Shown here: positions 1 through 64,000 of the stretch, in pieces
Position numbering within the stretch: the first letter of the stretch is position 1
How the letters are laid out: each line of letters opens with the position of its first letter
Source of the DNA: Botryllus schlosseri
Taxonomy: Eukaryota
DNA length: 64,000 bases
Assembly: GCA_051294905.1 (NCBI GenBank)
Contig: CM119372.1
Location: 15,006,001 to 15,070,000, forward strand
Direction: 5' to 3'
The notes under the pieces: model-generated
Seen by the model: the letters and a program-made list of their open reading frames with translations, nothing else
What the model was told of the DNA's origin: nothing
Databases searched by the model: none
Made by a program: the position numbers and the translations under genes

Positions 1-682
1 GAAATTTAAAAGAGGAATGTCCAAGGTCATTTACGGAGAGTTGTTGCACAAACATTTTACCATTCTTTTGCTTATAAGGTTTGGCCTTCCTTGTCTTTCT
101 TTCTTTCCTTTCTCCCCTTTTTTCAATTTCTCTCAACGATTTCTGAATGGTTGTCTCTTTGCGAATAAGTCGGTCCTCCCGTCTCTTGCTCTGCATCTCT
201 TGTTTCTTCAATTCGTTCTTCTTGCTAAGGTGTAATTTATTCAAATCACTGAATTCATCTTCAGTATCAAACTGCTTTCCGTGCAATTTTGCAATTTCGC
301 CTTCAATTTTTGTGGCTTCTTTTTTTCCTTTCTTGTAATTTTCTTTTCTCTCCTTTTGCTTGGCTTTCTCCATCTGTCTCTCCTTCTTCATTTGCAGCTT
401 GTCTTCTTTGCTTTGTGCTCGTAGAAATTCTTCCACTTTTTTGCGGTCCATTTTCCTCTTCTCCCTATCTATTTTTTCCATTGGCTTCCTCAGTAACATG
501 GCTGTTTCTTCCTTATATTCTCGAGAATCTAAATCTGGCTTCATTTGTCGCAGCTTCAGTCTGTTCTTGTCACTCTCAACTTCCCTTAATGCCTTATCTG
601 ATTTTTTACTAGTCTTATTCACAAACTTTGCTCCACCAAGAGTTACTGAACATCTAGGATTCGCTGATTCTGTTGTTGAGCT
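1..682 (-). CDS. Putative K/E/R-rich (coiled-coil-like) coding exon of an unknown host gene; possible donor at 60/61, or it runs off the window edge
   Basis: Stop-free minus frame SSTTESANPRCSVTLGGAKFVNKTSKKSDKALREVESDKNRLKLRQMKPD...RKAKPYKQKN, preceded by a tctttcag acceptor. The plus-strand F/S/L-rich ORFs are its antisense shadow. Confidence 0.55.
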
Positions 683-1094
683 CTGAAAGACAGCTACATT
701 AGTTTTATTCAAATGCTGCAAAAGTGTATCAGAAGGACATCAGCGGGAATCAAGACTTTCATTACCGTTACCGCTGTAAAGTAGGCCTACTGAATAGGGC
801 GATTTTTTTGACATGTAAAAATGCGTCAAAAATTTCTCAAAATTGAAGCGTTAGGTCAAAAAAATGTCAAAATTATTTTGGCCCCTGCATTTCGTTTGTG
901 TCGTAGATTTTACACTGTCGCTGAGCTTATCACTTGATATTTACAGCTTGTAGCCAACTTTATGGGCCCACCGTTGTAGACGGCCCATCGTCTGTTCATT
1001 GTGAATCATAAACGGGCAAATCAAACAAATAGGTTGACATGGTGTTATGGTCAACGTACCGCAATATCCTAACTGAATCAAGAATGCTTGGGCA

Positions 1095-1330
1095 TTGCAT
1101 GGTTCTTATATCAAGAAGAGCATGATGAAAAACTGTGATGTAGACAACATTGTCAGAATGAAGCAACAAGGTCTGTCACCAGCAGTGTTCGCACAACTTT
1201 GGTGTTGTCAGCCAACAACTGCTGCTGTTGAACGTTCTTACTCTTTATTCTTGGCAAGCTACTTAGAGGACAGACACCTACCCGAGAATGTAGGAAAGTA
1301 TCTTTCTACCAAAATATGTGATGTAACTAG
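1095..1330 (+). pseudogene. hAT transposase C-terminal dimerisation-domain remnant
   Basis: CCQPTTAAVERSYS matches the hATC PxSSAxxERxFS motif; GTCAAAAA repeats on both flanks. Confidence 0.6.
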
Positions 1331-1451
1331 ACTGGAATTCTTCATAGAGCCAGATTTCGTTAAAATAAAGTTTTTCATGTAAACATTTGTCAGTTTTTAA
1401 GTCAAAAACGATTTTTCAGGCCAAACTACTTCGTAAGGACAGACAGTCACA

Positions 1452-2175
1452 ATCATCATCATCATCATTGGTTTATTAGCAATTTTATCAGTTCAATACA
1501 CCACAAAAAAATGCGATACAATGAATAGACAGGAAGATGTCGAAGCGACTTGGATTTGTCAATGGAATCGGACACCCACCTTGGCCTAGGCGTAGTAAAG
1601 AGGAGGTATGCACACTGAATGAAAGTAAAGAATACAGTATAGAAAAAGAAAGCGACAAGAAAGAAGCGACAAGAAATAGGGGCGGCATGTCATGGGAAGC
1701 GAGATCGATAGGTCAGTCGTGGTCCGGTAATCTTGAGGATGGACTGTATTTATTTAGTAGTAATTGCTTGTATTTCGACTTGAATGTGGACATGTTCGTC
1801 GACTGTCGGATGGCCGGCGGGATACTGTTCCACACATCAGGTCCGGCATATTTGATGGAGCGATGATCTTTTCGGTCGATCATATGATATTTGGACGACG
1901 TCATTGAAATATTCGGGGCAACGACCGCAGTGAAACTGATACATAAACTTGGCGATTTCTAGTTTCCGCATATCTTCTATGTTTAGGACGCCGAATCTCT
2001 TCAGCAGCGATTTATTGGATGGGCAGCCAGGCCCCTTTGGGGCCCTAGCTATGATTCGGAGCACTTTATGCTGTAGTTTCTGCAGTGGCTTGAGTGCAGT
2101 TTTACTGGCAGCCCCCCAACAGAGGATGCCATAATGTAACTTCGATTGGATTAAGGATTTAAAGAGTATCAGGAG
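1452..2175 (-). mobile_element. 5'-truncated L2/Crack-type (CR1 group) LINE: RT C-terminus, 3'UTR and (TGA)n tail
   Basis: FKSLIQSKLHYGILCWG..LQKLQHKVLRII..EIAKFMYQF, then (frameshifted) RSIKYAGPDVWNSIP..STFKSKYKQLLL; AATAAA followed by a TGA-repeat tail. Confidence 0.85.
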
Positions 2176-2847
2176 AACCCAGAAATGAAGATAAGTTGTA
2201 GGGGAGAGTAAGTAGGTATGGGCCACTGCTATATCAGGTGACTGTGAAATCACATATGCTTGTGAAGCTCTGTGATTATACGAAAAAGGCTCCAGACTCA
2301 TACATGGTCCTCACAGCCATGAAGCCAGCAGCGTTTTTGACTCAGCTAGAGATATATAATGTTTGTGGTCAATGGCAAATTTATTTGAAAATAGTGAATT
2401 TAGGTTTGAGTCTGTGTATGTGCATATTTGGGTTAGACCAGTGGTTCCCAACGTGGTCGATTTGGCGGACTATGGGGCGAAAATAACGAAGGGGGTGATA
2501 GAGGAGAGAAAATGGGCGAAGGGAGCGAAAACAACGAAGCGGGCGATGGCACGTTAAAACGGATATATTGGAGTCAAGTCGGACAAATGACCTTTTTTTT
2601 CAGTCAACTCATGAAAATCTAGCTGTAAGAGTGTAATTTCGAGGTCGAGCCGAAAAGTTGCCCTTTTCTTTAGTCAACTCCCTGGTGATTACAGTTGGTC
2701 GTATGCCCATTTTTTCGGTTCCCACTTAACCATTAAATTATTTTGCAACATGGAAAAATGGAAATGTAATTGAGTTCATTCAATGAAGAAATGTATAATA
2801 TACGACAGAGTTCAGTAAACATATACAATTGCACAGACATAACATAC

Positions 2848-2901
2848 CTCTGAAGAGCTATAGTCAACGTGATATGGGCTTGTGCTAGGTGCTGGATGAT
2901 T
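2848..2901 (-). CDS. Putative 54-nt exon (NHPAPSTSPYHVDYSSSE)
   Basis: ttcattcag acceptor and gtatgt donor; phase 0/0, which joins in frame to the exon at 682. Confidence 0.5.
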
Positions 2902-3135
2902 CTGAATGAAGGGTACAGACAGTCCTTTAATTTTGTACATTTTGCATTGCAGAACTTGTTAAAATGAATGTGATTTGTTGAAAAACACACGATACCGGCG
3001 CTTTGATATCACAATTATTACATGAGCATTCTGGAATATGAAGATAGAATAAATGATTTCGGGAAAAATATACTTACAATCATCAACATCATACTAGTTG
3101 CAATCTGGGATTCGTTCATGAAATCTTTGACTTAC

Positions 3136-3217
3136 CCGGTGATTTAGTTTACAGGATTGAAATCCCGTGATGGTTTGAACTGATATACACGTATCTTCCA
3201 TCCAGCACATTCTGGTA
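3136..3217 (-). CDS. Putative 82-nt exon (TRMCWMEDTCISVQTITGFQSCKLNHR)
   Basis: atttcag acceptor and gtaagt donor; the only open frame ends in phase 0, matching the next exon. Confidence 0.5.
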
Positions 3218-3793
3218 CTGAAATAAGTTATGAATGTCCTTTATCTGAATGTAGCGGCTATCAAAGTTAAACTGATAAAAATGATAGTGGCCTACCGGCT
3301 ATAGGTCCTCGGAGCCCAATAATTAGACTAGTTTCCTATGGTTGCAACAAGATTTCGGGACACATCGTAAGCTAGGTACCAGCAATACATAATAGTATGA
3401 TATGGAGCCAATAGTGAAAGCAAGCTGTTTGCAAGGGAAACAGAAAGATACCTTCCTACTACGATCAAAATTGCTAACCTCTTCTGGGCATCCGGAGAAA
3501 TGAGAGACGATGCTTTCAATTTGGAAGATGTCATTTTTGTGAAACCAAAGATTCCGTGCCCACAGCAGTCAGTGGCACCAAGTGTTGCCACTCGAGGTTT
3601 GTCAACAGACACTGAATTTGTCAACTAAATAACACTAGATCAGCACAAAATACACTAGTCTTGAAAACTATTGAGTAAATCATAAACTACAAGCAAAATG
3701 CATTGAATAACACCTATAGTGTTGCGAGAAAACATAGCAAATGACGAATTCATCTGCCATTTCTGCAATCTTCACAAGAAAAAATATGCTTAC

Positions 3794-3852
3794 TTTATAG
3801 ACATGAGCCTGACTGTATTCAGAAATATGAGACAAAGGTATATTCCAAACAT
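3794..3852 (-). CDS. Putative first coding exon with a hydrophobic N-terminus (MFGIYLCLIFLNTVRLMSI)
   Basis: gtaagc donor in phase 2, matching the phase of exon 3136-3217; signal-peptide/TM-like sequence. Confidence 0.35.
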
Positions 3853-4767
3853 CGTTAGAAGCAGCTGGGATGTGTGCCAATTTGAACAGCGTGCATCTCA
3901 CGAAAGAAGTTTTTCTTATAGTTTTGCCTGGTACGTTTCGCCAATTCCAACATCTTGTGCGCAGCATACATGGGATGGAGATTAGAGATTAAACAGCAAT
4001 CCTGACTGAAGGCAGATACTTGAATAACAACATGCAACAAAGGAATAAATACCATTGGACACGAGTAAAGATGTACAAATATTAATGTGCCCGGCAGGCA
4101 AGGCATGTACCTATTGGAGTGGTTCCTGTGCCAAATGAACAGGTGTGGCTAAATATTAATTTTACATTAGGCCAAAATATGGTAAGCCTATTTTACATCC
4201 CTTCAAAGCACGTCAATATATCATCCTTATTCAAATGTTTTTTTCATGAAAAAAACTCTAGGTGTGCCGAATTTCGACAAAGCTAGAACACTAGTAAAAG
4301 TCAAAATACATTAAATCTAGTGTAAAAACACAAGGAGTGGCACTGATTCAACAACTGCAGGAGGCTACTCTGGTAAGTAATCTCTATTTTTCTTATTCGA
4401 TACATTACGTCGCAACATGGAGCCGATTAGCAACATAAATGCTACGCTACTATAAATAACTAACCTACGTACGACATACGTACATGCTACTACATGTTAA
4501 AACTAATTAGGCTTACCATACGTCCTCTTTTAGGAAGTTAGTAACCCTAACCCCCTTTAAAAAATTTGTTTCCTTCTGCTATGACCCATACCGAACTCAT
4601 CAATATAATGTGTTCAACATCAATGTCATGGGTCATTTATCTTTCCAAATAAAACACCGCCATGTTGGTAAGACTCGTCCAATCCTAAGCGATCTCGGAC
4701 ATGTCTTTAATCTGAGTCTCAACCCGTCTTTGCGCAGGTTATACCTAATGTAGAGACGGCATGTGGA

Positions 4768-4961
4768 CAATGTTCCCTCTAATTCTTGACGAGTCTGCGC
4801 ACACCCACCAACTTACTACGCAGACCCTTGGACAGCAGTGCATAACAACTAACAAAAAGGTCATCACTTTGGATTTTTTGTGCGCAACTAGGATTTTCTG
4901 TGCGCAGAGACCGTGTCAGCACTGTGCATTTGTGCATGTGCGCAGCTTAGAGGGAGCATTG
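4768..4961. mobile_element. hAT-type MITE, CAATGTTCCCTCTAA family (TGCGCA repeats)
   Basis: TIR caatgttccctctaa / ttagagggagcattg; TSD catgtgga/catgtggc; other copies at 15205 and 20295. Confidence 0.85.
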
Positions 4962-5777
4962 CATGTGGCTTTATATAGCTACTATTGGGAAAGGTATTAT
5001 TGCGATGGGATATTAAAAGATCTGTGTTGCTTTATTTTGATGAAACTATTTGTCATATCATCGATTTTTACGGCTGTTATATCTGAAAATTAGCTCTATC
5101 TACTGGTAACGTTGATCTCTATATATACTTAACTTGTATAGCCTACTGTATAGTGGTTTCTCATATCGTACGGATGGTGATTAAAATGTATAGAATATCA
5201 TTTTAAAAGTATCAAATGAAGTAACTCGAATAATCAATTCATTAAGAATTCAAAATCACTTGGCGATACAGCTGCATCTCCCTTTCATACACCACTGCAC
5301 CACCACCAACTTCAACTCACTTCAGCACCCTCTTATCTTTTCATTGTAATGCAATCTTATGGTGTATTGATTTCATAAAAATTTTAATTATAGGCTGATG
5401 ATGTTGATAATGAATTGCTGGTTTATAAAGGGCTTCCCAACAAATTGCCCAACCAGTCCTACCTCCTTGATAGTTATTTGTTCTCTCAACATTGTTCTCT
5501 GTAACATCTGGGCCTTTTTACATGCAAAAATGTGTCAGTTTCGAGCATCTTGACGGCTGTATATAGTTTCAATTATATTTCGTGAAAACAATTCAAATAT
5601 CTCGTTATAAAAAACCATTACTTATAGGCAAAAATTAAGGCAACCGGAACCGCAAGTATTTATGGGCTGAATCTGATAATGAATATCATTTAAGGTTTTG
5701 TAACTTTTGCCTAAGGTAACAAGGAAATGTAAATCATAATAAAATTCAACATTCGTTTTACTTCCCGACCTATACAG

Positions 5778-6045
5778 TCCATCCTCAAGATTACCGGACC
5801 ACGACTAACCTATCGATCTCGCTTCCCATGACATGCCGCCCTATTTCTTGTCGCATTCTTCTTCTATACTATTTTTACTTTCATTCAGTGTGCATGCCTC
5901 CTCTTTACATCGCCTAGGCCAAGGTGGGTGTCAGATTCCATAGACTACTTGTCGCTTCGACATCTTCCTGTCTTTTCATTGTATCGCATTTTTGTGGTGT
6001 ATTGAACTGATAAAATTGCTAATAAACCAATGATGATGATGATGA
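5778..6045 (+). mobile_element. 3'UTR-only copy of the L2/Crack LINE
   Basis: Close reverse-complement match to 1452-1745; ends aataaaccaa(tga)n. Confidence 0.85.
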
Positions 6046-6687
6046 CCTTCCCGTCAACAAAACTGTCCTCTTTCAGGTGCTCAAACTAACTACTAACATA
6101 TATATTGCAACGTATACACAAAAGGCTATAAGGATTACTTCAATAAAAATAAATCTTTGGGTCTGTCTAACTGTCACGGTTACGGGGGAAACCCAACAAA
6201 TCTGCTCCTAGAAATGCAATTGCGCAGTGTACAGTGTACGCGCAAGGAAAGCTCACCAAAGTTTACCAAATTGTTTACATTTACATTGGAAGTAGCTGGT
6301 GATGAGAACTGTATGCTTCTATGACGTCATAACAATACTGAACAGTCCCACCTAGCGGTTTGTTGTGTAATATTTTTGTATCGTGTGCTTATAGCGAAAA
6401 GCTTCGCGATACTGTAGGCTATATTAAACATCTTGTGGTATATTCGATCGACAACATCATAACCGGATGAATAGCCCGAGACCATTTATCAGGCTATGCG
6501 TCTGGAACTGTGCGATGTAGCTATGGACCGCCAACTGTCTCACGTAACTAGGAAACGCCAGCATTGTGACGCGAATCAAAGTCACTCAACACCATGTACA
6601 TTGTATATAGTTGAGTGATTTGAAGAGACTCTTTGGGGTACAGAACTTTAATATACATTTTAATAATATATTCATAATAAAATATAT

Positions 6688-6752
6688 TAAAACCCGAAGC
6701 TTTTCGAGCTGACACTTTTCAAGGGCAATCGTCAGCATATGGAGGATTTCAA
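6688..6752 (-). ncRNA. Candidate (degenerate) minimal hammerhead ribozyme in the Penelope 3' region
   Basis: CUGACGA ... CGAAA-AGCU-UC with palindromic AAGCUU, about 100 nt downstream of the ORF stop; stems I and II are imperfect. Confidence 0.4.
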
Positions 6753-6838
6753 AAACATGCATCTAGCTACATTGCAAACAACCAATTATGACGTCATAGA
6801 AACAAACAACATGAAATACAGGCAAACCGCGAGCGCAG

Positions 6839-8707
6839 CTAGTGGCAAATTTTTAGATTCACTAAAAATTCCTTCTGCTGACACAAGCGCGGTCGGTGGA
6901 TTTTAATATAAGTCGATTCCAGTGCAGACAGATGGAAATTAGTGCGGCCTCTGCCTAATATAGAAAATCTTTCATCGCGATAGTTTTTAGCGCAAGTTGC
7001 ATTCTCAGCCAAATGCTTGCCGATGGCAGAGTTCATAGCCATGGCCTGATTACGTTCTAGTAATCGCAGATCAGTTAAAGCTGCGTCTTCGCGAGAGTCC
7101 AATGTGCGTGATCTAATAACGCTAGGAACATGTTGTTTGATGCGTTCCTGCAAGCGCTGAGTTGTTCTTCCCACGTACCGACAATCACAGTGGCACTTGA
7201 AATCATAGACTATATTGCTTTGTTGAGAAGCAGGAAGAACATCTTTGCGCGTTGCAGGAAGCATTTGTTTGGTGGTAAACACAACATTAGTTTTTACATT
7301 ATCGTAACAGCGATTTACAGCAGAAATCAATTGCTTTTCAAACCGGGAAGAGATGGGGCCCAGCCACGGTAAATGTATATATACATTTTCCTCAGACCGT
7401 GTGTTCGTGTTTTGTGATTTGTTCGGATTGAAATTCCTGAGTTTTCTGTCAACAGAACTCTTGATGATGTGTTCGGGGTACCCGTTATCGATTAGAATTT
7501 TGCGGATATATTCTAGCTCCGCGTTTAATTTTTCATCCGAACAAATCATCAAGGCTCTGTGCACCAACGTGCCAATCAAATTTAGTTTACGGCGATTCGG
7601 GCTAAAAGAATTCCAGCGTATATAATGCCCTGTAAACGTTGGCTTCCGGTAAATCGATGTGACAAAGCTAGTGCCCCGTTTTTCCACTAGAACGTCTAAG
7701 AATGGTAGCGAGTTAGCACGCTCTTTTTCAAATGTGAATTTTAAAGACGAGTGTAGAGAATTCAAGTTATCAAAGAAGTCATCGAACTCCGTCTCATCTT
7801 GACAGATAACGAAGGTGTCGTCGACATAGCGACGGTACATGAATGGAGGCTTGGTTTCATCTGCCGCGAAAAGTCTGTTTTCATGGAATCCCACAAATAT
7901 ATTGGCTAAAATCGGGCCAAGAGGGCTACCCATAGCTACGCCGTCGGTTTGCATGTAGATGGTATCGTTAAAACTCAACTCAACAGAGCAAGTAGCCGTA
8001 TTAAGAAGTTCAACGAACACTTTACGCGAGAAGGAAGGTGGTGCTAAATCACCTCCACCATATAGCGCGTCCGCACAGATATCAATGGTCTCCTTCAGCG
8101 GCACGTTCGTGAAGAGGCTAACGATATCATATGAACCGAGAAACATATTCGAGTTTGAAAGGTCGGTGGTTTTCATCTCGTGCGCGAATGTAAACGAATC
8201 AGCGACGCAATGTGAATCATACATGGAACGCACTGGTTCCAAAATACCGATAAGCCACTTCGCGAGCTTGTGCTGCGCCGATCCAACCATAGAAAGAATT
8301 GGTCGAACGGGCACGTTGGTTTTATGAGTTTTTGGCAGTCCGTACATACGTGGCCTTTGTGCCCCGACCGGTCTGATGGAGGCGTAGACCTCAGGTGTTA
8401 TTGAGTCGTTTTTCTTGAGGCTGAATAGTCGGCGCTGTATCCGTCTTTCGATCTTGGCGATGTTATCGAATTCCGCAGCGGGACCAAGTGTCTTGAATTT
8501 TGATTCGTCACCCAAGATTGCTTCCATTTTGAGTATGTAATCCCGTTTGTTTAGGATTACAACCCCAGAGCCCTTATCCGGTTTGCTAATGTGAATGTCT
8601 GGATTTTGTCGCAATGCTTTTATGGCACGAAAACATTCCTTCGTCATTAAAAAATTTTCCGAATCAATAGGATATCCACAATAGGCATGTGCCAAATCAC
8701 AAATCAC
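6839..8707 (-). CDS. Penelope-like reverse transcriptase with GIY-YIG endonuclease (N-terminus separated by a frameshift and inversion)
   Basis: KPDKGSGVVIL, YGLPKTHK, YDIVSLFTNVP, GVAMGSPLGPILANIF, YRRYVDD, LPFLDV, NIVYDFKCHCDCRYVGRT..RIKQH, LESTYI. Confidence 0.95.
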   Translation of the reverse strand: MICDLAHAYCGYPIDSENFLMTKECFRAIKALRQNPDIHISKPDKGSGVVILNKRDYILKMEAILGDESKFKTLGPAAEFDNIAKIERRIQRRLFSLKKNDSITPEVYASIRPVGAQRPRMYGLPKTHKTNVPVRPILSMVGSAQHKLAKWLIGILEPVRSMYDSHCVADSFTFAHEMKTTDLSNSNMFLGSYDIVSLFTNVPLKETIDICADALYGGGDLAPPSFSRKVFVELLNTATCSVELSFNDTIYMQTDGVAMGSPLGPILANIFVGFHENRLFAADETKPPFMYRRYVDDTFVICQDETEFDDFFDNLNSLHSSLKFTFEKERANSLPFLDVLVEKRGTSFVTSIYRKPTFTGHYIRWNSFSPNRRKLNLIGTLVHRALMICSDEKLNAELEYIRKILIDNGYPEHIIKSSVDRKLRNFNPNKSQNTNTRSEENVYIHLPWLGPISSRFEKQLISAVNRCYDNVKTNVVFTTKQMLPATRKDVLPASQQSNIVYDFKCHCDCRYVGRTTQRLQERIKQHVPSVIRSRTLDSREDAALTDLRLLERNQAMAMNSAIGKHLAENATCAKNYRDERFSILGRGRTNFHLSALESTYIKIHRPRLCQQKEFLVNLKICH

Positions 8708-9016
8708 TCAATCTTGCTTTGAGGGCAGGCAAATTATCAGCGGAGTTCGCTTTGCGATGATATAGTTGAGCCGTCTTATTACCCAACGCTTTGGTAACAA
8801 TGCTAGTCCTGACGGGAAAAATATTGTTAACTTATCGGACTACAAGCTCACGTCCACTGAAGAGTTTGTACTGTCTCATGGTCTCAACTTTTGTTTACCA
8901 CCTACTACCATAAAAAGTGAAGAGGTATTCGCAGAATTTGAAGTGTTAATGGCTCAACTATATCATCGCAAAGCGAACTCCGCTGATAATTTGCCTGCCC
9001 TCAAAGCAAGATTGAG

Positions 9017-9850
9017 AATACATGCATTGAGTAAATGCAGGTTTTGACAGAATAAGCATGGCTTTGTATGGCTATGGCCACCCTTTATCTGTTCATTCTT
9101 GTCACAATTACTCATATTTGGGACAAATGCTCGTGTTTGTTTAAAACATATTTGTTGCGGCTCTGCTGAGGTTCTTTTGCTTGGCAACAATCTGGTCCAA
9201 TACTGCGGCCCGAACAACAGATTGAGATCCAATGTAAGCCTCTTCTGTCTACATGTTCGGTGAACGTCTTGAATGGAGGAAAGCTGGGTATGTCAGCTGC
9301 TGATATGCCATTTTTTGCAACTTCCTCAATTGCCAACTTCCGTCTCTCTTTGTAAGCGAATACCGTTCTAGACGAGGCTTCTCTAATAGTTCCCGGAAGT
9401 TTGATTGACAATTTCTGATTCAACTCCTCATCTAACATGGATCGGTTACCTTCTTTCGAGATGAGACGCTTGCAACTGTTCAAGAAATCGGAATATTTTC
9501 GAAAGCCTTCTCGGTCATTGGTCAAAATAACTGGCAAATTCAGAAGTTGAGTTTTATACTCTTGATGAATTGCCAATCCATCTCCACACCATCTGTCTGA
9601 AGTTGCCAAATTGCTTCAAGATAGCTTTCATCAGTGGCATAAATAATTGTCCTTCCATGGACTCTCTTGCTTCGCCAGCAGTATAATTCATGGAGATATT
9701 AACTCTCGGACCAGCTTCGAAAACATTACTTTCAATCAAGTCAATCAACTAAATTGACTTCTCCGAATTGGATATTTCAAAGGAATCGTACCATCAAAGA
9801 CGTCCACTCAACTCTTCTGTTGATAATACAACTCTTGACCAAGTGCCGTA
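9017..9850 (-). pseudogene. Frameshifted BEL/Pao retrotransposon gag remnant
   Basis: FDGTIPLKY, YTAGEARESMEG, FRKYSDFLNSC, KLPGTIR, FPPFKTFTEHV, and zinc knuckle CLFCQNLHLLNAC. Confidence 0.7.
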
Positions 9851-9855
9851 TAATC

Positions 9856-10234
9856 TAGGGTTACCATATGTCCTCTTTTTTGAAAGTGTCCTCGGAGGAC
9901 GCCCTTTTGTCCTCTTTTTTGAAAATTTAGGTCACATTTAGAGCAAAATGCAAGTGATATGCCTAAAATTAGCACAGAAGTGACGCTCCGGCGGGTATAT
10001 CGGAGTGAAAAACGGCGATTTGAACTCTAAGCGAAAAGTTGAAAGTCATCCACGTAGCAATGTGGAGAGAAAAACGGTATTTTGAGCTCTGAGCGGAAAG
10101 AGGACATTTTTTCTTTTAGTCAACCGATCACAGTGGGAAAAATTCACCGATTTTTGAGAATTCTCCGGTTTTTGCAAGTCTCAAATTTCTGAAAAAGGGT
10201 CCTCTTTTTAGATTTCCAAAATATGGTAAGCTTA
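9856..10234. mobile_element. hAT-type MITE, TAGGGTTACCATA family (GTCCTC repeats)
   Basis: TIR tagggttaccatat / atatggtaagctta; TSD gtataatc/atataatc; fragments near 4510, 13230-13268 and 19610-19704. Confidence 0.75.
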
Positions 10235-10829
10235 ATATAATCGTTTACTTGGCCCAGTGTTTACAGCCAAAAGCCGTATTCCTTTGCTTGGCCCTCGCTA
10301 TCTCAGGCAATTTACTTTATGGTAGGTCACACAGTCACACACGGTGTATCCGCCATCCGGTGTTGTTCAACAAGTAATGCAAGACAGGGCCAGACATGGG
10401 GTAATCGCGATTAGTAATCGATTACGACGATTACAGCATTTTCAAGTAATCGTAATCGCAATCGATTACATTCGAAAAAAATCCAAAGTAATCGTAATCG
10501 ACTACTTCACATATCTAATCGATTTCTTTGTGAAAAAACGATTACTTTTTTATTTGTACAATGAATATGACATAACCGAGCATTCGTGAACAAGGAAGAG
10601 ATATTATACCAGGTTATTGATAATAGCGCAAACGGTTGATTTTCAAACGCCACTGCTCATTATTACGTCAGAAGTATTAGCTTTGCTCGTCCTTGCGTAA
10701 GAAGTATCCACACGTAGTAAATATATATTCGATGTACATTGTTGTGTGATTGTTAGAACAGTGTAAGCCATGCTGTAGGCTATATCAGGTTACCAATACA
10801 CTCCAGACGCCACTACCTCGCAGCAAGAT

Positions 10830-11192
10830 TATAATAATAATCGTTGGGTTATATTTTTCATCTGATCAAGTCACACACAATGTACAATGCGATGTAATGA
10901 ACAGATACGAGGATGTCGAACGACACGCATGCAGTTGCCATCCTTTTAATCTGACATCCACCTCGGCCTAGAGTGCCCGATGTCGCAGTTCTTATCGATT
11001 TTGATCTTGTTGAAGCCGCGGTCCTTTCTACCTGTTCTTTCCATTCCTTGTGAGTGCTTGCTTTCGTCGGGTCTTTTTCTGGGCAACGGCAACGGCGGGC
11101 GAAGAGAAGCCCAGATAAACCTCCGACGGCAATCGAACCGGTACCGCCAGATTGGTGAGCGCTTATTGTTACCACCACGCTATCTCCCGTCC
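10830..11192 (-). mobile_element. tRNA-derived SINE with a LINE-like 3' tail
   Basis: Box A TAGCGTGGTGG and box B GGTTCGATTGCC; the 3' ~130 nt resemble the L2/Crack 3'UTR; (ATT)n tail. Confidence 0.75.
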
Positions 11193-11686
11193 TAATAATC
11201 ACCAGTCTGCCTAGTTTCAAATAGTAACTTATGTATTGATGCTTGGTTATGCTTAGTTAAAGGCAGTTTGACCGTTTTACTACTTGGCGAGCAGTAGGCC
11301 TATCTATATAGCGTACGTACTACGTAGCCTATGTATTGTACGGACACCGGACAAAGATTTGAAATTTTGTAATCGTCAAATAAAACATCACCATGGTTAA
11401 AATCAACAGCTGCTGATATACATCATAACCGAGCCGTTCTTTACCGTTGCTCGTACCCGCAGCTTGCAGTATCTGTATTAAGTGGAAGGTAGAATTTTAG
11501 GTTCACTTTATCTTATTATCATATGACTGTACTTGAAACGGGCGCCAGTGGTTATTTCACAATTCTTCACTCGACATTTATATCTGTCGACATAGCCATC
11601 CGCTTATACACCATGTTAGCGTGGGTTGTAGGTACAATCGGGATCAAAAAGCAATTCGTTCCCCATTCCAAGCGCTGGCATTGGTC

Positions 11687-11890
11687 GGGTTGTACCCAAG
11701 TCACAATGTCCCGAGTCACAAGTCAATCTCACATTTATAGTTTTCACTCGAGTCAAGTCGAGTCATTTTCAATTCACTCCCGAGTCAATTTCAATTCACT
11801 CCCGAGTCAGCTCGGAGTCCAAGTCAGCTAGTATAGGGTCGAGTCCGAGTCATAGTGTTTGACTCGAGTACGAGTCCAAGTGGTTATGTT
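11687..11890. mobile_element. Left-end fragment of the GAGTC-repeat hAT family
   Basis: gggttgtacccaagtcaca plus GAGTC arrays, similar to the start of 14120. Confidence 0.6.
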
Positions 11891-14415
11891 CACAAATCAG
11901 TTTTCCGATCAATCCGGTTCAACCCACTTTTTTCAACTCTGCTCGAGTGATATAGAATGGCTCGTATTCATAATATCGTAATTTTCATCAGTTTCCACAG
12001 TTTACAGCTCTATTTTCAAGTATCAGGACTGATAGTCGAAATACAAATAACGTGGTAAGTTTATTCTTCGAAGTTACATGGAATTTCTGTCTTGGCCGTT
12101 CTAGTCTCGAGCCACAGAGCGCGGCTACTGACAATGGACACATGGGCCTACCTAAAGTTTTGGCCAAGGACATTCTTTGGTAGTACACTTTGTCGAGTTG
12201 CATGTTGATCGAAATTGCATACGTCTTTTCGTGTGTCGTGGCGGGGTAATGACCGCCACCGAAATGCCTATTCCTATAAATCATGTATGCTGTTTTTTCT
12301 TGAGGGGGAGAGGTATGCGTTTCAAAATCAAGCTATTTAGAGACATTAAATCCCAAAGCTCGAAGAAAATTTTCAAATTCATTAACTCTCTTGAAAATAC
12401 TCTATAATAATTTATGTTGATTTACGAAATGCTTTTGAGTCCCCTTAGAGCTCGCTCCCAGTCCTATTGGGGAGTTTGGGGTGTGGCAGTTACAGACCTG
12501 GCAAGAATGCAAATCGTTGGGTGCGACGAATAGTCCTGCATTGAGTTGGGCAATGGGTACATTATGACGTAACAAGCAAATGACGCATAATTTATGAAGA
12601 AAGTTGTTATCTCATTAGACCTTTTCATCGCAAGCCTTATATTGTCTTCCAATATCTCTTCTGAAATTAGCCTAGTTCTAAGAGGCAAAACAAATGTAAT
12701 CGTGATTACTTTTGAAATGTAATCGTAATCGTAATCGACTACTTCCTGATTTTGCTGTAATCGTAATCGCGGGATTCACAAGTAATCGTAATCGCAATCG
12801 ATTACTTTCGTGAAGTAATCACCCCATGTCTGGACAGGGCACAACCTTCTTTGCGCCTCTCAAATCTTTAATAAGTTGATGCCGTGCCTAGCGCATACCG
12901 TAAACTGAAACCCAAAAACAACTATAAATATTCAACCCAACCCTAGCTTATAAACTGAATAACTTACCGGCTTTTATCCCACTCTACCTACGAGCAATTC
13001 GCGCCATCTTGCTGTTCAAAATGAATCAAATCAGGCCCAACATGACGTCACATCTGTAACTACTAAATATGAATGGTGCACAATCCACATTGCAACTAGA
13101 TTAGATACTACCATCATAGTCGTTTACAGTACTGCTATGCTGTAAACGACTATGCTACCATAGCCTTTCTAAAGTTGAAGTGCAAAAAATTACCATTTTT
13201 CAAGATTTTCATCCGGTATTGCAAGTAAAAAGTGTCCTCTTTTCAGATTTTCAAAATATGGTAACCCTTTTTTACGGATCTCAAAATATGGCACCCCATA
13301 TACTCTGAATATATATATATATATATATATATATACGAAATAATTTTGGGCCACCTTCGAGCTCGGCCTCCCCCAATTGGGGGGTTTGGGATGCGGCAGT
13401 TACGGTCCTGAGCTTAATTATTGTGTACCCTTCCCAAGAAAAATGATGCATGATTTTTACAAACTTGCGCATTTTGGCGACGGCAATTACCGCGCCATGA
13501 CGAACTATAGGCCATGTAACATGCGACTCCCAGAAGTGTGCTAGAACGATCGGCTACAAAAATCATTGGCCGAAAAGGACTGCTCTTATGCTGACCAAAA
13601 ACTTCGATGTGTGCTTTATTGTCCAAAGGCCCCGAATGTTCCGGCCCTGGCAATCTTAACCCCGTCAGACAAATGGTACCCGCAGTTAAAAATTATTTGC
13701 CAATGAATAAAGTCCATGAATAAATACCAATTTGAAATCGTGTGCGTCTTTTATTTTTAGTAGGCTACGTTTGGGCGATTTCATAGTAACACAGCGGACA
13801 GGATTTTCGAATTCATTATATGTTTGATTATAATTGTTATTATTGACGGTTCCTACATTTTCTAAGACGGCTCACTCAGCTCTTCCGGTAAATATGATTA
13901 TGTGAGCAGAGTGAGGATGAATTAATAGCAATATATATAGGGAATTCCCAATCATATTGACCGATTTAATGTGGAATTATAATAATTTTTGCGCTTCGCG
14001 CGGTTAGGCAAGACGAGCTGACTCCCTAAACATGCACAACAAGTCTTCCGATAAATAGCGGGAAAAACGTATAGGCCACTGGGGAAGCCCCCCAGAAGTT
14101 TTGTTTATCACCCTATGGGCAGGGTTGTAACCAAGTCACATGGTTCCGAGTCACGAGTCAATCATACTTTTGTGGTATTGACTCGAGTCGAGTCGAGTCA
14201 TTTTCAATTCATCACAGACTCGAGTCCGAGTCCAAGTCACCTTTTAAAGGGTCAAGTCCGAGTCATGGTGTTATGACTCGAGTCGAGTCCAAGTCACAGT
14301 ATTGAAGTCATGTTCAACTCATGTTTTCAATCCTGCTTGGGTGATATCGAATTCCCTGTTTGCGAAACATGCTCATTTTGTCCCTATCAGAGTCTTGGCA
14401 CGTGTTTATTTAGGC

Positions 14416-15958
14416 CAGTGGTTCTTAACCTTTTTTCTTCCAGCGCCCCCTTTCAAAAATTATCGTGCTCCAGCGCCCCCCCAACTTCATATTGTAAGGA
14501 ATGTAATAAAGACAATGAGTAAGAGGGAGGGTCGTAACAGCACTTCGTCAGCCCCCTAAAAACGATTGCCTTGCGCACCCATTGCGTGATAAACCGAACT
14601 TCTGAGGGCTTCGCCCCCACGAACCCCATATCATGATTTTGATGGTCAGCAAAGTTTGTGTGGCCTGGTCGCCTTAGGTACCAAAATTTTCTATAATGCA
14701 TGAATGAATAGGTGGTGATTACATATATAAGTCGCTATATACTTTTTATCCTCTCAGCCCACGTAATCAAATTTACCAGTAGCACTGAGTGAGCTGTTGT
14801 ATAGGAAAATAAAGGCACGTAATTAATAATTAAACATATTCGGGCGTGCCCGCAGGTACAATTATTCGTTACCAGGGCCGTAACAGCACTTCGTCAGCCC
14901 CCCCCCCCGAAACAAAAAACGTTGGTCCTGGGCCCCCACCGGGTGATAAACCAAACTTCCGGGGGACTTCACTCCCAGACCCCCATTAGGCTGTCCGCTA
15001 TTTGCTGATAGCCTATTAGGTATCTACATTGGGTGTCCATTTACTGATGCAGCTATTTTCGCCTAGTCGCGCGAAGTGCAAAAAAATTTCACTAATTAAT
15101 GATTGAATTGGTCAATATCATCGGGAATTGCATGTAAATTGAGATCAATTTTTATCCTCTCTCAGCTCACGTAAACACATTTACCGGTAGAGCTGAGTGA
15201 GGTGCAATGTTCCCTCTAAGCTGCGCACGTGCGCAGTGCTGACACGGTCTCTGCGCACAGAAAATCTACGTTGCGCACAACAAATCCGGAGTTATTACCT
15301 TTTTTTAGTCGTTACGCACTGTTGTCCAAGGGTCAGCGCAGTGAGTTGTTGAGTGTGCGCAGACTCATCAAAACTTAAAGCGAACATTGTGAGGTGTCTT
15401 GGAAACTGTAGGGCCCGTTACTAATAATTAAACATATTCGGGCGGGCGAACCCATTGGTATGACTTCGTTGCATGATGTTATTTCGTGACCCGCTGTCTG
15501 CAATATCAAAAAATGTAGAATCGCTCAACGGGGATATCGCCCAACAGGAATATCCCTGTCGCCCAATCGTACCAAACTAAAAGACGCACACGATTTCAGA
15601 TTGGTATTTCATCACTGACATATAATTTTTCCCTGCCAGATGGAATTCGTCTTCTTGGGTTCAGATTGCCAAGACAGGAACATTCGGTGTCAGTCATTGA
15701 GGCGCCCATGGACAATTAAACCTATATGTATTTTGAAGGCTATATGTAACGAAGTTTTCGGTGTTAATTTGCTCTGAATACTCATTAAGGATATGTCCTA
15801 TCACCACATCATCTGCTGCCAAATCGATTTTTCTCCAGCGCCCCCCATACCGCCCCCTGAGCCCAGCGCCTCCCATATCGCCCCCTGAGCGTTTCCGCCC
15901 CCCTTCAAAATCGCCAGCGCCCCCTGGGGGGCGCTGGTGGCAAGGTTAAGAACCACTG
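14416..15958. mobile_element. Charlie/Buster-like hAT MITE (CAGTGGTT ends) carrying nested CAGGGCCGTAAC-family sequence
   Basis: TIR cagtggttcttaacc / ggttaagaaccactg; perfect TSD atttaggc. Confidence 0.9.
15205..15389. mobile_element. hAT-type MITE, CAATGTTCCCTCTAA family
   Basis: Same family as 4768 and 20295; flanked by tgaggtg direct repeats. Confidence 0.85.
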
Positions 15959-16978
15959 ATTTAGGCAGATAACGGACAGGTCCTGACCTCATTTACCGAT
16001 GCTAAAGATAACTTTACTAATCTTAGAATTTAAAATCAAATATCTCTCTTGTCAGTCTGATACATCACCAATACAAGCATTCAGTTTTTATTATGAACAC
16101 ATCGACGATAGCTCACGAATAGCTGATAGAGAACCAACGAATTCACGTCTACATATAGAGAACCAACAAATTCACGTCAAGATACTAGTTGATAGAGAAT
16201 CAATAGATGCATGTTTATGTAGAGGTATTTACAACAGGCCAGCATGCTGTAAAAGCGTGCATGCAACTATGTGCATATAGTGCAGTGACAACAGAACAGA
16301 TACCTTTTGATTATACTAAAGGTTTTCCCAATTGCATTACAGACTACATCGCAGTTACAGCATTGGAGAAATAATTGTACAATGGGGCTGTTCAAAAACA
16401 TTTTTTCAAATTTTCCGGCTACTTCTTAAAATTGCTTGATTGCCTAAAAAATTAAATTTGGCTCAATTCCAACCAGTAGAAAGCAATGCTATGAAAGAAA
16501 ATTTTTGACTAATTACAAATAGATATTTTCGAATTTTACCGGCTATCTCATGATATTGTTACATTGTGTAAAATATGATTCATAGCAAATTTGACTCAAT
16601 TCCAACTAGAAAACGTGAAGTTATTAGAGTAGAATGGTTTGGATATGAAAAAATAGTCGGCTTACTACTATGTATTTATATTATATGAAAGAATTTCTCA
16701 CTAAAATACTCCATTTATTTTCAAATCCAAAATATTCTCCTCTCACATCATTGATTCCACTTTTTTCAAATTAAGCCAGATTCAGTGTTCCTTTTATGCA
16801 ACATAACAATTTTATCAAGTAACCACCCAGTAAAATAAAAAAGAAGTTATTTTAGAACAGCCATATTGTACAAACATCACACAACATTAGCCATTCATTA
16901 TTACTCACGTGCACAATGCACATACCTAACAAAACGTCAAATGGACGAAGGGCATTGTGTGTTTTCACAGAAAGCAGA

Positions 16979-17358
16979 TCAAATCAATGAGTTACACCTC
17001 AAAAATACTAATGTGGAAAGGAGATCCTCAAATATGTTAAAGCGGCATGGCCGTAGAATGAATCCACATCTACTGAATACACGTTCCACTAGTGCACTAG
17101 ATGCAGGAATTGACAAGCATTTTTGAACCACACTGAAGAGCATTGAATACTCATTCTTTCTAGTCGCCCAAAAATGCAAAGAATCATCGCCTTCAAATCT
17201 ACACATGAGCTTATCAGTCTCTTCATCATCTGAGTCATTTCATTGGCTCTAATTGAACTTTCATTCAATTGTTTGCTTGTATAATTGAAAAGTCTTGAGT
17301 ACTTTAATTGCGGAGGATCTATTACCTCTTCATCACTGGACGATTTTGTACAATGCAT
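16979..17358 (-). pseudogene. hAT transposase C-terminal dimerisation-domain remnant
   Basis: LHFWATRKNEYSMLFSVVQKCLSIPASSALVERVFSRCGFILRP..LVFLRCN. Confidence 0.9.
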
Positions 17359-17784
17359 TGCTACTATGTATCATTTTCTGTTGTTTTTACGGCGGCATAT
17401 CTGATATCAGACAAGTGCAATGAAAGCAGTGGTGACAAATAGCGATGTCGGCAGAATTCGTCGGATGCGTTGATCTAGCCATTATGATTCGCAAATTTCT
17501 TCATCTTCAAGTCATATAAAATAAGCCGAGTCAATGACTTGGGTCGAGTCATGCGTAATGACTCGAGTACAAGTCGAGTCAATCCAAATATTGACTCGAG
17601 TCGAGTCGAGTCATTTTCCCATTTCAAGAAAATGACTCGAGTCAAGTCGAGTCATAAAAAAATCGTGACTCGAGTCTGACTCGAGTCGAGTCATGACTCG
17701 AGTCATTACAACCATGCCTATGGGGCCCCAAGATCAACGTTTGGGAGGGGGACTGACGAAGTGCTGTTTCGGTCCTGGTTTCGC

Positions 17785-18058
17785 CATCCTCAAGATTACC
17801 GGACCACGACTGACCTATCGATCTCGCTTCCCATGACATGCCGCCCTATTCTTGTCGCTTTCTTTTTCTATACTGCCTTCTTTACTTTCATTCAGTGTGC
17901 ATGCCTCCTCTTTACATCGCCTAGGCCAAGGTGGGTGTCTGATTCCATAGACAAATCCAAGTCGCTTCGACATCTTCCTGTCTATTCGTTGCATCGCATT
18001 TTTGTGGTGTATTGAACTGATAAAATTGCTGATAAACCAATGATGATGATGATGATGA
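17785..18058 (+). mobile_element. 3'UTR-only copy of the L2/Crack LINE
   Basis: Near-identical to 5778-6045, with a (tga)n tail. Confidence 0.85.
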
Positions 18059-18125
18059 TAGGCTTACCAATGACGTGCGGTGAGGTTCACGACTGGTGAC
18101 TGGTGAGTCACTGATCCTATATAGT

Positions 18126-18788
18126 AGACCTGGGCAAAGTGCGGCCGCGAAAGGTTGCTTGGAATTCAAAACATGAAAACGAATTTCCAAGAGCATGACT
18201 AAAACCATAGGCTGTATTGAATGAACAGAAATTCGTTTTCTTTGAAGCCTGTTCATTATTATGTCATGAATACGCTGCCTACTTACCTCGCATGTATAAT
18301 CAAGATTCAAAATATAGGCAATGTGGCAAAGTATGAGTATAGTCACAAGAAATCACTCTTTCCGTATAATTTAGTTCAAAACTTCCTTGTTGCCATTGTT
18401 ACATTACGCATTATACGGTTTGTGCTTCAAGTTGGTACGCGATACGTTTCCAAATCCCTAATTGGTAAAACATGTCAATCAGTGCTCGCGAGTACTATAT
18501 GACTCATCATTTCTATCACCCACAAACGATTAACGGGGTTTAAATTAAATGTATCATGTTCAACATTGTTTCGAATCATGACCAAAGAAAGATACTTTTA
18601 ATTAACTGTCACTTTCTAATTACTTAATATCAACACATCCACTGATCAGCATTCATTAACAATGTAACTTGTAAATAAAATAAAAATACGCTGGAGAATA
18701 GCCTATAGCTAAAAAAATTCACTCGGCCCGCCAACGTATTTTCTACTTCTCATTTGGCCTGCGGAAGAAAATAATTGCCCACCCCTGC
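18126..18788. mobile_element. Degenerate hAT-type MITE
   Basis: Ends tagacctgggcaa / ttgcccacccctg; CGGCCCG subterminal motifs; (c/t)atatagt-like flanks. Confidence 0.5.
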
Positions 18789-18906
18789 ATATAGTAACCT
18801 ACCCGGTGTCCGATATCACAGTCTATGTGTAGTCTTATTCCAATCATTTATTTACTCCAACATTACTCGATCCCCCGCTTCACTACCAGTGCCATGCATA
18901 TACGTG

Positions 18907-19258
18907 CATCATCATCATTGGTTTATTAGCAATTTTTATCAGTTCATTACACCACAAAATTCGATACAATGAAAAGATAGGAAGGTGTCGTAGCGACTTG
19001 GAGTAGTCTATGGAATCAGACAACCACCGTGGCCTAGGCGATGTAAAGAGGAGGCATGCACACTGAACGAAAAGTAAAGAAGATATTATAGAAAAAAGCA
19101 AACAACAAGGAATGGAGTGGAATGTCATGGAAGGCGAGATCGATAGGTCAGTCGTGGTCCTGTAATCTTGAGGATGGATTCATTCAGTAGTAATTGCTTT
19201 TGTATTTCGACTTGAATGTGGACACTGGACATGCTCGTCGACTGTCGAATGTCAGCTG
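18907..19258 (-). mobile_element. 3' end copy of the L2/Crack LINE
   Basis: Matches 1455-1810 in the same orientation. Confidence 0.8.
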
Positions 19259-19338
19259 GTTCAGTCATATCTTCCATCCAAAGTCAGGCTCAACAACAGA
19301 CAAACAGTACTACTTGAACTAACAAACGGGACTTCTTG

Positions 19339-19593
19339 AATTTTCATACCCCGCAAAATCTCGATATGTGCCAATATCTCCCAAACTACATTAGCCTGGA
19401 TTAAGTCAATGCGCTCATTCGATGTAACTATTGGAGCTATACAATCTGATACCAGAATTGTAGCTATATGCCCACGGGAACATAGAGAAATCTTGGTCAA
19501 ATTGGAATTTTCATTCCCCCTAAAATCTCGATATAGGCTATGCCAATATATCTCCCAAACTACATTAGCCTGGATTAAGTCAATACGCTAATT
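19339..19593. repeat. Direct repeat of about 85 bp, period about 170 bp
   Basis: atctcccaaactacattagcctggattaagtcaat occurs twice. Confidence 0.8.
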
Positions 19594-19789
19594 TGACCAA
19601 CATTCTCAAAAAAGAGGACAAAAGGGCGTCCTCCGAGGACGCTTTCAAAAACGTCAAAAAAAGGACAAATCCTCTTAAAAGAGGAGGTAGCCTATGGTAA
19701 CCCCAAGATATTTACCACGGGGCCAGAATGTTGAGCGTGTATAATGGTTATTGGTTAGTGACTAAATGTTCGAAGTCCGAGTTGTCCGG

Positions 19790-20065
19790 GAAGGCCGTTC
19801 GTAGCACGAAGTCAAGGATGACCACGAACAAGAATGGTGCCAAGGTGTCGCCGTGAAGCACGCCAGTCTAAGTGGTAAATTCTCCGTTTAGGCCGTCATT
19901 TGTTCGGACTCACGCTCGTGTGTCAATGTAGGAGGGCCATAATGGCGCACGTTATCACCTCAGAAATTCCATAGAGTCTGAGGATCCTCGCCATGGCTGG
20001 GCGCGAGACCGAGTCGAAGGCTTTCGCAAAGTCAGCAAAGATAGCCACAACATTCTTTTTGTGTG
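19790..20065 (-). pseudogene. RTE-clade LINE reverse transcriptase fragment
   Basis: VAIFADFAKAFDSVSR..ILRLYGI, then GVLHGDTLAPFLFVVILDFVLR, with stops and a frameshift. Confidence 0.8.
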
Positions 20066-20294
20066 ATCGACAGATGTCATGCGCACCGCATTCATGTGAC
20101 CGCTACCCACATTGCCAAGATACTGCATTCTATTTCCCTCTTCGAGGAAAGCAATATCAACGAAATGATACAATACATGACTAAAACATGAAAGTTCTAC
20201 AGACATTCACGGTCTTTACCCGAGGGGGCTAGGCTCACGCCAGTTCCCTACAACGACGTGCATAAATGGAGAATGCTAATCAGCTACCTATAGC

Positions 20295-20480
20295 CAATGT
20301 TCCCTCTAAGCTGCGCACGTGCGCAGTGCTGACGCGGTCTCTGCACACAGGAAATCTAAGTTGCGCACAAAAATTCTGAAGTGATGACCTATTTTTTAGT
20401 CGTTTACGCACTGTTGTCCAAGGGTCTGCGCAGTGAGTTTGGAGTGTGCGCAGACTCGTCGAAAATTAGAGGGAACATAG
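20295..20480. mobile_element. hAT-type MITE, CAATGTTCCCTCTAA family
   Basis: TIRs plus perfect TSD cctatagc. Confidence 0.9.
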
Positions 20481-20712
20481 CCTATAGCCTACTTATGTCC
20501 CATCCTATACCAAACACTGCCGCAAACATAGTCTTTCATGTTCGCATGTTATTGTCAAGGAGCACATGATTTCAATACTCGAAAGAATCATCTCTCACTA
20601 CTCGACTCGAATAGTTAAAATTATATATAATACTCGATTCAGATTCTCGAGTATTCCCATTATTGTGCCCAGCTTACTTAACAGTTGTTTCACGTTAGTC
20701 GTGAACATGCAT

Positions 20713-21638
20713 CAGTGTTGGGATAACTCGAGTCATGACTTGACTCGAGTCACCTTTTTCGTATGACTTGACTTGACTCGAGTCACTTTGCTAAAATGAC
20801 TTCACTTGACTTGACTCGGCGTATCAAAAATGTGGATTGACTCGTGACTCGGAGCAAAATTCACGAGTCAATTTCGAGTCATCAAGCAATCAATGTCGAT
20901 AAAAATCATTGTGTCTTACATAAGTTCGGATTGCACGCGAAACGCTGGTGTAACCCATGAGAGCGACCAATCATTCAATGATGGTGCTTTTTTCTGGCAC
21001 CTCCATTGTTCTCACACAAATGAATTGATCGGAAACGAAGTGATCGAAGCTTGCAGCTTACGATGTCGTAAACTAGTATAGTAAAGTAATTTAATAGCAA
21101 AATGTCTATTTCTGTTCTCTGTTCTTAACTTAACCAAACTTGTTTTATTGAAATTGAATTCTAATATACTTTATATAGTCCTCAACCATTAGCGCAGGCC
21201 CGAATTGTATCATATCAATTTGTAACTGGGTAATGTATTGTTTCTCTATTCTCTATTTTGGCTGGTAACTATAATCCGAGGCTATGCTACTACTTATGTA
21301 ATTTAGCATTTCTACATGTGAGCAATAAAGCGCCTTCTTGCGTTTATATTTAACTCTATATTCGTTCATGAGTACAGAATCAATGACCACTCAATCATTA
21401 TTTCTGACAGTTAGCAAAATGCAATGACGTAAGCATCCCTTATACTTCGAAAAGGCAACTTGACTTGAATTGTGACTTGACTCGTGACTTGACTTGACTT
21501 GACTCGAGTCACCCCCCAAAATCGAGTGTCTTGACTTGACTCGAGTCGCCTTCGAAAATCGATGGACTTGACTTGACTCGAGTCAAAATGTGCAATGACT
21601 CGAAATGACTCGTAGGTAGTGACTTGATCCCAACACTG
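20713..21638. mobile_element. hAT-type MITE, CAGTGTTGGGA family (GACTT/GAGTC arrays)
   Basis: TIR cagtgttgggat / atcccaacactg; TSD acatgcat/ccatgcat; homologous along its length to 58626-59524. Confidence 0.9.
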
Positions 21639-21679
21639 CCATGCATCCAGCAATTTCGACACCCGCCAGTGACCTTCGA

Positions 21680-22055
21680 TCGGTTTATCTACTTTATCAA
21701 AGTACTCGCTTGAATACTTTTCAAGTCGTCATTTCCTACTTCTAGTTGAAATAGTTTTGATATTAGTTGGTAAATTTCTACTAGCACTGAAGTATAAATT
21801 TACGGCGTTGATTGTACTTGTGCGTTCTACTTCCACAACTTCAGGATCTGACTTGTAACAAGACACAAGACTCGGGTTTGAATGTATCATCTTTGGATGC
21901 AATGGAAGACGTAAGTCATTGGTAGCATATTACCGTGTTTTCAACCCGTCAAGGATCTAACATAAGTTCTAATGACAGGAATTGGCGCAAAAACATTTTG
22001 AAACGTCTGAAGAACAAGCGATATGCGCAAATCGATTGACAATGGAACAAGGTAA
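21680..22055 (-). repeat. Unexpanded homolog of the 133-bp satellite locus
   Basis: The reverse complement contains one satellite-like unit flanked by sequence matching 49560-49620 and 52495-52700. Confidence 0.8.
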
Positions 22056-22313
22056 GGTAAGGACCCCGTTACGGCGTATACTCGTAGCAGTAAGGGGAAC
22101 ACGGTGTGTTCCTGGGCTCGCGGGACGTCGTCTGTTTGCAACTGCCGCCTGCTCAACGATCTCACACAATACGGCGGAACTGACAGCAGCACAAGTCTAT
22201 ATAACGGAACCCAGACGATATATAAAACTCCTATATGATACATGCAAACGAAACAAAACAAGATAATGTGCGATGCACAAATTCTTCTTTTGGCATAGAC
22301 TATAGGACCTAGA

Positions 22314-22745
22314 TCAACGCATAGTATTCATGGTGGACTTAAGCACAGACAAATGGAATAAATTGCGACCCATTTCCTCATTATAATTGGCAACACACGT
22401 TGGATTTTCCAGCAAGTGTTTACCGACGGAAGGCTTTTGACCCATTGCCTGGTTGTATGCGAGAACAAACCGATTACTTTGCGGCGACATCGAAATATAC
22501 GATTTGATAGATAGTGGAATGTGTTCTTTTATACGGGCCTGCAACCGTTTGGAAATTCTCCCTACGAACCGACAATTGCAGTGGCATTTGAAGTAATAAA
22601 TTACGTTACTTTGCTGTGAAGCCGGGAAAACGTCCTTTTGGGTCGCAAGAAACATTGGTATCGTAGTGAAGACAATAATGTTTTTTACCGTTGGAAAACA
22701 ACAGAACACAGCTGAAGTTAGCTGTTTCTCAAATCCATGAGAAAC
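22314..22745 (-). pseudogene. Degenerate Penelope-like GIY-YIG fragment related to 6839-8707
   Basis: TQKDVFPASQQSNVIYYFKCHCNCRFVGRISKRLQARIKEHIP..VGKHLLENPTC; part is duplicated at 33034-33244. Confidence 0.85.
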
Positions 22746-22792
22746 CGGGTCGATCTAAGGTAGGCCTACTACATGGATGTGTATATTCCTAC

Positions 22793-23013
22793 TTTCGCGA
22801 GAAACTTCTTCGGAAGTTCCTTGTGGTTTACTATCATTATTATCATCTATAGGTCGTGTTTTGTCATGATCAATAGGCAATGTTGAGTAATAGCATATTT
22901 TCTTATGAATGAGTAAAGGCCAAATTTAAGAATTAGTTGTAGCTAAACGTCACATATGGACGACGAACTTACCTAACGTAACATCCCAAGAATCGAATCT
23001 TCCAGGTAGAGCA
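22793..23013 (-). CDS. Two putative micro-exons (22973-23013, 41 nt; 22793-22846, 54 nt)
   Basis: tttcag/gtaagt and cctatag/gtagga splice sites; compatible phases give ALPGRFDSWDVTL-D-DNNDSKPQGTSEEVSRE. Confidence 0.35.
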
Positions 23014-23218
23014 CTGAAAGTAATAAACATAATGGAATTGCCAATTTAAAACCCTACTCGTCATTATTATCACTTCATTTCCGTTTTGACTTTCTAGGAT
23101 GTTTATAATAACCGAAACCCTTTAAACTGTGGGCCCTGAGGCCGGATTACTGCGCCAGCAACAAAGTATATAAAAGAAAACATGAAGATCGTGTTTAAAT
23201 ATTTTAATAAAACTTTGA

Positions 23219-23485
23219 TCAAGTTGCTGCATTATTATTTTTTACAGCGTTTGTTTTGCCTCTTGTGGGCCGCACAAAATGATGCCGCAGCAACCTAAAA
23301 ATGTTACAGCCGCCGCTGGACTTCGTATCCTCTTTTGTTAATGCAACAGCTCTCATCCTGAAGAAAATTCTGCTCTGATTGATTTCTTTTTTTCTCGTTC
23401 TTTCGCAATTCTTTATTGTTTTCTTTTCTTTAAAGGCTTTCTTCAATTTCTTTCGCATCGAATCCTTAAATTGTTCACTCAACAT
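23219..23485 (-). CDS. Putative lysine-rich terminal exon (copy at 33718-33984)
   Basis: Open frame DSMRKKLKKAFKEKKTIKNCERTRKKE..NAAT*, downstream of the micro-exon array on the same strand. Confidence 0.35.
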   Translation of the reverse strand: MLSEQFKDSMRKKLKKAFKEKKTIKNCERTRKKEINQSRIFFRMRAVALTKEDTKSSGGCNIFRLLRHHFVRPTRGKTNAVKNNNAAT

Positions 23486-23514
23486 TATACAAATGATAGA
23501 GCGGTGCTGCTAGC

Positions 23515-24035
23515 AAGGGCTGGGCAAAATCGAGTACCTGAGTGATTCGATTCTGAATCACGTATTACGCTTCAAGTCGAGTATTCGAGTATCACTCATT
23601 ATGACGTCATAACAGTATGTACTATGTCAAAGTTCAAATATGTACCTTTTATGTCACCACAAAGGACTCAATGTCTGTTATCCATCACATTAAAGATACT
23701 TTGGTATTTTTTCGACCATGCCGATTTCATGACTTCGGAAATGTGTTATTTCCAGTAACGTTCGTAGCTTTGTACTATGTCTTGTATCAGGGATATCTAG
23801 ACTAGTAGTCTAGAAATCCCTGTCTTGTATGCTGCGATACGGCCAATCAAGGTTTCAGGGCTTCCTCAGTGGAAAATAGCATCAAAACTATAATTCTCAT
23901 TAGAAAATTTGCTTTCAGTATCGAGGAGCGTATAATTTCAGTACTCGAAAAAAATCGTTTTTACTACTCGACTCGAATCATTAAAATAAATGCTCGATTC
24001 AGATTCGAGTACTCGAATCATTGTGCCCAGCCCTA
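23515..24035. mobile_element. hAT-type MITE, TAGGGCTGGGCA family (TCGA repeats); copy at 34014-34534
   Basis: TIR agggctgggca / tgcccagccct; homologous to 49959-50467. Confidence 0.85.
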
Positions 24036-24298
24036 CAGCAATGTGACTCCAGTATCTTTACCAAAGAAAATGGTTGCCCGACTTATGAGCATGCGACACA
24101 ATGAAAAACGACAGTTAAGCATGCGACGCTATAGCAGGAGGATGCATTAGAATGGTAACAGGAGCACAGGAACACATGAACATGCTGTGCTGATGTGTCT
24201 ACATGCCCACGAGTCGCATGCTCAAGTGTCGCTTGCTATTGTGTCACATGCTAATATGTGCAAGGACCACCAGTTTTTATTCGCGACACTTGAGAAGC

Positions 24299-24368
24299 GA
24301 GTGGCGCAGTTGGTTAAGCGCCAGCGTCACGACATCAATGGCAGTGGTTCGTACCCCGGTTCGGACTA
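24299..24368 (+). other. tRNA-like Pol III head, probably a SINE 5' end (copy at 34798-34867)
   Basis: Box A TGGCGCAGTTGG and box B GGTTCGTACCC; no convincing cloverleaf acceptor stem. Confidence 0.5.
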
Positions 24369-24925
24369 ACTTCTACGTGTCGGAGGTTATATGAGCTCCT
24401 CATCGCCGACGTCACTACAGTTCCAGTGACTTGAAAAGCCCAGGCAAAAAGTGGGCCGAGCTATATAAGTCGGCAACAACAAGAGACCATGAAGAAGCGA
24501 GCGTGACAGAGACTGCCTGAAGAGAAGAGTGCCTGAGAGAGTGCATGAACATTCGAGAGACGAAGAAATGCATTCATTGTACCGTATAACATGTAATGCC
24601 GTGAAGCACAAAGCCTTAAACAGGCTATAAGCACCACTGATGTGAATCATAATAATAACTCGCGACACTGGCAAAATAGCATTGTTACAAATTACGAGAG
24701 GTAGTCAGTAACGATGTCTTCCTACTCCTTCAGATTACTCATTAGGTATTGCCTACTTTCACACTTGTGGTTATCATTCTATTTCTACTTCACAGTTTTC
24801 ATTTGTTTATGTAAAACTAGGCCTAGTATACTAACTGTTTACTTACTTTTATGACGGTACTTCTACTTTTACATCAGCGCCAGCAATGATTTCTTCTACC
24901 ACCTCTACTCTACTTTACTCTATAC

Positions 24926-25377
24926 CAGTGTTGGGATGACTCGAGTCACCTTTTTCGTATGACTTGACTTGACTCGAGTCACTTTGCTAAAATGACTTGA
25001 CTTGACTTGACTCGGCGTATCAGAAAAGCGGATTGACTCGTGACTCGGAGCAAAATTCACGAGTCAATTTCAAGTCATCAAGCAATCGAGGTCGATAAAA
25101 TCACTCTATCTTGCATATCGTCGGATTGTTCGAGAAACGCTGGTGTAACCCGTCAAAGCGACCAACCATTCAATGATCGTACGTTTTACTGAAACTCCAT
25201 TGTTCTCTCACACTTGACTTGACTTCAATTGTGACTTGACTCGTGACTTGACTTGACTTGACTCGACTTGACTCAAGTGAACTTCAAAAATCGATTGACT
25301 TGACTTGACTCGAGTCAAAATCTGCGATGACTCGAAATAACTTGTGGCTCAAAGGTAGTGACTTGATCCCAACACTG
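24926..25377. mobile_element. Internally deleted CAGTGTTGGGA-family MITE (copy at 35425-35876)
   Basis: TIRs plus perfect TSD ctctatac. Confidence 0.9.
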
Positions 25378-25586
25378 CTCTATACTAGACTTCCATATCC
25401 CAATTACTTTTGATAAGATTGATACCGTACTGTCTCTAATTCATTATACCGACTATCTGGATAAGGCGGATGGTGTATGTCATTGAATGTGATTCGGCAC
25501 ACATGAAATAGAATAGTTAAATAGCCGCACAATGAAATAAATCCGGAACAGTGCAAGTGATAAAAGTAATCAATCCAAAGTATTAC

Positions 25587-28062
25587 CATTGAAGAGTTTC
25601 CGCTACTTGGATGCGGAGTTTGACTTGTGGACGGGTAATTCTGAAACAATAAAACGTAGGGCGATATTGGAAATTTCTGTGTAAAGCAATGGGCAATGGA
25701 CATCTATGACAAAAAGTTTAAACGCCTCAACGTAATATCATATAAATTAAATGTTCCAGTATGCGAATCACATAATCACTATAATGTGATCCAGAAAATG
25801 AAATTGCTTATGGAAAATAAAATTCCGTTCTGACTTCTTTCCAAACGTTGGGTGGTTTGCTTTTTTCGACGCAAAGAATGTCCTTAACAGAATCAAAGGA
25901 AAATTCTGATCAATAGCAATTCAAGCAATCGTAATATTATTTCAGTAACCATTTTTGAGGCAGCTTTATGAATGTCGATTTCCGATTCGGAATCTGTGTC
26001 AGACGGAATCTATAAATCTACACAAACGTAAGATGCTTGGTTACATTTAATAATAAGACGTCAGTATGTAAACCATTGCTAAGAAAAGAATGAGATTTCA
26101 AGACTTCAACGTTTGGCTGATTCAAAAGTTATGAAGTGAGCCCGTGTTATCAGACAATTTACGAGTAAAATCAGATTTGTTAAATCGCTAATACAATGTG
26201 GGGTAAGGAAAAAATTCTCCGATGACTAGTTCATTTCAAAGCTTCAAAGTAACGCCAAAAGGATATGTGAAACGGCAATAATTCAAATTCGCAAGGACTG
26301 CAGATAATCTAATATGTCAACCTTACAATCATTAAGTTGTCTAGGCAATATAAAAATATACCGTTATTCGTTCAATAGGTTCGGCTGTTCCAAATATCTC
26401 GACATTGAGTGTGTTGTCAACCTGTAAATCAAAGATTTGTCTTCATTTAATTGCAATTCATGCCACCGTATCATTAATTCAATAACCATTTCCGAAGCGA
26501 CAATTTCAATTCCGATTCTGATTTCAGACTCCATATCCGACTGAATCTGTAAAGTATATAAAGTGCCCAAAAGTAAAATGATTGGTCATACATTTGAAAA
26601 GGAATACTTCAATACATAAACGATTGCTTAATAACAAAACACTGGGATTTCAAACATTCAGCGTTTGGTCGATTCTTAAGTTATGAAGTATTAAGTCAGT
26701 CCATATTTTATCAAAACATGTTTCGGGCAAAGACTGATTTGTTAACCGGTAAATATAGTGTGAGCAGTAGAAAAGGCCAGGGAGAAACTTTTAACCGATA
26801 ATTACATCGTTTCAAAACCTCAAAGTATCGACAAAGGGTACGTGAGACGGCAACTATTTGAATTCGCAAGGACGGGGTGTCATAACATGTCGGCCGTACA
26901 ATCATTGACAAGAATTAGTTGGAACGATAAATTGTTTACAGAAAATAAATCAATTCTCACTTGTTCCAAAGGACCGGGAGATTTGTGTGCGTCAACGTTC
27001 ACAACATTTTCTACCTGTGAATAAAAGGCAAATTTCGATCAATTTCAATTCATGACGTCGTAATATTATGTCAGATCATCTGTGAAGCGATGTTGTCAAT
27101 CGCAATTTCTCATTTAACAAGGACTACTTCAATATATAAACGATAATAATATATAAATATAATAATATATAAACGAATATAATGGAATTCCAAACCTTGA
27201 TCCTTCAGTTTATTATGAAGTTATTAAGTATAGAGTCCGTGTTATCAGACAACCTTTGATCGGAAACTGATTCGATAAAAAAACTGCTTACTATAATAAT
27301 AGTTAGAACGATAAACTGTCAACAGAAAATAAACTCAACTCTCACCGTTTTCAATGGTTCGGCGAATTTGTAAATTACACCGTTCGCAATATCTTCTACC
27401 TGTGAATCAAAAGTAAATTTCGATCAGTTGTAATTCATAGCATCTTAATATTATTTCAGTAACCAGCTCTGAAGCGACGTTGTGAATCGCAATTCCTAAC
27501 TCAGATTCTTGATCCGGCAGAATCTATAAAGTGACACAAAAGTAAGATGATTGGTCCAATTTGAAAAGGGATACTTCAATATATAAGCGATTTCCAAGTA
27601 TCAAATAACGGAATTTCAAAGCCTTCGGCTTTATTATACAATTATCAAGTTGAGTCGATGTTATCAGAAAATTTGTGAACAAAACTGATTTGTTAAAAAG
27701 TTGATATAGTTTGTGCGGAAGGGTTCGAAACGGCTCATCCAATAACTAGATAATTACAAAGCATGAAAGCACCGTCAAAAGATATGTAAAATTGAAATAC
27801 TTTGAATTCCGATGGACTTGAAATCATAACAAATTGTCCACTAAACAACAGCTATAACAAGTTACAGAAAATAAAATCAATTTTTACCTGTTCCAATGGT
27901 TCGGTTAATTCGTTTAATGCGTCGTTCACAGCATCCTCTACCTGTGAATCAAAAGCAAATTTTGATCAATTAATTCATAAGATCGTAATATCATTTAGTA
28001 ACCAGCCGGGATGAAATGCTGTGAACCGCGATTACGAATTCAGATTCTTGATCCGGCAGAAT
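25587..28062 (-). CDS. Putative host gene segment made of tandemly repeated micro-exon pairs
   Basis: About five degenerate units of 400-550 bp. Phase-0 exons with AG/GT ends at 28003-28062, 27888-27941, 27464-27523, 27346-27399, 26961-27014, 26487-26546, 26362-26421, 25950-26009 and 25587-25640; all are stop-free. Confidence 0.55.
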
Positions 28063-28691
28063 CTATAAAAGTGGTACAAAAGTAAGACGATTGGTCACAT
28101 TTGAAAAGAAAGACGTAGTAAAGCGGCTACAATGACTAGACTACTTCAACATGTCCATGGCGACTGCAGGTTAATTGCGCCAAATTCACTAAAACCAGAT
28201 GGGATCTATGGGGGCCTGCGAAAAGGGCAGTGCGAAGAGAAAGGGGCTGAGAACCATTAAAATAGGCCAGTGTTGGGTGATATCGCCCCCACTGGGTAAT
28301 GTGTGACAAGCTGTTGGGCGGAAATAAATAAAGGGACCGATCGGGGGTGTTAATGCTTGAACATTTAGTCAGAGGTGGTTAATGACCCTGCAACCGGATA
28401 TCGGCACAAAATATACACGAAAACGGTAAACTCCTCACAAACTATCCTCAGATACCGAGATCACCGCGGAAAGTTGACATATTTTTAGTGAATTTACCAG
28501 CGTTCAGATTTAGCTGTATAAAATTCCCGTATTCCCTTTAATATGTCCCCTTTCTCGGATCCGAAAATAAGGGGGCAATGAATATATGTCGAGCTTGAGA
28601 AGTGGGGCGATGAGTGGAAAAAGGTTGGGAACCACTGGATTAGACCATTGTGATGATTAATTTTGTAGTTAATTTTTATTTAAATACTTTG

Positions 28692-30844
28692 CAGAGGTGG
28701 TCGGTAAAAATTACTTCTACTTTTTCTACTACTTGTAATACTTACTTGGCTAACCTAATTTTCAGCTGCTACTACTTTGTGGTATTTTTTAATTTACCTA
28801 ATTACTTCTGTCATTTTCAGTCGGTCAAGTAAAATTAGTATATTCCTTCAATTAGAGAGACTGAGGAATTTCGGAGCTGTTTTCACGGCGTACCAACAAA
28901 AATTTAATTTTCACAAAAGTTTCACGCAAAGTAGGTATGGAGTGACAAATGTGTTTTCACTCAAGTATCGGTGAATATAATTGCTTAGTTCATCTCACGT
29001 CGCATTGTCGTCCACATGACATGTTTCATCACATATGACCAGAGGTGGTCAAAGTAGTCAAGAAAGCTACTCAAGCAGAAGTAAAAGTATCGACGAAAAA
29101 ATCTACTCAAGTACGAGTAGAAGTACTGTCTCCATAAGCAACCTAAAACCGCTTGAAGTAGAAGTAGAATTGACTGATTTCAAAAGTACTCAAGTAAGTA
29201 AGTAGTTGTGATAACGATTCTAATTCGTTCACATGGATTGTAAAAAGGTGCAAATTGAGCATTGCGAAAGGTGACGAGCATGGTTCATATTGATGCATAC
29301 CAGCAGATATCCAATTTTCGATAGCATCATGGGATGAAAATGATAGTATTGATGTGGAAATACGATACTAATCCTCTGTTTCCTCGAACAGCCCGTTTTA
29401 GAAACAGCATGGTATGGCGCCATCCCCCATATTATAACGCCCGTAGTTTAGTCGAAGAGCAATACGGAGAAGTGGTATAGCATACGGTGTAAACACTTTA
29501 CGCGATTAGTAAACGTTAATAAAAGATATGGTGGACCGTAAAAATGCCATATTGTGTAGCTTTATTTGCGTAAATTAAAGGCAATGATACACTTGCTTTA
29601 TACTTCAACATGTATGTTAACCAGACAAAAGAACCGATAGTAATTAAAACTCAAAGTACAAGACACTGGGAGTTGAAAGTGAAACATAAATACTACTTAT
29701 AAAAGCGGAACATCTAATTCATGCCTTCAGCCCAAAAGTTTAAAGGTGGTATGCTAAAACAGCTCTAAAACTAACAAAAAAAGTCAGAGTCCACTTTTCC
29801 AGGTTAGGACACGCCATGGACATGCTAAATTACGATATGACAAGTAAATGCTAGATTGCGAAACATCAGATTCAAACGTTATGATGAGCCATATATACTG
29901 AGATGAATTATTTCATATGGGCGAAATTATATTCATCGATACTTTCGTGAAATCATACGGATCACTTCGTATCCACTGCGCGCAAAGCGCGACGAAAATT
30001 CTGGGCTTTACCAAACTTTTATGAAAATTAAATGTTGATAATCCGTGAAAACAGCCCCGAAATTCCTCAGGATATCTTCCTACTTCTACTTGACAAACTG
30101 AAAATAGAGAAAAGTAAGTAAGTAGATCACAAAATATTATGAAGTAGAAGTAGAAGTAGCGAAAATCAGATCTACTTGAGTAAGTACCACAAGTAGAGGA
30201 AAACTACTTGAGTACTTCGAAAAAGTAGAAGTACTTCGTTACTGACCACCTCTGCATATGACTCATCAAAACGGTTGTCGCTACCGTTTCACAAACTATA
30301 ATTTACCTATTGTATCGTAATCTAGCAGCACGCGGCCTGTCCTAATCTGAAAAGTTGTCTTAAACCTTTTTGAGCGTTAGACTTGTTTTAGCAGACCACC
30401 GTTGAACTTTCTGGACAAAAGAGATGAAATATATTTCCGCTTTTTAAAAATGGTATTTGCATTCTCGTTTAATTTGCATCATCATTACTTTGAGTTCTTC
30501 TAATTCATTTCAGTCCTTTTGTCTGGAGAATATACATGATTAAGCTTAAAATCTGTATTTTCAGAAAGTAATAGTACAGTCTATGACATTTTTTACGGTC
30601 CGCCATAGTTTTTATTGCATGCCATGACATATTCTGAAACGGGGTGTTCCGGTAAACAAATTATAACAATCGATTTTCCATAGAAAAACTTTCACTACGA
30701 TCCCGTATGATGCGGTCGCATGCTTATGCTGTCGACGATTCAAAGCCTACGATTTGGGTTGCATCAATATGAGTCAAGCTTCTCTTCCCTCTCCGAATAG
30801 CTCAACTTGAGTCGCTACTTTTATTTCTACTTTGACCACCTCTG
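28692..30844. mobile_element. hAT-type element, CAGAGGTGGTC family (AGTA/TACT repeats), outer copy (duplicate at 39191-41343)
   Basis: TIR cagaggtggtc / gaccacctctg; imperfect tacttt flanks. Confidence 0.75.
29040..30254. mobile_element. CAGAGGTGGTC-family element nested in inverted orientation inside a relative (duplicate at 39539-40753)
   Basis: TIRs plus perfect TSD catatgac. Confidence 0.9.
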
Positions 30845-31465
30845 TACTTTTCCATCCATCCACAAGTTCAATTTCACTTCAAGTCTCCAAAAACAATGGT
30901 GAATTTGAAATCAAAGCCTTACTCAGACAAATATTGTTCTTTTCAGCGCCTCAATGTAGAAAGATTTCTACAATAATATTGGTATAGGTCCGACAGGCTG
31001 GATTACGAAGTCCGTATGCGGATCAGAGTTGGATCAATTACGATATTTTAATTCAATTACAATTACTTCCTTGCATGTTTCAATTACATTACAATTACAA
31101 TTACTCAATGCTAAAAATATCAAATTACAATTACAATTACAATTACTTTTAAACAGGTAATTGCTACAGTAAAGAGGTGTTCTTTGACAACCGTAGCGAC
31201 GTAACTAGCAACAATCTCAAGCTATTCATGTTCCATTCCTGATATGTAGAATACCCTTTAATTAAAAAAAAAACTCGAACGTATTCGAACTATTCCTAAT
31301 CATGAGTACTGAAAACTACAAGCACAGAAAAATGTTTCAAGCGACTGTTAAGAACCACAGGTTTGAGCGACTAACAGCGAATAGGCTACAGGACAGTCAA
31401 TGTAATGTAATAAACGATTGGGCTACTCAGAGCTGAGTCATTTTTTTCTATTTGTCGAATGTTAA

Positions 31466-33033
31466 TGTTATGTTCGTGCATTTTACGTTGGTATCGTTTG
31501 TTTCTTGTTTGTCTAGGATTAGTAATTACCGCCAATCATTATTTCCTCGTGTGTCGTTCTTCGTATTTATACCCTGTGTTCTGTTGTCTCGTGGTCATTT
31601 CATTTAACTGAACTCTGGATCGTGTCGCCTGTATTGAAGTTATACTGCTGGTAATATACTGATTTCGTATTGCAACCTCGTCGTATTGAGTTATTGTTCG
31701 AACAAGATTAGAACATAACAATTGGTGTCAGAAGTCGGATTCATAGTTATTTCTGCGACGAAGATAAGCATGGATTCAGGTATACAGAAGATTCTTGAGA
31801 TGCAGCAAGAGATGATGGTGCAACAACAAGCAAAGCATGCCGAGGCAATGGCAAAAGTCATGACAGAAATGGCGCAATTGACGCAGAGGTTGAATCCCGG
31901 TGCGTCAACATCTGAAGCAGCCGCTCCCAAGTTTGATTCGTTCGCAAAATCAAAAGAGAAATGGGACCAGTATCTGCAACGATTCAACCATCACCTTGCA
32001 ATTTACGGCATTTCCAACATGGAGAAGAAAAGAGCGTGTCTACTCTCATGGGTCGGACCTGAAACGTACTCGCTTCTACGTAATTTGTTTGGTGCTGCTG
32101 ATGTCAGTGCGCAAACCTTCGATGCGTTGACTGAGAAGTTGTCTACACACTTCAAGGACTCAATTCATGTGCAGGCAGCCAGGTACGAATTTTACAATTG
32201 CAAAATGCAGCCGGGACAATCATACGCCGATTGGATCGCTACTCTACGCGGAATCTCCAAGGATTGCAACTTCATATGCTCAAGAGATGGCTGTGATCAG
32301 AGCTACGTTGATGAGCTAATGCGCGATCTCATCATTAAAGAAACGCCGCACGCGGATGTGAGACGGCATTGTCTAACACAAACCAATCCATCCCTCGACG
32401 ACTTTCTCAAAGTAGCCGCAACACACGTGAGAACGCTGGAAACCGATAGGGTTATCCAGGGCCAGAGTAGCGGTAAAGACACTTCCATCGTCAACAAAAT
32501 GACGGGAAGTTATCAGAAGGGGAGAAAACCTTCCAAATCCATTCAAGGCAACTTCCCGGAAAGACTGAAATCCTGTAGCCGCTGTTTCATCGATCACCAG
32601 AGAAAAGACTGTCAATATCGACATGCAGTATGTCAGAAATATGGTCGTAAAGGTCATATCAAACCTGTGTGCATGTCTACCAAACCTAGTATCACGCAGC
32701 AGGTCACATCCGTCAATTTCTGCTCAGTACCGCTCCTCTCCTTCGACATCGATCAACTATATCGACGCGTATAGGAAACCAGCTCTGGATCAACTCCAGC
32801 ATCAACGGTATTCCGTTGCCGGCACAGTGGGACACTGGTGCACCCTCCGCCATGGTGGGATTGACTGGGTACAAAACTTTGGGCTCCCTGAATCTCTCAG
32901 CATACCATTGCTCTTTCGTAGCGTACGGCGACAAGCCTTTGAAAGTGAAAGGTATTTGCACTGTAACTGTGCAGGTGGGTTCTGAAGTTCGAGTTGGCTT
33001 GAAATTGGTAGTTCTCGACGAACACCGTGGGCA
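31466..33033 (+). mobile_element. Duplicated 5' part of the Gypsy element (LTR 31466-31720, PBS, gag, protease start), truncated at the duplication junction
   Basis: Matches 41965-43532; gag ORF 31722-32774. Confidence 0.95.
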
Positions 33034-36000
33034 GGGCCTGCAACCGTTTGGAAATTCTCCCTACGAACCGACAATTGCAGTGGCATTTGAAGTAATAAAT
33101 TACGTTACTTTGCTGTGAAGCCGGGAAAACGTCCTTTTGGGTCGCAAGAAACATTGGTATCGTAGTGAAGACAATAATGTTTTTTACCGTTGGAAAACAA
33201 CAGAACACAGCTGAAGTTAGCTGTTTCTCAAATCCATGAGAAACCGGGTCGATCTAAGGTAGGCCTACTACATGGATGTGTATATTCCTACTTTCGCGAG
33301 AAACTTCTTCGGAAGTACCTTGTGGTTTACTATCATTATTATCATCTATAGGTCGTGTTTTGTCATGATCAATAGGCAATGTTGAGTAATAGCATATTTT
33401 CTTATGAATGAGTAAAGGCCAAATTTAAGAATTAGTTGTAGCTAAACGTCACATATGGACGACGAACTTACCTAACGTAACATCCCAAGAATCGAATCTT
33501 CCAGGTAGAGCACTGAAAGTAATAAACATAATGGAATTGCCAATTTAAAACCCTACTCGTCATTATTATCACTTCATTTCCGTTTTGACTTTCTAGGATG
33601 TTTATAATAACCGAAACCCTTTAAACTGTGGGCCCTGAGGCCGGATTACTGCGCCAGCAACAAAGTATATAAAAGAAAACATGAAGATCGTGTTTAAATA
33701 TTTTAATAAAACTTTGATCAAGTTGCTGCATTATTATTTTTTACAGCGTTTGTTTTGCCTCTTGTGGGCCGCACAAAATGATGCCGCAGCAACCTAAAAA
33801 TGTTACAGCCGCCGCTGGACTTCGTATCCTCTTTTGTTAATGCAACAGCTCTCATCCTGAAGAAAATTCTGCTCTGATTGATTTCTTTTTTTCTCGTTCT
33901 TTCGCAATTCTTTATTGTTTTCTTTTCTTTAAAGGCTTTCTTCAATTTCTTTCGCATCGAATCCTTAAATTGTTCACTCAACATTATACAAATGATAGAG
34001 CGGTGCTGCTAGCAAGGGCTGGGCAAAATCGAGTACCTGAGTGATTCGATTCTGAATCACGTATTACGCTTCAAGTCGAGTATTCGAGTATCACTCATTA
34101 TGACGTCATAACAGTATGTACTATGTCAAAGTTCAAATATGTACCTTTTATGTCACCACAAAGGACTCAATGTCTGTTATCCATCACATTAAAGATACTT
34201 TGGTATTTTTTCGACCATGCCGATTTCATGACTTCGGAAATGTGTTATTTCCAGTAACGTTCGTAGCTTTGTACTATGTCTTGTATCAGGGATATCTAGA
34301 CTAGTAGTCTAGAAATCCCTGTCTTGTATGCTGCGATACGGCCAATCAAGGTTTCAGGGCTTCCTCAGTGGAAAATAGCATCAAAACTATAATTCTCATT
34401 AGAAAATTTGCTTTCAGTATCGAGGAGCGTATAATTTCAGTACTCGAAAAAAATCGTTTTTACTACTCGACTCGAATCATTAAAATAAATGCTCGATTCA
34501 GATTCGAGTACTCGAATCATTGTGCCCAGCCCTACAGCAATGTGACTCCAGTATCTTTACCAAAGAAAATGGTTGCCCGACTTATGAGCATGCGACACAA
34601 TGAAAAACGACAGTTAAGCATGCGACGCTATAGCAGGAGGATGCATTAGAATGGTAACAGGAGCACAGGAACACATGAACATGCTGTGCTGATGTGTCTA
34701 CATGCCCACGAGTCGCATGCTCAAGTGTCGCTTGCTATTGTGTCACATGCTAATATGTGCAAGGACCACCAGTTTTTATTCGCGACACTTGAGAAGCGAG
34801 TGGCGCAGTTGGTTAAGCGCCAGCGTCACGACATCAATGGCAGTGGTTCGTACCCCGGTTCGGACTAACTTCTACGTGTCGGAGGTTATATGAGCTCCTC
34901 ATCGCCGACGTCACTACAGTTCCAGTGACTTGAAAAGCCCAGGCAAAAAGTGGGCCGAGCTATATAAGTCGGCAACAACAAGAGACCATGAAGAAGCGAG
35001 CGTGACAGAGACTGCCTGAAGAGAAGAGTGCCTGAGAGAGTGCATGAACATTCGAGAGACGAAGAAATGCATTCATTGTACCGTATAACATGTAATGCCG
35101 TGAAGCACAAAGCCTTAAACAGGCTATAAGCACCACTGATGTGAATCATAATAATAACTCGCGACACTGGCAAAATAGCATTGTTACAAATTACGAGAGG
35201 TAGTCAGTAACGATGTCTTCCTACTCCTTCAGATTACTCATTAGGTATTGCCTACTTTCACACTTGTGGTTATCATTCTATTTCTACTTCACAGTTTTCA
35301 TTTGTTTATGTAAAACTAGGCCTAGTATACTAACTGTTTACTTACTTTTATGACGGTACTTCTACTTTTACATCAGCGCCAGCAATGATTTCTTCTACCA
35401 CCTCTACTCTACTTTACTCTATACCAGTGTTGGGATGACTCGAGTCACCTTTTTCGTATGACTTGACTTGACTCGAGTCACTTTGCTAAAATGACTTGAC
35501 TTGACTTGACTCGGCGTATCAGAAAAGCGGATTGACTCGTGACTCGGAGCAAAATTCACGAGTCAATTTCAAGTCATCAAGCAATCGAGGTCGATAAAAT
35601 CACTCTATCTTGCATATCGTCGGATTGTTCGAGAAACGCTGGTGTAACCCGTCAAAGCGACCAACCATTCAATGATCGTACGTTTTACTGAAACTCCATT
35701 GTTCTCTCACACTTGACTTGACTTCAATTGTGACTTGACTCGTGACTTGACTTGACTTGACTCGACTTGACTCAAGTGAACTTCAAAAATCGATTGACTT
35801 GACTTGACTCGAGTCAAAATCTGCGATGACTCGAAATAACTTGTGGCTCAAAGGTAGTGACTTGATCCCAACACTGCTCTATACTAGACTTCCATATCCC
35901 AATTACTTTTGATAAGATTGATACCGTACTGTCTCTAATTCATTATACCGACTATCTGGATAAGGCGGATGGTGTATGTCATTGAATGTGATTCGGCACA

Positions 36001-36085
36001 CATGAAATAGAATAGTTAAATAGCCGCACAATGAAATAAATCCGGAACAGTGCAAGTGATAAAAGTAATCAATCCAAAGTATTAC

Positions 36086-38561
36086 CATTGAAGAGTTTCC
36101 GCTACTTGGATGCGGAGTTTGACTTGTGGACGGGTAATTCTGAAACAATAAAACGTAGGGCGATATTGGAAATTTCTGTGTAAAGCAATGGGCAATGGAC
36201 ATCTATGACAAAAAGTTTAAACGCCTCAACGTAATATCATATAAATTAAATGTTCCAGTATGCGAATCACATAATCACTATAATGTGATCCAGAAAATGA
36301 AATTGCTTATGGAAAATAAAATTCCGTTCTGACTTCTTTCCAAACGTTGGGTGGTTTGCTTTTTTCGACGCAAAGAATGTCCTTAACAGAATCAAAGGAA
36401 AATTCTGATCAATAGCAATTCAAGCAATCGTAATATTATTTCAGTAACCATTTTTGAGGCAGCTTTATGAATGTCGATTTCCGATTCGGAATCTGTGTCA
36501 GACGGAATCTATAAATCTACACAAACGTAAGATGCTTGGTTACATTTAATAATAAGACGTCAGTATGTAAACCATTGCTAAGAAAAGAATGAGATTTCAA
36601 GACTTCAACGTTTGGCTGATTCAAAAGTTATGAAGTGAGCCCGTGTTATCAGACAATTTACGAGTAAAATCAGATTTGTTAAATCGCTAATACAATGTGG
36701 GGTAAGGAAAAAATTCTCCGATGACTAGTTCATTTCAAAGCTTCAAAGTAACGCCAAAAGGATATGTGAAACGGCAATAATTCAAATTCGCAAGGACTGC
36801 AGATAATCTAATATGTCAACCTTACAATCATTAAGTTGTCTAGGCAATATAAAAATATACCGTTATTCGTTCAATAGGTTCGGCTGTTCCAAATATCTCG
36901 ACATTGAGTGTGTTGTCAACCTGTAAATCAAAGATTTGTCTTCATTTAATTGCAATTCATGCCACCGTATCATTAATTCAATAACCATTTCCGAAGCGAC
37001 AATTTCAATTCCGATTCTGATTTCAGACTCCATATCCGACTGAATCTGTAAAGTATATAAAGTGCCCAAAAGTAAAATGATTGGTCATACATTTGAAAAG
37101 GAATACTTCAATACATAAACGATTGCTTAATAACAAAACACTGGGATTTCAAACATTCAGCGTTTGGTCGATTCTTAAGTTATGAAGTATTAAGTCAGTC
37201 CATATTTTATCAAAACATGTTTCGGGCAAAGACTGATTTGTTAACCGGTAAATATAGTGTGAGCAGTAGAAAAGGCCAGGGAGAAACTTTTAACCGATAA
37301 TTACATCGTTTCAAAACCTCAAAGTATCGACAAAGGGTACGTGAGACGGCAACTATTTGAATTCGCAAGGACGGGGTGTCATAACATGTCGGCCGTACAA
37401 TCATTGACAAGAATTAGTTGGAACGATAAATTGTTTACAGAAAATAAATCAATTCTCACTTGTTCCAAAGGACCGGGAGATTTGTGTGCGTCAACGTTCA
37501 CAACATTTTCTACCTGTGAATAAAAGGCAAATTTCGATCAATTTCAATTCATGACGTCGTAATATTATGTCAGATCATCTGTGAAGCGATGTTGTCAATC
37601 GCAATTTCTCATTTAACAAGGACTACTTCAATATATAAACGATAATAATATATAAATATAATAATATATAAACGAATATAATGGAATTCCAAACCTTGAT
37701 CCTTCAGTTTATTATGAAGTTATTAAGTATAGAGTCCGTGTTATCAGACAACCTTTGATCGGAAACTGATTCGATAAAAAAACTGCTTACTATAATAATA
37801 GTTAGAACGATAAACTGTCAACAGAAAATAAACTCAACTCTCACCGTTTTCAATGGTTCGGCGAATTTGTAAATTACACCGTTCGCAATATCTTCTACCT
37901 GTGAATCAAAAGTAAATTTCGATCAGTTGTAATTCATAGCATCTTAATATTATTTCAGTAACCAGCTCTGAAGCGACGTTGTGAATCGCAATTCCTAACT
38001 CAGATTCTTGATCCGGCAGAATCTATAAAGTGACACAAAAGTAAGATGATTGGTCCAATTTGAAAAGGGATACTTCAATATATAAGCGATTTCCAAGTAT
38101 CAAATAACGGAATTTCAAAGCCTTCGGCTTTATTATACAATTATCAAGTTGAGTCGATGTTATCAGAAAATTTGTGAACAAAACTGATTTGTTAAAAAGT
38201 TGATATAGTTTGTGCGGAAGGGTTCGAAACGGCTCATCCAATAACTAGATAATTACAAAGCATGAAAGCACCGTCAAAAGATATGTAAAATTGAAATACT
38301 TTGAATTCCGATGGACTTGAAATCATAACAAATTGTCCACTAAACAACAGCTATAACAAGTTACAGAAAATAAAATCAATTTTTACCTGTTCCAATGGTT
38401 CGGTTAATTCGTTTAATGCGTCGTTCACAGCATCCTCTACCTGTGAATCAAAAGCAAATTTTGATCAATTAATTCATAAGATCGTAATATCATTTAGTAA
38501 CCAGCCGGGATGAAATGCTGTGAACCGCGATTACGAATTCAGATTCTTGATCCGGCAGAAT
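36086..38561 (-). CDS. Duplicate of the micro-exon-pair array
   Basis: 25587-28062 shifted by 10,499. Confidence 0.55.
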
Positions 38562-41500
38562 CTATAAAAGTGGTACAAAAGTAAGACGATTGGTCACATT
38601 TGAAAAGAAAGACGTAGTAAAGCGGCTACAATGACTAGACTACTTCAACATGTCCATGGCGACTGCAGGTTAATTGCGCCAAATTCACTAAAACCAGATG
38701 GGATCTATGGGGGCCTGCGAAAAGGGCAGTGCGAAGAGAAAGGGGCTGAGAACCATTAAAATAGGCCAGTGTTGGGTGATATCGCCCCCACTGGGTAATG
38801 TGTGACAAGCTGTTGGGCGGAAATAAATAAAGGGACCGATCGGGGGTGTTAATGCTTGAACATTTAGTCAGAGGTGGTTAATGACCCTGCAACCGGATAT
38901 CGGCACAAAATATACACGAAAACGGTAAACTCCTCACAAACTATCCTCAGATACCGAGATCACCGCGGAAAGTTGACATATTTTTAGTGAATTTACCAGC
39001 GTTCAGATTTAGCTGTATAAAATTCCCGTATTCCCTTTAATATGTCCCCTTTCTCGGATCCGAAAATAAGGGGGCAATGAATATATGTCGAGCTTGAGAA
39101 GTGGGGCGATGAGTGGAAAAAGGTTGGGAACCACTGGATTAGACCATTGTGATGATTAATTTTGTAGTTAATTTTTATTTAAATACTTTGCAGAGGTGGT
39201 CGGTAAAAATTACTTCTACTTTTTCTACTACTTGTAATACTTACTTGGCTAACCTAATTTTCAGCTGCTACTACTTTGTGGTATTTTTTAATTTACCTAA
39301 TTACTTCTGTCATTTTCAGTCGGTCAAGTAAAATTAGTATATTCCTTCAATTAGAGAGACTGAGGAATTTCGGAGCTGTTTTCACGGCGTACCAACAAAA
39401 ATTTAATTTTCACAAAAGTTTCACGCAAAGTAGGTATGGAGTGACAAATGTGTTTTCACTCAAGTATCGGTGAATATAATTGCTTAGTTCATCTCACGTC
39501 GCATTGTCGTCCACATGACATGTTTCATCACATATGACCAGAGGTGGTCAAAGTAGTCAAGAAAGCTACTCAAGCAGAAGTAAAAGTATCGACGAAAAAA
39601 TCTACTCAAGTACGAGTAGAAGTACTGTCTCCATAAGCAACCTAAAACCGCTTGAAGTAGAAGTAGAATTGACTGATTTCAAAAGTACTCAAGTAAGTAA
39701 GTAGTTGTGATAACGATTCTAATTCGTTCACATGGATTGTAAAAAGGTGCAAATTGAGCATTGCGAAAGGTGACGAGCATGGTTCATATTGATGCATACC
39801 AGCAGATATCCAATTTTCGATAGCATCATGGGATGAAAATGATAGTATTGATGTGGAAATACGATACTAATCCTCTGTTTCCTCGAACAGCCCGTTTTAG
39901 AAACAGCATGGTATGGCGCCATCCCCCATATTATAACGCCCGTAGTTTAGTCGAAGAGCAATACGGAGAAGTGGTATAGCATACGGTGTAAACACTTTAC
40001 GCGATTAGTAAACGTTAATAAAAGATATGGTGGACCGTAAAAATGCCATATTGTGTAGCTTTATTTGCGTAAATTAAAGGCAATGATACACTTGCTTTAT
40101 ACTTCAACATGTATGTTAACCAGACAAAAGAACCGATAGTAATTAAAACTCAAAGTACAAGACACTGGGAGTTGAAAGTGAAACATAAATACTACTTATA
40201 AAAGCGGAACATCTAATTCATGCCTTCAGCCCAAAAGTTTAAAGGTGGTATGCTAAAACAGCTCTAAAACTAACAAAAAAAGTCAGAGTCCACTTTTCCA
40301 GGTTAGGACACGCCATGGACATGCTAAATTACGATATGACAAGTAAATGCTAGATTGCGAAACATCAGATTCAAACGTTATGATGAGCCATATATACTGA
40401 GATGAATTATTTCATATGGGCGAAATTATATTCATCGATACTTTCGTGAAATCATACGGATCACTTCGTATCCACTGCGCGCAAAGCGCGACGAAAATTC
40501 TGGGCTTTACCAAACTTTTATGAAAATTAAATGTTGATAATCCGTGAAAACAGCCCCGAAATTCCTCAGGATATCTTCCTACTTCTACTTGACAAACTGA
40601 AAATAGAGAAAAGTAAGTAAGTAGATCACAAAATATTATGAAGTAGAAGTAGAAGTAGCGAAAATCAGATCTACTTGAGTAAGTACCACAAGTAGAGGAA
40701 AACTACTTGAGTACTTCGAAAAAGTAGAAGTACTTCGTTACTGACCACCTCTGCATATGACTCATCAAAACGGTTGTCGCTACCGTTTCACAAACTATAA
40801 TTTACCTATTGTATCGTAATCTAGCAGCACGCGGCCTGTCCTAATCTGAAAAGTTGTCTTAAACCTTTTTGAGCGTTAGACTTGTTTTAGCAGACCACCG
40901 TTGAACTTTCTGGACAAAAGAGATGAAATATATTTCCGCTTTTTAAAAATGGTATTTGCATTCTCGTTTAATTTGCATCATCATTACTTTGAGTTCTTCT
41001 AATTCATTTCAGTCCTTTTGTCTGGAGAATATACATGATTAAGCTTAAAATCTGTATTTTCAGAAAGTAATAGTACAGTCTATGACATTTTTTACGGTCC
41101 GCCATAGTTTTTATTGCATGCCATGACATATTCTGAAACGGGGTGTTCCGGTAAACAAATTATAACAATCGATTTTCCATAGAAAAACTTTCACTACGAT
41201 CCCGTATGATGCGGTCGCATGCTTATGCTGTCGACGATTCAAAGCCTACGATTTGGGTTGCATCAATATGAGTCAAGCTTCTCTTCCCTCTCCGAATAGC
41301 TCAACTTGAGTCGCTACTTTTATTTCTACTTTGACCACCTCTGTACTTTTCCATCCATCCACAAGTTCAATTTCACTTCAAGTCTCCAAAAACAATGGTG
41401 AATTTGAAATCAAAGCCTTACTCAGACAAATATTGTTCTTTTCAGCGCCTCAATGTAGAAAGATTTCTACAATAATATTGGTATAGGTCCGACAGGCTGG

Positions 41501-41964
41501 ATTACGAAGTCCGTATGCGGATCAGAGTTGGATCAATTACGATATTTTAATTCAATTACAATTACTTCCTTGCATGTTTCAATTACATTACAATTACAAT
41601 TACTCAATGCTAAAAATATCAAATTACAATTACAATTACAATTACTTTTAAACAGGTAATTGCTACAGTAAAGAGGTGTTCTTTGACAACCGTAGCGACG
41701 TAACTAGCAACAATCTCAAGCTATTCATGTTCCATTCCTGATATGTAGAATACCCTTTAATTAAAAAAAAAACTCGAACGTATTCGAACTATTCCTAATC
41801 ATGAGTACTGAAAACTACAAGCACAGAAAAATGTTTCAAGCGACTGTTAAGAACCACAGGTTTGAGCGACTAACAGCGAATAGGCTACAGGACAGTCAAT
41901 GTAATGTAATAAACGATTGGGCTACTCAGAGCTGAGTCATTTTTTTCTATTTGTCGAATGTTAA

Positions 41965-42219
41965 TGTTATGTTCGTGCATTTTACGTTGGTATCGTTTGT
42001 TTCTTGTTTGTCTAGGATTAGTAATTACCGCCAATCATTATTTCCTCGTGTGTCGTTCTTCGTATTTATACCCTGTGTTCTGTTGTCTCGTGGTCATTTC
42101 ATTTAACTGAACTCTGGATCGTGTCGCCTGTATTGAAGTTATACTGCTGGTAATATACTGATTTCGTATTGCAACCTCGTCGTATTGAGTTATTGTTCGA
42201 ACAAGATTAGAACATAACA
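41965..42219 (+). repeat. 5' LTR (255 bp)
   Basis: tgttatgttc...gaacataaca 10-bp terminal inverted repeat. Confidence 0.95.
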
Positions 42220-42221
42220 AT

Positions 42222-42239
42222 TGGTGTCAGAAGTCGGAT
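42222..42239 (+). promoter_or_regulatory. Primer-binding site, tRNA-Leu-like
   Basis: tggtgtcagaagtcggat starts 2 nt after the LTR; one mismatch to TGGTGTCAGAAGTGGGAT. Confidence 0.8.
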
Positions 42240-42268
42240 TCATAGTTATTTCTGCGACGAAGATAAGC

Positions 42269-43273
42269 ATGGATTCAGGTATACAGAAGATTCTTGAGAT
42301 GCAGCAAGAGATGATGGTGCAACAACAAGCAAAGCATGCCGAGGCAATGGCAAAAGTCATGACAGAAATGGCGCAATTGACGCAGAGGTTGAATCCCGGT
42401 GCGTCAACATCTGAAGCAGCCGCTCCCAAGTTTGATTCGTTCGCAAAATCAAAAGAGAAATGGGACCAGTATCTGCAACGATTCAACCATCACCTTGCAA
42501 TTTACGGCATTTCCAACATGGAGAAGAAAAGAGCGTGTCTACTCTCATGGGTCGGACCTGAAACGTACTCGCTTCTACGTAATTTGTTTGGTGCTGCTGA
42601 TGTCAGTGCGCAAACCTTCGATGCGTTGACTGAGAAGTTGTCTACACACTTCAAGGACTCAATTCATGTGCAGGCAGCCAGGTACGAATTTTACAATTGC
42701 AAAATGCAGCCGGGACAATCATACGCCGATTGGATCGCTACTCTACGCGGAATCTCCAAGGATTGCAACTTCATATGCTCAAGAGATGGCTGTGATCAGA
42801 GCTACGTTGATGAGCTAATGCGCGATCTCATCATTAAAGAAACGCCGCACGCGGATGTGAGACGGCATTGTCTAACACAAACCAATCCATCCCTCGACGA
42901 CTTTCTCAAAGTAGCCGCAACACACGTGAGAACGCTGGAAACCGATAGGGTTATCCAGGGCCAGAGTAGCGGTAAAGACACTTCCATCGTCAACAAAATG
43001 ACGGGAAGTTATCAGAAGGGGAGAAAACCTTCCAAATCCATTCAAGGCAACTTCCCGGAAAGACTGAAATCCTGTAGCCGCTGTTTCATCGATCACCAGA
43101 GAAAAGACTGTCAATATCGACATGCAGTATGTCAGAAATATGGTCGTAAAGGTCATATCAAACCTGTGTGCATGTCTACCAAACCTAGTATCACGCAGCA
43201 GGTCACATCCGTCAATTTCTGCTCAGTACCGCTCCTCTCCTTCGACATCGATCAACTATATCGACGCGTATAG
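42269..43273 (+). CDS. gag: Gypsy gag (3' end frameshifted)
   Basis: FDSFAKSKEKWDQYLQRF, LLSWVGPETY, RYEFYNCKMQPGQS; two zinc knuckles, the second with a C-to-Y change (CQKYGRKGH). Confidence 0.9.
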   Translation: MDSGIQKILEMQQEMMVQQQAKHAEAMAKVMTEMAQLTQRLNPGASTSEAAAPKFDSFAKSKEKWDQYLQRFNHHLAIYGISNMEKKRACLLSWVGPETYSLLRNLFGAADVSAQTFDALTEKLSTHFKDSIHVQAARYEFYNCKMQPGQSYADWIATLRGISKDCNFICSRDGCDQSYVDELMRDLIIKETPHADVRRHCLTQTNPSLDDFLKVAATHVRTLETDRVIQGQSSGKDTSIVNKMTGSYQKGRKPSKSIQGNFPERLKSCSRCFIDHQRKDCQYRHAVCQKYGRKGHIKPVCMSTKPSITQQVTSVNFCSVPLLSFDIDQLYRRV

Positions 43274-43289
43274 GAAACCAGCTCTGGAT

Positions 43290-46200
43290 CAACTCCAGCA
43301 TCAACGGTATTCCGTTGCCGGCACAGTGGGACACTGGTGCACCCTCCGCCATGGTGGGATTGACTGGGTACAAAACTTTGGGCTCCCTGAATCTCTCAGC
43401 ATACCATTGCTCTTTCGTAGCGTACGGCGACAAGCCTTTGAAAGTGAAAGGTATTTGCACTGTAACTGTGCAGGTGGGTTCTGAAGTTCGAGTTGGCTTG
43501 AAATTGGTAGTTCTCGACGAACACCGTGGGCAGGGCCGTAACAGCACTTCGTCAGGCCCCCCCCAAAACGTTGGCCTTGGGCCCCCCATAGGGTGATAAA
43601 CATAACTTCTGGGGGGCTTCGCCCCCCAGACCCCCATTCGGCTATCCGCTTTTTTACGCTATTTGACATCAGTATTGGGGGCCCGTTTTGTGGGTCAGCT
43701 TTTCCCGCCTAGACGCGCGAAGCGCGAAAAATTTCACAGTAAATCATGATTGAATCGGTCAATATGATCGGGAATTACATATATACTGCTATCAATTTTG
43801 ATCCTCTCTCTACTCACGTAATCAGATTTACCGGTAGAGCTGAGCGAGGTCTGTTTTAAAACGTAGGACCGCCCAATAATAATTAGACATCTTCGGGCGT
43901 ACCCGTTGGCACGAACGAAACAGCACTTCGTCAGCCCGCCCCCCCACAAAAATTGGGTTTTGGGTTCTCATAGGGTGATAAACATCACAGTGTTCGCTTT
44001 TGCCACGAAATTAGCTGCACTGTTTAGTGAGCCAGCTCGAAGCGCGAAAATTTTCGATAATTCATTATATAATCGGTCAATAAGATCGGGAATTGCATAA
44101 ATATTGCTATCAATATCTTGTCCTCTCTGCTCACGTTATCAGATTTACCGGAAACTGTAGGGCCCGTAAATAATAATTAAACATCATCGGGCGGGCGGAC
44201 CCGTTGGTATGACTTCGTTACATGATTTTATTTCGTGACCTCCTGTCTGCTATATCAAAAATACAGAATCGCTCTAACGTACTAAACTAAAAGACGCACA
44301 GGATTTCAAATTGCTATTTCTTCACTGGCATATATTTTTCCTGCTGGATGGTATTTGTCTTATGAGGTTCAGATTGCCAAGGCAGGAACATATGGCGCCT
44401 ATGGACAATTAAACCTATCATTTTGTATATATAACGAAGTTTTCGGTCTGCGTAAGGGCAGTCCGTTTCGGCCAAGCTTTTCGCGCTGCCGATCGTTCTG
44501 GCACACTTCTTGGAGTCGCATGGAATAAGCTCTAAATAGTTATATATCTTGGTGCGTAGTGGCGTGTTAATGGCCAACGCCGATATGTCCATTTCTATAA
44601 ATCTTGCGTGTTTTTTCTTGGGGGAAGAGTACCAAATAATCAAGATATTTGGCAACTTTAAATCGCTCCCAGCGCGAAAAATTTTGGAAAAAATCGCATA
44701 AATTTTCAAAAAATACTCTATAATTTATGCTAATTCACGAAATAATTTGGGGCCCCCTTCGAGCTCGGGCCCCCCCCCAATTGGGGGGTTTGGGGTGCGG
44801 CAGTTACGGTGCTGACCGTGGGCAAAACATTTTTGGTCTCGATTGGAGCGATGCTTTCTCCATGACCGCTAAGGGAACTTCTGCTTTGGATGCAATTTCC
44901 CCGCGGATGGTCAAATCCCAATAATGTAATACTATTGACATTTCTGATTCGAACGACAAATTGGTATCTTTTCAGTCCAAATTTCCCTCCGTTTTCTCTA
45001 ATGTGTTAGGACGATGCACCAAGACAAAGGTGACTATTCACTTGAAACCTAATGCCAAACCCGTATTTAACAAGCCACGCCCTTTGCCTTTCGCAAGGCA
45101 AATCGCTGTTCAAACCGAATTGGATAGATTAGTCAATCAAGGTATTCTCGAACCAATCAATTACAGTGATTGGGCAGCACCAATTGTTGCCGTCACTAAA
45201 TCGAATGGATCAGTACGCATTTGTGGTGACTTCAAAGCATTGAATCAACAAATCCAGATAGATCAACATCCCCTGCCCTCCTTGGATGAAATCCTTAACA
45301 AGTTACAGGGTGGTTGTATTTTCACGAAAATTGATCTGGCCGATGCTTATTTTCAGCTAGAATTAGATGATGATGCGAAGAATTTGTGTGTCATCAACAC
45401 GCAATTCGGTCTATTCCGTTATCGACGCATGTGTTTCGGAGTCGCATCTAGTCCCGCCAATTTTCAACGCTGTATTGATGCCATGATCGCCGGCTTACCC
45501 GGTGTTGCTAGTTTTATCGGTGACATAATCGTTACTGGCATTGATGAACGCGACCATTTCCGCAACTTATCGCTACTCTTTGAGCGCCTCACCGAATACG
45601 GTTTCACCGTCAACTTCGCTAAATGTGAATTTTTCAAAAGTAGTATCGAGTACCTTGGTCACATAATCGACAAGGACGGCAAACGCCCGTCTAACAAATC
45701 CGTTGAAGCAATCAAACAGTTGCCTAAACCTCAGGATGTTCGCCAGCTACAGGCATTCCTGGGCAAAGTCAATTATTATCGCGCGTTTATTCCTAATTTT
45801 ACGAATAAAGCTGCTTCGTTGTATCGCCTTCTTCAAAAAGACGCGAAATTCATTTGGAATACGGACTGTGACGCAGCTTTTCGCATTCTCAAAAACGACG
45901 TAATCGACGCTACGCAGTTAGCTCATTATGATGTAAACAAGCAGCTCATTTTGTCAACGGATGCTTCTCAATTTGGAATCGGCGCTGTCCTCTCAATCGA
46001 GCACAATGGCGAAGAGAGACCGATCGCACACGCATCGAAAACGCTTTAGGATTCGCAAAAATCCTACTCTCAAATCGAGAAGGAAGCTCTGTCAATCATT
46101 TACGGAGTCACTAAATTTCGTCAATTCTTGTATGGTACAAAATTTACGCTCGTGACGGACCACAAACCGCTTTTAGCTATTTTCTCGCCGGACAAGAAAA

Positions 46201-47720
46201 TTCCCGTGATTACAGCGCAACGCTTACAGCGATGGGCACTAACGCTCATGGCTTACCAATACGATATTCGCTATAAACCGATCAGCACGGAAACGCCGAC
46301 GGTTTATCTCGCCTACCAAAGGGTCCAGACCCTGAGTTTGACGAACGGGAAATTCGTGAAAACGCGGAGATCGTTCACGCTATTAATATGGCATTCGATG
46401 GCTTACCGTTAACTCGCAATGAAATTCGCGACGCGACGCTGAAGGACAAAACCATGAAAATAGTAAAATTATCTGTCACTCATGGTAATTGGAATCCAAA
46501 GACGCACATTGATGATTTTTCTTGGTTTTCGACTCGCAAACATTCGCTCTCTCTGCACGAAGACATAGTCATGCTCAATATTGATGGTTTTCAGCGCGTA
46601 GTAATTCCGCAGTCACTTCGCTCGCGAGTCTTATCATTGTTGCACGAAGGACATTGGGGTATCGCGAAAATGAAGCAGATGGCTCGACGTTACATCGCAT
46701 GGCCTTCCATTAATCGCGACATTGAAAATCTCGTGAAGAGTTGCGACGCTTGCCGTAAAGTAATGAAAGCGCCTGATCGTCAGTATCGCGAATGGCCTAA
46801 AACTTCTGAAAGCTTTGAACGAATTCACTTGGATTTCGCAGGTCCAATAAACAATAAGATGTTTCTTGTCATCGTCGATGCGCATTCGAAATATCCTTTC
46901 GTTAAAGTAATGAATGTCGGTTCTACCACAACCTTGTGTGTGGTAAACGCTTTGCGGGAAGTCTTCTCTATTGAAGGCTTGCCCGTAACAATTGTCACGG
47001 ATGGCGGGCCGCAATTCACATCGAATGAATTCGATACGTTTTGCTCTAATTTGGCAATCAGCCATATCGTATCACCGTCTTTTCACCCTGCCTCGAACGG
47101 GGAAGCGGAGCGTTTCGTCCAGACTTTAAAAGCTGGATTAATAAAAAATTGCGACGGGGGAAAAAATCTCAACTTCGCGCTCCAAACACTTCTCGCTACG
47201 TACCGATGTGCACCGCACCCGGGCATAGACTGGAAAACGCCTGCCGAGATTTTACATGGTCGACAGCCGCGCAATTTGTTAAGTTTGTGCTCGCCCTTCG
47301 ACAAATCGAAACCCGTTACGCCTGGACAATCAGTCACTCATTTCGAGATTGGTTCCTCGGTTTACGCTCGCAGTTACCGAAGCGAAGCGAAGCGAAGCGG
47401 ACCAAAGTGGGTTGCTGGCGTGGTGACGGAAATACTGGGACGTGTTGTGTACATCATAAAAACAGATCATGGGTATTGGAGAAGGCATAAAAACCAAATC
47501 CAACCACGCTTGATTTCCACAAGTAATGATACAGCCACACAGGAAGTTGCTCAGCCTCAAGAGTCCCAAGCTGAGCAACCATTGTTCAGGAATAGGGCAC
47601 AACGCCCTGCAGCTAGTCCTGCTCGAACGTCGGACAGACGTTATCCGCTTAGACTTAGAAAACAAACTGAGTTCTATCGGCCAACGTATAAACTACCTTG
47701 TACCCTTAACTTACAGGGCA
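43290..47720 (+). pseudogene. pol: Gypsy pol (protease, RT, RNase H, integrase), interrupted
   Basis: WDTGA protease split by a MITE; WAAPIV, VRICGDFK, SFIGDII (YxDD mutated), STDASQFGIGAVL, TDHKPL, HEGHWG..CDAC, IHLDFAGP, TDGGPQF, SNGEAERFV; stops at 44922 and 46047; frameshift near 46285. Confidence 0.93.
43531..44814 (+). mobile_element. Non-autonomous hAT-type element, CAGGGCCGTAAC family, with an internal ~380-bp subrepeat
   Basis: TIR cagggccgtaac / gttacggtgctg; perfect TSD accgtggg; removing it restores VVLDEHRGQNIFGLDW. Confidence 0.95.
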
Positions 47721-47724
47721 GGAC

Positions 47725-47977
47725 TGTTATGTTCGTGCATTTTACGTTGGTATCGTTTGTTTCTTATTTGTCTAGGATTAGTAATTACCGCCAATCATTA
47801 TTTCCTCGTGTGTCGTTCTTCGTATTTATACCCTGTGTTCTGTTGTCTCGTGGTCATTTCATTTAACTGAACTCTGGATCGTGTCGCCTGTATTGAAGTT
47901 ATACTGCTGATAATATACTGATTTCGTATTGCAACCTCGTCGTATTGAGTTATTGTGCGAACAAGATTAGAACAACA
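47725..47977 (+). repeat. 3' LTR (253 bp)
   Basis: Differs from the 5' LTR by three substitutions and a 2-bp deletion (by eye); preceded by purine-rich agggcaggac. Confidence 0.95.
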
Positions 47978-48514
47978 GTTGAAGGAGCAATGAGAGATGA
48001 TATTGTTTTTTGCCTGCACAATCGAGATGCTTTGACGACAGAGTTGCGATACGGCCGTGAGGTCATCTGGTCAGGATAATGAAATGTAATTGGTAAGGCG
48101 TCAGCGATAAGGATGATACCGATAAGTTACGTAAAATTAAAATAAATGCAAAAGGAAAGAACCTCCTGATAACTAAGAATTACAATATTTTGGTTCGCAT
48201 TTACATTTTCAGTTGCTCGGAAACTGTCATATTGCATTTGATGAACATTAGGGTGCGAAAAGTTTCTGGCCCCAGTAAATTTGGTCAAGATTGGAGGTAA
48301 GATTGGGATAACATCTCTGCAAATGCGTGATCAAGTTTGATGAAGCCTTGGTTGGAAACTTGAATTTTTTTTGCTATTGTTGCAACAAGCATCGGTACTG
48401 GTCAGAGATTTAAAAAAAAACTTTGACCGTAGTGTAGGAAATGGTTCAGCACAGGTTTCAATAGAGTTTATTTGCTGTTCATCCATTTTTGAAATATTAA
48501 GATTTTGTTTAGCC

Positions 48515-48829
48515 CACTGGTTCTCTAACTTTTTTATACACGCCCCCTTTATGACAGTGAATATTCCGTGCCCCCCTTATCGTCATAGCACACAACAATT
48601 AAACCAGAAAGTTAGCAATCCTTACATATATTTTGATGGTATGGAAGGTTATGACTGTTGATGAGAAAATTATCCAATACGAAATTCAGACTATACACCG
48701 AGCAATAACCATAAATCGGAGGTGAATCGGGCCAAGCGCGGAAAAGATATCAGTTCACTGGAGCGTCGCGCCCCGTTCAGATGCTTTCACGCCGCCCAAG
48801 GGGCCACGCCCCCAGTTTGAGAACCACTG
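48515..48829. mobile_element. Charlie/Buster-like hAT MITE
   Basis: TIR cactggttctc / gagaaccactg; perfect TSD gtttagcc; inverted relative at 62695-62976. Confidence 0.85.
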
Positions 48830-49619
48830 GTTTAGCCTATATTGTAATTCACAAAGTTTTCTGTTGCTACTGAAGTATGGGAACAGTTTAGCGTGACTGA
48901 ATTATCTAGTAATAACGCAGCACGCATAGAACACCGATGTAAATAGGCTACTTAATACATGTGGTGACTGTTTACTAAGGCCTAAAGGCCCGTCGTCTTC
49001 ATTCTGGTTCGTACTGGATTTTCACTGGGGCGACGAATAAATGATGGATTAAATGATTATTTTATGTTGCGATTGTCAGGTTTCCATGAAAATGTAATTG
49101 AGATTGTAATTGATCAAAATTTTGATCAAATTACAATTACAATTACATGAAAAAATGTAATCAATTACATTCAGCTCAATTACAAATTACAATTGATCCA
49201 ACTCTGATGCGGATACATTAGTTTCTTTAAAGCAATGAGTAGCAAATACAGAATTACCATCTTTGAGTCAGAGTTCAGTCGGAAAAAATCCTACGTGGGC
49301 AATATTAGGACTATATTGAGTGGAATAAGTCAACAGAGAAGTCAGCGTAATAGGCTACCTGATCGTCCAGTTTCGACTCGGTATGGACACATTCGGAAGA
49401 ACATGGTCTTTCTGTAGATTTTGTAGCCTTCTAAACATTGGAGCGCGTGAATCAAAGTGCCATGAATTATTAAACCCAACAATACGTTGACCACCAGCAT
49501 CAACATGGATATTTTGCCGCATATGTCATATTATAAAGTTATATGACAGAGTAACCATACCTGTTCCTTTGTCATTGGATTTGTGCTTAGCGGTTGTTCT
49601 TGAGACTTTTCAAAATCTT

Positions 49620-52495
49620 TTTCCGACAAATCCTGTCATTAGAACTTATGTTACATGCATGGCGGATTGAAAAAAGGGTAATATGCTACCAATGACTTGT
49701 CTTCCATTGCATTCAAAGATGATACATTCAAACCCGATTCAAAAATTTTTCGCGCCAGATCCTGTTATTAGAACTTGTGTTATATCATTGCTGGATCAAA
49801 AAATAAGTAGTATGCTACCAATGGCCTGTCTTCCATTGCGTTTAAATTGGATACTTTCAAATCCGATTCTAAATCTTTTCGCTCCAGATCCTGTCATTAG
49901 AACTTGTGTTACATCCATGATGGATCAAAAAATAATTAGCATATATACTACCAATGACTAGGGCTGGGCAAAATCGAGTGCCTGAGTGATTCGATTCTGA
50001 ATCACTTATTACGCTTCGAGTCGAGTATTCGAGTATCACTTATTATGATGTCACAACAAAATGTACCATGTCAAAGTTCAAATATGCACATTTCAAGCGA
50101 CCACAAAGAACATAATGTCTGTTACCCGTCACATCAATGATACTTTGGTATTTTTTCGACCATACCGATTTCATTGTACTTCTTGACAATGTTGTGGGAT
50201 GATCATGACTTCGGAAATGTGTCATTTCCAGTAACGTTCGTAGCCTTGTACTATGTCTCGTATGTTGCGACACGGCCAATCAAGTTTCAAGACTACCTCA
50301 GTGAAAAATAGTATGAAATCTACAATTCTCGTTCGTAAATTAACTTTCATTTGTGAGGAGCGTACAATTACAGTACTCGAAAAAATCGTCATTTACTACT
50401 CGACTCGAATCATTAAAATTAATACTCGATTCAGATTCGAGTACTCGAATCATTGTGCCCAGCCCTACCAATGACTTGTTTTCCATTGCATTCAAAGATG
50501 ATACATTCAAATCCGATTCTGAATCTTTTCGAGCCATTTCCTGTCATTAGAACTTGTGTTATATCATTGATGGATCCAAAAATAAGTAGTATGCTACCAA
50601 TGGCCTGTCTTCAATTGCGTTTGAATTGGATACTTTCATATCCGATTCAAAATTTTTGCGCGCCAGAACCTGTCATTAGAACTTGTGTTCCATCCTTGAT
50701 GGATCAAAAAATATGTAGCATATATACTACCAATGACTTGTCTTCCATTGCATTCGCAGAGGATACATTCAAATGCGATTCTAAATCTTTGCGCGCCAGA
50801 TCCTGTCATTAGAATTTGTGTTATATCCTTGATGGATAAAAAATAAGTGGCATATATACTACCAATGACTTGTCTTCCATTGCATTCAAAGAGGATACTT
50901 TCAAATCCGATTCAGAATTTTTGCGCGCCAGATCCTGTCATTAGAACTTGTGTTATATCCTTGATGGATCAAAAAATAAGTAGCATATATACTACCAATG
51001 AGTTGTCTTCCATTGCATTCGCAGAGGATACATTCAAATGCGATTCTAAATCTTTGCGCGCCAGATCCTGTCATTAGAATTTGTGTTATATCCTTGATGG
51101 ATAAAAAAACAAGTGGTATATATACTACCAATGACTTGTCTTCCATTGCATTCAAAGAGGATACTTTCAAATCCGATTCAGAATTTTTGCGCGCCAGATC
51201 CTGTCATTAGAACTTGTGTTATATCCTTGATGGATCAAAAAATAAGTAGCATATATACTACCAATGAGTTGTTTTCCATTGCATTCGCAGAGGATACATT
51301 CAAATCCGATTCTAAATCTTTTCGCTCCAGATCCTGTCATTAGAACTTCTGTTACATCCTTGATGGATCAAAAAATAAGTAGCATATATACTAGCAATGA
51401 CTTGTCTTCCATTGCATTCATAGATGATACATTCAAAAGCGATTCTGAATCTTTTCGCGCCATTTCCTGTCATTAGAACTTGTGTTATATCATTGATGGA
51501 TCAAAAAATAAGTAGTGTGGTACCAATGGCCTGTCTTCCATTGCGTTTAAATTGGATACTTTCAAATCCGATTCTAAATCTTTTCGCTCCAGATCCTGTC
51601 ATTAGAACTTCTGTTATATCCTTGATGGATCAAAAAATAAGTCACATATATACTACCAATGACTTGTCTTCCATGGCATTCAAAGAGGATACGTTCAAAT
51701 CCGATTCTAAATCTTTGCGTGCCAGATCCTGCGATTAGAATTTGTGTTATATCCTTGATGGATCAAAAAATAAGTCACATATATACTACCAATGACTGGT
51801 CTTCCATGGCATTCAAAGAGGATGCGTTCGAATCCGATTCTAAATCTTTGCGCGCCAGATCCTGCCATTAGAAGTTGTGTTACATCCTTGATGGATCAAA
51901 AATAAGTAGCATATATACTACCAATGACTTGTCTTCCATTGCATTCTCAGAGGATACATTCAAATTCGATTCCAAATCTTTTCGCGCCAGATCCTGTCAT
52001 TAGAACTTCTGTTACATCCTTGATGGATCAAAAAATAAGTCACATATATACTACCAATGACTTGTCTTCCATGGCATTCAAAGAGGATACGTTCGAATCC
52101 GATTCTAAATCTTTGCGCGCCAGATCCTGCGATTAGAATTTGTGTTATATCCTTGATGGATCAAAAAATAAGTCACATATATACTACCAATGACTTGTCT
52201 TCCATGGCATTCAAAGAGGATGCGTTCGAATCCGATTCTAAATCATTGCGCGCCAGATCCTGCCATTAGAAGTTGTGTTACATCCTTGATGGATCAAAAA
52301 TAAGTAGCATATATACTACCAATGACTTGTCTTCCATTGTATTCTCAGAGGATACATTCAAATTCGATTCCAAATCTTTTCGCGCCAGATCCTGTCATTA
52401 GAACTTCTGCTACATCCTTGATGGATCAAAAAATAAGTCACATATATACTACCAATGACTTGTCTTCCATGGCATTCGAAGAGGATACATTCGAT
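49620..52495 (+). repeat. 133-bp tandem satellite, about 17-18 units
   Basis: The unit ctaccaatgacttgtcttccattgcattc...cctgtcattagaact...gatggatcaaaaaataag recurs every 132-133 bp. Confidence 0.97.
49959..50467. mobile_element. TAGGGCTGGGCA-family MITE inserted in the satellite
   Basis: TIRs plus perfect TSD ccaatgac. Confidence 0.93.
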
Positions 52496-53612
52496 CCCGG
52501 ATCTTGTGTTATGTTACAAGCCATATCCTGAAATGGTGGAAGTATAACGTAGACGTGAAATTAATGTCGTGAATATTTACACCAGTACAATAGAAGTATA
52601 GCGATGTCCAATTAATATCAGAACTATTTAAACTGGGAGTTGGAAATGAAGATTTGAAAAAGTATTTAAGCGAGCAGTTGGAAAAAGTAGATTTAACGGA
52701 TCGAATGTGGCTGATTACTCTAGGAATTGCAGGTTCGTTGTTGTTGTTGTTGTTTATTGAAATAAAAATTTGGCGCTTATCACCTGTTGATCTTTTGCAC
52801 CACGATCAATAATTGCGTAAGAAATGAAATGCAGTCAATGAGGGTGTACGTATTGGATAGACATAATATTTACAAAATAGCATTTCAGTGAAACGAAAGA
52901 ATATCAAGGCCAGAAAAAGGAAATTCCGGAGCGGTAAAACATTAAACATCCACGGCTATTCACAAAATTACGGTTGCAGGATAACACAAATTCAATTGTG
53001 GAAGGAATGATTTGATCCTCGGTGAGGAGAATTTCAAGGCGGAAATCAACATTCAATTCGGCACATTTAGCAATGAGGAAAAGTACGATGGAAATCATAT
53101 TTTGCGCAGTGGGCAAAAAAAATGTTCAGTGGTTTCCGGATACCGACAAAGAGAGCAAAGTAGAGATTCCACTGAACCTATTCCAAACAAATCGCTATTC
53201 AGACGACAGTGACTGGACTGAAGACGAAACAGGATACTTTCTTCTACGCGGTTTCTACGTGCCGGTGGTTTGTTCGCAATAGATGAATTAAAAATTTTAT
53301 AATGATGTCCGTTGTCGGATGCTTGAAATTAAATTACAAGGTGAATCCACAAATAAGTGTGGCTGGACACGATGACTTGAGCGCTCAAATCTGAATCGTG
53401 TATAATTCCAATAATTCGAGTCGAGCAGTGAGATATGATTCTTTCGATAGTTTATTTTTCAACGAAATTATAGTTTCGATAATATTTTCCACTGAGGAAG
53501 CCTTGAAAACTTGATTGGTCGTATCAAAACATGTAGTACAGACCTACGTAGGCTGGTGGGAATTTATCAGGGAAGTCGTTATCAACCCACTTCGTTGTCA
53601 CAGATCGATATG

Positions 53613-53780
53613 TCATGTCGTGGTACGGTAAACTATAGAGGGCTTACTATAGCATTCGTTCAGTAGAAATTGTTTGTATTTCGACTTGAATGTGGACATG
53701 CTCGATGACTGTCGGATAACCGGCGAGATACTGTTCCACAAATCAAGTCCGGCATATTCGATAGAGCGATGGTCTTTTTT
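53613..53780 (-). mobile_element. L2/Crack LINE ORF-end fragment
   Basis: DHRSIEYAGLDLWNSISPVIRQSSSMSTFKSKYKQFLL, homologous to 1713-1904. Confidence 0.75.
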
Positions 53781-53814
53781 GTCTAACATTTTGTCTACTA
53801 ACATTAGGAATGCA

Positions 53815-54375
53815 TTTCTTAGCAAATTTGTAATTATAACATCTTTGAATCTGAGTCAAGTCTTTAAAATACGCTATGTGTGTAATATTAGGACAATATT
53901 GGGCAGAATGAAACCACAAACAAAGTGATCCTAATAACTAACTTTCTACTCAGTCTGGCCATGTTCTGAAGGACATGGCCTTTCTGTCGACTTTGTCTTC
54001 TAAACCGTGGACCTCTTGAATTCAATCCAGGGATACCTAGGTATCCCTCTCATAATCGTATGAAATGTTGACCCAAAATACGTTGACCATCAGCATCAAC
54101 ATGAACATTATGTCACGCGTATCCTGCTATAGCCTAAAATTATATGACAGTGAAACCTTACCAGTTCCTTTGTCATCGGTTTTGCGCGAATCGGTGGTTT
54201 TTCAGATGTATCAAAATCTTTTCCCGCCAAATCCTGCAATTAGAAATGTGTTAGATCCTTGGCAGATTGACATGAAAATAAGTAATACCAATGACTTGTC
54301 TTCTACTGCATCCAGAGAGGATATATTCAAACCCGAATCTTGTGATTTGTTACAAGTCAGACCCGCCTATATGTG
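53815..54375 (+). repeat. Second unexpanded homolog of the satellite locus
   Basis: Aligns by eye with 49235-49740 and with the sequence just right of the satellite. Confidence 0.75.
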
Positions 54376-54889
54376 AAAGGTATCGTGGTAATTGCGTAAA
54401 AATGACTGTTGCATGGAATTTACCTGATGGTTTATGCCCTCGGCCACGGCTTCCAAAGCGCTCTGCTTCCCGTCTGGTTTTGAGTTCTAAAAAGTGTACG
54501 AATAAAATTGGACAATTAGTGAAATTGAAACAATGGAAAGACGTATCCTGACTAAAGCCTTCACGATAATATCTTCGTGGTTATGTCACTACAAAACTGC
54601 GGTACTCAACCCGTGGGGATTTCAGGAGTCTCAACTTAACCATTATCATATCCTTACTAAACAAAGTCAGACCTAAGTTGATTGGAGGGAGTATTTTTAA
54701 GGGGTGGATTTTAGGTTAAGGTGAATAAAGACTCCGAATACATCAAAGGTGGGAAATGAAAAAAGGGTTGGGAATCACTGCCACATACAGGAGTCAAATA
54801 TAGGAGCTGTCTCCATGCATACCTCGAATCTTGAATGGTTGTAAATCATGGTCAGGGTCGTGAATTGAAATTTTATAGGCCGCTAGAAA

Positions 54890-55925
54890 ATCCAGATTCA
54901 GCGTATGTCAGAGTTGCAATTTCATATCTTACGTGGTACAATAATTTCGTTATAACCTAGCCTACAATGTAATGAAAGACAGCATTCACCTGATGCTTTG
55001 AAGCCGGTTTTACATCAATAAATGATTTTTCAATCTTCTCCAAATTCTGAGCCGTTGCTCCCTGTTATCGTAAACGATTAATCTCACTCCCCATAATACA
55101 ACCAAAAGTACATTGTATCAAGTGCATGTAGGCCTATATCCATATTTGACGATAATCTGGATATCTCCTGATCTCAATTTTGTTCTTGTGACTCGTGCTG
55201 AGTCTAGAATCAATATTCACATAGATAGGAATATATATACATTGAGTGGCATATACTGTCTTGACAGCATGTAGAAAATGCTCAATCTTCCAGTCTAGAG
55301 GTTAGCCAAACTTTCTTTGGGTAGCTCCTTTTGACACAACAAACGGATCAACCAATAACCCTTATCCCTTATTCCTTCATTCTTCATTTATTATAGCTCA
55401 AAAGTCAGATTCAGCGTAAGTCAGAGTTGCAATTTCATATCTCACGAGAGTCACAAGTGGACTCGCACAAACATTTCTGATACAATCATTTTGTTATAAC
55501 CAGCAATGAAATGAAAGCCCTCACTTGATGTTTCGAAGCCGGTTTAGAATCGATGGGTAATTTTTCAATCTTCTCCAAATTCTGAGCCGTTGCACCCTGT
55601 TATCGTGAACGATTAATTTCACTCCCCACCATGCAACAAAAATTACATTACATCAAGTGCATTTCCATCCATGTTTGACGACAATCCGGATATCTTCTGA
55701 TCCCAACCTCGTTCTTGTGACTCGGGTTGAGTCTGGAATGATTATTATTCACATAGGAATATACGTTGAGGGTCATGGATTGTCTTTACAGCATGTGAAA
55801 AATGCTGAATGTTTCTAGAGGTCAGTCAGTGTTTGCCAAATTTATTTCAAGCAGCGCCTTCTGACACAGAAAACGGAGCAATCAGTACCCCTTATCCCTC
55901 ATTCCTTCATTTATTATAGCTCAAT
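54890..55925 (-). repeat. Two-copy ~515-bp tandem repeat, each copy with a putative 72-nt exon
   Basis: cagattcagcgta.gtcagagttgcaatttcatatct near 54892 and 55407; exons 55525-55596 and 54990-55061 (GATAQNLEKIEK..KPASKHQ) with taacag/gtga ends. Confidence 0.7.
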
Positions 55926-56011
55926 GTCCAACTCTACTGAGATAGATGGGTGTCAGTTTTGATAAGAACAATCAAAAGTCACCAAATACCATACTAGTCA
56001 GAGCTCGAGAT

Positions 56012-56275
56012 GACCGGACCACGATATGATATATCGACCTCGCCTTCCGTCACATGCTACCCTCATTTTTATTACGTGTCCTTTATGTTATCTCTACTAA
56101 TTTTCAGTTAGTGTGCAATGTGCATTGTGCGTGCATGCATCTTCTTTACATCGGCAAGGCCCAGGTGGGTGACTGATTCCAAAGAGTACTCCAAATCGTT
56201 TCTACACATCCACATCTTTTCATTGCATCACAATCTTGTGGTGTTTTGAAACGGAAATTATTAACAATAAACTGG
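56012..56275 (+). mobile_element. Diverged L2/Crack 3'UTR copy
   Basis: ccggaccacga, tttacatcggcaaggcccaggtgggtg, ttttcattgcatcaca. Confidence 0.6.
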
Positions 56276-56760
56276 ACTGAAGCAATGGTGTCCACCAGGA
56301 GTTTGGAAGGACTAGTGAACTTGACGGTCCCGTCGTTCTATTGTTTTAATGCTTTTCATGTCTACCAATGTTTAAGCCTTGAACCTCAATCAGTTGTATC
56401 ACAGCATCCGAAACATGTAGCACAAAGCATTGCAAGTTAATGAAAATGACATTTTTGTGAACTCGTGGTCAACCCACAGCATATAAAGTGTAGTGACACA
56501 GGTATGATAAAAAAATCAGCTTTATGGGGTAGAACAGTCTGCATTGTTTTCTACGTGGTCAAATAAAATGTATATTTAAACTTTCCAAATCAACCGTAAC
56601 ATAACCATGTTAAACTGTAAGATAAACATCTGCGGGCCGCGGGTTGAGAGCCCCTGATGTAGGATATCGGCCTGTGTAAACGACCATTGCACACGAAAAA
56701 CATCATATATGTCACAAACAACAACAACGCAGTATATGTAATTAGATATTAGGCGTGCAT

Positions 56761-58592
56761 TAGGGTTATGACTAGAAAAAAAAAATTCAAAATTTTGTGT
56801 GGATGTAGTCACAAATGATGAGCTTTTGTGTCCTGATTTCAAAACTCACAAAAGTTAAGACTGTTTGAACAAAAACCTCCCGCACAAAAAATTTCCAGTT
56901 TTCACTGTATGGAGGATAGGCTTTCTTTTGTAGATACAGACTATATAATTTATTTATCTACTGATTTGAATTTAAGTGACCCAATTCCAATTGCGAAGAT
57001 TTAAAATAGTATTTTGGTACATTTTGAACGCCCAGATTGAATTATTCCTATCGTGTTCTTGTTTACAGTCAATATTAAATAATTAATAAATAATTATTAA
57101 TTCCGATTTTAGATGTAGACTGTATATATCGTATAATTTCAATTTGTCTGGCAAAAATCAAACTGGGTGTTCGAAAAGGCGAAAGTAGAACAACTCTAGG
57201 TATTTTCAGCGGTCTAGAAAACCGCTTAGAAGAATATGATGTACAGGAAAATTTGAAAAACTCATATATCATATGTGACACCGTAGCATCTGTTGATACT
57301 GGACGGCAGAATGGCGTTGTTTCGAAACTGCGAAATGCAATGATGAGCATGGGTTTTCATATCCCTTGCCAACATCATATTATCGATTCTTAAAGCATAT
57401 ATTAGAGTTCTTCGATCCAACGTCTTGAAGAAATCCAACTCTCAGCTACAAATTTGGAGATGATGTGGTAAAACACTACGAAAACTAGGTGCAATCCACC
57501 AAGCACGAATTTCAGATGAAAATATTAGAAAACCGAGGATGTATAGATGATTTTAAGTTTATCTATGGCATGTGCAGAACATACCGTTCTTACGAATAAA
57601 ATAGTATAGATTACCACTGATCTAATGGCATAAACTTCCATCTCTACGCAATGCGAGAGGGTGCTCAAGGGTTGCGTTGCGTACTTCCACTTCCCCAGAT
57701 AGAGAATAACTCTGGAGATGCTTATTTATCGCGAATGCGTGTCAGGAAGACTGGTATTCTAACCAGATGTCTAAAGATGGAATATACTAGAGCCCGACCG
57801 ATTATCGGTTCGTCGATAATATCGAGACGATATCACACTTTGAAAGAATTATCGGTATCGGCTATTGGAGTTGAAAAATTAACGGCAATTTGCGTGTGAC
57901 GTCACAACATGGCGGAAGGAAGCCAGAAAACTATAATCTTTGATCGCTAGACTGAGAATATTGATATATTTCATATAGCTTACACTTTACAGGTGTCCAG
58001 ATGCAGCCTTTCTAGTGCATTTCATGTTCAAGTGTAACAATAGCTGTAAAGATGTTCAATTCAAATAAATGCCCTCTGAAGATTTGCTTATGTAGGCTAT
58101 ACATCCAACTTCTTTTGAATATCGGCTGAATGTATTGGGGTTATCGGCTAAGGTGTGAGATATTGGTTTTATCGGTATCGACCCAAAAATCCAATATCGG
58201 TCGGGCTCTAGAATATATCAAAGATTATTTGCTGCTATCTTTGCGGTCGAATGTCCTGCAGCGATAAAGTGCCCCAAAACCCCATTGGAAGTCGGATATG
58301 TCCGTCGTAGATGTCCCTGGCTTTAACATAATAACAGAAAGGGAAGTCAAATTGATGAATGAACTTTACAATAAGTGTAAAAGGACATATATTTGAAGAT
58401 CAAATTTGTAGCAAAGAATATCTTTGAATTTTAAATTTTTTCCATATTTGGACCAGTGTCGAAAATTGATGTTAGTTTGTGCGGGACATTTTTTTCGATT
58501 TGAACAAAATGATTATAATTTTATTAATTTATACCAAAATGTTCATCAATTCCTGCTACAGGCAATTTTTTTTTTTTTTAGTCATAACCCTA
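56761..58592 (+). mobile_element. Degenerate hATm-like DNA transposon with a transposase remnant
   Basis: TIR tagggttatgacta / tagtcataacccta; perfect TSD gcgtgcat; IICDTVASVDTGRQNGVVSKL..PCQHHII and LPSLRNAR motifs. Confidence 0.8.
57788..58210. mobile_element. hAT-type MITE with ATCGG repeats
   Basis: TIR tagagcccgaccgat / atcggtcgggctcta; TSD gaatatac/gaatatat. Confidence 0.9.
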
Positions 58593-58625
58593 GCGTGCAT
58601 ACCATAATTTCAGGTAGGTGTATGA

Positions 58626-59524
58626 CAGTGTTGGGATGACTCGAGTCAGACTCTAGTCACCTTTTTTGTAGGACTTGACTTGACTCGAGTCACTTTGCTA
58701 AAATGACTTCACTTGACTTGACTCGGCGTTTCAGAAATGTGGATTGACTCGTGACTCGGAGCAAAACTCACGAGTCAATTTCAAGTCATCGAGTAATCGG
58801 TGTCGATAAAAATCACTGTATCTTGCATGTTAGGATTGTTCGTCAAACGCTGGCGCAACCCGTGAGAGCGACCAATCATTCAATGATCGTGCGTTTTACT
58901 GAGCCTACATTATTCTCTCACTATATCTCTTGCTGTTCTCTAGTAGTAAAGTAGTTTAATACCAAAATATCTCTTTCTGTTCTTTCTGTTCTTACCTTAA
59001 CCGAACCTTTTGTTTTATTTAGAAATTGAAATCGAATATAGTTTATATACTCCTCAACCATTGGCGCAGACTCGAATTGTATCATATCAATATGTATAAA
59101 TTGGCAATGTATTGCATCTTATCAATTCGTTTCTTTATTCTTTATTTTGGCTGGTAACTATAAACTGAGGCTATGCAATTACTTACGCAGTTTAACAGTT
59201 CTACGTATATGTAAGCGATACAGCCCCTTATTGCATGTATATTTAACTCGATATTCGTTCGTCGGTTCCGAATCAATGACTAATCAATCTGCAATTCAGA
59301 TAGCTGGCGAAATGTAATGACGTAACCATGCTTCATACTTCGAAAAGGCAACTTGACTTGAATTTTGAATTGACTCGTGACTTGTCTTGACTTGACTCGA
59401 GTCACCTCCAAAAATCAAGTGACTTGACTTGACTCGAGTCACCTTTGAAAATCGATTGACTTGACTTGACTCGAGTCAAAATATGCAATGACTCGAAATG
59501 ACTCGTGACTTGATCCCAACACTG
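58626..59524. mobile_element. CAGTGTTGGGA-family MITE
   Basis: TIRs plus perfect TSD gtgtatga. Confidence 0.92.
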
Positions 59525-59946
59525 GTGTATGAAGGGAAAATACATTACATGTACTGTACAATGTACATGAGCAAGGGAATGTATTTGCTCCGCATTACGA
59601 ATTGGCTGTCTCAACTCCACAATTCGTACAACACTGTCGGTTTCCGAAATCGATAATGCGTTTCAACGTGCTGCGATTGTCCCATTGTTAGCGAATAGTG
59701 AGTGAAGCAGATTCGATTGTGCCTCACATGACTATTGTTTCTCTGGGCTGCCATTGTGCGTAATGAAGTAGAATTTCAAATTCCTTGGCGAATTTGATGG
59801 AGTTCTGTTGCTCTGACATTGTTAATATTCGGATTTTCGGAATCAATACGTCAATGGCATTTGATTGATACCAGGTATTATTATTTCTGAGTTGTTCATG
59901 CTGAATTGCATGGTCGCTGGTGAGGCACGACTCGCCCGTGCCTCAC

Positions 59947-60264
59947 CTGTGCGTCACCTCTCCTTTCGCGCTGTATTTTTGAACAGTAAATATTGGTGAT
60001 ATTGGGTGAAAAATGTTCAAATTTAGTTGTTCATGAACATCGACGGAACATATCATAATCATTGAAGGTTTTGACGATTGTCTTATACAATTATATCTCA
60101 CCTGAAACTTATACGCAGACACAGCAGAGTTCTTGCGCTGCAAGTAAAATATAATAACTTTAGTAAACACGGTAAACATATTATTTTTCAACGTCCTTAC
60201 CTTCCAGCAGGAGAAAATGCATAGGCAAGACAAAAATGCACAAAGATCTCTCCAATCTTGTCTT
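59947..60264 (-). CDS. Three putative micro-exons (60201-60264, 60102-60137, 59947-59970)
   Basis: Strong cag/gtaag, cag/gtgag and cag/gtgag sites with 63-nt and 131-nt introns. Confidence 0.4.
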
Positions 60265-62419
60265 CTGGAATACGAAAGAGTCGAGTAGACAAGAATTATG
60301 ATTACAGACGCGAACGGCCAATCAGTAATTAACCTAGTTATACTTTACGGCCAACACAATGATTTTTTCACGGGGATTTCAGATCCGTGTTGTTTCACTT
60401 AGTAGTTCGCATCGCGGCAATTGGTTGCTGATTAGAAACAGCGACTTTGACTGCATTGCTGCATTTCCTGATTTACCTTCGCAAAGCATTATTGTAGTAA
60501 TATTACGGGCAAGAAAAAAGCTCCAATTAGCAGGCATACACATTACACATATACACAACACATACACAATAATACACTGTTAACTTTCGTGCTCCGATTA
60601 AATAAGTACTTATCACAAAAATGCTTCACAAAATATTTTAAACGCGGCTTGCGGCACTTATCGATGCAAATATACTTTAATTTGTAAAAGGTGAAAGTAT
60701 ATTTGGCCGTCAAATCTCGATAGGAGATTGTGTTCTTAAGCGTGCGCGAAGAAATCTACGTTTCTAACGAGGTCACATTTGTATATGTACAGTACATCTA
60801 ATAAGGATCGTTAGTTTGCAGAAATAAGCATCAGTAGGTTGCGCCAAATACATACCAGTTACCAATTTTATCGAACTGTATAATCGGCAGTCAAGGTTGC
60901 GCTGATAAAAAAATTGCATGTTTACATGCCGCAAACCCGCAACGATTAGATGCCGATAATACATGGATCAAACAAGATGCATCATGTTGACGAACTTACG
61001 CGTAGAAGTTTGTCAGCTAGTCAGGCAGTACCATCACTTCGCAAGTTCCTGATCTCTCATGAATAAAAACTATTCACGAAGACGCGGGCGAACAATTGAC
61101 GCAATCTCGTTTACGACGAACTATTTCACAAATCAAATTAACAAAGTATGTTGTGGAATCTATTCTGCGATGGCACCGATTTCAGGTGATTTGGATCATT
61201 CTCATCACTGATAACTCGAGCCTTGCCCAACAACTTCTCATGATTTAATATTAGCGCCAGCCGCCAATCAATTATAACGCCGTTCGCGGCCAATTCGAAC
61301 TTCAATCTAACGTTGTCAGTCACCAGTAGGCCTATGACATAACAATCACATAGGTAGAAATAGCAGGTAAACTAGGCGAGGTCTGCAGCAGAGCCGATGT
61401 TGTCGGATGCACAATGCACATTGCACAAGGCCCGCTGTAGGCCCCGACTAGCCAGTCGGATTTGATCTTGAAATGGGGTCAGTGCAGCAAGAGCAATACG
61501 GACGCATGCCGCGACCCTTTCAATGGATATTGGATATCCATTTCTACCAAATGCCCAACGATTTGAAATTCGATATTGTTTCGCTCGATAGAGTCCACCC
61601 AGTAATCAAGTTTATTGGAATGTAGAAGGTTCAGTCTTCTAATCGAATAAATTCAGAATTTGAGCCACCGAGAACCTCGTGTTGCATCAATATCTGACAA
61701 CGTAATTCAACGCTGTGCACTGCAGAATGCGCCGTATTAATAACGAATCGAGCACTGACAAGTGACGGGGAACACGAGTAGCAGACACAAGAATTAGTCT
61801 AGGTGAGTGCAAACGAGAAAGCGCGCATCCAATCAATAATTCGTAACTTGCGTACAGCACATTGGGTTTCCAGGTTTGACACCGTGACAATTCTTTGCTC
61901 ATTATAACGGCGTTTAACCTGCATTGCTGCATTCCCGATTAAAATGTTGGCAAAGCCTTGCAGAGTTCCCAAACTCAAATGTGCTCGCGGGTCAATTTCC
62001 TGGATTGTGATGGCGCCGCGGGCCGCAGCACCAATAATAGCGGTACTCAATGTATTTGCAAATAGGCGCTGTTTAACGGGACCTTGTAGACTGGCATTTC
62101 ATACAGATCGTGAAAATGTGATTTACTATTGTGAATTCACGCCTAGCCCGAAAACATTACATTTTTAAATATATGAATAAATTTGTTGTTGTACTTGGCA
62201 TCGTGTGTCAAAAGAATTAGGTATAGACACCGTGTGATGGTATACATGCATCATGGCATCGTAAAATCTGTCGGGTTATAATTTTGCATCCAGCGGACAT
62301 ATTGACGTGCCACAATATTATATGTAGAATTGTAGGCCTCAGTAGAATATTTTAGAATTGACCAAAGATTGATCTGATATCAGAGCATAGAAGCAGCATA
62401 GCCGAATCTGGGTTTTCGG

Positions 62420-63351
62420 CGGGGGTCACCATCACGCGGCCCGCCAAGTCATACTCGGCGGCCCGCGGCCTGATTTGAGATTTCGGAAGAAAGCTAAGAA
62501 ATCCAATTTGAAATGCTGAAATTGACCACAGTTTCCACATGTTGTTGTTGTTGTTCAAAACAAGCTATTCTCCTGTGCGCAACATCACTATTCGTCACTA
62601 GCTAAAACGGCTGTGGTGATGGCAACAGCATATTGACTTGACTTGCAATGACCCAAACACTGCCTAAACCGAGATGCTTAGAAATGGCTTAGGGCAGTGG
62701 TTCCCAAACTGGGGAGCGCGAAAGCATCTGTAGGGGAGGCGGAGATGCGCTCAACTGAAAATATTTTCGCGCTCCTCGCGATTTACTTGAGATTCATAGT
62801 TATTGCTCCGTGTATAGTCCGGAATTCATCTTATAGAATTCTCTAATCAACAGTCATAACCTTCCACGCCATCAAACTACCTGTTGGGATTGCTAGCATT
62901 CTGGTTGCATTGAGTGATATGACGATTTTTCAGTATCATAAAGGGGGGCGTTTTCAAAAAAGCTTAAGAACGACTGGCTTAGGGCTTCTCCACAAGATCA
63001 AGCTTTACGTGGAGATGATTTTTCAGCTAGTAACGTATCTCGCTGGTCCCAATATATCGATTCCTTAGTCGCTGAAAAGCGTTTCTGGGTGTCGTACACA
63101 GCTCGCAGTTCAAAATAAAACAAAATTGATGAAAATGGTGTTTTGTTGTACTTGGATTGCTTTAATAAAATATTATTTCTTTTGTGGTCAATATGTCCAT
63201 CGCCTATGTTAGGTATCTCACGGTTGTACTGAAGCAGAGTTCTAGAACGTGCATGGGTGCCTATTTGACATCGATATCGAATTCGTGCGGCCCGCGGCCA
63301 TTACAAAATTTGAAAAGTGGCCCGCGACCAGTTTTGAGTTGGCGACCCCTG
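62420..63351. mobile_element. Charlie-like hAT element with CGGCCCGC motifs
   Basis: Ends cgggggtcacca / tggcgacccctg; TSD gttttcgg/gtttacgg. Confidence 0.7.
62695..62976. mobile_element. Nested Charlie/Buster-like MITE
   Basis: cagtggttc / gaacgactg ends; perfect TSD gcttaggg. Confidence 0.85.
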
Positions 63352-64000
63352 GTTTACGGCATACTCCTGATAACTATAAGCTATTGATCATGTCATTACC
63401 AAAGTCAAATTGAAACAGCTATATATAAATTTACCTTCGAATATTGGAACAGGACATAGGAATAGAAATGTCCAATCGCCGAAGAATCCATTGGTGTTAG
63501 AGCTGTGGAGCGTATACCTCTACCTTACTCGCCATCTTTGATTGGCGATAATAACATGGATGAAGAGACCCAAGATGACGCAGTATGTAACTAACTATAC
63601 AACAGGGGGAAACAGAATGCCTATGATTGCCATACCGGCCTGCTTAGCTACCTAAATATGCTACGCAACGCAAGCTACGACCTTTTTATATATTTCTATT
63701 CCCCATTACAGTCTGATAGTTTGTTGCATCCGTGGTTGTATAGCAAGTCACTGCGTTCCGAGTCACAAGTCTTTATTTGATCGTAACGTTTGACCCGACT
63801 GAACTCGAGTAATTTTAATTTTATCACCCATTCGGTCCGAGTTCAAATAGGCTAATTCTACAAAAGGTCCAAATCACAATTTTCAATCCCAAATCATCAG
63901 TAGGTCAAGTTTTACCATCATAAACAGGTAATGTGACGTAATAGCTGACCTTCCACTGCAGGCTAACTTTTCAAAGTGATATGATAGTGACGTTTAATGA

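Follow-up and report, generated by a model that had tools for sequence, protein, structure and literature searches.

A spliced array of paired small exons in Botryllus schlosseri with predicted AKAP-like helices across the exon junctions

The window analysed here, a stretch of 64,000 nucleotides of Botryllus schlosseri DNA (assembly GCA_051294905.1, contig CM119372.1, positions 15,006,001 to 15,070,000), contains a degenerate tandem repeat that raises two questions: whether the paired small exons that can be read in it belong to a spliced gene, and what a protein built in this way might do. A sequence-only reading had described about five repeated units, and all eight exons that it listed were found on the minus strand with the lengths claimed: each A exon measures 60 nt, the B exons measure 54, 54, 54 and 60 nt, and all eight are bounded by AG and GT, in phase 0 and without stop codons. 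The units of ~540 bp align to each other at 67-80%, far above chance, and the five-unit repeat is therefore real; whole cassettes are found only in units 1, 2 and 4, since A3 has lost both splice sites and B5 its acceptor. The spacing from A to A is 539, 977 (two units) and 537 nt, that from B to B is 542, 385 and 593 nt, and the A-B introns of the whole units measure 61, 64 and 65 nt. The label micro-exon, given to these exons earlier, holds in a loose sense: at 54-60 nt they are small exons, longer than the usual strict definition of a micro-exon allows.

Four runs (X1, X2, X13 and X17) were mapped to positions 22535-31460; X17 consists of raw reads on record as RNA, and X1 and X2 consist of contigs presumed to derive from RNA. 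Six GT-AG joints were present in the contigs of X1 and X2, linking A1 (28003..28062, minus strand, as are all exons below) to B1 (27888..27941), B2 (27346..27399) to B3 (26961..27014), B3 to A4 (26487..26546), A4 to B4 (26362..26421), B4 to a 54-nt S/P/T-rich exon C (25587..25640), and C to a terminal exon D. Five of the joints were also found in X17: B2 to B3 (7 reads), B3 to A4 (4 reads), A4 to B4 (5 reads), B4 to C (6 reads) and C to D (12 reads); the joint of A1 to B1 was absent from X17 among the joints listed. The RNA thus bears out the prediction that these exons are spliced. The donors of the A exons are weak (GTTACT, GTTATT or GTGATT in 8 of 8). Such donors had been flagged beforehand as a possible sign that no splicing takes place, yet the joints occur in RNA.

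The splice path is A1-B1-A2-B2-B3-A4-B4-C-D. The joints of B1 to A2 (27464..27523) and of A2 to B2 were not among the 15 joints shown of 140, and we infer them because all six joints occur in X2 at a single depth, 7.13, taken to represent one contig, and because the bin depths of this run agree with the model. These bin depths match the exon model to about 2 nt in 9 of 9 bins and imply 116 nt for A2 plus B2, against the 114 nt expected. B3 is used without an A partner: the 331-nt intron between B2 and B3 encloses the A3 remnant (27077..27135, ends approximate), which has neither an acceptor nor a GT donor. Exon A5 (25950..26009), which had been counted as an exon, retains intact letters and splice dinucleotides and was not seen in the RNA: the depth of its bin (25813-26110) was 0 in 4 of 4 runs, and B4 splices directly to exon C at 25640. 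Sequence comparison places the B5 remnant, which has lost its acceptor, at 25836..25890 (ends approximate).

The coding part of exon D (23219..23464; joint with C in X1, X2 and X17) comprises 81 codons and a stop, is lysine-rich and ends in a tail with a cysteine and a basic amphipathic stretch. An ATTAAA poly(A)-type signal lies 10 nt past the stop (23203..23208), and in all four runs the RNA depth falls to 0 in the bin that follows (22833-23130). From A1 to D the chain forms an open frame of 233 codons followed by a stop.

The array could in principle be a non-coding satellite or an assembly artefact that mimics exons, a suspicion encouraged by a near letter-perfect 10.5-kb doubling of the region. 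The stretch 22535-33033 is followed head to tail by a second copy (33034..43537) with 1 mismatch in 10,499 nt, in which the cassettes, C and D occur again at +10,499. The spliced reads of X17 rule out the artefact reading of the cassette array, and collinear paralogues on other chromosomes speak against it as well; we give it next to no probability. The doubling itself could be an assembly error. Its junction shows 5 nt of microhomology, located where an insertion element within a Gypsy-type retrotransposon begins, and a very recent real duplication would fit better than a merged second haplotype. An artefactual doubling would leave the cassette array within one copy unaffected.

Further candidate exons lie upstream on the minus strand. 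A 133-bp tandem repeat at 49561..52527 contains 19 candidate phase-0 exons (72 nt in 18 of them, 75 nt in the other) separated by introns of 57-61 nt, with AG acceptors in 19 of 19, GT donors in 18 of 19 and no stops. Its predicted product is rich in S, L, D, E and N, and in the genome the array was found at this locus only, together with an inverted fragment. Three candidate phase-0 exons of 63, 78 and 72 nt follow at 54162..54486 and three more of 81, 72 and 72 nt, located in a 515-bp tandem duplicate, at 54990..55732, the most upstream part traced; two paralogues on C8 have collinear counterparts of these six candidates (54.2-55.7 kb) ahead of their cassettes. Because of this collinearity the candidates can be read as one gene of ~800 residues or more, interrupted by the retrotransposon, in which the 72-nt array is probably an upstream part and the RNA-supported cassettes would make up the 3' half. 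No start exon was found in 56-73.5 kb. Phase-0 lengths were observed in 8 of 8 RNA-supported internal exons and in 24 of 24 upstream candidates, the latter having been chosen partly for phase 0.

Genome-wide searches (495.5 Mb, 219 contigs) identified cassette paralogues with two cassettes per gene at C2:17.28 Mb, C8:16.893 Mb and C8:16.989 Mb, as well as cassette fragments on C3; a search for paralogues had been suggested together with the original description. Exon C is common to the C2b and C8 paralogues. In C8a, 32 candidate exons, all in phase 0 and 24-108 nt long (median 60), hand-picked from a splice-site list, encode 670 residues without a stop, of which 62% are S, E, K, D, P, Q or R, and without a hydrophobic stretch. 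Its homologue of exon C is followed by a long K/E-rich exon and then by several conserved C-terminal exons. These C-terminal exons occur at 12 loci on four chromosomes; their surroundings were examined at 6 of the 12 and the upstream DNA at 4, the others being covered by the genome-wide cassette searches. In the window gene and in C2b, by contrast, the last exon is the short D, which comparison with the paralogues identifies as a truncated version of the K/E-rich exon.

A long K/E-rich phase-0 exon of a family member was also recognised by paralogue comparison at the left end of the window (2..683, minus strand), with the conserved C-terminal exons to the left of the window. It may belong to a gene of its own or form an alternative 3' end; a splice-site scan of 700-25,500 found no upstream exons homologous to the family that could belong to it. 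We are highly confident that the gene and its family are as described here, namely genes for disordered proteins composed of some 30 small phase-0 exons. The 10.5-kb doubling, exon D, the 72-nt exon array and the C2 and C8 paralogues had escaped the sequence-only reading.

No relatives were found outside this genome with single-exon queries, whose use makes the sensitivity of these searches low. Protein database searches gave no match for the C-terminal exon of a neighbouring member (0 of 10 candidates scored), for exon D (0 of 52 candidates) or for an alignment of five exon sequences (0 of 8000), each of which is weak evidence of absence. A 45-column profile searched with HMMER against 1.84 billion representatives yielded one match, an unnamed 54-residue Logan protein; 21 Pfam scans gave nothing above the curated cut-off, and the best E values among PDB sequences were 0.89 and 2.1. 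Clusters of hypothetical proteins came back from the ESM Atlas at low recognition (2109); in one set 11% of the members carried Plavaka, which is a lead only. AlphaFold modelled one C-terminal exon with a pLDDT of 51.6. The searches suggest a tunicate-restricted family, and the family is apparently undescribed so far: no description of it was met among the papers that literature searches listed. The genome itself bears a tunicate hallmark: on C9 a cellulose-synthase match (E 3.8e-4, over the cut-off) is located ~3.3 kb away from a GH6 match, and among animals this pairing of GT2 with GH6 is characteristic of tunicates.

The symmetric exons had been taken as a sign of combinatorial skipping, as in the micro-exon genes (MEGs) of schistosomes. 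The phase 0 of all internal exons and the weak donors of the A exons would suit such a generator of variants, and X1 is split between B1 and B2 into contigs at depths of 113 and 91, which could hide a minor branch after B1. The RNA nevertheless lends skipping no support. The six cassette joints among those shown describe one path, the X2 depths fit one isoform, and no exon-skipping isoform was seen among the 15 of 140 joints shown, in material where contigs lose rare forms and read depth is low. No hydrophobic stretch suited to an N-terminal signal peptide, such as marks the secreted MEG proteins, was found in the traced exons, in which the highest 19-residue hydropathy was 0.94. Schistosome MEGs have exons of 6-81 nt, mostly 15 nt, between long introns and encode proteins of at most 189 residues, according to PMC10526429. 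The family shares with them many small internal exons in multiples of three and the character of a lineage-restricted, fast-evolving multigene family. It differs from them in its exons of 54-81 nt in the window and 24-108 nt (median 60) in C8a, its array introns of 57-65 nt, and a candidate gene of ~800 residues or more. On exon and intron size, as given in PMC10526429, membership among the MEGs was rejected, and variant generation by skipping is very unlikely.

The comparison of exons with introns gave a mixed picture of constraint. At the DNA level the exons are not better kept than the introns (p=0.33 for A exons against 0.27 for A-B introns), contrary to what would be expected of protected exons. 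In the comparison of dN/dS between units, the A exons stand out with a value of ~0.40 over 8 exons; the B exons, at 0.69-0.85, are near neutral. Third codon positions are the most diverged in both A and B. Intact exons that differ in length still measure a multiple of three (B: 54, 60 and 39 nt), and the introns vary from 61 to 65 nt; constraint is seen in these frame-keeping lengths and in the dN/dS of the A exons.

These values bear on the possibility that the cassettes are passive spacers in a fast-evolving disordered protein, their phase-0 units coming and going through drift, and that this copy may be decaying. The near-neutral B exons agree with it, and so does the state of the copy, with a shortened last exon, two dead half-units (A3 and B5) and a fresh duplication. 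X13 (~12.9 million records) contained none of the cassette joints among those listed, and the differences between exon D and its C2b homologue resemble, by eye, compensating frameshifts. The 72-nt array behaves about neutrally as well: dN/dS was 0.72 over 17 of 19 units (all but the 75-nt unit at the start and the divergent one at the end), its variants comprise 9 synonymous and 28 non-synonymous changes, and the lack of stops has P=0.12, so that protein-level selection on this array is weakly indicated at most. Against drift stand the dN/dS of 0.40 in the A exons, the intact exon lengths in threes beside freely varying introns, the accurate splicing in three runs and the frame of the exon D tail, which is kept in C2b. 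We consider the spacer explanation quite unlikely.

The sequence-only reading had noted, as inference, a loose resemblance between the helix that spans the A-B junction and the RII-binding helices of AKAPs. AKAPs with several such helices include AKAP220 and SKIP, and helices of this kind are found in Ht31/AKAP-Lbc and in axonemal RSP3. What makes a protein an AKAP is binding to the dimerisation/docking (D/D) domain of a regulatory subunit of protein kinase A (PKA), for which Ht31 competes; AKAPs also have a targeting region, distinct from the helix, that positions PKA within the cell, and the tail of exon D is a candidate for such a region. AKAPs are defined by an amphipathic helix of 14-18 residues (PMC12083921), for which PMC3682517 gives the consensus LxxxAxxIVxxAIxxA. 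The window that best fits this consensus begins at residue 13 of the A exon in 8 of 8 intact cassettes, so that the predicted helix consists of A residues 13-20 and the first 8 residues of B, 8 residues from each exon; A1 and B1 thus supply the first and second half of helix 1. The scores of the whole cassettes are 10-19, those of A alone at most 8 and those of B alone at most 7. The resemblance is therefore better supported than originally claimed, with the same register in all cassettes and neither exon sufficient by itself. The eight cassettes scored, which do not include a C2b cassette whose A exon is short, are homologous and hence amount to about one observation.

Only cassette 1, with a score of 19, exceeds every one of 5,825 background windows, which were drawn from 18 long ORFs (maximum 16, with 0.36% at 10 or more); the chance of a score of 10 is roughly 8% per cassette (23 windows in a 38-residue stretch). 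Any amphipathic helix scores on an AKAP-type motif. Hydrophobic residues occupy 7-8 of the 8 positions 2, 5, 6, 9, 10, 13, 14 and 17 in 7 of 8 cassettes (6 of 8 in cassette 4 of the window), and no proline falls in the 16-residue register in 8 of 8. Among the 31 adjacent exon pairs of C8a, two have at least 7 of the 8 hydrophobic AKAP positions, and both are A-B pairs. When compared with shuffled sequences, the hydrophobic register of window cassette 1 gave P=0.09, and cassette 4 was no better than the shuffles (register P=0.54, moment P=0.58). The first C8 cassette has, by eye, a central A-A-S and a V in common with Ht31 as shown in PMC2169452. The F/Y-A pair at helix positions 1-2, assigned to RI-selective (type I) AKAPs in PMC12083921, was absent in 8 of 8 cassettes.

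The genome encodes what we take, from sequence features, to be an RII subunit and two SPA17-like D/D proteins. A complex was predicted for two copies of the RII D/D domain with an unspliced stand-in, in which exon A2 is read into its intron and 5 of 7 motif residues are kept. The score was 0.46, against 0.04 for the best of three controls, with at least 85% of contacts agreeing between runs and a partner pLDDT of at least 67. Of 78 solved complexes 51 attained the pass mark, as did 2 of 108 mismatched pairs; passes at 0.60 or below comprised 5 of the 78 solved complexes and all 4 passing mismatches. The prediction weakly supports docking, and the pass may come from likeness to solved AKAP-RII complexes.

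It is a tentative conclusion, to which we give slightly less than an even chance, that the cassette helices dock on D/D domains and that the protein acts as an AKAP-like scaffold. The same gene could instead produce a junction helix that folds on another partner (a cytoskeletal or coat protein, a membrane, or itself), its likeness to AKAPs reflecting amphipathic periodicity. The helix is conserved and, by computation, is the sole amphipathic helix pattern in an otherwise polar chain, yet 6 of 8 cassettes have E or T in place of the A that ends the consensus, and the invariant residues I1 and E8 fall outside the AKAP register. The AKAP spacing given in PMC12083921 and PMC3682517 is, however, kept by the hydrophobic pairs and by the two small residues at A17-18. 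The weak pass with the RII D/D domain counts against another partner too, and the net charge of -22 over the 152 residues ahead of exon D would make anionic membranes a poor target. Another partner seems to us possible, if rather improbable.

In the D/D-docking model, the protein would be an intracellular, mostly disordered scaffold expressed from a constitutively spliced gene, and each junction helix would sit in the groove of a D/D domain, most likely that of PKA RII or of a SPA17-like protein, giving multivalent, AKAP-like binding. The Cys and basic tail of exon D might direct the protein to the membrane, as its sequence weakly suggests. Unequal crossing-over would add or remove cassettes (two per gene in the three paralogues, three here), and the reading frame would survive such gain or loss because every exon is in phase 0. 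An A exon with its weak donor would be recognised only together with its B exon across the 61-65-nt intron; since A would need B, A5 would be silent next to a B5 that has lost its acceptor, and B3 would survive alone. Silent A5 beside dead B5 is a natural test of paired-exon recognition.

In its wider form, which we consider unlikely to hold in full, the docking model makes the family a tunicate invention of multivalent scaffolds for PKA or SPA17-type proteins. Docking sites would be absent from the individual exons and would arise only by A-B splicing, with a valency set by cassette gain and loss and tunable from one cell type to another through the weak A donor. The valency would be 2 in the paralogues and 3 here, and could rise to as many as 6, provided that the 10.5-kb doubling is genuine and transcribed throughout. 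On this reading exon C might also select between the short, membrane-type tail D and the K/E-rich exon with its C-terminal domain 25 kb downstream. If the binding is true, an anchoring motif is split by a splice junction and multiplied as a two-exon cassette, and the natural variants in one genome (two or three helices, orphan halves, short or long C-termini) make the birth and dosage of the motif testable. If it is false, the genes form an undescribed and fairly ordinary family of fast-evolving disordered proteins.

Exon-wise amplification of polar, charged modules is also known from titin PEVK, calpastatin and triadin, whose disordered regions consist of small symmetric exons in repeated copies; in calpastatin it is a binding motif that recurs along the disordered chain. 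The cassette genes are similar in this respect and differ in that no homology to these proteins was found and that the repeated motif resembles a D/D-docking helix. With AKAPs they share the 14-18-residue amphipathic helix with its published spacing (PMC12083921, PMC3682517) and the presence of several helices per chain. They differ from them in having no homology beyond the motif and a helix halved between two phase-0 exons that is amplified as a cassette, its binding being predicted here. Lineage-specific AKAPs would be missed by homology search because AKAPs share only a short helix.

The aphid bicycle genes are lineage-restricted and have many small exons of the same phase, almost all phase 2; they encode salivary effectors (PMC9168663). 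The cassette genes have the first two features in common with them and are in phase 0 throughout, in contrast to phase 2, and on this difference of phase membership among the bicycle genes was rejected. The last exons of the cassette family may resemble the Botryllus histocompatibility factor (BHF). In PMC12065747, BHF is described as a tunicate-specific, disordered protein with helices set between its disordered regions, targeted to the membrane in a cysteine-dependent manner and encoded by one gene at the fuhc locus. The predicted proteins studied here are likewise disordered, exon D has a Cys-bearing tail, and their family occupies at least 12 loci on four chromosomes.

In all eight intact cassettes of the window gene and its paralogues, the B exon begins with GT, corresponding to an invariant Val. 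The end of the A-B intron therefore reads AG|GT, as a recursive splice site would (8/8). When the same intron is read through, its first codons keep up the AKAP-like helix pattern of the A-B junction, again in each of the eight.

The presumed long intron of the cassette gene houses a Gypsy-type LTR retrotransposon (41965-47974, plus strand), which has 250-bp LTRs that are 98.8% alike and is interrupted at 43531-44800 by a roughly 1.3-kb insertion; a partial copy of the retrotransposon is located at 31466-33033. The junction of the head-to-tail doubling (33033/33034) terminates precisely at the five initial bases of this inserted element, suggesting that the tandem duplication was transposon-end or microhomology-mediated.

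An inverted fragment of the upstream exons of the cassette gene was found on the plus strand at 21672-22060, matching 52365-52708 and 54155-54364; its first exon carries a 1-nt insertion. The sequence at 22905-23081 matches the one directly following the cassettes of the paralogue C2b, where the counterpart includes a stretch that resembles an exon and has strong splice sites. In the window gene this sequence lies beyond the poly(A) signal, and the RNA depth is zero.

A MITE-like element (49960-50464) has landed at the donor site of one of the 72-nt exons, where it duplicated the exon end, and the donor GT is still intact. A relative (81%) is located at 23516-24043, inside the C-D intron. A 622-codon ORF on the minus strand (6839-8707) was judged by eye to be Penelope-type reverse transcriptase-like, with a GIY-YIG-like end, and remnants occur at 22314-22754. 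Many RNA reads end at position 24294, the edge of a tRNA-like short repeat (24294-24620), and stop there in adapter-like sequence. This repeat probably represents an abundantly transcribed SINE family.

On contig C2 of the genome under study, the family loci at G000:C2:15.08-15.15 Mb have equal-scoring counterparts at 15.32-15.40 Mb, offset by about 242-254 kb. Convergent pairs a few kb apart are among them, and this recurrence is a larger segmental or haplotype duplication. A third type of repeated phase-0 exon, D/S-rich and 69-78 nt long, is amplified in other family members, namely the loci L038 (G000:C2:15,086.9-15,087.5 kb), L023, L024 and L028. Hence, the exon that is amplified differs between paralogues.

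The locus of the PKA RII-type subunit (L043, G000:C12:5.02 Mb) is a single 417-codon frame without introns. At G000:C9:14.99-15.07 Mb, three tandem GH6 matches were found near a cellulose-synthase match, which suggests that CesA is present in several copies.
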